Source of the DNA: Pseudomonadota bacterium | Lineage (GTDB): Bacteria > Pseudomonadota > Gammaproteobacteria > UBA4575 | Reading direction: 5' to 3' | Assembly (NCBI GenBank): GCA_009839635.1 | Contig: VXPJ01000002.1 | Location: 1 to 41,328, forward strand | DNA length: 41,328 nt | Part shown: in pieces, positions 1 through 41,328 of the stretch | Numbering within the stretch: position 1 is the stretch's first letter | How the letters are laid out: every line of letters starts with the position of its first letter | Notes under the pieces: model-generated | What the model was told of the DNA's origin: nothing | Seen by the model: only the letters and a program-made list of their open reading frames with translations | Databases searched by the model: none | Translations under genes and position numbers: made by a program

Positions 1-1523
1 GTGCCCCAAGCCTCGTGGGACTCATAGGCTGTGGGCTCGAGTTCGCGCACGCGCAGCTCTTCTAGGAGCTTGAAATGATGGGTGTCAATTTTCGGACGTG
101 AAGGGATTTCCTGGTCCATCAAATAATGGTGCAGGCCTTCTGCTGCGATTGAGGCTTGGCCAATGGCTGTGGTGAGGAGGTGCGGGTTGACGGCATCTCC
201 AGCCACAAAATGTCCGGGTTTGTCCACCACTTGATAGACCTTGTCTGCATCCATCAATCCCCACCCGTTATCGAATTCCTCGATTCCCGTATAGTCACCG
301 GTTTGACCGGTCGCACTGACGATCAGGGTGCATTCGATATCGAATTCCTCGCCTTCCTTGGGTTGCAACTTACCATCGACAAGCTCTACTGGAACCACTC
401 GAAGCGCCTTGGCCCTGCCATTCTCATCCTTGATCACTTCAACTGGCGATAGCCCGTCATGTATTTCTACACCCTCACGAATCACAGCATCGAGTTCATG
501 CTTGGTCGCAGGAGCATCCGAGATCGGACGCCGGTAGACGACCCAAACATCGGCTCCCGTACGCTTGGCCACGCTCGCCACATCATGCACCGTGTGTCCC
601 AGGATCACGCTTTCCGGACGGTCTTTTTGGGTGACGCTGTGGATGTTGCCGATACGTCTGGCCACAGCCAGCACGTCCATTGCCGTATCCCCTGCACCGA
701 TTACCAGTATTCGGCCGCTGATGTATTTCAGGCGGTCCTCGTTGAATGCGCGCAGGTAAGACATGCCGTCCACGACATTCGGAGCATCGCCTCCCGGGAT
801 CGGCAATGTCTTTCCAGAAACCGCGCCAATACCCCAGAACACCGCATCGTAATCGCGTTCCAGTTCTTTGACTGAGACATCCGTGCCGACCCGGGTGTTT
901 AGCTTGACCTCCACACCCATGTCGATGATTCGATTGATCTCACCCTCCAGCACGGATCGCGGTGTACGGTATCCCGGGATACCAAATACCATCATGCCTC
1001 CAAGCTGGTCGTATTCATCAAAAATTGTGCAGGCATGCCCTTTCTGGCGCAGGAAATACGCCGCGGTCAGGCCCGCGCATCCACCACCGACAATTGCAAC
1101 TTTCTTGCCGCTGTCCTGCTCGGGTACCGAATAGGTCAGGTTCTGCTGCAAAGCCCAGTCACCTACATACTGTTCCACGGCATTGATACCCACGGCTTCT
1201 TCTACTTCATTGCGGTTGCAGCCGTCTTCGCACGGGGCAGGACATACACGCCCCATCACGGATGGGAACGGGTTGGACAAGGTCATGCGACGAAAGGCAT
1301 GTTCCTGCCAGGTCATATCGCCTACGGGTTTGTCAATGCCCCGGACAATTGACAGCCAGCCGCGAATATCATGGCCGGAGGGGCAACTTGCCTGACACGG
1401 AGGGGTCCTGTGTATGTATGTGGGACAGATTTCAGACAACCCGTTTTGCACAACGTCCTTGCTCCATTGCGTCGTGACATGGTCGCCATCCTCATAGCGT
1501 CGAAAAGTGAGCTTTTCTTCCAT
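1..1523 (-). CDS. dsrL: DsrL, a glutamate-synthase small-subunit-like NAD(P)H:acceptor oxidoreductase. The N-terminal part is present; the 3' end is cut by the window edge.
   Basis: This ORF is absent from the track because it runs off the window. My own reverse-complement translation from the ATG at 1523 reads MEEKLTFRRYEDGDHVTTQWSKDVVQNGLSEICPTYIHRTPPCQASCPSGHDIRGW...VCPAPCEDGCNRN...KKVAIVGGGCAGLTAAYFLRQKGH...ILVIGAGDTAMDV. That gives GltD-type N-terminal Fe-S cysteine clusters plus two Rossmann GxGxxG motifs. A GGGAGG Shine-Dalgarno lies 9 nt upstream. The many short overlapping + strand ORFs at 156-1595 are typical antisense noise. The dsr context supports DsrL over GltD. Confidence 0.8.
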   Translation of the reverse strand, partial: MEEKLTFRRYEDGDHVTTQWSKDVVQNGLSEICPTYIHRTPPCQASCPSGHDIRGWLSIVRGIDKPVGDMTWQEHAFRRMTLSNPFPSVMGRVCPAPCEDGCNRNEVEEAVGINAVEQYVGDWALQQNLTYSVPEQDSGKKVAIVGGGCAGLTAAYFLRQKGHACTIFDEYDQLGGMMVFGIPGYRTPRSVLEGEINRIIDMGVEVKLNTRVGTDVSVKELERDYDAVFWGIGAVSGKTLPIPGGDAPNVVDGMSYLRAFNEDRLKYISGRILVIGAGDTAMDVLAVARRIGNIHSVTQKDRPESVILGHTVHDVASVAKRTGADVWVVYRRPISDAPATKHELDAVIREGVEIHDGLSPVEVIKDENGRAKALRVVPVELVDGKLQPKEGEEFDIECTLIVSATGQTGDYTGIEEFDNGWGLMDADKVYQVVDKPGHFVAGDAVNPHLLTTAIGQASIAAEGLHHYLMDQEIPSRPKIDTHHFKLLEELRVRELEPTAYESHEAWG

Positions 1524-1604
1524 TATCCACTACCTCCCAAAACAGGCGTCCTAACCCCGGTGGTTCGGGCCGATTTGAATCTATCTGGCAAATAAGAGTA
1601 CCCG

Positions 1605-1621
1605 ATTATAAGGAAATTTCC
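1605..1621 (-). promoter_or_regulatory. Candidate dsrL promoter -10 element (perfect TATAAT on the minus strand, 1605-1610), with an adjacent perfect 10-bp palindrome GGAAATTTCC (1612-1621) in the spacer position.
   Basis: Read directly: the forward sequence is ...cccgATTATAaGGAAATTTCCggg. No good -35 hexamer is present, and the palindrome sits where a -35 or activator site would be. Confidence 0.3.
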
Positions 1622-1727
1622 GGGCACGAGAATATAACTTAAGCACTATCTCTGCCAGCCATGCGCTACATAACATTCGGTATGTTCATGCATCGTTGTT
1701 CCGGACTCAAAAGGCCGATTTGGCAGG

Positions 1728-2078
1728 TCAGCTCATGACAAGCTCGGTTAGTGTCATGTCACCCGAAGTGTCAATGTCGAGGGCCTGAATCCCAGGCATC
1801 CTGTCCACGATGTAGGCTGCCATCAGCCCTACAGTTGCCGTTCTCTCCTGCTGTATCGCGGTCAGCATCTTGTCAGCCGCAATCTGGCAGCGTTGCAGGT
1901 CGTTGGGACAATCCACCCAGGTACGGCTCATTTGCCAGCCCCGGTCCATATCCGAATCCATTTTCTGGAATATATCCTGAGCGTCCTGCGTCATTTCATG
2001 ATCGACGCGCAGGGAAAAGGTTTTCTCATCGATTGTGACTTTCAGTATCATCGGGTAGTTTTCGCAGACTTGTTGCAT
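1728..2078 (-). CDS. Hypothetical protein, 116 aa (107 aa if it starts at the ATG at 2051).
   Basis: Clean ORF on the same strand as dsrL and immediately upstream of it. I recognise no motif. The start is ambiguous and neither candidate has a clear SD. Confidence 0.45.
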   Translation of the reverse strand: MQQVCENYPMILKVTIDEKTFSLRVDHEMTQDAQDIFQKMDSDMDRGWQMSRTWVDCPNDLQRCQIAADKMLTAIQQERTATVGLMAAYIVDRMPGIQALDIDTSGDMTLTELVMS

Positions 2079-2109
2079 GTCAATGCGACCAGCACCGAGT
2101 ATTCAAAGA

Positions 2110-2778
2110 ATGGTGATACAAGTCAAACATGTTCTCGGCGACCAGGAACTTCATCAGGTACGTGAATTGCTGGCCAGTGCAAAATTCCAGGACGGCAGAC
2201 TTTCTGCCGGGCTTTCTGCCCGGCAGGTGAAAAACAACGAAGAGGTCTGTAGCAAACAAACGGTTTCAGAGCTTAACCACATTGTGATGGGCAATCTGGT
2301 ACGCCATCCCGAGTATAAGATTGCGGCACTCCCACACCGCATTGCGGTGCCCTTTTACGTGCGGTACGGCAAGGGCATGGCGTATGGAGAACACATGGAC
2401 GATCCTGTGATGGGAGAGGAAAACCGGTATCGCTCGGATATTGCCATTACCGTATTTTTGAATTCGCCCGATGAATACGAAGGCGGGGAACTGGTGATTA
2501 GCACGCCCTTTGGACGTCAGCCGATCAAGTGCCCGGCGGGTGACGCCGTGTTGTATCCTGCCTCGACACGTCATCAGGTGATCCCGGTAACGAGCGGTGA
2601 GCGTCTGGTGGCTGTGACTTGGGTGCAGAGCCTGGTGCGAAGCTACGAACAACGCGACCTGCTTTATCAACTCGGCAAGGCCCGTGAGAAAATGTTGCGC
2701 AAGGCCCCTGATTCCGAGGATAGCCGACGCATTGACAACGTGTACCTCAACCTAGTGCGCATGTGGAGTGCAGTCTGA
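2110..2778 (+). CDS. Fe(II)/2-oxoglutarate-dependent PKHD-type hydroxylase (PiuC/YbiX family).
   Basis: Collinear with E. coli YbiX as I recall it: MVIQVKHVL..., ...GRLSAG...QVKNNEE..., HMDDP (HxD), ITVFLNSPDEYEGGELVI, PAGDAVLYPASTRHQV (distal His), RLVAVTWVQS. The track ORF starts at 2077; the ATG at 2110 matches the family N-terminus. Confidence 0.8.
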   Translation: MVIQVKHVLGDQELHQVRELLASAKFQDGRLSAGLSARQVKNNEEVCSKQTVSELNHIVMGNLVRHPEYKIAALPHRIAVPFYVRYGKGMAYGEHMDDPVMGEENRYRSDIAITVFLNSPDEYEGGELVISTPFGRQPIKCPAGDAVLYPASTRHQVIPVTSGERLVAVTWVQSLVRSYEQRDLLYQLGKAREKMLRKAPDSEDSRRIDNVYLNLVRMWSAV

Positions 2779-2910
2779 AATGAGGGACCCCGTGGGAACA
2801 GGACCGAGGGCCAGGTTTGCATGATCTAATGATGCGGAGGTGGAATTCCGTACCAAGCTGGCCTTCTTGCGGCCTGGAACGGATACAGAAACGGCTTTTT
2901 GAAAAATCGG

Positions 2911-3114
2911 CTAGGGTTTGGAGCCTACTTCCTCGTGAGCATCGTCCACCACATCCATGGCGACCTTCGAATACTCTTCTTTGAAGCCGTCGAGCTCTGA
3001 CCCTTTCTCTGGCAGCCAATAGCTTTCGGCCGTCAATTTCCCGCTTTGCTCGAGTTCTATGAATTTCTTTTGCATCTCAAGCAGTTTCTGGATCTTTTCC
3101 TGTTTGGAACTCAC
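2911..3114 (-). CDS. Hypothetical small acidic protein, 67 aa.
   Basis: ORF MSSKQEKIQKLLEMQKKFIELEQSGKLTAESYW...VVDDAHEEVGSKP. It lies on the same strand as, and downstream of, the Cas6-like/DsrC-like genes. The family is unrecognised. Confidence 0.4.
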   Translation of the reverse strand: MSSKQEKIQKLLEMQKKFIELEQSGKLTAESYWLPEKGSELDGFKEEYSKVAMDVVDDAHEEVGSKP

Positions 3115-3225
3115 GTCGAATCCTCATTCTGTTCACATCCGCCTGCATACGCTAGTAGCCCGGCGGCCCGCTGTCTGTATTCCCTAATGGGTGCAGGCAT
3201 GGGGCGTCGCACGACCGGGCCAGAA

Positions 3226-3567
3226 TCAATACCCGCCCTTGCGCCGGCTCTCGGGTAACCCGCCAATACGACCTGCCTGCTTGCTGGGGTTTCCAGGAAA
3301 CAGGTCGTACAGGACCTTGGCATTCAATTTCTTTTCTCCCCAGGCCTTGGCCATGGCCTTGGCCATGTTCCGGGTATTGGGCAGGTTTTCGTTGTTGTGG
3401 ATGAACTCATCCCTGAGGTAATTGATGACGTCCCAGTGCCGGTCTGTCAGCTCAAGACCTTCCTGCTGGGCAATTATGCTCGCCACCTCTTCGCTCCAGT
3501 CTCCAATGTCAACCAGAAAACCGGAGTCCGTTGTTTCGATTTCCTTACCATCAATGTTAATTGCCAT
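3226..3567 (-). CDS. DsrC/TusE-family protein lacking both conserved cysteines (113 aa).
   Basis: Aligns along its length with the bona fide DsrC at 9363-9695: GFLVDIGDWSEEVA / GYLANLNDWQPELA; DRHWDVINYLRDEF / ENHWEVINFLRSYY; LYDLFPGNPSKQAGRIGGLP / LYELFPYGPAKQACKYAGLP. It ends ...ESRRKGGY instead of ...KPTGCV. I chose the ATG at 3567 because AGGAG lies 7 nt upstream; the track ORF extends to 3663. Confidence 0.8.
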   Translation of the reverse strand: MAINIDGKEIETTDSGFLVDIGDWSEEVASIIAQQEGLELTDRHWDVINYLRDEFIHNNENLPNTRNMAKAMAKAWGEKKLNAKVLYDLFPGNPSKQAGRIGGLPESRRKGGY

Positions 3568-3631
3568 AACTTCACTCCTCACCTGACAATTCTTGCTTGC
3601 CTTTATGTCAGCAGTTAACTCAACAGTGGTT

Positions 3632-4321
3632 TTATTTTTCCTGTGACTGCCGGACTGCGTCAATACCCTTATGAGGTAGGAACAGGCCGCAGCCCACTTT
3701 GCGGCCCGGGCCTAGGCCGTGTTGCTGCAGGTGAATGGACTCTTCTTTCTCCAGGCTGTCAATCATCAAGCTGCGTGTAGCCAGATTGTCCCCGGGCATC
3801 CGCAGCACGTGTGCCCGTCCGCTCATCATTTTCCTGGCATGTATGCCCTGGTCCCTCAGCAGCCTGTCCGCCTGGTCCAGGAAGGCTGCCTCGTCGGTGA
3901 GATGATCCGTAACAATGTAGCGCGCGAAAATCGTGGTCTGTGAAGAAAGCAATTTCTCGTGGGGTTGGCTCAGGATCAGTTCATGAGCACCGACCTGCAT
4001 CCTTCTGCCTGCAAGCTGCTTGGCCTCGGGGATCCGGTGTTTTGGCAGTCTCAGCATGAAACGCGTGCGGCGGGACAAGCTCAGTAACGCATCCGGTTCC
4101 TGCGGCCTGATCCAGCCATTCCCCGACTCGGCCCCGTGGATCAGGTGGATCCCGGCCTGGGTCTCTTCTGTCATCCAGGTCAGTTCAGCCTGAATGGCCC
4201 TGTAAAGGTCATAGGCATGGTCCAGCGGCAATTGCTTGCACTGTACCTTGAATGACAAATCGATGACATCGTCCGGTACGACGTACTGCTTGCCCTTGTC
4301 TTCTCGATCCTGCCAGTACAT
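3632..4321 (-). CDS. Cas6/Cmx6-like RAMP-superfamily protein (orphan; no CRISPR or other cas genes in the window).
   Basis: The C-terminus carries an exact Cas6 glycine-rich loop of the form G-h-G-x5-G-h-G: GLGPGRKVGCG, followed by LFLPHK. The N-terminus reads VIDLSFKVQCKQLPLDHAYDLYRAIQ, which resembles my recollection of the Cmx6 (type I-MYXAN Cas6) signature. At ~230 aa it fits a two-RRM Cas6. The start at 4321 lies 7 nt after the upstream stop; the track ORF runs to 4516 through a low-complexity extension. Confidence 0.55.
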   Translation of the reverse strand: MYWQDREDKGKQYVVPDDVIDLSFKVQCKQLPLDHAYDLYRAIQAELTWMTEETQAGIHLIHGAESGNGWIRPQEPDALLSLSRRTRFMLRLPKHRIPEAKQLAGRRMQVGAHELILSQPHEKLLSSQTTIFARYIVTDHLTDEAAFLDQADRLLRDQGIHARKMMSGRAHVLRMPGDNLATRSLMIDSLEKEESIHLQQHGLGPGRKVGCGLFLPHKGIDAVRQSQEK

Positions 4322-4328
4322 TGCAGGG

Positions 4329-4505
4329 CTAGTCGGGGATTTTATTGGCCGCGGTGAATACCGATTCCAGGATGTCTTCCCAGTTTTCGGGAGTGTCATG
4401 AAAAGGAGGGCGCACATCCATGCGAAAGAACCGTTCCTCCTTCTGTGCGTGCTCGCCGATCTTTTCCTTGAGTTCCTCAAATGACTGCAGCTCGTGGTGC
4501 TGCAT
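4329..4505 (-). CDS. Small acidic hypothetical protein, ~58 aa (alternative starts at 4529 and 4532).
   Basis: MQHHELQSFEELKEKIGEHAQKEERFFRMDVRPPFHDTPENWEDILESVFTAANKIPD. It is tightly packed, starting 7 nt after the TauD-like stop and ending 7 nt before the Cas6-like start. No family recognised. Confidence 0.4.
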   Translation of the reverse strand: MQHHELQSFEELKEKIGEHAQKEERFFRMDVRPPFHDTPENWEDILESVFTAANKIPD

Positions 4506-4512
4506 GAGGATC

Positions 4513-5520
4513 TCACTCAGCCACAACATCATCGGTGTGCCGCATGTCGTTCGCGAGGTCGGGTCTGGCCACACGTTCATAAAAGCGGGCCCGGTACAGC
4601 AGGCGATTCGAGCGGGGTTTATCAGAAAACATGATTCGATTATGCAGCACATTGTTGCAAATCACACCCTCACCACTTTGCAGACGGTGGCTGAACTGGT
4701 ATGGGTTGTCATCGAGGATATCCAGCAAGGTGGACCTTGCCCGCGCGCATGCCTGACTGTCTTTCCACTGGATGTTGCGGGTACGGGCGGTATAGCGCGT
4801 GTATAAGGTCTGTGTGGGCCCGTCAATCAAAAACACGGGCCCGGTTGTCTCAAGATCCGGCCGTTCACTGTTTTCAGGATTGGGAGGGATCGTCATGACT
4901 TCGGGGTCCATCAGGGCCTCGATGTGTTCCGGGTCATGATCGCGCAGCAGGATGTAAAGGATTTCAGGGTCCAGGTAGGTGTTTTCACCGCCGCTCTTGG
5001 CAGGGCGCACACAATGCATCAAAAATGCCCGGATGCGTTGTGTATCTTGGTTGTAATAGCCGTCGGTGTGCCAGTTCAGCGGCTTGTTCGTGTACGGAAT
5101 GTACGAGCTTCCAGGCCCTTTGGGCAAGGCCTGTATGGATGAAATCCGATCCCGGTCTGCGCAAAAGTTGGCATCCATGTGGATCAGGCCCAACTGCCTG
5201 GCAAGGGCGGTGACAATGTTTTTGTCCTGCACATCGTCACGCCTGGTCCTGTAGATGGCGAGATTGGTCTTCTCGCACATCTGCAACAAGCTGTCTTTTT
5301 CTTCCTGGGTCAGCTGGCAGGGGTTTTGGATGTCCACGATCAGCTGTTCCGTACGGGCCGGGTAGTTCCTGAGTTTGCGTGCCCGCCATTGGCGGTATGC
5401 GTTGGTGTTTTCAAGTAAGAACTGCTGCATGGGCTGGCGAGCACAGAAATGATCCGAGGGAGAAGGGAAAAGACTGTGCGACTGTGTGTGGACCCCCGTG
5501 CGAAATAATGCCTGAGACAC
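4513..5520 (-). CDS. TauD/TfdA-family Fe(II)/2-oxoglutarate dioxygenase.
   Basis: NWHTDGYY (HxD facial triad), distal NNVLHNR, and LYRARF near the C-terminus, in a ~300-aa protein. The longest ORF starts at the GTG at 5520; the ATG at 5430 (MQQFLLEN...) is an alternative start. Confidence 0.65.
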   Translation of the reverse strand: MSQALFRTGVHTQSHSLFPSPSDHFCARQPMQQFLLENTNAYRQWRARKLRNYPARTEQLIVDIQNPCQLTQEEKDSLLQMCEKTNLAIYRTRRDDVQDKNIVTALARQLGLIHMDANFCADRDRISSIQALPKGPGSSYIPYTNKPLNWHTDGYYNQDTQRIRAFLMHCVRPAKSGGENTYLDPEILYILLRDHDPEHIEALMDPEVMTIPPNPENSERPDLETTGPVFLIDGPTQTLYTRYTARTRNIQWKDSQACARARSTLLDILDDNPYQFSHRLQSGEGVICNNVLHNRIMFSDKPRSNRLLYRARFYERVARPDLANDMRHTDDVVAE

Positions 5521-5667
5521 TTGTGGTTTAGCTTAATGTTATCGACCTGATAAATCCTATCTCTATCGGGATAACCTGCTTTTGGGTTCGCCCCCCATGG
5601 AGGGGATTTTGTCCTCTAGGTCCTGCTTCTAGACTCATCAAGGTATGTTTAGAACCTTTAGGCTTCT

Positions 5668-5696
5668 TTGCCATGACGTGTTCCTGTACACTTAAT
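5668..5696 (+). promoter_or_regulatory. Candidate sigma70-type promoter for dsrA: TTGCCA, 17-nt spacer, CTTAAT.
   Basis: Hexamers and the 17-nt spacer were read directly. The site is ~65 nt upstream of the dsrA ATG, and AAGGAG lies 8 nt before that ATG. There is no experimental support. Confidence 0.25.
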
Positions 5697-5760
5697 AGAG
5701 TCCATGCATCCGGTTTGAGGTTTCGAATCTGAAGCCAGAACTACGTAAGGAGATTTCATA

Positions 5761-7023
5761 ATGGCCGATACGCATCATCCCACTCCTATGCTTGATGACC
5801 TGGAAAAGGGTCCGTGGCCGAGTTTCGTTTCCGGTATCAAGCGTCTGCGCGACAAACATGACGATGAACGGGTCCGGGGCGTGGCCAACTCCTTGCTGGG
5901 CCAGCTGGAACACTCCTACGAGACGCGCAAAGGTTACTGGAAGGGCGGTACGGTTTCGGTGTTCGGGTATGGCAGCGGAATCATTCCTCGTTTTTCCGAG
6001 GTGGGTTCGGCGTTTCCCGAATCCAAGGAGTTCCACACCCTGAGGGTTCAGCCCCCTGCAGGAAACTATTACACGACGGACATGCTGCGACAGCTTGGAT
6101 CAAGCTGGGAGAAATGGGGTTCCGGGCTGGTGACCTTTCATGGGCAAACCGGGAACATCATGTTCATCGGTGCCACGACGGAGAACACGCAGCACTTTTT
6201 TGATGAGATCAATGATTACGGATGGGACCTAGGAGGTGCAGGGCCCTGCGTGCGTACTGGACAGTCCTGTGTAGGCTCGGCGCGGTGCGAGATGTCCAAT
6301 GCGGACGAAATGAAAATTCACCGAACCCTGCTCAATAACTTCACCGACGATGTCCATCGTCCTGCATTACCCTACAAGTTCAAATTCAAGGTATCCGGAT
6401 GCCCGAACGACTGCATGAATTCGATCGAGCGGTCGGACTTCTCCATTATCGGCACGTGGCGTGACGACATGAAAGTGGATCAGGACGAAGTCAAGAAATT
6501 CGTGAAACGCAAGGGTCGCCAGTATGTGATCGATAACGTGATTACTAGGTGTCCGACCAAGGCCCTTACCCTGAAAGATGATGACACTCTGGAGGTCAAC
6601 AACGAGGACTGCGTTCGTTGCATGCACTGCCTGAACGTGATGGTGAAAGCCTTGTCGCCGGGAGATGACCGGGGAGTCACCATACTCATAGGGGGCAAGC
6701 GTACCCTCAAGATCGGTGACCTGATGGGAACCGTGGTCGTGCCGTTCATGAAGCTCGACACCGAAGAGGATTACGAGAGACTGGTCGAGATAGCCGAGGA
6801 AACCATTGATTTCTGGGCAGAGAACGGTCTGGAGCATGAGCGATGCGGGGAAATGATCGAGCGCATCGGTCTTGTCAATTTCCTGGAAGGGATCGGCATT
6901 GAAGTGGATCCCAACATGGTCAACGAGCCGCGTCAGAGTTCCTATCTGCGTACTGACGGCTGGGATGAAGAAGCCGAGAAGTGGTTCCAGAGGAAGGCCG
7001 AGCAGCAGGCGGCTGCAGGCTAA
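5761..7023 (+). CDS. dsrA: Dissimilatory sulfite reductase alpha subunit (oxidative/reverse type by context).
   Basis: 420 aa with a PTPMLDDLEKGPWPSFV N-terminus, KGYWKGG, the siroheme/[4Fe-4S] cysteines CVGSARCE...CPNDC, and the ferredoxin insert CPTKAL...CVRCMHC. dsrB follows. Confidence 0.95.
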   Translation: MADTHHPTPMLDDLEKGPWPSFVSGIKRLRDKHDDERVRGVANSLLGQLEHSYETRKGYWKGGTVSVFGYGSGIIPRFSEVGSAFPESKEFHTLRVQPPAGNYYTTDMLRQLGSSWEKWGSGLVTFHGQTGNIMFIGATTENTQHFFDEINDYGWDLGGAGPCVRTGQSCVGSARCEMSNADEMKIHRTLLNNFTDDVHRPALPYKFKFKVSGCPNDCMNSIERSDFSIIGTWRDDMKVDQDEVKKFVKRKGRQYVIDNVITRCPTKALTLKDDDTLEVNNEDCVRCMHCLNVMVKALSPGDDRGVTILIGGKRTLKIGDLMGTVVVPFMKLDTEEDYERLVEIAEETIDFWAENGLEHERCGEMIERIGLVNFLEGIGIEVDPNMVNEPRQSSYLRTDGWDEEAEKWFQRKAEQQAAAG

Positions 7024-7087
7024 CTCTGTAGTCCTGCCGTACACACCTTTTTAAAAGCATCAGGCTACTAAAGTTTAGGAGAACATA

Positions 7088-8161
7088 ATGGCGCAGCAGC
7101 ATCGCCCACCCATTGAGTCAGGTTGCCCGGACGGATTCCAGTACATGCATCCTGTGATGCGTAAAAATTACGGGGCCTGGGATTACCATGAGCACCCGCG
7201 TCCAGGCGTTCTGCTGCATGTGGCTGAAAACGGGGATCGCATCTGGACTGTGCGTGCAGGAACGCAGCGCATCCTGGACGTTTTCACCCTGCGCACGCTC
7301 TGTGAGATTGGCGACGAATTTGCGGAAGGTTACGTGCGCTTTACGATCCGCAGCAATATCGAATACATGGTGGCGGATGGCTCCAAAGTCCAGCCGCTGA
7401 TCGATGCCCTGGAGACGGAAGGTTTCGTGGTTGGTGGAACGAAGAATTCCGTGGCCATGATTTCACATACCCAAGGCTGGCTGCATTGTGATATTCCCGG
7501 TACGGATGCCTCCGGCGTGGTCAAGGCCATGATGGACGAATTGATCGATGAGTTCCGCGAGAACAACATGCCCAACCGGGTACACATCACGACCTCCTGT
7601 TGCCAGATCAATTGTGGTGGCCAGGGGGATATTGCGATCAATGTACAGCACACCAAGCCGCCGAAAATCAACCATGATCTGGTCTCCAATGTTTGTGAGC
7701 GCCCGTCCGTTGTGGCACGTTGCCCGGTGGCTGCGATTCGCCCCGCACAGGTGAACGGCAAGCCGTCACTTGAAGTCGACGAGAAAAAATGCATTTGCTG
7801 CGGGGCCTGTTACCCGCCTTGTCCGCCCATGCAGATCAATGATGCCGAGCACAGCCAGCTTGCGATCTGGGTGGGAGGCAATCACAGTAATGCACGCGGC
7901 AAGCCCACCTTCCAGAAGCTGGTGGCAGCGGGTATTCCCAACAATCCGCCGCGCTGGCCGGAAGCGACCGCAGTGGTCAAGCAAATCCTGCGGGCCTACC
8001 GTGATGGTGCCAGGGACTGGGAGCGTATCAATGACTGGATTGAACGTATCGGCTGGCCACGGTTTTTTGAGAGCACGGGACTTCCCTTTACCAAATTCCA
8101 CATCGATAACTGGCGTGGTGCGCGCAGGAGCCTGAATTCTTCGGCTCATATCCGTTTCTAG
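7088..8161 (+). CDS. dsrB: Dissimilatory sulfite reductase beta subunit.
   Basis: 357 aa with TSCCQINCGGQGD, CPVAAIRP and CICCGACYPPCP ferredoxin-domain motifs. Position is right after dsrA. Confidence 0.95.
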   Translation: MAQQHRPPIESGCPDGFQYMHPVMRKNYGAWDYHEHPRPGVLLHVAENGDRIWTVRAGTQRILDVFTLRTLCEIGDEFAEGYVRFTIRSNIEYMVADGSKVQPLIDALETEGFVVGGTKNSVAMISHTQGWLHCDIPGTDASGVVKAMMDELIDEFRENNMPNRVHITTSCCQINCGGQGDIAINVQHTKPPKINHDLVSNVCERPSVVARCPVAAIRPAQVNGKPSLEVDEKKCICCGACYPPCPPMQINDAEHSQLAIWVGGNHSNARGKPTFQKLVAAGIPNNPPRWPEATAVVKQILRAYRDGARDWERINDWIERIGWPRFFESTGLPFTKFHIDNWRGARRSLNSSAHIRF

Positions 8162-8176
8162 GCATGAGGGCGCAGT

Positions 8177-8569
8177 GTGAAGTTTGGAATTGTGATCAAT
8201 GAAGGACCGTACACGCACCAAGCATCTGATTCGGCCCTTCAATTTGTAAAAGCTGCCCTGCACAAGGGGCATGAGATCTTCCGGGTCTTTTTCTATCACG
8301 ACGGAGTCAACAACGGCACCAGCCTTGGCGTGCCGCCCCAGGATGACCGCAATCTCACCTTGGAATGGTCAGGCCTGGCCGAAAAGCATGACTTGGACCT
8401 GGTTGTGTGTGTGGCTGCCGCGCAGCGCCGAGGGATTCTCGATGAAGATGAAATGGGGCGACATGGCAAAAGCGCAAACAATCTGGCACCGGGCTTTCGT
8501 ATCTCAGGTCTGGGGCAACTCATCGAAGCCGGGATTCAGGCAGACCGTCTGGTCACATTCGGAGACTGA
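8177..8569 (+). CDS. dsrE: Sulfurtransferase DsrE (DsrEFH complex).
   Basis: 130 aa, GTG start. MKFGIVINEGPY..., with the active-site cysteine context DLVVCVAAAQRRG. Gene order is dsrEFH. Confidence 0.9.
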   Translation: MKFGIVINEGPYTHQASDSALQFVKAALHKGHEIFRVFFYHDGVNNGTSLGVPPQDDRNLTLEWSGLAEKHDLDLVVCVAAAQRRGILDEDEMGRHGKSANNLAPGFRISGLGQLIEAGIQADRLVTFGD

Positions 8570-8587
8570 TTTTCTAGGGGATGTCTG

Positions 8588-9007
8588 ATGGAAAACGGCG
8601 AGGGTGTAGTTAAGAAATTCTGTTATATCAACCGCAAGGCCCCATACGGAACAATCTATGCGCTGGAATCCCTGGAGGTCGTGCTTATCGCGGCCGCGTT
8701 CGACCAGGATATTAGCCTTGTGTTTGCAGATGACGGCGTATACCAGCTCACCAAGGGACAGGACACCGACGGCATCGGCATGAAGAACTTTTCCAAGACC
8801 TACACGGCACTCGGGGACTACGACATCAAGAAGGTGTATGTTGAGAAGGAGTCTCTGGAAGAACGCGGCTTGTCTGCCGAGGATCTTCAGGCGCTGAAAT
8901 ACGAGGATGAGGACGATGACTGGGCAGAAAAGGACTCGCTGTTTGTCATCGGCCGCGAAGAGATGGCCAAAATCATTGATGAACAGGATGTGATACTGAG
9001 TTTCTGA
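8588..9007 (+). CDS. dsrF: DsrF (DsrEFH complex).
   Basis: 139 aa with a DsrE/F-fold N-terminus KKFCYINRKAPYGTIYALESLEV. It has an acidic insertion, YEDEDDDWAEKD. Position is between dsrE and dsrH. Confidence 0.85.
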   Translation: MENGEGVVKKFCYINRKAPYGTIYALESLEVVLIAAAFDQDISLVFADDGVYQLTKGQDTDGIGMKNFSKTYTALGDYDIKKVYVEKESLEERGLSAEDLQALKYEDEDDDWAEKDSLFVIGREEMAKIIDEQDVILSF

Positions 9008-9015
9008 CCTCTGAC

Positions 9016-9324
9016 ATGGCAACCCTGCACACCGTAAACAAGTCCCCGTTCGAGCGTAACGCCCTGGAATCCTGCTTGCGCCTTGCCAAGGCGGGGAGTT
9101 CCGTGCTTCTGTTCGAGGATGGTGTGATCGGTGCCATGCGCGACACAAGATTCAGTGAAAAAATCACCCAGGCGATGGGCGATTTTTCGTTTTATGTCCT
9201 GGGGCCGGATATCAAGGCCCGCGGACTCAACGATGACAAGATAATCGATGGGATCCAGGTAGTCGATTATAATGGCTTTGTGGATTTGACGACGGAACAC
9301 GATACCGTTCAGTCGTGGCTGTAA
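9016..9324 (+). CDS. dsrH: DsrH (DsrEFH complex).
   Basis: 102 aa, MATLHTVNKSPFERNALESCLRLA, with the conserved cysteine near residue 20. Confidence 0.85.
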   Translation: MATLHTVNKSPFERNALESCLRLAKAGSSVLLFEDGVIGAMRDTRFSEKITQAMGDFSFYVLGPDIKARGLNDDKIIDGIQVVDYNGFVDLTTEHDTVQSWL

Positions 9325-9362
9325 AATTTGTTTAACGAACGCGAGAAAACGAGGAGAATTGC

Positions 9363-9695
9363 ATGCCTTTAGAAGTAAATGGCAAGTCCTTTGAGACTGA
9401 TGAAGAAGGGTATTTGGCCAACCTGAATGACTGGCAACCGGAACTGGCAGATGCGATGGCGGAGGCGGACGGTGCCGAGCTGGGGGAAAATCACTGGGAG
9501 GTGATTAACTTTCTGCGCTCGTACTATGAAGAGTACCAGATTGCTCCCGCAGTGCGTGTCCTGACCAAGGCAATTGGCAAGAAACTGGGCAAGGACAAGG
9601 GTAACAGCAAGTATTTGTACGAGTTGTTTCCTTACGGCCCTGCGAAGCAGGCGTGTAAGTATGCGGGCCTGCCCAAGCCGACGGGTTGCGTGTAG
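9363..9695 (+). CDS. dsrC: DsrC, the sulfur-carrier / DsrAB substrate protein.
   Basis: 110 aa ending KQACKYAGLPKPTGCV. Both the penultimate cysteine and the cysteine 10 residues upstream are present. Confidence 0.95.
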   Translation: MPLEVNGKSFETDEEGYLANLNDWQPELADAMAEADGAELGENHWEVINFLRSYYEEYQIAPAVRVLTKAIGKKLGKDKGNSKYLYELFPYGPAKQACKYAGLPKPTGCV

Positions 9696-9725
9696 GTATA
9701 CTGAGCCTTGACAAGGCAAATGGCT

Positions 9726-9752
9726 GAAAGGTAAAGCCGCCTTTCTTCTTTG
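9726..9752 (+). terminator. Stem-loop plus a U-rich tract after dsrC; possible partial terminator or attenuator.
   Basis: GAAAGG (9726-9731), loop taaagccg, CCTTTC (9740-9745), then TTCTTTG. The stem is only 6 bp and the U-tract is interrupted. Confidence 0.3.
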
Positions 9753-9802
9753 CATCGGGACCATATTCATGCCGGGTGTGAAGGGCCAAGAAACCTTGAT
9801 AG

Positions 9803-10543
9803 ATGTCAGTCATAACGATCGTCTTTGCAGTCCTGTTTTATGTGGCTACCGCCATATTGCTGGTATTTACTGCACATAAAATCTGGCAGTACGCCAAAAC
9901 ACCCGCACCTTTGAAAATACCCACAACGCCCGCGCCCACTACGCGCAGCGGCGTTGTGTTCCGGATGATCAAGGAACTCACGATATTCGAAAGCCTGTTC
10001 AAGGCAAATAAGTGGACTTGGCTGTTTGGGTGGATGTTTCATTTTGGACTGCTTCTGGTCCTGCTAAGGCATTTGCGTTACTTCACGGACCCGGTCTGGG
10101 GCTGGGTGGTCTTTTTGCAGCCGTTTGGGAAATACGCCGCCTTCATGATGCTGGCGGGACTGGCCGGTTTATGGGCCAGAAGAATTTTTGTAGACCGTGT
10201 TCGCTATATCTCTGCGCCCTCGGATCACCTCATGCTGTTGCTGCTGATCGCAATCGGGGTCACCGGCGCACTGATGACCTTTGTGGAGCACACCGACATC
10301 GTTGCACTGAAGGCGTTTTTCCTGGGACTTTTCGTGTTCAACTGGTCTGCGCTGCCTGCTGACCCGATCCTGATCGTGCATTTGAGCTTGGTGATCCTGT
10401 TGATGATCATTTTCCCGTTCAGCAAGCTCTTGCATGCTCCGGGTGTGTTCTTCAGCCCTACCCGGAACCAGGTGGACAACCCTCGCGAACGTCGCCACGT
10501 AGCGAACTGGGCTGCGAGGCTTGAGTCAACGAAGACAGGTTAG
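9803..10543 (+). CDS. dsrM: DsrM, the NarI-like membrane dihaem b-type cytochrome of DsrMKJOP.
   Basis: 246 aa with about 5 hydrophobic helices carrying conserved His residues. It lies immediately upstream of dsrK with a 2-nt gap. Confidence 0.85.
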   Translation: MSVITIVFAVLFYVATAILLVFTAHKIWQYAKTPAPLKIPTTPAPTTRSGVVFRMIKELTIFESLFKANKWTWLFGWMFHFGLLLVLLRHLRYFTDPVWGWVVFLQPFGKYAAFMMLAGLAGLWARRIFVDRVRYISAPSDHLMLLLLIAIGVTGALMTFVEHTDIVALKAFFLGLFVFNWSALPADPILIVHLSLVILLMIIFPFSKLLHAPGVFFSPTRNQVDNPRERRHVANWAARLESTKTG

Positions 10544-10545
10544 CC

Positions 10546-12099
10546 ATGGCTGCTGCAGAATTTGAAACTCCGAAGATCAGGGAGTATCCGATAATTCCCC
10601 GTTTGCAGGAAGGTGTCATGGCGCACAGCAAGCCGTTTGTTGCCAAGCCTGACTTCCAGGAAAAACTCGGCTATCCGGGTGAACTGGTCGATAACTGGAA
10701 AGAAGTTGCCATTGAAAAGATGGGCGAACTCACGGGCAAGTACCGTTCGCTGCAGGTATTTCTGGATTCCTGCGTCAAGTGTGGCGCCTGTACGGACAAG
10801 TGCCACTACTACCTGGGCACGACTGACCCAAAAAACATGCCGGTGGCACGCCAGGATTTGTTCCGCAAAGTGTACCGGCGCTACTACACGCTTTCCGGCA
10901 AGCTATTTCCAAAGCTTGTGGGCGCCGAGGACTTGACCGAGGAAGTCCTGGATGACTGGTACAGCTATTTTCATCAATGTTCACAGTGCAGGCGGTGTTC
11001 CGTGTATTGTCCCTACGGAATTGACACTGCAGAAATCTCCATGGCCGCACGTGAGGTCATGGATGCTGTAGGCAAGGGACAGAAATACTGCAATGAAATC
11101 ATCGGCAAGGTCCACGTGATAGGCAACAATCTGGGCCTGCCGGAACCGGCCCTGGCGGACACGCTGGAAGGTCTGGAAGAGGACGTTGAAGAGGAAACCG
11201 GTGTTCAGGTCCGCTTCCCCCTGGATGAGAAGGGCGCCGAAGTGCTGCTGGTAACCCCGTCTGCCGATTTTTTTGCAGAGCCACATATTGACGGGCTGAT
11301 CGGTTACGCAAAAGTGTTTCATCAGGCAGGCATATCCTGGACGCTGAGTTCCTATGCCAGTGAGGCTGCAAACTTTGGCATGTTCATTGGCAGCTATGAG
11401 AACATGCAAAAACTCGCCTTGCGGATTCGCCAGGCTGCACTGGACCTGGGTGTGAAGCGGATTGTATTTGGCGAATGCGGGCATGCCTGGCGGGTGGCCT
11501 ATTCTTTTTTGAACACCCTGGCTGGCCCCTTTGACTTCCTTGATCCGGATTATCCTGTACCACAGCATATCTGCGAGGTAACGCACAGCCTGATCCAGCA
11601 AGGGAAGCTAACCCTTGACCCGTCACAAAATGACGACATGGTGCTCACCTACCATGATTCCTGCAATGTGGCACGTGCATCCCGTATGGGAGACAGGCCG
11701 GGCGGCCAGTTTGAAATCCCGAGAGAGGTGATCAGGTCCGTATGCAACCACTATGTGGACATGCCAAGCTACTCCATTGGTGAAGGCACCTATTGCTGCG
11801 GCGGCGGCGGAGGATTGCTGACCGATGACTTGATTGAGTTGCGTGTCAAAGGCGCATTGCCGCGTATGGAAGCCCTCAAGAATGTTGTCGATGATTACGG
11901 CGTGACCCACATGGCAGCGATGTGTGCGATCTGCAAAAGCCAGTTTTCCAAAGTGTTCCCGTACTATGATTTCCAGATGGATCAGGTCGTCAGCGTGCAC
12001 CAGCTCGTGGGCAATGCGATCGTGCTGCAGCCTGAAGAGGAAAATCGGTCAGAGGCAGATCAATCAGAGGAAGCGCAGGATCAGGCTGAAGCTGCCTGA
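10546..12099 (+). CDS. dsrK: DsrK, an HdrD-like Fe-S protein with CCG domains.
   Basis: CVKCGACTDKC and CSQCRRCSVYCP ferredoxin motifs, a CCG motif (GTYCCGGGGG), and CAICK. It has an acidic C-terminal tail. Confidence 0.9.
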   Translation: MAAAEFETPKIREYPIIPRLQEGVMAHSKPFVAKPDFQEKLGYPGELVDNWKEVAIEKMGELTGKYRSLQVFLDSCVKCGACTDKCHYYLGTTDPKNMPVARQDLFRKVYRRYYTLSGKLFPKLVGAEDLTEEVLDDWYSYFHQCSQCRRCSVYCPYGIDTAEISMAAREVMDAVGKGQKYCNEIIGKVHVIGNNLGLPEPALADTLEGLEEDVEEETGVQVRFPLDEKGAEVLLVTPSADFFAEPHIDGLIGYAKVFHQAGISWTLSSYASEAANFGMFIGSYENMQKLALRIRQAALDLGVKRIVFGECGHAWRVAYSFLNTLAGPFDFLDPDYPVPQHICEVTHSLIQQGKLTLDPSQNDDMVLTYHDSCNVARASRMGDRPGGQFEIPREVIRSVCNHYVDMPSYSIGEGTYCCGGGGGLLTDDLIELRVKGALPRMEALKNVVDDYGVTHMAAMCAICKSQFSKVFPYYDFQMDQVVSVHQLVGNAIVLQPEEENRSEADQSEEAQDQAEAA

Positions 12100-12142
12100 G
12101 CCAGCTGACCGTTCACTCATGACTGCACCCAAGTGACGCGCC

Positions 12143-12631
12143 TTGAAAAGGATCCCCGCCCACCGTTTGCTGTTCAGCCTTGCTGGTATTGCAGCTGTCT
12201 GCATGCTCATGTTCGGGACCGTTGCAGCTGGCCCGGAAAACATCCCGCCACCCAAGGCAAAATACGATGAAGATACTCTTTGTGTGGAGCCTGTTGAGAT
12301 CATGCGAAGACAGCATTTCGAATACATCCTCGACCACAGGGACCGGACAGTGATCGAAGGAATCCGCACAAAAAAGCACAGCCTGATCGGTTGCATTGAC
12401 TGCCACATCACGCCGAACGACGAGGGAGTTTATGCGCGCTATTCGCAAGAGACACACTTTTGCGCAAGCTGCCATCAATTTGCCGCGGTGCGTATCGATT
12501 GCTTCCAGTGTCATGCCGACCGTCCTGCAGAAGCGATACGCGAGGCACTAAAGCCGGACCAGCATGCACGACGGCCTGTGCAGGAACTTCTTGAGACTCT
12601 ACAGTTCAGCACTGCTGTCTTCACCAAATGA
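12143..12631 (+). CDS. dsrJ: DsrJ, a periplasmic trihaem cytochrome c.
   Basis: Three CxxCH motifs (CIDCH, CASCH, CFQCH) and a signal-anchor-like N-terminus. The TTG start is uncertain. Confidence 0.85.
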   Translation: MKRIPAHRLLFSLAGIAAVCMLMFGTVAAGPENIPPPKAKYDEDTLCVEPVEIMRRQHFEYILDHRDRTVIEGIRTKKHSLIGCIDCHITPNDEGVYARYSQETHFCASCHQFAAVRIDCFQCHADRPAEAIREALKPDQHARRPVQELLETLQFSTAVFTK

Positions 12632-12652
12632 CCGCTGGGAACCGGATTTGTC

Positions 12653-13411
12653 ATGCGCGATACACTCGATACAACTGAGGAAATCAGCACCGGGCGGCGG
12701 CAATTCACACAGGGTGTGGCAGCCTTGGGAGGACTGGCCATTGCTCCAGGTGTCTTTCTGTATCACGCCGCAGGTGCGAAGCCCGATGACCAGGCTGTAA
12801 GCAGCCAGCAGCGCTGGGGCATGCTGGTCAATACGAATAACTGTCATGAAGAATGCGACGCGTGTGTGACTGCTTGCAATGAGGAAAACGGCGTGTGGAG
12901 CCTGGGCCGTCCGGAAACCGACGCCCAGTGGATTCGCAAGCTGAATGTCAGGGACAGGCAGACCGGCCACGTTACATCCATGCCGATGATGTGTCAGCAT
13001 TGCGAACACCCCCCGTGTGTTGACGTATGCCCGACCCGCGCCTCCTTCCGCCGAGAAGACGGAATTGTACTGGTCAACAAGCACACCTGTATCGGTTGCC
13101 GATATTGCATGATGGCATGCCCCTACAAGGCGCGTTCCTTCATCCACGAGCCGTTACAGGATCAATTGCCTCATTCGCCCCGGGGCAAGGGATGTGTGGA
13201 AAGCTGTACTCTGTGCGTGCACAAGGTGGACCAGGGAGACAACACTACGGCCTGTGCCGAGGCCTGTGCGGAAGAAGGGCATGAGGCACTCTTGTTTGGC
13301 GACCTGAACGATCCTGAAAGCGAAATATCAAAACGGCTGGAAAAATACGGCGGCACGCAGATCCGTGCAGACCTGGGACTCAACACAGGAGTCCGCTACC
13401 AGGGAATTTGA
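12653..13411 (+). CDS. dsrO: DsrO, a periplasmic 4Fe-4S ferredoxin-like subunit exported by Tat.
   Basis: Twin-arginine motif GRRQFTQGVAALGG, plus CQHCEHPPCVDVCP, CIGCRYCMMACP and CTLCVHK. Confidence 0.9.
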   Translation: MRDTLDTTEEISTGRRQFTQGVAALGGLAIAPGVFLYHAAGAKPDDQAVSSQQRWGMLVNTNNCHEECDACVTACNEENGVWSLGRPETDAQWIRKLNVRDRQTGHVTSMPMMCQHCEHPPCVDVCPTRASFRREDGIVLVNKHTCIGCRYCMMACPYKARSFIHEPLQDQLPHSPRGKGCVESCTLCVHKVDQGDNTTACAEACAEEGHEALLFGDLNDPESEISKRLEKYGGTQIRADLGLNTGVRYQGI

Positions 13412-13431
13412 GATGAGCTTTCCGAAAACCC

Positions 13432-14667
13432 GTGATACCGAGTAAGGCTGCAGGCATGGAAACCGCCCGTTTCAGCACCATCCACGCAAATTCCGTTCAG
13501 TACTGGATCTTGCTGGGCACGCTGGTTCTCGGCGCGCTGGTCGGATACTTGGCCGCACATCACATGGATGTGGAAGGGCACCACATCACCGGCATGAGCA
13601 ACCAGATTGTGTGGGGCTTCCCGCATGTAGCTGCGGTCTTTTTGATCGTGGCTGCTTCCGGTGCACTCAATGTGGCGTCCATCTCCTCCGTATTCGGGAA
13701 AGTGGACTACAAGCCGCTTGCGCGGTTGTCTGCTCTCCTTGCAATTGCACTGCTGGTGGGCGGGCTGGTAATACTGGTTCTGGACCTGGGTCGACCGGAT
13801 CGCTTGATCATTGCCATGACGGTCTACAACTTCAAGTCCATCTTTGCCTGGAATATCTTTTTGTATGTGGGCTTCATTTTCATCACCGCGATATATTTGT
13901 GGATGATGATGGAAAGAAAAATGAACCGGTTTTCCAAGCCGGCCGGATTTACCGCATTCATCTGGAGACTGATCCTTACGACAGGTACCGGGTCAATTTT
14001 CGGGTTCCTGGTGGCACGTCAGGCATACGATGCAGCCATCATGGCACCGTTGTTTATCATCATGTCGTTTGCCTTTGGCCTTGCAGTTTTCATCCTGGTA
14101 CTGCAGGCAAGCTATGCATGGACGCAGCGCCACCTTGGTGATGCCATCCTGCACAAGCTCAGGGTCCTGCTGGGAGTTTTCGTCGCTTCGGTATTCTATT
14201 TCGTTCTGGTATACCACCTGACGAACCTGTATGCCACGGAGCATCATGGCGTCGAGCGCTTTATCCTGGTTGATGGCGGTATCTACACGTTCCTGTTCTG
14301 GGTGGTCCAGATGCTGTTTGGTTGTGTGGTGCCGCTTGTGCTGGTTTTCATAAGGCCGTTCAGTCAGTCAAGACATATGATCTCGCTGGCGGCTTTGCTG
14401 GTGATTGTGGGAGGACTTGCCCAGTTGTATGTGATCATTATCGGCGGCCAAGCCTACCCTCTAGTACTCTTCCCAGGCATGGAGGAAAGCAGCAGTTTTT
14501 TTGATGGCGTGGTCGCGCAGTATGCCCCCAGCATTTTTGAGATCCTGCTTGGTGTGGGAGGAATCTGCCTGTCATTGGCCATCGTTACGGTGGGCATTGC
14601 CGTGCTTGAGTTTCTGCCCGAAAGTCTGTCGGACAAGGCGCTCAAACTGGAATCCGTGACCCCATAG
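13432..14667 (+). CDS. dsrP: DsrP, an NrfD/PsrC-like integral membrane subunit.
   Basis: 411 aa and highly hydrophobic, with about 10 helices. It follows dsrO. Start is either the GTG at 13432 or the ATG at 13456. Confidence 0.85.
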   Translation: MIPSKAAGMETARFSTIHANSVQYWILLGTLVLGALVGYLAAHHMDVEGHHITGMSNQIVWGFPHVAAVFLIVAASGALNVASISSVFGKVDYKPLARLSALLAIALLVGGLVILVLDLGRPDRLIIAMTVYNFKSIFAWNIFLYVGFIFITAIYLWMMMERKMNRFSKPAGFTAFIWRLILTTGTGSIFGFLVARQAYDAAIMAPLFIIMSFAFGLAVFILVLQASYAWTQRHLGDAILHKLRVLLGVFVASVFYFVLVYHLTNLYATEHHGVERFILVDGGIYTFLFWVVQMLFGCVVPLVLVFIRPFSQSRHMISLAALLVIVGGLAQLYVIIIGGQAYPLVLFPGMEESSSFFDGVVAQYAPSIFEILLGVGGICLSLAIVTVGIAVLEFLPESLSDKALKLESVTP

Positions 14668-14708
14668 CGGATTCCGGGCTATTCTCGTGAAGAGGCGCGC
14701 ATAGCATC

Positions 14709-16073
14709 ATGGCATCCGTCCTGATTTCAGCCGCCCACAAATCCTCGGGCAAAACCATCCTGAGCATCGGCATCAGTGAGGCCCTGCACCGCCGCGGCAT
14801 GAAAGTGCAAACCTTCAAGAAGGGCCCGGACTACATTGACCCAATGTGGTTGTCCCGGGCATCGCAACGCAACTGCTACAACCTCGATTTCTGGACGCAG
14901 ACCGAGGCCGAGATCGTCTCCATGTTTGAAAACCGGAAACGGGATGCAGACATTGCCATCATTGAAGGCAACAAGGGCTTGCATGATGGCCTGAGTGAAG
15001 ATGGTCGCGACAGCAATGCCGCTCTGGCAAAACTGCTCAAGACTCCGGTGATACTGGCACTTGATACACGCGGCACGATCCGCGGGGTTGCCCCCCTCGT
15101 GCTGGGGTACCAGCAGTTTGACTCGAACGCAAGAATTGCCGGAGTCATTTTGAATCTGGTCGGCGGCGACCGGCATGCAGCCAAATTGACGAACGTCATC
15201 GAGCAGTACACGGATATTCCTGTGCTGGGCACGGTATACCGCAACAAAAAACTCGAGCTGGTAGAACGTTATCTGGGCCTGAGGCCGAGCAACGAGGATC
15301 ATCTTGCTGACCAGCACATCATGGATATTTCCAAAATCGTTGAAGATCAGGTTGATCTCGATCAGGTTGCAGCGGTTGCAGATTTTGCGCAGCCCCTCAT
15401 ATCGCAGCCCGAAGAGCCGGATACAGACATGCAAGATTACGGGCTGAGGATCGCCTATGCCAGGGATGAAGCCTTTGGGTTTTACTATGCAGATGATCTG
15501 GACACCTTTTCACAACTCGGGGTACAACTGCTGCCATTTGACACATTGCGTGACAGCACTCCCCCTGAAGCGGATGCACTGTTTATCGGCGGAGGTTTTC
15601 CGGAAAAGAACATGCACAGGCTTTCTGCCAACGTGCCCATGATGCAGGCTGTGCGGAATGCCATAGAAAAAGGACTTCCCGCATACGCCGAATGTGGCGG
15701 ACTGATGTATCTCTGCAATTCGATACGGTTTGATTCCGAGAGATGTGCGATGGTGGGTATTATCGATGCAGACTGTGAGATGCATGAAAATCCCGCAGGA
15801 CGCGGCTACACGATGCTGCAAAAAAGTTCCCGGCACCCATGGCCCAGTACTTCCCAGCAGAGCATTCCGGGGCATGAGTTCCATTACTCCACGCTCACAA
15901 ACATGACCGATCAATACGATTATTCTTTTGAAGTCAGGCGCGGCTTTGGAATCGATGGACAAAACGATGGCATACGCTATAAAAACCTGCTGGCCTGCTA
16001 CGCCCACCAAAGAAATACGGAAAGGAATCAATGGATTCCAGATTTTCTTCACTTTATAAAAACCTGTACCTGA
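14709..16073 (+). CDS. dsrN: DsrN, a cobyrinic acid a,c-diamide synthase-like sirohaem amidase.
   Basis: CbiA/CobB-like N-terminal nucleotide loop ISAAHKSSGKT and C-terminal glutamine-amidotransferase cysteine AECGGLMYL. Position is after dsrP. Confidence 0.85.
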   Translation: MASVLISAAHKSSGKTILSIGISEALHRRGMKVQTFKKGPDYIDPMWLSRASQRNCYNLDFWTQTEAEIVSMFENRKRDADIAIIEGNKGLHDGLSEDGRDSNAALAKLLKTPVILALDTRGTIRGVAPLVLGYQQFDSNARIAGVILNLVGGDRHAAKLTNVIEQYTDIPVLGTVYRNKKLELVERYLGLRPSNEDHLADQHIMDISKIVEDQVDLDQVAAVADFAQPLISQPEEPDTDMQDYGLRIAYARDEAFGFYYADDLDTFSQLGVQLLPFDTLRDSTPPEADALFIGGGFPEKNMHRLSANVPMMQAVRNAIEKGLPAYAECGGLMYLCNSIRFDSERCAMVGIIDADCEMHENPAGRGYTMLQKSSRHPWPSTSQQSIPGHEFHYSTLTNMTDQYDYSFEVRRGFGIDGQNDGIRYKNLLACYAHQRNTERNQWIPDFLHFIKTCT

Positions 16074-16131
16074 GGATGGGCTACAATCTGCTCTCTTCAG
16101 GCCAGGCCATACAAATTTTCGGATACACGGC

Positions 16132-16458
16132 ATGCCCGTAAAAATGACAAAAACTGCTGCTGACCAAGTCAGGAAATCTGCGCTTGAGGCAAAAATGGAT
16201 AATACTCCGTTGCGTGTTGCAGCCACCCGCAATGCGGATAACTCCATCCATTACGGGCTGGGGTTTGATGATGTGGGCAGTGGTAGTGAAAAGGACCATT
16301 GTTTCGAGTCCAACGGGATTGAACTTGTAGTGGCTGAGTCCAGCTTGGGTTTACTGGATGGCACAACGATTGACTTCGTTGAACTGGAGCCCAAACAGTT
16401 CCACTTTGTGTTTCTAAATCCCAATGATCCGAACTACTCGCCACCCGAACAGGAATAG
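16132..16458 (+). CDS. dsrR: DsrR, an IscA/HesB-like protein lacking the cluster-binding cysteines.
   Basis: 108 aa with an A-type-carrier-like sequence (TAADQVRK...LRVAATRN...GLGFDD...IDFVE...FVFLNPN). It has no C-terminal CGC motif. Position is after dsrN. Confidence 0.75.
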   Translation: MPVKMTKTAADQVRKSALEAKMDNTPLRVAATRNADNSIHYGLGFDDVGSGSEKDHCFESNGIELVVAESSLGLLDGTTIDFVELEPKQFHFVFLNPNDPNYSPPEQE

Positions 16459-16715
16459 GGATGCCGGGTTACTCTGGCGGTAGACTCACTTCACAAATCA
16501 ATGTGCCTTCGAACGTGCACGACCTGACCCGCGTAAAGTAAAAAATCTCTTGAGCGGTTTGCTTCCCGTTTGAACTTGATTTTCCTGACTTGAACCCCAG
16601 CTGAAAGATCTTCGTGTAATCCTTGGGTCGCGCGTTGACTGGGTGTCGGCTTTTGTTCAGCATAAAGTCCTAATACTGGTAAAGTAGCAGTCAGCGATAA
16701 CGCATACGACCCAAT

Positions 16716-18122
16716 GTGATGAACTCCATTCCCGGGATTGCGGAGTCTAGAATGTATTCGGATGTCAAATTGACGGAGTTTTTGACCACGCTACACATGT
16801 GGACCCAAAAAATTCGTGCCGGCGAACTTGCTGCACGCATCCCCGTTTTCCCCGAGTCAGAATTGTCCGAGTTGAGTCAGGATATCAACTTTGTTGCAGA
16901 GATGCTGGAGTCGCTGTCCAGAGATGCAGAGATCCAACTGCAGCGGCACACAGAACACATCGCACGCAAAAACAAGTCGCAGAAAACGCTGTATGACGTG
17001 GTCACAAGTATCAATATGTCACGCAACGTGCACGAACTGCTCACTCATTTTTTGCATACCATGAAGGAACTGGTAGATGCACGCGGGGCAGTTGTTTTTC
17101 TTGAAACGAAAAAGAACACCTATTCGCTAATCGCGGGGACCGGTATTGAGTCGACTCTCAAGGACAAACCTCCATTTTTGCCCGAGAGCATGGCCGATTC
17201 GAATGAGCAACAAACGGTTCCTATCCGGGTAGTGGCTTGTCCCTTGCAGATCAGCCGAGCCATTTTTGACGGCGAAAGACTTTCAGTGCTGGTTATTCCA
17301 TTGCAGTATCGTGGCAAGGTTCTGGGCGTATACAACCTGTACATCGAAGAGGACAAATTCAAAAATGATGGAGAGAATAGAGAGTTATTTACCAGCATGG
17401 GGCGTCACCTCGGCATCGCTGTAGAAAAAGCCCGCCTTGATGAAGAAGCCAAAGCCCTGTCTATCATGCGTGAAAGAACCAACATTGCCAACGAGCTGCA
17501 CGACTCACTTGCACAGACGCTGGCAAGTATCCGGTACCAGGTGCGGGTGCTGGATGAAACGATCCACCAGGGAGATGAGGCTGCGGCCTGGCAGGAGCTG
17601 GAACGCATAGAATCCACCATTGACGAGGCACATACAGAGTTGCGTGCACTCATTGCACATTTTCGACTGCCCATTGGCGAGCGCAGCCTCACCGTGTCTG
17701 TAGAGCAAGTCATTGAGCGGTTCAAACAAGACAGCGATGACATACAGGTATATCTGCAAAAAGAATGGCCGGACACCATGCTGCCGCCGCAGATCGAGTT
17801 GCAGGTACTGCGTGTGATCCAGGAAGCCCTCACCAATGTTCGCAAGCACAGTGAGGCAGGTACAGTGCGTGTACTCATGCGAGGTGACGGAGAGGGTCAC
17901 TATGCCGTTCTGGTTGAAGACGATGGCATCGGGATCACCGACCTTCAAAAACAAAACCCCGCCGGTGAACATGTTGGTATCAGTGTCATGCAGGACCGGG
18001 CTAACCGGATTGGTGGTACACTAACCGTGGATGGAGAACCGGGTGAAGGTGTACAGGTCCGCTTCGAATTTGATTACTTGCCGGATGGCGCACAAGAGAG
18101 TGTCCAGCACGAAATGGTGTGA
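16716..18122 (+). CDS. Soluble sensor histidine kinase with HAMP, GAF, HisKA_3 and HATPase domains (NarX/NarQ-like core).
   Basis: No transmembrane segment. HAMP-like stretch LTEFLTTLHMWTQKIRAGELAARIPVFPESELSELSQDINFVAEML. A GAF-sized middle region. H-box ERTNIANELHDSLAQTL, N-box EALTNVRKHS, and G-boxes VEDDGIGI and GEHVGISVMQDRA. Confidence 0.8.
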   Translation: MMNSIPGIAESRMYSDVKLTEFLTTLHMWTQKIRAGELAARIPVFPESELSELSQDINFVAEMLESLSRDAEIQLQRHTEHIARKNKSQKTLYDVVTSINMSRNVHELLTHFLHTMKELVDARGAVVFLETKKNTYSLIAGTGIESTLKDKPPFLPESMADSNEQQTVPIRVVACPLQISRAIFDGERLSVLVIPLQYRGKVLGVYNLYIEEDKFKNDGENRELFTSMGRHLGIAVEKARLDEEAKALSIMRERTNIANELHDSLAQTLASIRYQVRVLDETIHQGDEAAAWQELERIESTIDEAHTELRALIAHFRLPIGERSLTVSVEQVIERFKQDSDDIQVYLQKEWPDTMLPPQIELQVLRVIQEALTNVRKHSEAGTVRVLMRGDGEGHYAVLVEDDGIGITDLQKQNPAGEHVGISVMQDRANRIGGTLTVDGEPGEGVQVRFEFDYLPDGAQESVQHEMV

Positions 18123-18132
18123 GTCCTGAATC

Positions 18133-18876
18133 ATGGTTTCCAATATGAAGCTGCGCATTATTGTCATTGACGACCACACCTTGTTTCGTGAAGGGTTGCA
18201 GAGCCTGTTAAGTCGACACGGAATCGAGGTCGTTGCCTCGGTCAGTGATGGGCAGGAGGGTATCAGGCGGGCCCAGGAGCTTAAAAAGCAGCTGAAAGAA
18301 GCCAAGGAAAGTGGTGGGCAAGAGGAAATTAGAGCAGCCCAAGAGCAGCAGCCCGACATCGTGTTGCTGGACATGCGGATGCCTGGGATGTCTGGCCTCG
18401 ATGTGCTCAAACAGCTCCAGCACCTGAAATTTGGTGTTCCGGTTGTCATGTTGACGACCAGTGGTGATGAACGCGATTTGGTGGAAGCCTTACGCAATGG
18501 TGCCAAGGGTTATCTGCTGAAGGACATGGAGCCCGACAAAGTGGTTGCTGCGTTGCGCGAGATTGTCCGGGGCGAAACTGTTGTTGCACCGAATCTGGCC
18601 CAGATTCTGGCAAAGGTTGTCAAGGGAGAGGATCCTCTCGAATCCGAAATCAGCCCACTGGACAGCTTGACTCCACGCGAGCGCGAAATCTTGAGTCTAT
18701 TGGCTGAAGGTCAGAGCAACAAGGTCATCGCCAGAAACCTGGGCATTTCGGATGGCACGGTCAAGCTCCACGTCAAGGCCATTTTAAGAAAGCTGAACAT
18801 CCATTCGCGTGTGGAGGCGGCAGTGATTGCAGTGGAGCAGGGGCTTCGGGCTAAGAAAACATACGCGAGCAACTAG
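18133..18876 (+). CDS. NarL/FixJ-family response regulator (REC domain plus LuxR-type HTH).
   Basis: REC motifs IVIDDH, VLLDMRMPGMSG and MLTTSGD. The HTH region reads LTPREREILSLLAEGQSNKVIARNLGISDGTVKLHVKAILRKL. The alternative start at 18145 gives MKLRIIV. Confidence 0.9.
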   Translation: MVSNMKLRIIVIDDHTLFREGLQSLLSRHGIEVVASVSDGQEGIRRAQELKKQLKEAKESGGQEEIRAAQEQQPDIVLLDMRMPGMSGLDVLKQLQHLKFGVPVVMLTTSGDERDLVEALRNGAKGYLLKDMEPDKVVAALREIVRGETVVAPNLAQILAKVVKGEDPLESEISPLDSLTPREREILSLLAEGQSNKVIARNLGISDGTVKLHVKAILRKLNIHSRVEAAVIAVEQGLRAKKTYASN

Positions 18877-18927
18877 AGATCCCCATTTTCAGGCAACACC
18901 TGCCGGATTTTCTGGAAACGGATACCC

Positions 18928-19407
18928 GTGAAGACATTCAAGCAGCTTGTTTCCGAGCACGAAAGGCTGATTGATGAAATCATGCCCTGGGACCTTGAGC
19001 AGAAGCTTTCAGGCGATCATCAACCCCTGGTTCTGGATATCCGCGAACCCGAAGAGTTTGCCGCAATGCATATTGCCTGGTCTGTCAATGTGCCCAGGGG
19101 AATCCTGGAGGCCGCGTGCGACTATGGCTATAGCGAGACCCTGCCTGTACTTGCTGGAGCCCGGGCAAGGGAAGTCGTAGTGGTCTGCCGGTCCGGCAAT
19201 CGCAGTGTGCTGGCGGCCTACACCATGCAGCTGATGGGCTATAAAAATGTTGTTTCGTTGAAAACGGGCCTGAAGGGGTGGAACGACTATGAGCAGCCTC
19301 TGGTTGACCAGGACCACGAGAAGGTGGACCAAGATCGTGCAGAAGTATTTCTCAGTCCCAAGGTCGAAGCTGAACAGCAGCGGGTACTGCAACCAGAAGA
19401 AGGCTGA
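18928..19407 (+). CDS. Single-domain rhodanese-like sulfurtransferase.
   Basis: Active-site loop VVCRSGNRS and a rhodanese fold context (LVLDIREPEEF...GWN). GTG start. Confidence 0.8.
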   Translation: MKTFKQLVSEHERLIDEIMPWDLEQKLSGDHQPLVLDIREPEEFAAMHIAWSVNVPRGILEAACDYGYSETLPVLAGARAREVVVVCRSGNRSVLAAYTMQLMGYKNVVSLKTGLKGWNDYEQPLVDQDHEKVDQDRAEVFLSPKVEAEQQRVLQPEEG

Positions 19408-19427
19408 CCCGAATACGGTTTTCAGCC
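19402..19427. terminator. Hairpin spanning the stop codons of the two convergent genes; a possible bidirectional terminator.
   Basis: GGCTGA (19402-19407) pairs with TCAGCC (19422-19427) across a 14-nt loop. The stem is 6 bp and there is no clear U-tract. Confidence 0.2.
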
Positions 19428-19775
19428 GTAGTGCTTGTGGTCCTTACGGCGTACCCCTGAGCGCTGGACGATGACACCCCGGATCGCTTCGATCCCGGGA
19501 ACCTCTATTTCTTCATACCCCTCATTCAGAGCTCTCAGCACGTAGCGGCTATCTTCGATGACCAGCTGACGGAAAATATATTCTCCGTCGACCATGGCCA
19601 GCACGTAGCAGCCACTTTCCACAGCTGCCGCCGAATCAATGATGATGATGTTTCCGTCCCTGAACTCGGGCTCCATGCTGTCGCCCAAGACGCGCAGGGC
19701 AAACGGCTCAGAATTGGCGCATCCGCCATGATCGGCGAGGTCAGCCTGCAGGGGGATGTCTTCTGGATCAGCCAT
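19422..19775 (-). CDS. S24-family (LexA/UmuD C-terminal domain) protein without a DNA-binding domain.
   Basis: GDSMEP serine motif, then GNIIIIDSAA...GCYVLAMVDGEYIFRQL, collinear with UmuD (GDSM...VIAAVDGEFTVKKL). Start is the ATG at 19775 (117 aa) or at 19829 (135 aa). The longer track ORF to 19988 runs through the AT-rich nrdA promoter region. Confidence 0.65.
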   Translation of the reverse strand: MADPEDIPLQADLADHGGCANSEPFALRVLGDSMEPEFRDGNIIIIDSAAAVESGCYVLAMVDGEYIFRQLVIEDSRYVLRALNEGYEEIEVPGIEAIRGVIVQRSGVRRKDHKHYG

Positions 19776-19920
19776 CAGTTGATTGTATCGCGAACAAACG
19801 CAGCCATCTTGCCCTAGTCTTATGCACATCTCATTAAAAAATTTTATGAATTTGTTGTGTATAAGCCCTGAGTAATCCCTGGATAACTCACTCAACTGCT
19901 TGTGCTTGAACCTTATATCA

Positions 19921-19936
19921 ACACAATATATAGTGT
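19921..19936 (+). promoter_or_regulatory. NrdR box upstream of nrdA.
   Basis: ACACAATATATAGTGT fits the published NrdR-box consensus acaCwAtATaTwGtgt at every position. It lies ~120 bp upstream of the nrdA ATG in an AT-rich intergenic region. Confidence 0.6.
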
Positions 19937-20057
19937 GTGCAGCTACTCCTTTCATTCTATTACTCGATAAAGCTCCGAAGAGAGCCAACAGTAGGAATGA
20001 GGGGGGCTGACAAAACCAATATTTACAAGCACGTTTACCAGAGGATCAAGGGATCGG

Positions 20058-22946
20058 ATGCAGCCAGAATTTGCCACTGCTATTAACCCAGAAATCGACC
20101 AACCAGAAGGTCCTGTTGAGGCAAATGATCCACAAGTTGCAATCACTTCGCCCGAGCGATACCGCGTAATCCGTCGCAACGGTAAAGTTACCGGTTTTGA
20201 CCGCGAGAAAATCAAGGTTGCGGTCACCAAAGCCTTCCTTGCAGTCGAGGGCGGAAATGCCGCAGCTTCTTCCCGTATCCATGAGATGGTCGAGAGAATT
20301 ACCGAGAAGGTCTTTTATGCGCTTTCTCGCAGTCGACCCCAAGGCGGGACATTCCATATAGAAGATATCCAGGATCAGGTCGAGCTGGCACTTATGCGCT
20401 ATGGCCAGCACAAGATTGCCCGTGCGTATGTGCTGTACCGTGAAGAGCGTGCAAAGGCACGCGCGGCACAGCGCGCTGAAAAGTACACACTGCAGGAAGC
20501 CGGAGAGACACCCTCTCAGGTCATGGACGTGACGGATGCAGACGGCAATCTCAAATCGCTGGATATTGAACGTCTTACGCGCATGGTCGCCGAAGCATGT
20601 GCAGAAACCAAGGATGTCCAAGCCCAGTCAATTGTCGATGAGGCGCTGCGTAGCCTGTATGACGGCATCCCCGAAAAGGAAGTGGGCACTGCCCTGACCA
20701 TGAGTGCACGCACCCTGATTGAGCAAGAGCCCAATTACACGTATGTTGCCGCACGCCTCTTGCTGGACAGCCTGCGTCGTGAGGTACTCAGTTTTATATA
20801 TGGGGTCCCTACCGAGGCAACATTCAAGGAGATGACACTCCAGTATGCGGACTACTTTGAACACTATGTTCGAAAGGTTACGGAGCTTGGGCTTCTGGAT
20901 GAAAAACTTGCTTCCGAGTATGACCTGAAGAGACTCGGCGAGGCGATCAAGCCGGAGCGTGACCATCAGTTTACGTACCTTGGCATGCAGACCCTGTACG
21001 ACCGTTATTTCATTCAAAGCGAAGGGGTCCGGGTAGAGCTGCCGCAAGCCTTCTTCATGCGTGTTGCCATGGGTCTGGCCATAAACGAAGTGGACCGTGA
21101 AGACCGCACCATCGAGTTTTATAACTTGCTGTCGTCTTTTGATTTCATGAGCTCGACACCCACCTTGTTCAACTCAGGCACCCTGCGCTCACAGCTATCC
21201 TCGTGCTATCTCAGCACCGTACCAGATGACCTGTATGGCATCTTCGAGGCGATTCGGGATGATGCCATGTTGTCCAAATTTGCAGGAGGCTTGGGGAATG
21301 ACTGGTCCCGGGTGCGCGCCATGGGCTCACACATCAAGGGCACGAATGGCAAATCCCAGGGCGTGGTTCCTTTTCTTAAGGTTGCCAACGACACCGCGGT
21401 GGCCGTAAATCAGGGCGGCAAGCGCAAGGGTGCCATGTGTGCCTATCTGGAAACCTGGCATCTGGACATCGAGGAATTCCTGGAGTTGCGCAAGAACACG
21501 GGGGACGACCGCCGTCGCACACACGATATGAACACTGCCAACTGGGTACCGGATTTGTTCATGAAGCGCGTCAGCGAAGAGCAGCAATGGACCCTGTTCT
21601 CACCACATGAAGTGCCTGAGTTACACGATCTGTGCAGTACCGAGTTTGAGGCGTGCTACGAAGAATATGAGCAAAAAGCCAAGCGTGGTGAGATCAAGAA
21701 TTTCAAAAAGGTAAACGCGGTTGATCTGTGGCGCAAGATGCTTGGCATGTTGTATGAAACCGGCCATCCGTGGCTCACATTCAAGGATCCCTGCAACCTG
21801 CGTTCTCCCCAGCAGCATGTTGGTGTAGTGCACTCGTCCAACCTGTGTACGGAAATCACCCTGAATACCGATGATGAGGAAATCGCTGTATGTAACCTGG
21901 GCTCTGTCAACCTCGCCGCGCATGTCGATGAAAACGGCCTGAATCTCGAAAAGCTGGAACAGACTGTCTCCACGGCCATACGTATGCTGGACAACGTGAT
22001 CGAGTACAACTACTACAGTGTGCCCAAAGCGCGCCGCTCCAATTTTCGCCATCGGCCCATTGGGCTGGGAATAATGGGTTTTCAGGATGCCCTGTATAAA
22101 CAACGCATCGCGTATGAAAGCGATGATGCTACCGAGTTTGCTGATCGCTCGATGGAAGCGGTTAGCTACTATGCCATCAAGGCGTCGACCCATCTGGCAG
22201 AAGAGCGCGGGACCTACCCGACGTTCGAGGGGTCGCTCTGGGCGCAGGGGATTCTACCCATCGATTCGATTGAACTTCTGGCCGAAGGGCGGGGCGGCTA
22301 CCTGAAACAGGATCGCTCTTCCACCATGGACTGGAACAGCTTGCGCCAGCGTGTGCAAGAAGTCGGAATGCGCAATTCTAACACCATGGCGATTGCCCCG
22401 ACTGCCACCATTTCCAATATTTGTGGTGTGACGCAAAGCATTGAGCCCACGTACCAGAACCTGTTTGTAAAGTCGAATTTGTCGGGAGAATTTACGGTCA
22501 GTAACCCCTATCTGGTTGCGGATTTAAAAGCCAATGGTCTCTGGGATGAAGTCATGGTCAATGACCTCAAGTACTTCGATGGGAGTGTGCAGTCCATAGA
22601 CCGTATTCCTGGTGAACTGAAAAGCATTTATGCGACTGCATTTGAGATTGACCCGCGTTGGTTGGTTGAGGCCGCGTCACGTCGGCAGAAATGGATTGAC
22701 CAAGCGCAGTCACTCAATCTTTACATGGCCGAGCCATCCGGCCAGAAGCTGGATAACCTGTACAAGCTTGCTTGGGTACGGGGTTTGAAAACAACGTATT
22801 ACCTGCGTTCTATGGGTGCTACACATGTGGAAAAAAGTACTGTCCAAGGTCGGGAAAACAAACTTAATGCCGTGAAGAATAATGGCAACGGTAGCGCGCC
22901 TGATGCCTGCTCGATTCTGGACCCTGATTGTGAGGCTTGCCAGTAG
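20058..22946 (+). CDS. nrdA: Class Ia ribonucleoside-diphosphate reductase alpha subunit.
   Basis: 962 aa. ATP-cone VIRRNGKVTGFDREKIKVAVTKAF, catalytic region SSCYLS...NLCTEI, and a C-terminal CxxC-type tail (DPDCEACQ). The long N-terminus is as in Pseudomonas-type NrdA. Confidence 0.95.
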   Translation: MQPEFATAINPEIDQPEGPVEANDPQVAITSPERYRVIRRNGKVTGFDREKIKVAVTKAFLAVEGGNAAASSRIHEMVERITEKVFYALSRSRPQGGTFHIEDIQDQVELALMRYGQHKIARAYVLYREERAKARAAQRAEKYTLQEAGETPSQVMDVTDADGNLKSLDIERLTRMVAEACAETKDVQAQSIVDEALRSLYDGIPEKEVGTALTMSARTLIEQEPNYTYVAARLLLDSLRREVLSFIYGVPTEATFKEMTLQYADYFEHYVRKVTELGLLDEKLASEYDLKRLGEAIKPERDHQFTYLGMQTLYDRYFIQSEGVRVELPQAFFMRVAMGLAINEVDREDRTIEFYNLLSSFDFMSSTPTLFNSGTLRSQLSSCYLSTVPDDLYGIFEAIRDDAMLSKFAGGLGNDWSRVRAMGSHIKGTNGKSQGVVPFLKVANDTAVAVNQGGKRKGAMCAYLETWHLDIEEFLELRKNTGDDRRRTHDMNTANWVPDLFMKRVSEEQQWTLFSPHEVPELHDLCSTEFEACYEEYEQKAKRGEIKNFKKVNAVDLWRKMLGMLYETGHPWLTFKDPCNLRSPQQHVGVVHSSNLCTEITLNTDDEEIAVCNLGSVNLAAHVDENGLNLEKLEQTVSTAIRMLDNVIEYNYYSVPKARRSNFRHRPIGLGIMGFQDALYKQRIAYESDDATEFADRSMEAVSYYAIKASTHLAEERGTYPTFEGSLWAQGILPIDSIELLAEGRGGYLKQDRSSTMDWNSLRQRVQEVGMRNSNTMAIAPTATISNICGVTQSIEPTYQNLFVKSNLSGEFTVSNPYLVADLKANGLWDEVMVNDLKYFDGSVQSIDRIPGELKSIYATAFEIDPRWLVEAASRRQKWIDQAQSLNLYMAEPSGQKLDNLYKLAWVRGLKTTYYLRSMGATHVEKSTVQGRENKLNAVKNNGNGSAPDACSILDPDCEACQ

Positions 22947-22976
22947 GCGGTAATAACTATGGAGGGGGAAGCTGTT

Positions 22977-24167
22977 ATGCAAAGCTGGGAAGACCCGATC
23001 GCCGATACGCGAACCAACACGTCAAGCGTTACCGCACCTGCAGTTTTTGTGGACCCGCAGGTCCTGGACGCACGACGGGCACCGACCGAACAGCCTGAAG
23101 GCCAGGAGCGGCACGAAGGCGTTACCGGTCTGGAAAGCATCGAAAGAGGTGCTGGTCGTATCCAGGTCGATGACAAAAAAATCATCAATTGCCGTGCTGA
23201 TCTGAATCAACTGGTGCCCTTCAAGTACGAGTGGGCTTGGCAGAAATACCTGGATGGATGTGCCAATCACTGGATGCCCCAGGAAATCAACATGACGGCC
23301 GACATAGCGCTGTGGAAAGACCCGGATGGACTGACCGAAGATGAACGCACCATCATCAAACGCAATCTGGGGTTTTTCTCCACTGCAGACTCGCTGGTCG
23401 CGAACAATCTGGTACTGGCTGTGTACCGGCACATCACCAACCCGGAATGCCGGCAGTATCTGTTGCGCCAGGCTTTTGAAGAAGCCGTCCATACGCATGC
23501 TTACCAGTATTGTATCGAGTCCCTGGGTCTGGATGAGGGCGAAGTGTTCAATATGTATCGGGAATTGCCGGCGGTTGCCCGCAAGGCCGAATGGGCATTG
23601 CCGTATACCAACAGTCTGGGTGATCCGAACTTCAGAACCGGTACCGCAGAAGACGATCAACGGTTACTGAGAGACCTTATTGCATTTTATGTGGTGTTCG
23701 AAGGCATCTTCTTCTACGTGGGTTTTGTGCAGATTCTTTCCATGGGTCGCCGGAACAAGATGACAGGGGTCGCCGAACAGTTTCAATACATCCTGCGCGA
23801 CGAGTCCATGCATATGAATTTCGGCATTGATGTGATCAACCAGATCAAGATGGAAAACCCGCATCTATGGACGGAAAGTTTCCAGCAGGAAATCGTCAAG
23901 CTCATTCAGCAGGGCGTAGAGCTTGAGGTCCAGTATGCCCGTGACACCATGCCGCGTGGCATTCTCGGCTTGAATGCTCCCATGTTTGAGGAATATCTGA
24001 AATTCATCGCCAACCGGCGCTGTGCACAGATCGGCTTGTCGCAACAGTATGCTGGAGTAGGCAATCCCTTCCCATGGATGTCAGAAATATTGGATCTGAA
24101 AAAAGAAAAGAACTTTTTTGAAACCCGGGTGACCGAATATCAAACTGGAGGAGCTCTTACCTGGTAA
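22977..24167 (+). CDS. nrdB: Class Ia ribonucleotide reductase beta subunit.
   Basis: [34 protein letters not shown], and the di-iron/tyrosyl motifs [10 protein letters not shown] and DESMH. The start at 22977 is preceded by GGAGGGGG; the track ORF begins at 22959. Confidence 0.95.
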
Positions 24168-24222
24168 GAGTCAGGGCCGATTCTCGGCGTTATGGGGCCA
24201 CCACTCATGGTGGTTGTATTAA

Positions 24223-24247
24223 GGGAGCGCCCTGCTCCCTTTTTTTA
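24223..24247 (+). terminator. Rho-independent terminator of nrdAB.
   Basis: GGGAGC (24223-24228), loop GCCCT, GCTCCC (24234-24239), followed by TTTTTTT. An additional upstream hairpin is CCACCActcaTGGTGG. Confidence 0.7.
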
Positions 24248-24354
24248 TGCGCTACCAAATGCAGACAGCAGCAGTCGCATGCCAAGTGACAGGACCAAAA
24301 TGATAGGTGCCCGTAAGATAAGGTAGAATTTCATCACCACAATAAGTACAGAGA

Positions 24355-25068
24355 ATGAACGTGTATGACTTTGATAGTCAGGTAGCAGTGGTTACCGGGG
24401 CCGCTGGCAACCTCGGTAGCACCGTAGCGAAGCTTTTCCATCGTGCAGGTGCGAAACTGGCGCTGGTTGACATCGGTTTTAATCGCTCACAACAGGCTTC
24501 TTGGCGGCGTGCGGAGAATGTTGGCTTGTTTGAGGCCGACCTGACCGATGTGAACCAGGTGAATCATTCGGTGGACCAAGTCATACAGCGTTTTCGACGC
24601 ATCGATATCCTTGCCAATGTTGCCGGAGGATTCAGGATGGGGCCCCTTGTGCACGAGACGCCGGTGCAGGACTGGGATTTCATGCTGGACATGAATGCGA
24701 AAAGTGTATTTCTCATGTGCCGCGCGATTATCCCGCACATGCTGAAAAGGAAAAAGGGCAGGGTCGTGAATGTGGCTGCACGTGCAGCAGTAGAAGGAAA
24801 GGCGAGAATGGCACCTTACTGTATCAGTAAGGCAGCTGTGATCACCCTCACCCAAAGTCTGGCGGCAGAGCACAAGCACAACAACATCAATGTGAATTGC
24901 ATTTTGCCGGGAACCATTGATACCCTGCAGAACCGCGCGGACATGCCGGGCAGCAATTTCAGCAACTGGGTACCACCTGCTGAACTGGCTAATGAAATTC
25001 TGCATCTTTGTTCAAAGCAGGCCAACGGGGTGACGGGTGCAGCCGTTCCTGTGTACGGTAAAAGCTAG
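24355..25068 (+). CDS. Short-chain dehydrogenase/reductase (SDR).
   Basis: VTGAAGNLG cofactor motif, NVAG, and the catalytic YCISKAAV (YxxxK). Confidence 0.85.
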   Translation: MNVYDFDSQVAVVTGAAGNLGSTVAKLFHRAGAKLALVDIGFNRSQQASWRRAENVGLFEADLTDVNQVNHSVDQVIQRFRRIDILANVAGGFRMGPLVHETPVQDWDFMLDMNAKSVFLMCRAIIPHMLKRKKGRVVNVAARAAVEGKARMAPYCISKAAVITLTQSLAAEHKHNNINVNCILPGTIDTLQNRADMPGSNFSNWVPPAELANEILHLCSKQANGVTGAAVPVYGKS

Positions 25069-25163
25069 ATAATGTATCCTGCGCATCTACTCTAATTCGC
25101 CAACCTTGGGAACCCATAAAGATTATTTGACCCCAAGGCCGGGTGACAGCCTGGATACACATC

Positions 25164-26945
25164 ATGAACTTTAGGAACCTTGCGGGCGCATGCTTGATCA
25201 GCATAGGGACATGTGCTCATGCGCTCGATGAAGTCGTTGTTACCCCCGCCCGATATGCTCAGTCACTCGGGGAGGTCGTACCTTCCGTAGTGGTCATTAC
25301 CCGTGAAATGATCGAGCGCAGCCCCTCTGTGGACATCGCCGGCCTGTTGCGCTGGCATGCGGGTCTGGAAATTAGCCGCACGGGCGGTACCGGGCAACAG
25401 ACATCCGTGTTTATCCGGGGCACGGAAAGTGATCATGCTACGGTGCTCATTAACGGTGTGAAAATGAATTCCGCTACGGTTGGTATCGGTGCACTGGAGA
25501 TGATCAACACGTCGGTGATTGACCGAATTGAAATCGTCAAGGGGCCCCGTTCGACGGTGTACGGATCGGATGCTGTAGGCGGCGTTATCAACATCATTAC
25601 CTCTAACTTTGGGCAGGACGATGAGAACTCTACAAGCTTTCATGTGATGCAGGGACGGTACGGCATGGACGAGCAAGGCGTGAGGCTGCGCTATGGAAAC
25701 GACCAAGCCTCGGGCAACCTGTCTTTCAGCCGACTGGACACGCAGGGGTTTCCAGCAAGAAATACATCCGGCACGGATCACGGACACGATAATGAAACGT
25801 TTGACTTCAATATCCAAACAAAGGTGGGCGCAGGTGAGGTTGCACTTGGTTTTTGGCAGGCGAAGGGCAATACGGAGTACGACAGTTTTGGCAGTGATAA
25901 TGACCAGGATCGAAAGAACAATATTCTGAGGGCGGCGCTGACGGTACCCGTGTCCGACAACTGGCACTCCACCCTGTCCATGTCGCGAACGAAGGATGAG
26001 ATTCGCCAGAATCAGGAAAATTCTTTATCTTCGGGAAACAAGGATTTTGCCTTCACAGACCGGGTGGTCTACGACTGGAAAAATGATTTCACGCTGAATG
26101 ACCATGTGCTCGTTCTTGGGGCCTCACTCGCAGATGAGGACACTGATTCGCTGTCATTCGGCACCTCTTACCGGGAAAACACGGATATCTATTCGGTGTA
26201 TCTGCATGATCGGTTCGCACGCAATAGGCACAGCCTGTTCACGGCCACCCGCTATACGGATCATGAAGACTTCGGGAGTGCAGTCACCTGGAATCTGGAA
26301 TATGGCTATAGTCTGGCAACTCAGACAAGACTGTCCGCAAGTGTCGGTACAGGGTTTCGTGCGCCCAACAGCAGTTCAAGGTTTGGGTTTGGCGGAAATC
26401 CGGATCTGAGAGAAGAAACCTCCCGTTCCATCGAAGCAGGAATCAGTTATGATCTGAACCCCCTGACTGCGTTGTCACTGCGCATTTTCGATAACAGGAT
26501 AGAGGATTTGATCGACTGGGATGTCACGATCAGTCAGAACAGAAATATTGAAAGGGCACGTATTAAGGGGATCGAGGCAGCCTTAAGTCATCAGTCTGGA
26601 CCCTGGGATATCCGCTTGGAAGGCATAATCCAGAACCCCCGCAACGAGACCGAGAATTCGCGCTTGTTGAGGCGGGCAAAGCGTACATTGACTGGATCTT
26701 TGGCGTACAGCCGGGAGCAGTTTTTTGTGCAGATTAACAGTCTGGTCACGTCGCAAAGAAGGGATTTCGGTGACGTGGCTTTATCCGGCTACGGCCTGGT
26801 CGATGTGTCTGCGGGGTATCACTTCCCCTACGTGACGCTGGCATTAAAGGCAGAGAATTTGCTGGACAAGGAATTTGAGCTGGCCTCGGGATACAACCAG
26901 CCCGGCCAGTCCGTATTTGCAGAGCTGCAAATTAAACCCATGTAG
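25164..26945 (+). CDS. btuB: TonB-dependent outer-membrane receptor, BtuB (cobalamin)-like.
   Basis: Signal peptide ...GTCAHA|LDE, TonB box DEVVVTPAR, and a plug region collinear with my recollection of E. coli BtuB (SVFIRGTESDHATVLINGV...IVKGPRSTVYGSDAVGGVINIIT). About 590 aa. It is adjacent to a cobalamin adenosyltransferase. The track ORF starts at the GTG at 25143. Confidence 0.75.
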   Translation: MNFRNLAGACLISIGTCAHALDEVVVTPARYAQSLGEVVPSVVVITREMIERSPSVDIAGLLRWHAGLEISRTGGTGQQTSVFIRGTESDHATVLINGVKMNSATVGIGALEMINTSVIDRIEIVKGPRSTVYGSDAVGGVINIITSNFGQDDENSTSFHVMQGRYGMDEQGVRLRYGNDQASGNLSFSRLDTQGFPARNTSGTDHGHDNETFDFNIQTKVGAGEVALGFWQAKGNTEYDSFGSDNDQDRKNNILRAALTVPVSDNWHSTLSMSRTKDEIRQNQENSLSSGNKDFAFTDRVVYDWKNDFTLNDHVLVLGASLADEDTDSLSFGTSYRENTDIYSVYLHDRFARNRHSLFTATRYTDHEDFGSAVTWNLEYGYSLATQTRLSASVGTGFRAPNSSSRFGFGGNPDLREETSRSIEAGISYDLNPLTALSLRIFDNRIEDLIDWDVTISQNRNIERARIKGIEAALSHQSGPWDIRLEGIIQNPRNETENSRLLRRAKRTLTGSLAYSREQFFVQINSLVTSQRRDFGDVALSGYGLVDVSAGYHFPYVTLALKAENLLDKEFELASGYNQPGQSVFAELQIKPM

Positions 26946-26967
26946 TGCGTCTGTTGGCGGACTGTGC

Positions 26968-27516
26968 GTGACCGGCAGAACAACCAAAATTTATACCCGA
27001 ACTGGTGATCGGGGCGAAACTGGGTTGCCAGGTGGCAGGCGTGTGCGCAAGGATTGTCCTGAAATCCAAGCACTGGGCGATGTCGATGAACTGAATTCTG
27101 TTATCGGCATGATCCTGGCCCATGATTTGCCAACGGATGTAAAAAACAGTCTTACAGAAATCCAGCATCGCCTGTTTGATCTGGGTGCGGAATTAGGCAA
27201 TCCACGCTTGCGGAGGGTTCGTCCAGGAATGGTTACCTACTTGGAAGAACGGATGGATACCTTTACAGAGAACCTGCCAGCACTGAGAAGCTTCATACTC
27301 CCCAATGGCGTGCGTGCGGCTTCAGTTTGCCACCTGGCCCGCGCTGTTTGCAGACGGGCAGAAAGAAGCGTGGTGGTGTTGAGCAAGCATCAAACCGTCA
27401 ACCCGGAGATCCAAATCTACTTAAACAGGCTGTCCGATTTTCTGTTTATTTCGTGCAGGATCCTATCCGCCAGTTCAGACCACCCGGAAACACCTTGGCC
27501 AGACAAGCCTGCTTGA
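26968..27516 (+). CDS. PduO-type ATP:cob(I)alamin adenosyltransferase.
   Basis: KIYTRTGDRGETGL...ALGDVDELNS...IQHRLFDLGAEL...FILPNG...HLARAVCRRAER...YLNRLSD. I chose the GTG at 26968, just after the btuB stop; the track ORF (26875) overlaps btuB. Confidence 0.85.
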   Translation: MTGRTTKIYTRTGDRGETGLPGGRRVRKDCPEIQALGDVDELNSVIGMILAHDLPTDVKNSLTEIQHRLFDLGAELGNPRLRRVRPGMVTYLEERMDTFTENLPALRSFILPNGVRAASVCHLARAVCRRAERSVVVLSKHQTVNPEIQIYLNRLSDFLFISCRILSASSDHPETPWPDKPA

Positions 27517-27526
27517 TGGGTCCGGC

Positions 27527-28309
27527 TTAGTTCTGTGTCCTGGTGCCGAGCAAAATATCCTTGGCGCGCAACTGCTTCAAGGTCTTTCCACCGCTCCTGA
27601 TCACGACCTCCGGGTTTGGATGCTGCAACTCTTTGGCGATTTTTCCAAGAAGCTGTTTGCCTGTTTCCAGCTGGTTGTTTTTCATCTGTTCGATCAGCTT
27701 TGCCGTGATGGAGTTCAGTTCCATGAAGCCGACCTTGCCCTGCCTATCCCTGTAGATCATCAGAAACACAGGCTGTGCACTGGTCTGTTTCGGCTGAAAA
27801 TCAGGACCTATCTTATGCACCGGAAAGTGGTACCCGAAGAATTCTGCCAGAGGCGAAAGGACGGGCACGTTATGTATCAAATCGCCCGTGGGATCTACAT
27901 TTGTCATGTCTGGTTCAAGATCTGAATTAGCGAGACAGATTTCTATCCATTCGTAGTGAGCAAGCTCATTGATGAATACTGGATCTTCAGGCCGGGGCAT
28001 TCTCTCGTTTTCCAGGTAATCAAGGAATTCGCGGGAAATGTCCTTGAAATAGGGTGATGCGGATCGATGGTTGGCAAAAAAATCCCGAACCATCCTATGC
28101 CAGTCCTTATCGCTGTAGAGCCTGCGCAGCACGGGGAACGCACTTTTGATGAAATTCTGCACATTTCGATAGAGAAGGCCGCGATAGATTTTCATCCGCC
28201 GGTCTTCGATGCCTTCCGGTGCACTATTCCTGCTGGGGTCCCTCAGGTGCGCAGTAAACTCGTACTGGACTTTTTTGAATGCAGGTATTTTTGAAGGTTC
28301 GACTGGCAT
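27527..28309 (-). CDS. DUF2063-family protein (HvfC/BufC/MbnC-like RiPP precursor-binding partner).
   Basis: 260 aa with FTAHLRDP...YRGLLYRNVQNFIKSAFPV...FFANHRSASPYFKDISREF. The start lies 3 nt after the DUF692 stop. The family call is from memory of DUF2063 proteins paired with DUF692. Confidence 0.65.
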   Translation of the reverse strand: MPVEPSKIPAFKKVQYEFTAHLRDPSRNSAPEGIEDRRMKIYRGLLYRNVQNFIKSAFPVLRRLYSDKDWHRMVRDFFANHRSASPYFKDISREFLDYLENERMPRPEDPVFINELAHYEWIEICLANSDLEPDMTNVDPTGDLIHNVPVLSPLAEFFGYHFPVHKIGPDFQPKQTSAQPVFLMIYRDRQGKVGFMELNSITAKLIEQMKNNQLETGKQLLGKIAKELQHPNPEVVIRSGGKTLKQLRAKDILLGTRTQN

Positions 28310-28312
28310 GGA

Positions 28313-29173
28313 TCAGCTGAGCTGTACATGGGACGCCGTGTCCCGCTTGTCCTGCAGGTTGCGAATTGTGCGTACTTCCTGCACCAGATCCTCCAGAGGA
28401 GGGATATTGAAATCCCGTTCCAGCAAAGTCGGTATGGAGCCGAACAACTCATAGGTCTTGTCCAGCAAGTCCCAGACAGGATCGATCACACCTGCGCCAT
28501 GGGTGTCCACAAGCAAATCTTCCTCTTCCACGTAGTGGCCGGCGATGTGGCAATATGCAATGCGTTCGCCGGGCAATGCCTGCAGGAATTCCATCGGGTC
28601 ATACTGGTGGTTAACAGAGTTGACATAGATGTTGTTTACATCCAGAAGCAGGTTGCAATCTGCTTCCTCGAGCACGGCGTTGACGAAATCGATTTCGTCT
28701 ATCTCTTTGCCTGGCGCTGCATAATAGGAGACATTTTCCATAGCGATCTTCTGTTCCAGGATATCCTGGACCCGCCTGATTCTGCCGGCAACATAATGCA
28801 CCGCCTCTTCAGTAAAGGGGATGGGCATCAGGTCATACAGGTGCCCGTCATCGGAACAGTAGCTCAGGTGCTCGCTGTAACAGCGGATGTCATGCACATG
28901 TATGAATTTCTTGACATCCTGCACCAAAGACTCATCCAGGGGGGCAGGGCTGCCGATTGAGAGCGATAGTCCGTGTGAGACAAACGGGATTTTTTCTGTG
29001 AAGGCGCGAAAGCGTTTGCTTAATTTTCCTCCGACTCCTATCCAGTTCTCGGGCGCGACTTCCATGAAGTCGATACAGGCCGGGAAGCTCGCTTCAAGCT
29101 CACCAAGAAGGTCGCGCCGGAAACCGAGACCCGAGCCGTGTACCGCATTGATATTTTGATGGATTGTACCCAT
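28313..29173 (-). CDS. DUF692 / multinuclear non-haem iron oxidative enzyme (MNIO; MbnB/HvfB/BufB-like).
   Basis: 286 aa TIM-barrel-like protein: GSGLGFRRDL...IDFMEVAPENW...VSHGLSLSIGS...YSEHLSY...ENVSYY...LLLDVNNIYVNSVNH...IAYCHIAGH...DTHG...ERD. These are characteristic DUF692 blocks. Confidence 0.8.
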   Translation of the reverse strand: MGTIHQNINAVHGSGLGFRRDLLGELEASFPACIDFMEVAPENWIGVGGKLSKRFRAFTEKIPFVSHGLSLSIGSPAPLDESLVQDVKKFIHVHDIRCYSEHLSYCSDDGHLYDLMPIPFTEEAVHYVAGRIRRVQDILEQKIAMENVSYYAAPGKEIDEIDFVNAVLEEADCNLLLDVNNIYVNSVNHQYDPMEFLQALPGERIAYCHIAGHYVEEEDLLVDTHGAGVIDPVWDLLDKTYELFGSIPTLLERDFNIPPLEDLVQEVRTIRNLQDKRDTASHVQLS

Positions 29174-29229
29174 GTGGCATGGTTCCTAGGGGCTGCGAGA
29201 AAAGCCGCAAGACTGGCAAATTGTCCGGT

Positions 29230-29880
29230 TCATTTCCTGAAATGTCTGGCAATCCAGTAATCAATGGACAGGTATCTCCCTGCCCCCGTGAAAAACAGTG
29301 CCAGCAACATCACAAAGTAGGTCGCGGCAAATTCGATACCATTATTCAAAATTACAAAACCTCCTTTTTCTGTCAGCCATTTGTAATTCCCGTGTTTTTT
29401 CAGCAGGGATTTGGCGGCCTGCAGGCGTTTGCCCACTTCCTCACTGTTTTCCAGGCTGTGCTGGGCAGATGGAATCCCGATGGCTGCAAGTGGTTTGGCC
29501 GTGCTGGTGGCAGGGTCGCCCGGTGCTATCGCAAACCAGCCCTGGTTCCAGTGCACTGCAAAAATTGCTACAAGCATAGTGATCATCAAGGGGATGGTAA
29601 ACCAGCGTACTGCAACTCCAAACAGCAAGGCGATACCGCCGAACAACTCTGCGGATGCAGCAAGAATTGCCATGAGCATGGGGGCGGGCAGGCCAAGTCC
29701 CCAATCGGGATTTCCGAACCAACTTGCAATGTCTTCTAGGTGTATGAATTTGTGCAGGCCGACAGCAATAAATACAGGCGCCAGATACAGGCGCAGCGCA
29801 AGTGGTCCCAGAAAGTCGATGGCCCGAAGCCTGTCCAGGACGTCTTGCAATGAATTTGCGGTAGTGACAAGTACTGACAT
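29230..29880 (-). CDS. DoxX-family membrane protein (long, HvfX-like form).
   Basis: 216 aa with about 4 TM helices (LALRLYLAPVFIAVGLHKF; MLMAILAASAELFGGIALLFG; IPLMITMLVAIFAVH; ATYFVMLLALFFTGAG) and a ~60-aa soluble insert. It is adjacent to the DUF692/DUF2063 pair. Confidence 0.7.
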   Translation of the reverse strand: MSVLVTTANSLQDVLDRLRAIDFLGPLALRLYLAPVFIAVGLHKFIHLEDIASWFGNPDWGLGLPAPMLMAILAASAELFGGIALLFGVAVRWFTIPLMITMLVAIFAVHWNQGWFAIAPGDPATSTAKPLAAIGIPSAQHSLENSEEVGKRLQAAKSLLKKHGNYKWLTEKGGFVILNNGIEFAATYFVMLLALFFTGAGRYLSIDYWIARHFRK

Positions 29881-29906
29881 TGGAGTCTCCTGTGAAGCGA
29901 TATTTC

Positions 29907-30545
29907 CTAGCGGATCACACCTTTTTCACTGTATTCGCAAAGATCAAAAATCGGACATTCATGGCATTTGGGCTTGCGTGCCAGACAGGTATAACGACCA
30001 AGCAGAATCAGCCAGTGATGGGCATGCAACTTGTATTTTTCAGGTACCCGCTTTTCCAGTCCAAGTTCTACGGCAAGCACATTTTTTCCAGGCGCGAGAC
30101 CGGTCCGGTTGGATACCCGGAATATGTGTGTATCCACCGCAATAGTAGGCTGGTTGAAGGCATTGTTAAGTACTACGTTTGCAGTTTTTCTGCCGACACC
30201 CGGCAATGACTGTAGTGCTTCCCGGTTGCGCGGTATTCTCCCCCCGTGTTTTTCGAGCAAAATGCGACAGGTCTTGATGATATTTTCAGCCTTGCTGTTG
30301 TATAGACCGATTGACTTGATATAGGTCTTCAACTTTTTTTCTCCAAGCTTGAGCATCTTTCTTGGCGTATTGGCGACTTTGTAAAGATCCCTGGTTGCCT
30401 TGTTTACGCTTACATCTGTAGCTTGGGCAGAAAGTATGACGGAAATCAGGAGTTCAAAATTGGACTTGTGTACGAGTTCTGTTCTTGGACTCGGATTGGC
30501 CTTTTTCAAGCGGCGAAAGATCTTTTCGTATTTTTCCTGATTCAT
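29907..30545 (-). CDS. nth: Endonuclease III.
   Basis: ELLISVILSAQATD, HhH-GPD LPGVGRKTANVVL, VDTHIFRV, and the Fe-S cluster loop CLARKPKCHECPIFDLC. The start at 30545 gives 212 aa; the track ORF extends to 30677. Confidence 0.9.
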   Translation of the reverse strand: MNQEKYEKIFRRLKKANPSPRTELVHKSNFELLISVILSAQATDVSVNKATRDLYKVANTPRKMLKLGEKKLKTYIKSIGLYNSKAENIIKTCRILLEKHGGRIPRNREALQSLPGVGRKTANVVLNNAFNQPTIAVDTHIFRVSNRTGLAPGKNVLAVELGLEKRVPEKYKLHAHHWLILLGRYTCLARKPKCHECPIFDLCEYSEKGVIR

Positions 30546-30561
30546 GTGTATGGATAAGAGG

Positions 30562-30957
30562 TTACTTGTTGAGCGATAGTTCCTTTTTTCTGCGTTCGAA
30601 CAGCGTTTGTCTTTCTTGGCGCACAGATTCAAGTCTTTGTGTGCGCCGCTTGCGGTTGTCACGCGAAAACGCTGCAAATTCTTTTTTCAGTTTTCGCTGC
30701 TCGCATGAAGGAACGGTTTTATGTATCCGGTCAAAACGGGTATTCGCTTCCAGCGTTATGCAGTCGACCGGACATGGAGGGATGCACAACCTGCAGCCTG
30801 TGCAGTACCGGGTTATGACTGTGTGCATATGCCGGGATGCCCCGACGATCGCATCAAAGGGGCAGGCCTTGATGCACAATGTACAGCCGATACACTGCTG
30901 TTCATCGATTCTTGCAAGATACTTTCCCGTTGGGATGATGAGATCTGGGTTTTGCAC
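30562..30957 (-). CDS. RnfB C-terminal-like 2x[4Fe-4S] ferredoxin with a basic tail.
   Basis: [12 protein letters not shown] and [12 protein letters not shown] motifs, and a Lys/Arg-rich C-terminal ~50 aa. It lies between metG and nth, in the position of rnf/rsx-nth linkage. Confidence 0.75.
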
Positions 30958-30964
30958 AGGAAAT

Positions 30965-32992
30965 CTATTTTACGCGCATGCCAGGAGTAGCCCCGCTGTC
31001 AGGTTGCAGTAGGAATATGTCTTTTCCACCGGGGCCGGCCGCAAGTACCATGCCTTCTGAAGTGCCAAAACGCATTTTCCGAGGAGCCAGGTTCGCAACC
31101 AGCACGGTCAGGCGGCCTTCAATGTCCTGCGGGGCGTAGGCAGACTTTATTCCTGCAAACACGGTGCGCTGCACATTCCCTGTGGGCTCTCCCAGGTCCA
31201 GCGTCAGTTTGAGCAGTTTATCTGCTCCTTCTACCTGTTCCGCCTGGACAATTTTTGCAACCCTGAAATCCAGTTTTGCGAAGTCGTCGAAGGTGATTTC
31301 GTCGTTGATCGGGTCAGCAGGTGCAGGCGCCTCATCTCGTTTTGAATCTTCTATCATGTTCTCCACCGACATTTTTTCGATTCGGGTGATCAGCGGTTTG
31401 AATGTGTTTATCTTATGCCCTTCGGGCAACGGTTTTCCTGAGGCCAGATCGCTCCAGCAGGTTTCCGTATTCAGAAAGGTTTCTGACTTTTGTGCAAGGC
31501 TGGGCGTCACGGGCTTCAAGTAGCCGATCAGCAACCGGTACATGTTCAAGCCAAAGCTGCAGACCTGGTGTGCTTGGTCTCGCTTGGTCTCGTCTTTTGC
31601 GAGTTCCCAGGGCTTGTGGGCATCGATGATCTGGTTGGCTTCATCGGCATGTTTCATGATCGAGCGCATGGCTTGTGAGTAGTTTCGAGATTCGTAGAGC
31701 TCTTTTATGTGTTCGTTTCTTTGTGCTGCATAGTCAAACACCTCGTACCCGCCCTCGATAAAGGCCGAAGTCAGTTTTCCTTCAAAATATTTGTGGATAA
31801 ACCCGGAACAGCGGCTGGCTATATTCACCAATTTTCCCACGACGTCGCTGTTCACACGTTGCTGGAAATCATCCAGGCTGAGGTCAATGTCACTGACATC
31901 AGGTCCCAGCTTTGCCGCAAAGTAGTAACGCAAATACTCAGGGTTCAGATGATCAAGATAGGTGCGTGCCTTGACAAAGGTGCCTCGAGACTTTGACATT
32001 TTTTGGCCGTCGACTGTCAGGAATCCATGACAGTACACGGCGGTGGGAATTCGGTAGTCTGCGCCATGCAGCATTGCAGGCCAGAACAGCATATGGAAGT
32101 ACGCGATATCCTTGCCGATAAAATGGTACACCTCGTATTGGCTGTCGGCATTCCAGTAGGCATCGAAGTCCCGGCCGGTGCGGTCGCAGTACTGTTGCAG
32201 GCTGGCCATGTATCCTACCGGCGCATCCAGCCACACGTAGAAATACTTGCCAGGCGCATCGGGTATCTCGAAACCGAAATATGGCGCATCACGCGAGATG
32301 TCCCAGTCCCTGAGATCGTCCTGGAACCACTCTTTGAGCTTGTTGGTGATTCCCGGTTGCAATGGGTTGTTCTCGATCCAGTCGTGCAGCACTTCCTTGA
32401 AGTCGTTCAGCTTGAAGAAGTAGTGCAGGTTTTCCTTTTTGACCGGTGTGGCACCGCTTACGGATGAATACGGGTTGATCAGGTCCGCAGGCGTATACGT
32501 GCTCCCACAGACCTCGCAGTTGTCTCCGTACTGGTCCTTGGCACCGCATCTCGGACATTCGCCCTTGACAAAACGGTCAGGCAGAAACACCTGATCCTGC
32601 GGGTCGTACAGGTCTACAACCGTTTTTGTGATGATATGTCCGCTTTCTTTCAGCCGCTCATAGATGCGCGTGGAATGGAACCTGTTTTCTTCGGAATGAG
32701 TAGAGTGGTAGTTATCGAACTGAATGTGAAAGTCTGAAAAATCTTTCTGATGCTCGGCACTGACCCGTGATATCAGTTGTTCAGGGGTTATTCCTTCCTG
32801 CTGGGCCTTGAGCATGATCGGTGTGCCATGCGCATCATCTGCACATATATACAGACAGTCGTGCCCACACATCTTCTGAAATCGCGTCCAGATGTCGGTT
32901 TGAATGTACTCGACCAGATGTCCGATATGTATGGGTCCGTTGGCATAAGGCAGCGCGCTGGTGACGAGGATATTTCGTTTTGTTTCAGGCAT
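30965..32992 (-). CDS. metG: Methionyl-tRNA synthetase with a C-terminal tRNA-binding domain.
   Basis: [14 protein letters not shown] (HIGH), KMSKSRG (KMSKS), zinc knuckle CPRCG...CEVCG, and a C-terminal EMAP/Trbp111-like domain. 675 aa. Confidence 0.95.
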
Positions 32993-33155
32993 GTTGGGGC
33001 GATCCGTTTTTGCAATTTTACCCTATTGAGGATTTGAAAAAATTATCATCGTCTTGCAGCGTGAGTCCGGGGAACTGGGAGTCTTTGCTGCCCTAGTGGA
33101 CATGGTATAGTAGGCTCCCCTCGTGCTAGACCCAAATTTTTCAGGAGAGTTAAGA

Positions 33156-34244
33156 ATGGTTCAGCTTACAGAAGAGCAGGTGGAGACAGCACTGAAACAG
33201 ATTCAGGACCCTTATCTTGGAAAAAATCTGGTTGCCGGCAATACCGTAAAAAAAATAGAGACGGAAGGCGGCAAGGTAAACATCACGGTCAAGCTGGGCT
33301 ACCCCGCGAAAGGGGTCTCGAACGCTCTTGCCGAGCAGATCGAGGCTAAAATTGGGGAAGCCGGTGCGGAGCACGTGCAGGCAGACGTAAGCTGGCAGAT
33401 TGAGGCACATACTGTACAAAAAAGCCTCAAACCTCTCGAAAATATCAAAAACATCATTGCCGTGGCATCCGGTAAGGGGGGTGTGGGCAAATCCACGACC
33501 GCGGTGAATCTTGCCTTGGCACTGTCCATGGAGGGCGCGACGGTTGGAATGCTGGATGCAGACATTTATGGCCCCAGTCAGCCCCGTATGCTTGGTGTGA
33601 GCGGACAGCCCGAGTCGAGCGATGGCAAAAGCCTGGAGCCCATGGTAGCTCATGGACTGCAAGCCATGTCAATCGGGTTTTTGATCGATGAGGAAACCCC
33701 CATGATCTGGCGGGGCCCGATGGTTACCCAGGCACTTGAGCAGTTGCTGAACGATACTTGCTGGCGAGGACTTGACTACCTGGTGGTCGACTTGCCTCCT
33801 GGCACGGGAGATGTGCAGTTGACACTGGCTCAGAAGATACCTGTAAGTGGAGCAATTATTGTTACCACGCCTCAGGACATTGCCCTGCTTGATGCGCGCA
33901 AGGGACTGAAGATGTTTGAGAAAGTGGAAGTGCCGGTGCTGGGGGTCGTGGAAAATATGAGCATTCACATATGCAGTAAGTGTGGCCATGAAGAGGCAAT
34001 ATTCGGTCAGGGAGGGGGCCAGCGCATGGCTGAAGAATCTGGTGTCGACATACTGGGTGCCTTGCCTTTGGACATCAAGATTCGTGAACAGGCGGACGGC
34101 GGCAACCCTTCAGTAGCAATGATGCCGGACAGTCGCATCGCTGAAATCTATCGTGAGATTGCACGCAAGGCTGCTGCCAAACTTGCTGTGCAAGGTAAAG
34201 ATTACAAGGCACGGTTTCCGAAAATTGTCATCCAGAATACCTGA
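33156..34244 (+). CDS. apbC: Fe-S cluster carrier ATPase ApbC/Mrp.
   Basis: Deviant Walker A SGKGGVGKST, an N-terminal DUF59-like region, and the CSKCGH (CxxC) motif. The ATG at 33156 is preceded by CAGGAGAG. Confidence 0.9.
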   Translation: MVQLTEEQVETALKQIQDPYLGKNLVAGNTVKKIETEGGKVNITVKLGYPAKGVSNALAEQIEAKIGEAGAEHVQADVSWQIEAHTVQKSLKPLENIKNIIAVASGKGGVGKSTTAVNLALALSMEGATVGMLDADIYGPSQPRMLGVSGQPESSDGKSLEPMVAHGLQAMSIGFLIDEETPMIWRGPMVTQALEQLLNDTCWRGLDYLVVDLPPGTGDVQLTLAQKIPVSGAIIVTTPQDIALLDARKGLKMFEKVEVPVLGVVENMSIHICSKCGHEEAIFGQGGGQRMAEESGVDILGALPLDIKIREQADGGNPSVAMMPDSRIAEIYREIARKAAAKLAVQGKDYKARFPKIVIQNT

Positions 34245-34264
34245 CGGTTCTTTCATGATCCTGT

Positions 34265-34301
34265 CCCGGTGGGCCGCACAGTTTTTTGCGGTCACACCGG
34301 G
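34265..34301 (+). terminator. Nested stem-loop after apbC; no U-tract.
   Basis: CCCGGTG (34265-34271) pairs with CACCGGG (34295-34301). It encloses CCGCA (34274-34278) pairing with TGCGG (34087+200; i.e. 34287-34291) around a T-rich loop. Confidence 0.25.
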
Positions 34302-34368
34302 TAACAGTGAATCGAAGCTGCACTGTACGAACAGGTCCCGGGCAGGGGCATTTTGAAGTTGAGTATCC

Positions 34369-34935
34369 ATGGCCATTAAATCAGACCGCTGGATCCGCCA
34401 GATGGCGAAGCAGCACGGCATGATTGAGCCGTTTGAAGCCGGTCAGGTCCGTTCCGGCAACAACGGGCGCCTGGTTTCTTATGGGACATCCAGCTACGGA
34501 TATGACGTGCGCTGCGCGGATGAATTCAAAATCTTTACCAACATCAACTCCGCAATGGTGGACCCGAAGCAGTTCAACATGGACAGTTTCATTGATCTCA
34601 AGGCGAACGAGTGCGTGATCCCTCCAAACTCCTTCGTGCTGGCAAGAACGGTTGAGTATTTTCGGATCCCGCGCTCCGTTCTGACGGTGTGCCTGGGGAA
34701 GTCCACCTACGCGCGTTGCGGCATCATCATCAACGTCACCCCGCTGGAGCCCGAGTGGGAAGGGCATGTCACCATAGAAATTTCCAATTCCACGCCGCTG
34801 CCGGCAAAAATCTATGCCAACGAGGGCATCGCACAGATGCTCTTCTTCGAGTCTGATGAAACCTGTGAGACCTCTTACAGGGACCGGGGCGGGAAATACC
34901 AGGGACAGCGTGGCGTGACCTTGCCAAAGACCTAG
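34369..34935 (+). CDS. dcd: dCTP deaminase.
   Basis: 188 aa: [13 protein letters not shown]...SSYGYDVR...[11 protein letters not shown]...EPEWEG...TIEISN. Confidence 0.95.
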
Positions 34936-35004
34936 CCGGGCTTTCTTTGCATTGGCCGGAAAGCGATACGGCAGTGGGCAGGCAACCTGTCCGGGGGCCG
35001 GATA

Positions 35005-36357
35005 TTAAAGAAGCATCCAGGTAGCCAGCCCAAGAAAGGCAAAAATTCCGATTACGTCTGTAATCGTGGTCAGGATGACACCGCCTGCCAGTGCAGGATC
35101 GATGTTCAGGTTGCGTAAAATTACCGGGATCGACACGCCCGCAAGTGCTGCACACAGCAGGTTTGCCATGGTTGCGGCCGCGATAACCCCACCCATCTTG
35201 AGGTCCTTGAACCACAGGACGACGACCAGCGCGACAATGATGGCCCATGTCATCCCGTTCAAAAACCCGACGGCGAGTTCCTTGAACAGCAACAGCTTGG
35301 AATTGCTGCGCCCGATCTGGCCCAGTGCCAGGCCCCGGATCACCAGGGTCAGTGTCTGGAAGCCGGCTATGCCCCCCATGCTTGCGACCACAGGGATCAG
35401 TATTGCCAGTATGATGATTTTTTCCAGGGTCACCTGAAACAGGCTGATGACCCAAGCCGCCAGGAAAGCGGTCAGCAAATTGACACCCAGCCAGACGGTG
35501 CGTCGTTGTGTAGATGCAACAACGGGTGCGAACAAATCCTCTTCTTCCGACAAACCCGCCATGCTGAACACGGAATGTTCAGCCTCCTCCCGGATGACAT
35601 CCACGACGTCATCCACAGTAATGCGGCCAATCAGCTTGTTGTCTTCATCGACAACGGCAGCAGAAACCAGGTCGAGGTCCTCGAATGACTTTGCAACCAG
35701 AGAGGCCTCCGTGTTGGCATCGAATGCGCGTACATCGTCCTCAAGCACATCCCGTACCAGATTTGTAGGCTTGCTTGTCAGGACTTTTGAGAGTGGAAGT
35801 GCGCCAATATAGCGTTCGTAGCGATCGACAACGAATAGCGAGTCTGTTCCATCAGGGAGCGCACCCCGGCTTCGCAGGTAGCGCAGTACAACATCAAGCG
35901 TGACGTCATGGCGCACGGTGACCACGTCGGTATTCATCAGGCCGCCGGCAGTATTTTCATCATAGGACAACACGGCTTCCAGGCGCTGGCGGTCCTGATG
36001 GTCCATGCTGGCCAACGCTTGCTGTGTAACCGTATGGGGCAGGTCAACGAGCAGGTCTGCAAGATCATCTATTTCCAGACCCTCGGTTGCCGCCACCAGG
36101 GCTTCGCTGTCCATAAGCCTGATCAGGCCGCTGCGAACTTCTTCGCCAACGTTCAGCAGGATTTCCCCATCATCGGAGTCGAGCATGTTCCAGACAATGA
36201 TGCGTTGTGAGTGGGGAAGTGCTTCCAGCAGGTTGGCAATTTCAGCCGGATGCAGCCCATTCAGCATGCGTCTGGCACGCTGCATGGTTCCCGTCTTGAA
36301 GGCCTCACTGATAACCTTCAGGGTCTGGTTTTGCGTCTGTAGAGCAGTGTCAGGCAT
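35005..36357 (-). CDS. mgtE: Magnesium transporter MgtE.
   Basis: 450 aa with an N-domain, tandem CBS region and 5-TM C-terminal domain, ending ...TTITDVIGIFAFLGLATWMLL. Confidence 0.9.
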   Translation of the reverse strand: MPDTALQTQNQTLKVISEAFKTGTMQRARRMLNGLHPAEIANLLEALPHSQRIIVWNMLDSDDGEILLNVGEEVRSGLIRLMDSEALVAATEGLEIDDLADLLVDLPHTVTQQALASMDHQDRQRLEAVLSYDENTAGGLMNTDVVTVRHDVTLDVVLRYLRSRGALPDGTDSLFVVDRYERYIGALPLSKVLTSKPTNLVRDVLEDDVRAFDANTEASLVAKSFEDLDLVSAAVVDEDNKLIGRITVDDVVDVIREEAEHSVFSMAGLSEEEDLFAPVVASTQRRTVWLGVNLLTAFLAAWVISLFQVTLEKIIILAILIPVVASMGGIAGFQTLTLVIRGLALGQIGRSNSKLLLFKELAVGFLNGMTWAIIVALVVVLWFKDLKMGGVIAAATMANLLCAALAGVSIPVILRNLNIDPALAGGVILTTITDVIGIFAFLGLATWMLL

Positions 36358-36449
36358 TGGTTGAACGGTCTATGGTTGCGGAGATGGGTGGCAAGTGTAA
36401 CTGCTTTGGCAACCTCCTGCCAAAGCCGGTACTCCCGGGTTTGGCGGAG

Positions 36450-38180
36450 CTAGCCGTTCAGTGTATCAACCAGGGAAGTGATTCTGGTGGGCACGGTGGT
36501 GTTCAGGATTTTCCTTGCAGGTTTTTCCAGTTCTGAGATACGGCTTCGGTTGACAATCTGTTTGATCTCCAGAAGGTTGGAGGGGTGTGTGCTGAATTCC
36601 TGCAGTCCGAGACCAAGCAGAAGTCGGGTATAGCGCGGATCTCCCGCCATTTCCCCGCACATCGCAACCGGAATTTTGGCATGACGGCCAGCGCGCAGAG
36701 TCAGGTCAACCAGTTTCAGTACGGAGGGGTGCAGTGGGTCGTACAGGTAGTTTACCTGGTCATCGATCCGGTCAATGGCAAGCGTGTATTGAATCAAGTC
36801 ATTGGTACCGATGGACAGGAAGTCGAGCTGTTTTGCGAAAATATGGGCAGACAGGGCTGCTGCAGGGACTTCGATCATGGCACCGACAGGAGTGTCCTGG
36901 TCATAGGCGTACTGCTCGTTCTCCAGCTCCTGTTTGGCCTGCTCAAGAATGGATAATGCTTGAACCAGTTCGGCATGACTGGTGATCATGGGCAACAGAA
37001 TACGGACAGGCCCGCTGGAAGACGCCCGTAAAATTGCACGCAACTGCTGCTTGAACAGGTTGATGTCCTTCAGGGATCTGCGAATCGCACGTAAACCCAA
37101 TGCAGGGTTCTGTGTGAGGGGTCCCTGGAAATTGGGATCAAATTCCTTCTCGGCGCCCAGGTCCAGGGTTCGGATCGTCAGGGGCTTGCCTTTCAGTGCA
37201 CGAATGATTTTCCGGTAGGCATTCAGCTGTTCGGCTTCATCTGCCGGTTCTTCGCGGTCGATATAGAGAAATTCCGTGCGGTACAGCCCCACACCGTCTG
37301 CTCCGGACTGCCTGAGTGCAATCATGTCTTCGGCAAGCTCGATGTTGGCCTGCAGGCTGATTCGCAGGCCATCGCGCGTCTTGGCCGAGACATCGCGCAA
37401 GGCCCGCAACTTGCGTCGCGCTTCCTTTTCCTTGCGTTGTCTCAGTTGATAGCTCCTGATGGTTTTCTTGTCCGCACCGGCCAGCACCATGCCACTGCTG
37501 CCGTCGATGATGATCTGTTCTTTCTGTCGCAGCAGTGAGCGTGCACCCTGTACACCAACCACGGCCGGGATTCCCAGGCTGCGGGCCAGAATCGCGGTGT
37601 GGGAAAGGGGTCCGCCGAGTTCAGTGATAAAGCCTGCAATGCTCTGGGTTTGCATCAAGACGGTATCTGCTGGCGTGAGGTCATCAGCCACAATGATGCG
37701 GCCTTTCAGGGGCTGTGCATCGACCTGCACCGTGTACTGCTGGTCTTTCAGAATTTGCTGGATCAGATTGATCACGTGCTCGACATCGTTGATACGGGTG
37801 CGAAGATAGTCATCCTCCATCTGTTCAAAGGCCGAAATCAGCTTGTCATGCTGTATTTTCAGCGCCCATTCGGCATTACAGCGTTGTTTGCGGATGATCC
37901 CGGCTGGCACTTTGCGAAGCATGGAATCCTTGAGCATGAGGATGTGTGAGTCAATGAATGCAGCAACATCTGTCGGCGTGTCTTCAGGAATGGTGTCACG
38001 GATGCTGCGCAGATGGTTGCTGGCTTCATCAACGGCATGCCGGAAACGTTCGACTTCCGATTTGATGTCATCTTTCTTGAGTCGGTGCTCGAACACCTCG
38101 GGTGTACCGCGATTGAGCAGATGCACGCCCCCTATGGCAATGCCCTTTGATACATCGATTCCGGAGACGATTAATGCCAT
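36450..38180 (-). CDS. ptsI: Phosphoenolpyruvate-protein phosphotransferase (PTS Enzyme I; no GAF domain).
   Basis: 576 aa with the phospho-His region GGPLSHTAILARSLGIPAVVG and the PEP-utilising C-terminal TIM barrel (GTNDLIQYTLA, CGEMAGDP). Confidence 0.9.
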   Translation of the reverse strand: MALIVSGIDVSKGIAIGGVHLLNRGTPEVFEHRLKKDDIKSEVERFRHAVDEASNHLRSIRDTIPEDTPTDVAAFIDSHILMLKDSMLRKVPAGIIRKQRCNAEWALKIQHDKLISAFEQMEDDYLRTRINDVEHVINLIQQILKDQQYTVQVDAQPLKGRIIVADDLTPADTVLMQTQSIAGFITELGGPLSHTAILARSLGIPAVVGVQGARSLLRQKEQIIIDGSSGMVLAGADKKTIRSYQLRQRKEKEARRKLRALRDVSAKTRDGLRISLQANIELAEDMIALRQSGADGVGLYRTEFLYIDREEPADEAEQLNAYRKIIRALKGKPLTIRTLDLGAEKEFDPNFQGPLTQNPALGLRAIRRSLKDINLFKQQLRAILRASSSGPVRILLPMITSHAELVQALSILEQAKQELENEQYAYDQDTPVGAMIEVPAAALSAHIFAKQLDFLSIGTNDLIQYTLAIDRIDDQVNYLYDPLHPSVLKLVDLTLRAGRHAKIPVAMCGEMAGDPRYTRLLLGLGLQEFSTHPSNLLEIKQIVNRSRISELEKPARKILNTTVPTRITSLVDTLNG

Positions 38181-38204
38181 AGTGAAACAGTGTTCTTGGA
38201 TACC

Positions 38205-38474
38205 TTATCCATCTTCATCAAAAAAATTGTTGACCAGATTTTCGATGGAGGCCATGGCTTCCTCCTCATCAGTCCCTGAGGCGGTAACCGTTACTTTTGA
38301 ATGCTGACTTGCCGCCAGCATCATGACCCCCATGATACTTTTCCCGTTGACTTCCCTGGAGTCCTTCTCGACCAGTATTTCGCTTTCGAAAGTCGATGCC
38401 AATGCCACCAGCTTTGCTGCGGCGCGTGCATGCAAACCTAGCTTGTTGAGTATGGTCAGTTCCTTGCTGAGCAC
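38205..38474 (-). CDS. ptsH: HPr/NPr phosphocarrier protein.
   Basis: 89 aa, with LGLHARAAAKL (His15) and GKSIMGVMML (Ser46 region). Confidence 0.9.
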   Translation of the reverse strand: MLSKELTILNKLGLHARAAAKLVALASTFESEILVEKDSREVNGKSIMGVMMLAASQHSKVTVTASGTDEEEAMASIENLVNNFFDEDG

Positions 38475-38479
38475 GTGCT

Positions 38480-38878
38480 TTATCTCTTGGGACTGCAGTC
38501 GACAATACCGTCATGTGCACCGCTCAGGGCTTTTTCTGCAAGCTTGTCCAAATCCAAATTTGGATAGTTCATAGTACGAATCAGCATAGGCAGACTGAGT
38601 CCGGCCAGCACACGTACCTCCCCCAATGCATCCAGCTGGTTGCAGATGTTGCTTGGGGTTGAGCCGAATATGTCAGTCAGAATCAGTACCCCGTCTCCCT
38701 GGTCAATCTCGGTACAGAGTTTTCGTGCTGCCGAAAGCAGTTCATCCGTATTGCTGGTCTCTGTCACGGCAAGTGCTCTGCAAACCAGAGGCAGTGGTGC
38801 ATCGAGCATGGATTCGGCCGTACCGAGCAACTCATGCCCCAGGTTGCCATGTGTGACAGTAAGTATTGAGACCGCCAT
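38480..38878 (-). CDS. PTS EIIA component, mannose/fructose family.
   Basis: 132 aa, ILTVTHGNLG (phospho-His) ...GVLILTDIFGSTPSN. Confidence 0.8.
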   Translation of the reverse strand: MAVSILTVTHGNLGHELLGTAESMLDAPLPLVCRALAVTETSNTDELLSAARKLCTEIDQGDGVLILTDIFGSTPSNICNQLDALGEVRVLAGLSLPMLIRTMNYPNLDLDKLAEKALSGAHDGIVDCSPKR

Positions 38879-38879
38879 A

Positions 38880-39743
38880 TCAGTATTTCAGGTCCCTGTG
38901 CCGGACCAGCACATGCATGTCTGCAGACGTTCTAAAGCGGTCTGCCAGAAACTCTGTGATGTGTACCGAGCGGTGTTGGCCACCGGTGCAGCCGATGGAA
39001 ACACTCAGATAATTGCGGCTTTCCCTGGAAAAATGCGGCGCCCAGTACTCGATGAAATCACCAATCGAAGCAATCATTTGCCGTACTTCTTCATGGGACT
39101 GAAGATAGTCAATGACTTCCGGGTGCTTTCCGCTGAGGCTGCGCAGGTGCTGCTCCCAGTACGGATTGGGCAAAAAGCGCACATCGAAAACGTAATTTGA
39201 ATCATTCGGGACACTGTACTTAAAGCCAAACGACTGTAATAGCAGGGTCAGTGTCGCTGACCGGTTTCTGCACACCCGGTCTGTAATGACAGAACGCAAC
39301 TGCCGCACATTGGTCGAGGTGGTGTCAATGCAGACATCTGCAAGCAGGACAACTTCTGAAAGGATCTGTTTTTCCGTTTGAATGGCATCAATCAGCGACA
39401 ATCCTTTTTGAGTAAACGGATGCTTGCGGCCGGTTTCATTGTATCGCTGTATCAGTGTCTGGTCACTGGCCTCCAGATAGACAAGCTCCAGGTCAATGTC
39501 TTGCTGCCTGAATTCCTTGATGATATTTGGAAACGCATGAATGTCTTGGCTGACGTTACGTGCATCTACACCGATGGCAATTTTTTCATAAGGAACCGGA
39601 GAGGTTGCAGTGAACTGCTCAATGCAGACAGGCAGCATGTTCAGGGGCATGTTATCGATGCAGTAAAAATCATTATCCTCAAGGGTATTGATTGCGACCG
39701 TTTTCCCCGAACCTGACAGGCCACTCACAACGACTAGTTTCAT
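38880..39743 (-). CDS. rapZ: RNase adapter protein RapZ (YhbJ).
   Basis: MKLVVVSGLSGSGKTVAINTLEDNDFYCIDNMP, ...FLPNPYW..., CTGGQHRSV. Confidence 0.9.
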   Translation of the reverse strand: MKLVVVSGLSGSGKTVAINTLEDNDFYCIDNMPLNMLPVCIEQFTATSPVPYEKIAIGVDARNVSQDIHAFPNIIKEFRQQDIDLELVYLEASDQTLIQRYNETGRKHPFTQKGLSLIDAIQTEKQILSEVVLLADVCIDTTSTNVRQLRSVITDRVCRNRSATLTLLLQSFGFKYSVPNDSNYVFDVRFLPNPYWEQHLRSLSGKHPEVIDYLQSHEEVRQMIASIGDFIEYWAPHFSRESRNYLSVSIGCTGGQHRSVHITEFLADRFRTSADMHVLVRHRDLKY

Positions 39744-39749
39744 CAGTGC

Positions 39750-40286
39750 TTACTGCATCAGTTTTTTCTGGCGATCGCTGAAGTCCTTGCTGGCAACATA
39801 GCCACGCTTGCTGAGCGACCGTGAACGTGTGGCAGCCTCAACCAGGACGGCAAGATTTCTGTTCGGGGCCACAGGAAGGACGATCGTGGGGATATCCACG
39901 CCTCGCACACAGGTATTGCTTTCAGGAGACTCCATCCGGTACTCGGCGTTTGAAGATGTCTGGTCGCCCGCCCGCAACTTGATGATCAATTCTAGGTGTT
40001 GACTTGATTGAACTGCTTCATCCCCGTACATCTCGCGTATATTTAATATCCCCAATCCACGTACTTCAAGAAAGTTTTGTAGTGCATCCGGGCAGGTTCC
40101 AAGAATCGTATTCCGTGCAATTCGAGTAAATTCCGGGGCATCATCGGCAATCAGTCGGTGCCCCCTGCTGATGAGATCCAGAGCAAGTTCACTTTTGCCC
40201 AGACCACTTTGTCCCGCGAGCAACACACCAGTCCCTGCAATTTCCATGAACACGCCATGCAATATGGGCATTTCAGCAAACCTCAT
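39750..40286 (-). CDS. hprK: Short-form HPr kinase/phosphorylase (C-terminal catalytic domain only).
   Basis: 178 aa, with P-loop GQSGLGKSELALDLISRGHRLIADD and the signature EVRGLGILNI. Confidence 0.85.
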   Translation of the reverse strand: MRFAEMPILHGVFMEIAGTGVLLAGQSGLGKSELALDLISRGHRLIADDAPEFTRIARNTILGTCPDALQNFLEVRGLGILNIREMYGDEAVQSSQHLELIIKLRAGDQTSSNAEYRMESPESNTCVRGVDIPTIVLPVAPNRNLAVLVEAATRSRSLSKRGYVASKDFSDRQKKLMQ

Positions 40287-40448
40287 TGCCAGAAAATTCA
40301 GTCATTGTGCAGTCAATTCGTCACCGCCAAGAGCGAGACAAAAAACAGGGAGATCATGTGTCTTGGCCGGTTTCCCAAATTTCCCTCAGATCTTAGGACA
40401 TTGAGGTGAGACAGGAGCTCGGTTTGCAGGGAATTTTCGTCTATAGGA

Positions 40449-40916
40449 TCAGGACACGAGGCGTTCCGGGCCTTGGCAAAGCAAGTTGTAAAGACATTCT
40501 GCATGACTGCATTTTTCTATCGATTGCCGGACTTGGTCATTTCCCAGAAGCTTGGCTAGACCAGACAACAGCTGGAGTTGTTCATCCTTGGCATTTTCAG
40601 GTACCACCATGCAAAACAAAAAATTAACAGCCAGGCCGTCAGCAGATTCAAATTCAACCCCCTCATCCAGCTTGAGCATGGCTGCGTAGATATTTTCGAT
40701 TTCTGCCAGCCGGCAATGCGGGATTGCAATTCCTTTACCTAGTCCTGTGCTGCCGAGTTTCTCACGTGCCAGCAAGGCATCCAGCACCTTGTTTTTGGTC
40801 AAATCCGAATGCTGCTGTGCAAGAGATTCACTGAGAAGTTCCAGCGCCCTTTTTTTACTGCTGACAGATGTGGCAAATATCACTCCTTTCTCAGAGATGT
40901 AGTCTTTGAGGAGCAT
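40449..40916 (-). CDS. ptsN: Nitrogen-regulatory PTS EIIA(Ntr).
   Basis: 155 aa, GSTGLGKGIAIPHCR phospho-His motif. Position is after hpf. Confidence 0.9.
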   Translation of the reverse strand: MLLKDYISEKGVIFATSVSSKKRALELLSESLAQQHSDLTKNKVLDALLAREKLGSTGLGKGIAIPHCRLAEIENIYAAMLKLDEGVEFESADGLAVNFLFCMVVPENAKDEQLQLLSGLAKLLGNDQVRQSIEKCSHAECLYNLLCQGPERLVS

Positions 40917-40934
40917 AACTCAAGATCCCGGATG

Positions 40935-41255
40935 TCAGTAGTTTGTACGATGCCTCACTTCGCTTTGGTGATGGTCTTTTAGCTTTTCCTTGTGCTTGAC
41001 GATCTGCCGATCCAGTTTATCTACCAGGGAGTCCACAGCTGCATACATGCCTTCATTGTATGAATTTGCAAAAATCTTGCTGCCACTTACCTGCAGGGAG
41101 GCTTCCGCCTTGTGGGTGAGCTTTTCAACAGTCAGGACGACGTGAACATTGATCACCTGCTCAAAGTGTCTGGTTAGCCGCTTGAATTTCTTTTCTACGT
41201 GATTCCTCAGGGCGTCGGTCACTTTGAGATGATGGCCAGTTATATTTATTCGCAT
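40935..41255 (-). CDS. hpf: Ribosome hibernation promoting factor (short HPF/YhbH).
   Basis: MRINITGHHLKVTDALRNHVEKKF...; the ATG at 41255 is preceded by AAGAGGA. The track ORF starts 6 codons upstream. Confidence 0.9.
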   Translation of the reverse strand: MRINITGHHLKVTDALRNHVEKKFKRLTRHFEQVINVHVVLTVEKLTHKAEASLQVSGSKIFANSYNEGMYAAVDSLVDKLDRQIVKHKEKLKDHHQSEVRHRTNY

Positions 41256-41328
41256 GATTATTCCTCTTGGCACCGTTAACAGTTAAGCATAGAAGTGGTG
41301 AGATTGAAACTTTCACCCAGGCTGCCGG

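Follow-up and report, generated by a model that had tools for sequence, protein, structure and literature searches.

The window analysed here, a stretch of 41,328 nucleotides, carries beside dsrAB a gene (3632-4321, minus strand; 229 aa) whose product is very probably a domesticated, dsr-dedicated, non-defence homologue of the CRISPR protein Cas6. This Cas6-like protein belongs to a large and distinct clade of the Cas6/Cmx6 family that stands outside CRISPR-Cas, and whose gene is a conserved accessory of the oxidative Dsr (rDsr) locus. Sulfur oxidizers seem to have taken an immune-system protein into the service of their energy metabolism. The complete scenario, in which the domesticated homologue also regulates by binding RNA, is offered tentatively, and we place it a little short of an even chance.

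The initial annotation had described the third protein of a four-gene operon as Cas6-like, with a glycine-rich loop (GLGPGRKVGCG, or G-h-G-x5-G-h-G), and profile matches and fold agree with that description; the C-terminal loop occupies residues 202-212. Pfam Cas6 (PF09559) matched at 209 bits (E 7e-62, cut-off 26.7), TIGR02807 (cas6_cmx6) at 145.8 bits (cut-off 98.85) and the PADLOC Cas6 models at up to 203 bits, with type I-B Cas6, 8fcj_B, as PDB profile match (E 2.6e-20). An AF2 model (pLDDT 79, pTM 0.76) contains two tandem domains, in keeping with the two RRM/ferredoxin-like folds that had been anticipated. Foldseek searches with this model returned 8fcu_B and 8fcj_B (E ~1e-16, TM 0.75-0.80), followed at ranks 3-40 by Cas6/Cse3 without exception. 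Judged by profiles and predicted structure, we conclude that the gene encodes a genuine Cas6-fold protein, a RAMP with a double ferredoxin-like architecture. Its NCBI label is type I-MYXAN Cas6/Cmx6.

The quartet of minus-strand genes is as initially annotated, with the TauD, Cas6 and DsrC/TusE families matched and the small protein without a family. It diverges from dsrA (5761-7023, plus strand; TIGR02064, 633 bits) and dsrB (7088-8161, plus strand; TIGR02066, 546 bits), which open a dsrABEFHCMKJOPN operon. The last gene of that operon, dsrN, is followed by a two-component system comprising a GAF/NarQ-like kinase (16716-18122) and a NarL-like response regulator (18133-18876). The first gene of the quartet is dsrQ (4513-5430, minus strand), encoding a TauD/TfdA-family Fe(II)/2-oxoglutarate dioxygenase (PF02668, 73 bits) with weak similarity to TmpA, TMLD and BBOX. 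In an alignment of 79 orthologues, its H121-x-D123...H263 and R276/R280 are each kept by at least 95%, leaving the 2-His-1-carboxylate triad intact. Its start had been placed at a GTG at 5520, but the ATG at 5430 is the most likely one, as 5431-5520 is unconserved among relatives.

Next comes a small acidic protein (4329-4529, minus strand; 66 aa, pI ~4.9) with the motif FFRMDVRPPFxDTPExWEDxLE, which matched no family in Pfam, NCBIfam, PADLOC or PHROG. A 58-aa protein had been called here; the protein is real but longer, with a conserved MLWLSE start at ATG 4529 that gives a 17-nt overlap with the end of dsrQ. This overlap replaces the 7-nt gap originally given between dsrQ and the small protein, while the gaps of 7 nt between the small protein and the Cas6-like gene and of 64 nt between the Cas6-like and DsrC-like genes stand. 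The fourth gene (3226-3567, minus strand) encodes a 113-aa DsrC/TusE-family paralogue without cysteine (PF04358, 118 bits; TIGR03342, 106 bits), which ends in ...GLPESRRKGGY, whereas the true DsrC (9363-9695) ends in PTGCV. Cysteine is likewise missing from 69 of 75 orthologues, and their C-terminal arm is conserved as ...GLP(E/Q)(S/T)xRKGGY. Because Cys(A) and Cys(B) are missing, we file this protein as RspA-type rather than as DsrC/TusE. As read from the sequence, dsrQ-small-(TPR-like)-Cas6-like-(RspA-type) is an operon, predicted to be co-transcribed and translationally coupled, and divergent from dsrAB.

This arrangement recurs with essentially invariant gene order in 80 fetched loci, whose Cas6-like proteins are 48-97% identical to that of the window. 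The small protein lies upstream of the Cas6-like gene in all 80, dsrQ upstream in 75 of 76, the DsrC-like gene downstream in 75 of 75, and divergent dsrA nearby in 65 of 66. Co-occurrence of the quartet with dsr genes, a question raised by the initial annotation, is therefore very strong across these loci, and without linkage to CRISPR. More remote members (32-45% identity) also adjoin dsrA wherever the contig is long enough. Three of their loci (L081, L082 and L088) have dsrQ-small/TPR-Cas6-like beside dsrA, a Thiohalocapsa locus (L087) has small-TPR-Cas6-like-DsrC-like beside dsrA without dsrQ, and another (L091) has DUF6967-Cas6-like only, again beside dsrA. Homologues of the small protein were found in L081, L083, L087 and L088. 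The model of a ~236-aa neighbour (pLDDT 88) shows a TPR-like helical repeat and matches only TPR, Rap and NlpI, and L081 and L088 carry a Sel1-repeat neighbour. Because the Thiohalocapsa and L091 loci retain the Cas6-like gene without dsrQ, the two genes are separable. The persistent core is the small protein and the Cas6-like protein beside dsrA, with dsrQ, the TPR protein and the DsrC paralogue varying by lineage.

Searches returned 2132 homologues of the Cas6-like protein, and 1399 clusters at 50% identity matched at E<=1e-3, including 243 at E<=1e-30. At least 560 species genomes encode the clade motifs IHGAESGN and GCGLF[LMI]PHK. Among 141 cluster representatives, G69, W70, R85, R91 and E144 are 99% conserved, the glycines of the G-rich loop 94-96%, K218 94%, R134 93%, and H35, the putative catalytic residue, 90%. 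The gene is full-length and stop-free in all loci, and from this and the near-invariant residues we infer that it is under purifying selection.

Within the dsrA-dsrQ intergenic region lies the one strongly conserved non-coding element of the locus, a palindrome (TATCTC-TATC-GGGATA, 5558-5573; consensus TAYCYC-N4-GRGRTA). It was matched in 65 of the first 86 loci, two of them with a second match elsewhere, and also occurs in L087 and L091; in 64 dsrA-dsrQ intergenic regions its usual distance upstream of the dsrA ATG is ~160-300 nt. Each half-site varies on its own: C-A and G-T mismatches occur in both senses, and there are no compensatory pairs. On this pattern the palindrome behaves as a putative protein operator in the DNA of the dsrA promoter region, not as an RNA hairpin. 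A conserved block, CCCCATGGAGGGGATTTTG (5593-5611, plus strand), and a -10-like TAGACT (5630-5635, plus strand), seen in alignments and in motif counts, together mark a probable dsrA promoter region (5593-5635). The intergenic regions of the locus folded no better than shuffled sequences (z -0.25 to +1.4), no covariation was detected in the dsrA leader, and the window gave no Rfam match and no repeated hairpins. The RNA- or DNA-directed action originally suggested is thus not borne out by the non-coding sequence: there is no fold beyond shuffles and no leader covariation, and the palindrome may be explained by the NarL-like regulator.

We compared the Cas6-like protein with type I-MYXAN/I-B Cas6 (Cmx6; TIGR02807, PF09559; PDB 8FCJ/8FCU, from a type I-B CAST Cascade), including bona fide Cmx6 from two complete cas6-cas3-cas8-cas7-cas5-cas4/1-cas2 loci (L084 and L085). 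Both have the same fold (at the TM scores given above), an xLRxP strand, and a C-terminal G-rich loop, GxGxxRxxGCG; a D-H pair opening helix 1 is found in the Cas6-like protein and in cyanobacterial Cmx6. The Cas6-like clade differs in having an N-terminal MYWQ(D/E) extension, its own TRSLM motif and a PHKGI tail, and in lacking the second-domain insertion of the two Cmx6 from complete cas loci. Its most conserved specific feature is a ~10-residue HxAxSGNGWxRP loop (S-G-N-G-W) with invariant G69 and W70, an insertion missing from Cmx6 and from I-B CAST Cas6. Identity to three CRISPR-linked Cmx6 sequences is 25-29%, and there is a shift in pI: the Cas6-like clade is acidic to neutral (median 6.2 for 269 members; 7.9 for the window protein), whereas CRISPR-linked Cmx6 proteins are basic (9.3-9.6, n=3).

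Could the gene nevertheless be an ordinary cas6 standing alone, its product supplying crRNA to an array and effector elsewhere in the genome and its position beside dsr being incidental? We consider this very improbable, even though the TIGR02807 score exceeds the curated cut-off, the NCBI name points the same way, and the contig is the 41-kb window, so that the array scan of the source genome spans the window alone. Neither a CRISPR-like array nor cas1, cas2 or an effector gene occurs in the window, as the initial annotation had stated, and cas3, cas8/cmx1/cmx8, cas7/devR, cas5 and cas4-cas1 are likewise absent from it. Wherever the context examined is long enough, the gene adjoins dsrA, at identities between 97% and ~32% and in more than 80 genomes, and the surrounding +/-10 kb are free of I-MYXAN genes. 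The low identity to bona fide Cmx6 of complete cas loci and the clade-specific indels also count against it. Cmx6 adjoins cas genes, whereas the Cas6-like gene adjoins dsrAB, without cas3/8/7/5/4/1/2 or a matching array in the 80 loci and remote dsr-linked contexts examined. The +/-10 kb around it in the 80 related loci hold the conserved dsr gene set; their sole cas genes, and the only CRISPR array in 81 sources, belong to a type II Cas9 system in one locus (L004), and type II Cas9 systems work without Cas6. PADLOC recognised only Cas6 in the locus, apart from a generic 2OG-domain model on a neighbouring PKHD oxygenase, and its defence models matched neither dsrQ, the small proteins, the DsrC-like protein nor the TPR-like protein. 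None of the 80 related loci places the gene in CRISPR-Cas, which upholds the earlier view that it is not part of a defence system. Improbable too, if less extremely so, is a DNA-directed regulator, in which the Cas6-like and/or the DsrC-like protein would bind the dsrA-dsrQ palindrome and control transcription of both operons. To our knowledge, Cas6 proteins do not bind double-stranded DNA. The 7-2-7 layout of the palindrome is that of NarL-type sites, and since a NarL-like regulator and a GAF/NarQ-like kinase follow dsrN, neither the Cas6-like nor the DsrC-like protein would be needed to account for it. Loci without an adjacent DsrC paralogue (L082 and L091) have the palindrome as well. What speaks for such a regulator is the high conservation of the palindrome in this intergenic region of most loci, together with DsrC of Allochromatium vinosum, which reportedly binds dsr promoter DNA. 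RspA-type proteins are, moreover, proposed regulators (PMC9371685).

The mechanism we prefer is one in which the Cas6-like protein would retain the nucleic-acid groove of Cas6 (the G-rich loop, a His where helix 1 begins, and a number of invariant Arg/Lys) and would bind, and possibly cleave, RNA in a sequence- or structure-specific manner. As part of a complex that also contains the small acidic protein and lineage-specific partners, it would tune sulfur-oxidation gene expression post-transcriptionally, and it would have no immune function. RNA binding is suggested because the Cas6 hallmarks in common with bona fide Cmx6 are kept (the DH motif, R91 and GxGxxRxxGCG), and we advance this regulatory mechanism with less than even confidence. 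In Allochromatium vinosum, DsrR and DsrS are said to control the dsr operon post-transcriptionally. These dsr-linked accessory proteins, which affect Dsr protein levels after transcription, offer an analogy for the proposed role, but their folds are unrelated to Cas6 (IscA-like and unknown) and their genes lie at the 3' end of the operon. A particular form of RNA-directed action, in which a domesticated Cas6 endoribonuclease would recognise a cellular RNA (the dsr transcript or another sulfur-metabolism RNA) and control rDsr expression, or bring DsrQ or the Cys-less DsrC paralogue to its RNA target, is possible, at roughly one chance in three. Much the same standing is due to a role confined to protein, in which the Cas6 fold would no longer bind RNA. 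Together with DsrQ, the small acidic protein, the Cys-less DsrC paralogue and the TPR protein it would make up a Dsr accessory complex, as its structural, adaptor or ligand-binding subunit. Such a subunit might control or mature DsrAB/DsrC or present substrate to DsrQ, with the GNGW loop as a new functional site. That loop is missing from RNA-processing relatives and thus counts against the RNA-binding mechanism, and the acidic pI, although a crude proxy, argues for a protein-complex role, as do the protein-interaction partners (the tightly translationally coupled small protein and the TPR-like and Sel1-repeat neighbours) and the lack of any RNA element detected in cis by Rfam, folding or covariation. 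The conserved ...RKGGY arm of the DsrC paralogue suggests docking as DsrC does, and its strong conservation points, if tentatively, to a dedicated docking role more than to an arm in simple decay. Loss of RNA binding sits poorly, however, with G-loop glycines, H35 and several Arg/Lys that are conserved like the new loop, which would be hard to explain if the groove were unused.

Parts of this operon have been described before. A tauD-like gene divergent from dsrA was named dsrQ (Lenk et al. 2012 ISME J, via PMC7596348), and the first gene of our operon matches it by TauD family, position directly upstream of dsrA, divergence and intact triad. In PMC7596348 and PMC9371685, dsrQ is known from aerobic chemotrophic sulfur oxidizers and treated as a lone gene, with sulfite release from sulfonates as a speculated function, and neither the small protein nor a Cas6 homologue is mentioned; here dsrQ shares an operon with both. 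Cys-less DsrC paralogues near dsrQ are called RspA-type in PMC9371685, which proposes a regulatory role only and places one in Methylovirgula thiovorans (MHY1_00075) three genes from DsrQ (MHY1_00078). The window DsrC-like protein has in common with RspA the PF04358 family, the lack of redox-active cysteines and a position few genes from dsrQ; its C-terminal arm, ...GLPxxxRKGGY, is strongly conserved. The earlier statement that the gene set had no functional description therefore fails for dsrQ and the RspA-type paralogues, but holds for the Cas6 homologue, on which the searchable literature yielded no paper.

If the RNA-directed form of the hypothesis is correct, no Cas6-family protein before this one would have been known to serve core energy metabolism in a dedicated role, and some of what is annotated today as the Cas6/Cmx6 family would not be CRISPR-associated. 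For CRISPR biology, it would be a clear large-scale exit of a Cas6 RAMP from immunity to a housekeeping pathway, in at least 560 species genomes; annotation pipelines label these proteins 'type I-MYXAN Cas6/Cmx6', and so credit sulfur oxidizers with too much CRISPR. In many chemotrophic and some phototrophic members of this group, the rDsr locus would gain a conserved, unstudied operon (dsrQ, the small protein, the Cas6-like and RspA-like proteins, and in some lineages the TPR protein), the core of which is more persistent than dsrQ. The function of dsrQ could then be tested anew, as part of a multi-protein, possibly RNA-linked module versus a lone sulfonate dioxygenase.

The quartet lies, as originally stated, between a dsrL-like gene and dsrA, but is not all that lies there. 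Between it and the dsrL-like gene are genes for a 67-aa acidic protein (2911-3114, minus strand; matched by tblastn downstream of the DsrC-like gene in 66 of 72 loci), a convergent PKHD/YbiX-type Fe(II)/2OG oxygenase (2077-2778, plus strand; NF003974, 231 bits; 58 of 63 loci) and, upstream of the dsrL-like gene, a 116-aa acidic protein (1728-2078, minus strand; 52 of 63 loci). Neither acidic protein matched a family in profile searches. The dsrL-like gene itself (3-1523, minus strand; NF009410, 544 bits) encodes a GltD-like Fe-S flavoprotein of the NAD(P)H oxidoreductase type and runs off the window. It is the sole dsrL-like gene of the window, in which dsrK (10546-12099) is followed directly by dsrJ (12143-12631).

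The product of 3632–4321 (minus strand), a protein of 229 residues, belongs to the Cas6 family. It scores 209 bits against PF09559 (E 7e-62) and 145.8 bits against TIGR02807, the cas6_cmx6 model, for which the curated cut-off is 98.85. A profile built from 22 relatives retrieved one PDB sequence, the Cas6 of a type I-B CAST Cascade (8FCJ; E 2.6e-20), and an AF2 model of the protein (pLDDT 79) superposes on that chain with a TM score of 0.75–0.80; the next ~40 Foldseek matches are all Cas6 or Cse3. The glycine-rich loop GLGPGRKVGCG occupies residues 202–212. We conclude that the Cas6 assignment, which the initial annotation had read from the sequence and proposed to check by profile search and structure prediction, is solid on both counts.

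The gene lies in a minus-strand quartet divergent from dsrA (5761–7023, plus strand; TIGR02064, 633 bits). Its members are a TauD-family dioxygenase (4513–5430; PF02668, 73 bits), a small acidic protein, the Cas6-family protein and a DsrC/TusE-family protein without any cysteine (3226–3567; PF04358, 118 bits), and profile matches bear out the existence and type of all four as first described. Two boundaries had to be moved. The small protein starts at an ATG at 4529, with a conserved MLWLSE start, and so has 66 residues rather than 58, overlapping the dioxygenase stop by 17 nt; the dioxygenase, initially extended to 5520, most likely starts at 5430, because 5431–5520 is unconserved among relatives. 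Further along lie genes for a 67-aa protein (2911–3114, minus), a PKHD/YbiX-type Fe/2OG oxygenase (2077–2778, plus), a 116-aa protein (1728–2078, minus) and a dsrL-like product (3–1523, minus; NF009410, 544 bits) that runs off the left end of the window. Past dsrAB, the operon continues as dsrEFHCMKJOPN, followed by genes for a GAF/NarQ-like kinase (16716–18122, after dsrN), a NarL-like response regulator (18133–18876; 227 bits to the NarL model) and a rhodanese, and the remainder of the window holds housekeeping genes.

The Cas6-like protein has 2132 homologs at E<=1e-5. Clustering at 50% identity gave 1399 clusters at E<=1e-3, 243 of them at E<=1e-30, and two clade-specific peptide motifs occur in at least 560 species-representative genomes. 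We examined synteny in the 80 best loci, which are the closest relatives (48–97% identity, all Gammaproteobacteria MAGs), scoring neighbors by tblastn with the window proteins and counting only loci with a long enough contig. The small protein is present in 80/80, the TauD-like gene in 75/76, the cysteine-less DsrC paralog in 75/75 (on the same strand in 69) and divergent dsrA in 65/66, so the quartet and its association with dsr are conserved, a point that the initial annotation had proposed to test by gene-neighborhood analysis. The 67-aa protein (66/72), the PKHD oxygenase (58/63) and the 116-aa protein (52/63) are also frequent. The most constant companion of the Cas6-like gene is the small protein encoded directly upstream.

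Beyond these 80 loci, the breadth of the association is supported by only a few remote members, looked up individually at 32–45% identity, and these again adjoin dsrA. Two of them (L081 and L088) have the order dsrQ (the TauD-like gene), small protein, TPR-like protein, Cas6-like protein, and a third (L082) has dsrQ, TPR-like protein, Cas6-like protein. Two others are reduced versions of the module. A Thiohalocapsa MAG (L087; GCA_021736785.1, 6935–9211) encodes the small, TPR-like, Cas6-like and DsrC-like proteins, with neither dsrQ nor a dsrQ remnant found at the locus, and GCA_003751635.1 (L091; 7789–8699) has only a DUF6967 protein and an overlapping Cas6-like gene, divergent from dsrA. In L083, too, the Cas6-like gene is preceded by one for a DUF6967 protein, which has no detectable relationship to the 66-aa protein of the window. 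For one divergent, basic family member (P0259; L089, 8001–8654; pI 9.3), the 8 kb upstream are devoid of dsr genes, and genomic contexts may thus differ at the periphery of the family. Near thrS and infC, its gene comes after one for a LysM/M23 peptidase, on a contig that ends soon after. Domain fusions gave no functional clue: longer members of the family are apparently products of faulty gene calling or assembly.

The clade is independent of CRISPR-Cas. A scan of the 41-kb window found no CRISPR-like array and, apart from the Cas6-like gene, no cas gene, in line with the initial annotation, which had noted the lack of an array, cas1, cas2 and effector genes. An array was present in one of 81 sources (L004), belonging to a type II Cas9-Cas1-Cas2 system ~6 kb away, and type II systems do not use Cas6. 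Bona fide Cmx6 genes, found on cyanobacterial plasmids as part of complete cas6-cas3-cas8-cas7-cas5-cas4/cas1-cas2 loci, are only 25–29% identical; the comparison covered three CRISPR-linked Cmx6 sequences. Common to both are a D-H pair opening helix 1 (H35, 90% conserved among 141 cluster representatives), an xLRxP strand (R91, 99%) and the G-rich loop (glycines 94–96%). In contrast, an N-terminal MYWQ(D/E) extension, an insertion of ~10 residues (HxAxSGNGWxRP, with G69 and W70 at 99%), R85, R134, E144, a TRSLM motif and a PHKGI tail are confined to the dsr-linked clade. That clade has an acidic to neutral character (median pI 6.2 over 269 sequences; 7.9 for the window protein), whereas three plasmid proteins annotated as Cmx6, two of which come from complete cas loci, have pI values of 9.3–9.6. 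Taken together, the Cas6-like protein has a genuine Cas6 fold and belongs to a large clade that is under purifying selection and dedicated to the oxidative Dsr (rDsr) locus.

In the array-bearing relative, which is 89% identical, an inserted TnpB gene separates the 116-aa gene from dsrL, and the type II locus, with 22 copies of a 36-nt repeat and then cas2-cas1-cas9, lies just beyond the dsrL and DsrC-like genes (12846–14111 and 16670–20629, TnpB included); both are unrelated to the Cas6-like protein. A 263-aa gene annotated as Cas6/Cmx6 on the Gloeobacter morelensis plasmid pGMOR1 (5974–9237) is followed, in a non-CRISPR context, by genes for a hypothetical protein, a PAPS-reductase-family protein, a cupin and further hypotheticals, and could be a further instance of the Cmx6 fold in orphan use.

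We then considered the partner proteins, none of which matched defence-system models. The TauD-like protein is probably an active Fe/2OG dioxygenase, given that at least 95% of 79 aligned orthologs have retained H121-x-D123...H263 and R276/R280. Its gene corresponds to dsrQ of Lenk et al. 2012, as cited in PMC7596348; PMC7596348 and PMC9371685 describe the function of dsrQ as unknown or speculative, the suggestion being sulfite release from sulfonates. In the cysteine-less DsrC paralog, conservation of the C-terminal arm, ...GLP(E/Q)(S/T)xRKGGY, is strong. Such paralogs have been termed RspA-type, and in Methylovirgula thiovorans one lies three genes from DsrQ (PMC9371685); judging by the gene numbers, this alphaproteobacterium may possess the same set of genes. 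A gene for a ~236-aa protein, not found in the window, separates the small protein and Cas6-like genes in 8/80 loci (e.g. L053, 2027–2737), and occurs also in the remote L081 (9222–9950), L082 (8760–9479), L087 (7208–7921) and L088 (7238–7951). The protein has 4611 homologs, including a Sulfurifustis variabilis hypothetical protein, and its AF2 model (pLDDT 88) is an all-helical TPR-like repeat with weak matches only, to TPR, Rap and NlpI, and none to a Cas protein. We rejected its weak Pfam match to Cse2/Cas11 (E 0.028), and with it a degenerate Cascade, on the strength of this model.

We found no sign in cis at the locus of an RNA that the Cas6-like protein might bind. No Rfam family reached threshold in the window, and repeated hairpins and direct repeats across it formed chance-level families only. 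Five intergenic regions (Cas6-like/DsrC-like, DsrC-like/67-aa gene, dsrQ leader, dsrA leader and the convergent terminator region) had fold energies no different from those of shuffles. The dsrA-dsrQ intergenic region contains a conserved palindrome, TAYCYC-N4-GRGRTA (5558–5573), found in 65 of the first 86 loci (with a second match elsewhere in two) and also in both reduced modules, mostly ~160–300 nt upstream of the dsrA ATG in 64 such regions. The two arms change independently of each other, and mismatches arise in either transcript sense; pair counts at position 5 (TG 12, CG 12, TA 4, CA 6) essentially match the independence expectation, and RNAalifold reported no compensatory pair. We therefore rejected the palindrome as a Cas6 RNA hairpin and interpret it as a DNA operator. 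Its 7-2-7 layout resembles that of NarL-type heptamer sites, and the GAF/NarQ-like kinase and NarL-like regulator form a candidate two-component system for controlling the dsr promoter. Two more conserved blocks, CCCCATGGAGGGGATTTTG (5593–5611) and a -10-like TAGACT box (5630–5635), look like promoter elements.

How might the protein act? Because the Cas6 hallmarks are retained, we tentatively favor a role in which it would still bind, and perhaps cut, a specific RNA, and would thereby regulate sulfur-oxidation genes post-transcriptionally. DsrR and DsrS of A. vinosum are a precedent for post-transcriptional dsr control. A reading that we consider doubtful but realistic is that the fold has been exapted as a protein- or ligand-binding subunit of a complex with the small, TPR-like and RspA-like proteins and DsrQ, the new GNGW loop being the functional site; the pI shift relative to CRISPR-linked Cmx6, the nature of the partner proteins and the lack of any RNA element in cis at the locus all favor it. 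The Thiohalocapsa locus, which lacks the O2-dependent DsrQ and keeps the rest, indicates that the role of the Cas6-like protein is tied to Dsr and not to DsrQ chemistry.

The initial annotation had envisaged a co-opted RNA- or DNA-directed module attached to sulfur oxidation rather than a defence system. Dedication to dsr and independence from CRISPR-Cas bear out part of that proposal, but a DNA-binding role is unlikely, and ordinary crRNA processing in trans is more improbable still. It had also known of no functional description of such a gene set. For the Cas6 homolog this agrees with the searchable literature, which has no mention of one in dsr loci (Lenk et al. 2012 lies outside that search), but dsrQ and RspA-type paralogs are already known by name. 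Databases annotate the dsr-linked homolog as a CRISPR protein; it is a case of a Cas-family protein having been exapted for a cellular pathway.

Other features of the window are of separate interest. In its dsr operon, dsrK is followed by dsrJ with no intervening dsrL (10546–12631), and the sole dsrL-like gene stands apart, behind the conserved 116-aa gene; both dsrL copies, ~57% identical to each other, are present in many relatives (L013–L080, ~500–2100). With the PKHD/YbiX oxygenase, two O2-dependent dioxygenases therefore stand beside an otherwise anaerobic-type pathway. Finally, at 27527–29880 (minus strand), a DUF2063/NGO1945-like gene and one for an MbnB/TglH/ChrH (DUF692) RiPP-type modification enzyme adjoin a DoxX protein.

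Follow-up and report, generated by a model that had tools for sequence, protein, structure and literature searches.

The window, that is the whole stretch of 41,328 nucleotides that was analysed, carries on its minus strand three consecutive genes for a DoxX-family protein (hvfX), a multinuclear non-haem iron oxidase (MNIO) of the DUF692 family (hvfB) and a DUF2063 protein (hvfC). The first-pass annotation had described this trio as lacking any space for a precursor gene, and the list of open reading frames (ORFs), the Pfam matches and the sequence confirmed the three genes, their positions and their gaps (Table 1). Only 56 nt separate hvfX from hvfB and 3 nt hvfB from hvfC, and the stop codon of nth lies 26 nt from the start of the DoxX gene; upstream of the trio and on the same strand, metG, the ferredoxin gene and nth are separated by 7 and 16 nt. 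The gaps neither contain nor are crossed by a precursor-like ORF, and neither the ORF list nor a motif scan gave an ORF resembling HvfA anywhere in the 41-kb window. A precursor hidden over the 56-nt gap was rejected, the sole ORF that crosses it (29100-29264, minus strand, 54 aa) having no signal peptide, one cysteine and no repeats. The DoxX protein contains no cysteines.

Table 1. Features of the hvfXBC locus in the window and of the unlinked hvfA gene on contig C138.
Feature	Position	Strand	Evidence or remark
hvfX, DoxX-family inner-membrane protein, 216 aa	29230-29880	minus	Pfam DoxX, 76 bits
hvfB, MNIO (DUF692), 286 aa	28313-29173	minus	Pfam MbnB_TglH_ChrH, 348 bits
hvfC, DUF2063/RRE partner, 260 aa	27527-28309	minus	Pfam DUF2063 and NGO1945_C
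nth-hvfX spacer, 26 nt	29881-29906	minus	only a ribosome-binding site (AGGAG) inside
nth, endonuclease III	29907-30545	minus	Pfam HhH-GPD, HHH, EndIII_4Fe-2S
RnfB-like 2x[4Fe-4S] ferredoxin	30562-30957	minus	Pfam Fer4_21; NCBIfam rnfB subfamily TIGR01944, 100.9 bits
metG, methionyl-tRNA synthetase, first of the co-directional run	30965-32992	minus	Pfam tRNA-synt_1g, 523 bits
Cob_adeno_trans gene, convergent to hvfC	26875-27516	plus	10 nt from the end of hvfC
hvfA, 106 aa	C138:2513-2833	minus	Sec signal peptide, five EGKCG repeats

HvfX, HvfB and HvfC are maturation proteins of oxazolin and the captophorins, first characterised in Haemophilus influenzae, and the trio belongs to these three families. 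Measured against NCBI curated equivalog thresholds, the DoxX protein scores 229.5 bits with the HvfX family model NF050144 (cut-off 80), the MNIO 442.9 bits with the HvfB model NF003818 (cut-off 360) and the DUF2063 protein 302.5 bits with the HvfC model NF050145 (cut-off 142). The same MNIO stays under the cut-offs for BufB (NF050167, 256.8 vs 310 bits) and for the methanobactin enzyme MbnB (TIGR04159, 44.7 vs 325 bits), as well as those for ApyH and ChrH. HvfB matches PDB 3BWW with E = 8.6e-78, and all its conserved His/Glu/Asp/Asn motifs are identical to those of that structure (HGLSLS, SEHLS, EN, LDVNNIYVN, HIAGH, VDTHG and ERDFN). The essential site-3 residues of the H. influenzae enzyme are N175, D242 and H244 (bioRxiv 10.64898/2026.07.17.739211), and N, D and H are kept at the matching places here, the correspondence being one of motifs and not of a direct alignment to H. 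influenzae HvfB. HvfC matches PDB 3DEE (1.7e-11), and HvfX is the single match to PF07681 (DoxX) in the whole assembly.

A genome-wide motif scan for small ORFs of the HvfA type, a search that had been proposed along with the trio, returned exactly one EGKCG-repeat ORF in the whole assembly, on contig C138. Its product scores 30.5 bits with the HvfA family model NF050137 (cut-off 19.5) and retains two features shared with cis-encoded precursors, the conserved NPFxMTELSSGYMVAD segment and a Sec signal peptide. The gene is flanked by folD on one side and by a divergent membrane-protein gene on the other. The assembly consists of 156 contigs, with hvfA and hvfXBC on different ones, so their spacing comes from other members of the genus: in the eight genus genomes with both genes on one contig, hvfA lies 305-469 kb from hvfB. 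The proposal that the precursor is encoded elsewhere is therefore supported, with hvfA unlinked to hvfXBC across the whole genus. The trio most probably represents the maturases (hvfX-hvfB-hvfC) of a captophorin system of the Hvf/oxazolin type, with the precursor HvfA supplied from a separate locus; it is a known system in an unusual layout. The pairing of enzymes and substrate in trans is one that we infer from family matching and co-occurrence.

Two further MNIO pairs are present in the same genome, on contigs C54 and C4. Both are of the BufB class, above the BufB cut-off, and each has its own adjacent bufferin-type precursor, a DUF2282 BufA1 on C54 and a BufA2-like peptide on C4. Since each Buf pair has a precursor of its own, enzymes and precursors match 1:1:1 by family. 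Action of HvfB on the CKGKGGC-repeat peptide of C4 was considered and is unlikely, given the BufB/BufC pair encoded there and the published substrate preferences (PMC13097082): FonBC, of the Lys-Cys group, leaves unprocessed any Cys that precedes a charged residue (PMC13097082).

Comparison with related genomes establishes how the genes came to be separated. Sister genera have the order nth-hvfA-hvfB-hvfC, or nth-hvfA followed after 5.7-8.3 kb by hvfX-hvfB-hvfC, and the order at locus L102 is nth-hvfA-hvfX-hvfB-hvfC; where the window has the 26-nt nth-hvfX spacer, the sister genera have 120-240 nt plus hvfA. More broadly, among 80 related loci, 43 have nth no more than 10 kb upstream of the hvf cluster, and in 34 of these a recognised precursor gene separates nth from hvfB. 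Given the order nth-hvfA-(hvfX)-hvfB-hvfC in sister genera and other Gammaproteobacteria, hvfA has therefore been excised from between nth and hvfX, and the 26-nt spacer is the scar of the site once held by a sigmaE-type promoter and hvfA. Two sister genera have no insertion at the recipient site, where the order is MBL-folP-memb-PCD. The family ancestor had the arrangement nth, ECF-type promoter, hvfA-hvfX-hvfB-hvfC, from which the promoter-hvfA segment moved, in this genus, to a site between a membrane-protein gene and folD, leaving hvfXBC 26 nt behind nth. The embedding of the trio beside housekeeping genes, to which the first-pass annotation drew attention, is not special to this locus as far as adjacency to nth goes, since hvfA-hvfB-hvfC placed after nth is widespread in Gammaproteobacteria; the trio appears embedded in the metG-fdx-nth run because the promoter-hvfA segment was removed.

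The relocated hvfA bears a conserved sigmaE/ECF-type promoter motif and hvfXBC bears none. This motif, GAACTT-N17-GTCCAA, is found some 245-270 nt ahead of hvfA, with GTCCAA at about C138:3078, and of the 12 genus genomes aligned over this region 9 keep it (G005 was left out of the alignment, and the motif is not recognisable in G004, G011 and G012). Among 59 loci with cis-encoded hvfA, 17 have a similar motif ahead of the gene on the sense strand and 2 on the antisense strand, and the assembly encodes no ECF sigma factor other than RpoE. Neither a terminator-like nor an ECF-type motif was seen in the nth-hvfX spacer, and generic scans for sigma-70 promoters and terminators, run over window positions 27300-33300 and over the hvfA locus, yielded no more matches than shuffled controls did, or matches on the wrong strand. 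An ECF-type motif inside nth of G004 (L016:9469) was considered as an internal hvfX promoter and taken as a chance match, the homologous region of the window being ordinary coding sequence without the motif. Judging from these sequence features, hvfA is probably switched on when needed, from the sigmaE-type promoter, and read-through from the metG-fdx-nth unit probably accounts for transcription of the maturase genes. The hvfA leader also holds a conserved block of roughly 55 nt, and an Rfam search of the hvfA 5' region gave no match.

In the mechanism that we propose, HvfC would bind the region of HvfA that follows the signal peptide, in the cytoplasm, and as the DUF2063/RRE partner would activate HvfB. 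In each of the five EGKCG repeats, this iron enzyme would then oxidise the Cys to a 5-thiooxazole. The Sec system would subsequently export the modified HvfA to the periplasm, where the product may sequester Cu(I), copper being the presumed ligand, and HvfX would serve as a membrane accessory.

The distribution and evolution of the genes bear on whether such a system is at work. Both hvfA and hvfB are present in 12 of 12 sampled genomes of the genus, and the four genomes of the family without hvfB also lack hvfA. Purifying selection acts on all four hvf genes, with dN/dS values of 0.04-0.13 over hvfA, hvfX, hvfB and hvfC (within the genus, 0.04-0.07 for hvfX, about 0.08 for hvfB and 0.05-0.13 for hvfC), at dS values of 0.26-0.53 to the nearest compared genome and of about 1 or more, saturated in places, to two others. 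These data make it very improbable that hvfXBC is a remnant without function that nth transcription carries along, with an orphan HvfA that goes unmodified or is modified by BufB. Such a remnant would account for the missing cis precursor and for the lack of a recognisable promoter of its own, but the hvfXBC frames are intact in 12 of 12 genus genomes, dN/dS remains low over divergences that reach synonymous saturation, every HvfB metal ligand is retained, and hvfA and hvfB are jointly present or jointly absent across the family. Still more remote is the reading in which the substrate of the MNIO pair is not a peptide, or is a large protein unrelated to HvfA. The first-pass annotation had offered a substrate of this kind, and the absent cis precursor is the only point in the genome that speaks for it, together with the occurrence of some clusters lacking an identified precursor in a survey of the MNIO landscape (PMC12452194). 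It fails to accommodate a canonical HvfA that is encoded in the same genome and co-occurs with equivalog-level HvfB and HvfC, maturases that are 65-84% identical to orthologues whose genes directly adjoin an hvfA.

The remaining alternatives concern how many precursors the trio serves. HvfX, perhaps together with HvfBC, could be a constitutive product of the housekeeping operon that acts on HvfA, on BufA1 (C54) and on the BufA2-like peptide (C4) alike, the uncoupling from hvfA having been selected for. HvfX is indeed the only DoxX protein of the genome, neither Buf cluster has one of its own, and the ECF-type promoter stands ahead of hvfA and not of hvfXBC; however, each Buf precursor has an adjacent BufB/BufC pair above the BufB cut-off, MNIOs of the Lys-Cys group reject a Cys with a charged residue after it (PMC13097082), and many captophorin clusters, such as the minimal fonABC, function without DoxX, which leads us to regard this sharing as decidedly unlikely. 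We consider it unlikely too, if a little less so, that the genome holds two regulatory units, one with the maturases and the lone DoxX made constitutively from metG-fdx-nth and the other with an RpoE-induced precursor, in which HvfX, and possibly HvfBC, would also serve the DoxX-less bufferin clusters. If true, the latter would provide a natural standing RiPP maturation platform to which precursors are supplied in trans.

The closest counterpart is the hvf operon of nontypeable H. influenzae, hvfX-hvfA-hvfB-hvfC, which makes oxazolin (PMC11252979), a product whose chemistry has been revised to 5-thiooxazole (PMC13097082; bioRxiv 10.64898/2026.07.17.739211). The DoxX-first order is not odd, being that of this prototype (PMC11252979). 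The two systems share the same four families above the NCBIfam Hvf cut-offs, an EGKCG-repeat precursor with a Sec signal and conserved HvfB iron ligands. They differ in that hvfA lies here outside the operon, 305-469 kb away within the genus and with its own ECF-type promoter motif, that hvfXBC directly abuts nth, and that HvfA carries five modifiable Cys, its repeats being arranged 3+2, whereas the H. influenzae protein has six in three AEGKCGEGKCG repeats; the host is an uncultured marine gammaproteobacterium and not a pathogen. The fontiphorin cluster fonABC of Fontimonas thermophila likewise combines an MNIO with a PME1 (DUF2063/RRE) partner and an EGKCG precursor of the Lys-Cys group (PMC13097082), and by analogy a 5-thiooxazole Cu-binding peptide would be the expected product here. 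Unlike that minimal and contiguous cluster without DoxX, the present system includes a DoxX protein and an unlinked precursor. The bufferin bufABC(D)/gig operons belong to the same MNIO mega-cluster, with the same type of partner protein and Sec-signal precursors (PMC11626156; PMC12452194), but the cognate precursor here is of the EGKCG type instead of DUF2282 or BufA2, and the MNIO lies beneath the BufB cut-off.

The captophorin class comprises more than 20,000 known clusters (PMC13097082), and neighbourhood surveys, which cover about five genes on each side of an MNIO, would list the present pair as having no precursor, and hvfA on C138 as a precursor without maturases; searching the complete genome for a precursor of the matching family resolves both. 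As judged from sequence, the genus would be a natural case of uncoupled precursor and maturase expression, with an ECF-type promoter only on the precursor, and can be used to ask whether maturases need co-induction and what a lone DoxX protein does. The only literature hint that we found of captophorin precursors perhaps modified by MNIOs from another locus is a published case of surplus precursors. There, extra precursors occur beside complete clusters, whereas the split described here is a clean one-to-one separation that is conserved across the genus and for which the ancestral cis order can be reconstructed.

Six genes, metG, a ferredoxin gene, nth and the genes of a DoxX, an MNIO and a DUF2063 protein, form a compact run on the window's minus strand, with a convergent Cob_adeno_trans gene 10 nt from its end (table). 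The gaps of 26, 56, 3 and 10 nt listed in the first-pass annotation were exact on reading the sequence, and the trio is collinear with metG, ferredoxin and nth as it had described, all six genes lying on one strand in one tight run. Its claim that no precursor gene lies in cis also held, as we found no precursor-like ORF within or across the gaps of this run; the single ORF crossing the 56-nt gap codes for a 54-residue product that has one Cys and lacks a signal peptide, and the DoxX protein contains no cysteine.

Genes, clusters and sequence elements discussed in the text, with scores against curated family models
Feature	Contig or locus	Position	Strand	Detail
metG	window	30965-32992	-	
RnfB-like 2x[4Fe-4S] ferredoxin	window	30562-30957	-	
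nth	window	29907-30545	-	
hvfX (DoxX)	window	29230-29880	-	216 aa; NF050144, 229.5 bits vs cut-off 80
hvfB (MNIO/DUF692)	window	28313-29173	-	286 aa; NF003818, 442.9 bits vs cut-off 360
hvfC (DUF2063 + NGO1945_C)	window	27527-28309	-	260 aa; NF050145, 302.5 bits vs cut-off 142
hvfA	C138	2513-2833	-	106 residues; NF050137, 30.5 bits vs cut-off 19.5
ECF-type motif GAACTTTTCCGGTGTTGAGGCAGTCCAA	C138	3105-3078	-	245-272 nt upstream of hvfA start
hvfA leader block TGCAATCGTGCAAATAGTATCACGGTTGGTCCAGCCGGATTCAATATGCTAGCTT	C138 (L007)	~2960-3020	-	~55 nt
DUF2282 BufA1-BufB-BufC	C54 (L005)	3647-5619		precursor directly upstream of BufB-class gene, DUF2063 gene downstream
BufA2-like precursor, BufB-class gene, BufC (DUF2063)	C4 (L006)	5360-7641		
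rpoE	C103	~4600-5190	-	
G020 insert	L012	6275-11199		
G014 hvfA repeat region	L010	9228-9603		106-aa and 76-aa ORFs
DUF1841 gene	L077	1043-1477		
DUF1841 gene	L103	9465-9911		
Thiohalomonadaceae precursor	L053	9671-9991		
Thiohalomonadaceae precursor region	L068	8674-9991		

NCBIfam curated equivalog cut-offs classify the three proteins as HvfX, HvfB and HvfC, the MNIO falling below the cut-off for BufB (256.8 vs 310) and also below those for MbnB, ApyH and ChrH. Among solved structures, the one closest to the window HvfB is 3BWW (Histophilus somni; E = 8.6e-78), a protein reported to be 72% identical to H. influenzae HvfB (bioRxiv 10.64898/2026.07.17.739211), and the conserved metal-binding motifs of the two are all identical, including the Asn and Asp-x-His that match the essential site-3 residues N175, D242 and H244 of H. 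influenzae HvfB. HvfC matches 3DEE, a Neisseria DUF2063 structure. The DoxX-first order is canonical, since the prototype operon of H. influenzae reads hvfX-hvfA-hvfB-hvfC (PMC11252979), and only hvfA is absent in the window. The trio is part of a known system whose gene organisation here is unusual; it belongs to a large, well-described class, and the NCBI annotation pipeline would name these proteins automatically.

The precursor is encoded elsewhere in the same genome, one of the options raised by the first-pass annotation, which had proposed a genome-wide search for DUF2282/BufA and EGKCG-type peptides; of these types the genome has a DUF2282 precursor on contig C54, a BufA2-like one on C4 and HvfA on C138. 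The assembly, a MAG, comprises 156 contigs totalling 1.69 Mb and is 96.6% complete; the public genomes closest to it are labelled uncultured Thiotrichales or Gammaproteobacteria. A six-frame scan of all contigs gave one strong GKCG-motif match, the C138 ORF. This ORF reads MKTRSELKPLVVAVSAVLATGTFVISTANA up to the likely signal peptide cleavage site, then DENPFQMTELSSGYMVADAHG and, further on, EEGKCGEGKCGEGKCGG and EEGKCGEGKCGGG; it has a Sec signal peptide, the NPFxMxELSxGYM segment common to cis-encoded precursors and five EGKCG repeats, and it passes the HvfA-family model. On its 5.9-kb contig hvfA has folD and PCD to one side; to the other lie a membrane-protein gene in divergent orientation, folP and an MBL-fold gene. 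The assembly holds three MNIO genes, in the window, on C54 and on C4, and with HvfA and two Buf clusters its three enzyme pairs and three precursors therefore match one-to-one by family. Neither Buf cluster includes a DoxX gene, HvfX being the only DoxX protein of the whole assembly. The C4 precursor carries a Tat-like RRDFNK signal and CKGKGGC repeats.

By homology with characterised systems (PMC11252979, PMC13097082, bioRxiv 10.64898/2026.07.17.739211, PMC12452194), HvfC would bind HvfA and enable the mixed-valent diiron state of HvfB, which would convert each EGKCG cysteine to a 5-thiooxazole by four-electron oxidation; the product would be exported by the Sec system and bind Cu(I). Published substrate scans of FonBC, a Lys-Cys-group enzyme, found that Cys followed by a charged residue is not processed (PMC13097082), which argues that the window HvfB would act on HvfA rather than on the CKG-type peptide of C4.

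The separation of precursor and maturases is conserved in the genus. Both HvfB and HvfA were above cut-off in all 12 same-genus genomes sampled, and where both genes share a contig they lie 305-469 kb apart (for instance at 1,664,611 and 1,359,964 in G001 and at 1,245,347 and 836,284 in G009; measured across the origin in G004, G005 and G011). The maturase locus metG-fdx-nth-hvfX-hvfB-hvfC with the convergent cobalamin adenosyltransferase gene recurs in G001, G004, G009 and the public genus genomes L025-L028, and the precursor locus of the same three sampled genomes reads MBL-folP-memb(-)-hvfA(+)-folD-PCD. In pairwise comparisons among genus members, hvfA, hvfX, hvfB and hvfC have dN/dS values of 0.04-0.13, and nth has 0.03-0.06. 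The corresponding dS is 0.26-0.53 against the closest genome compared; against the two others it reaches about 1 or higher and is saturated in places. All four hvf genes have been under purifying selection since the split. Across the family, the four genomes without HvfB (G015, G017, G018 and G023) all lack HvfA as well; in the fragmented genome G013, HvfA lies at a contig edge and the MNIO match is at BufB level only.

Other genera of the family keep hvfA directly 3' of nth, with the orders nth-hvfA-hvfB-hvfC (G021), nth-hvfA-[0.8 kb]-hvfB-hvfC (G014, with no recognisable hvfX in the 0.8-kb spacer) and nth-hvfA-[5.7-8.3 kb insert]-hvfX-hvfB-hvfC (G016, G020, G024 and L030), while a locus from another family, L102, reads nth-hvfA-hvfX-hvfB-hvfC. 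The recipient site is empty in G014 and G021, which have MBL-folP-memb-PCD without hvfA and folD. This gene order in sister genera and the empty site make the direction of change clear: hvfA departed from the nth-hvfX junction in the ancestor of the window's genus. The sole insert annotated, that of G020, carries an aldehyde dehydrogenase and a TPP-dependent enzyme gene on the opposite strand and a glutamate-synthase-like FMN protein gene just ahead of hvfX; similar inserts occur in L011, L013 and L030. As opposite-strand genes thus lie between hvfA and hvfX, precursor and maturases already belong to different transcription units in the G020 genus. The layouts form a stepwise evolutionary series, from hvfA in cis through a few kilobases to hundreds of kilobases apart. 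In locus L029 a glutamate-synthase-like gene likewise lies directly ahead of hvfX. The hvfA repeat region of G014 is open in two overlapping frames, both with EGKCG, which suggests a frameshift or repeat slippage.

The first-pass annotation had described the trio as embedded in a housekeeping operon; the adjacency to nth stands and is not peculiar to this locus. Of 80 HvfB loci from other genomes, most carry a precursor gene, EGKCG-type or a variant, immediately 5' of hvfB. In 43 of the 80, drawn from several gammaproteobacterial orders (lineages include Thioalkalispiraceae, Ectothiorhodospiraceae, Chromatiales, Methylococcales, Wenzhouxiangellaceae and Lysobacteraceae), the 10 kb upstream of the hvf cluster contain nth, often with metG and an RnfB-like ferredoxin ahead of it, and 34 of these 43 have a recognised precursor gene between nth and hvfB. 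The apparent embedding is therefore an old neighbourhood, tightened in the window by loss of the promoter-hvfA segment. We found no published mention of the linkage. The literature only hints at the split layout: for surplus precursors in Legionella, the paper on the MNIO landscape brings up modification "at a different locus", and it leaves aside about 4,000 MNIOs without a recognised adjacent precursor (PMC12452194).

Four loci (L029, L038, L077 and L103) have no recognisable precursor within ~10 kb. In L077 and L103 a DUF1841 gene takes the precursor's place between nth and hvfB-hvfC-hvfX, no EGKCG-type ORF was found in their flanks, and here too, independently, the precursor may have been lost or may be encoded elsewhere. 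Thiohalomonadaceae precursors carry the variant repeat E[GA][QEK]CGANK or EAKCGEAKCG, which goes undetected when only GKCG is searched for. Immediately upstream in L068 are genes for an ECF sigma factor and a ZAS-type anti-sigma factor of 58 aa.

Upstream of cis-encoded hvfA we observed a recurrent ECF-sigma-type motif, (G/A)AACTT-N16-17-GTCxTA, present within 300 nt on the sense strand in 17 of 59 loci vs 2 of 59 on the antisense strand. In the window's own genome GAACTTTTCCGGTGTTGAGGCAGTCCAA falls inside the ~320-nt region separating hvfA from the divergent gene. A loose form of the pattern matches the genome at 34 sites, both strands counted, and we estimate the chance of one match in the hvfA upstream region in the right orientation at ~0.003. 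The GAAGAACTTT and GCAGTCCAAC blocks are kept in 9 of 12 aligned genus genomes, with variable flanking bases; upstream of hvfA in the other three (G004, G011 and G012) the motif is not recognisable. A Sigma70_r2 domain is detectable in only three sigma factors of the assembly, which are RpoD-, RpoH- and RpoE-like (C82, C68 and C103). RpoE, the assembly's sole ECF sigma, is the likely reader of the hvfA promoter, which fits the links of hvf-type operons to RpoE2/sigmaE in Haemophilus and Neisseria reported in works cited in PMC13097082. The rpoE gene has its own GAACTC-N16-TCATAG motif upstream.

No ECF-type motif occurs at positions 27000-33500 of the window, the 26-nt nth-hvfX spacer has room for a ribosome-binding site only and it contains no terminator-like hairpin, from which we infer that hvfXBC would be transcribed by metG-fdx-nth read-through or from a promoter within nth that escaped recognition, with hvfA stress-induced. 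The relocated precursor gene has an ECF-type promoter motif and the maturase genes do not; the genome's only DoxX gene is part of the trio. In the hvfA 5' leader, the TGCAATCGTGCAAATAGTATCACGGTTGGTCCAGCCGGATTCAATATGCTAGCTT block is nearly invariant in most genus genomes and had no Rfam match; possible roles are those of a second promoter, operator or RNA element.
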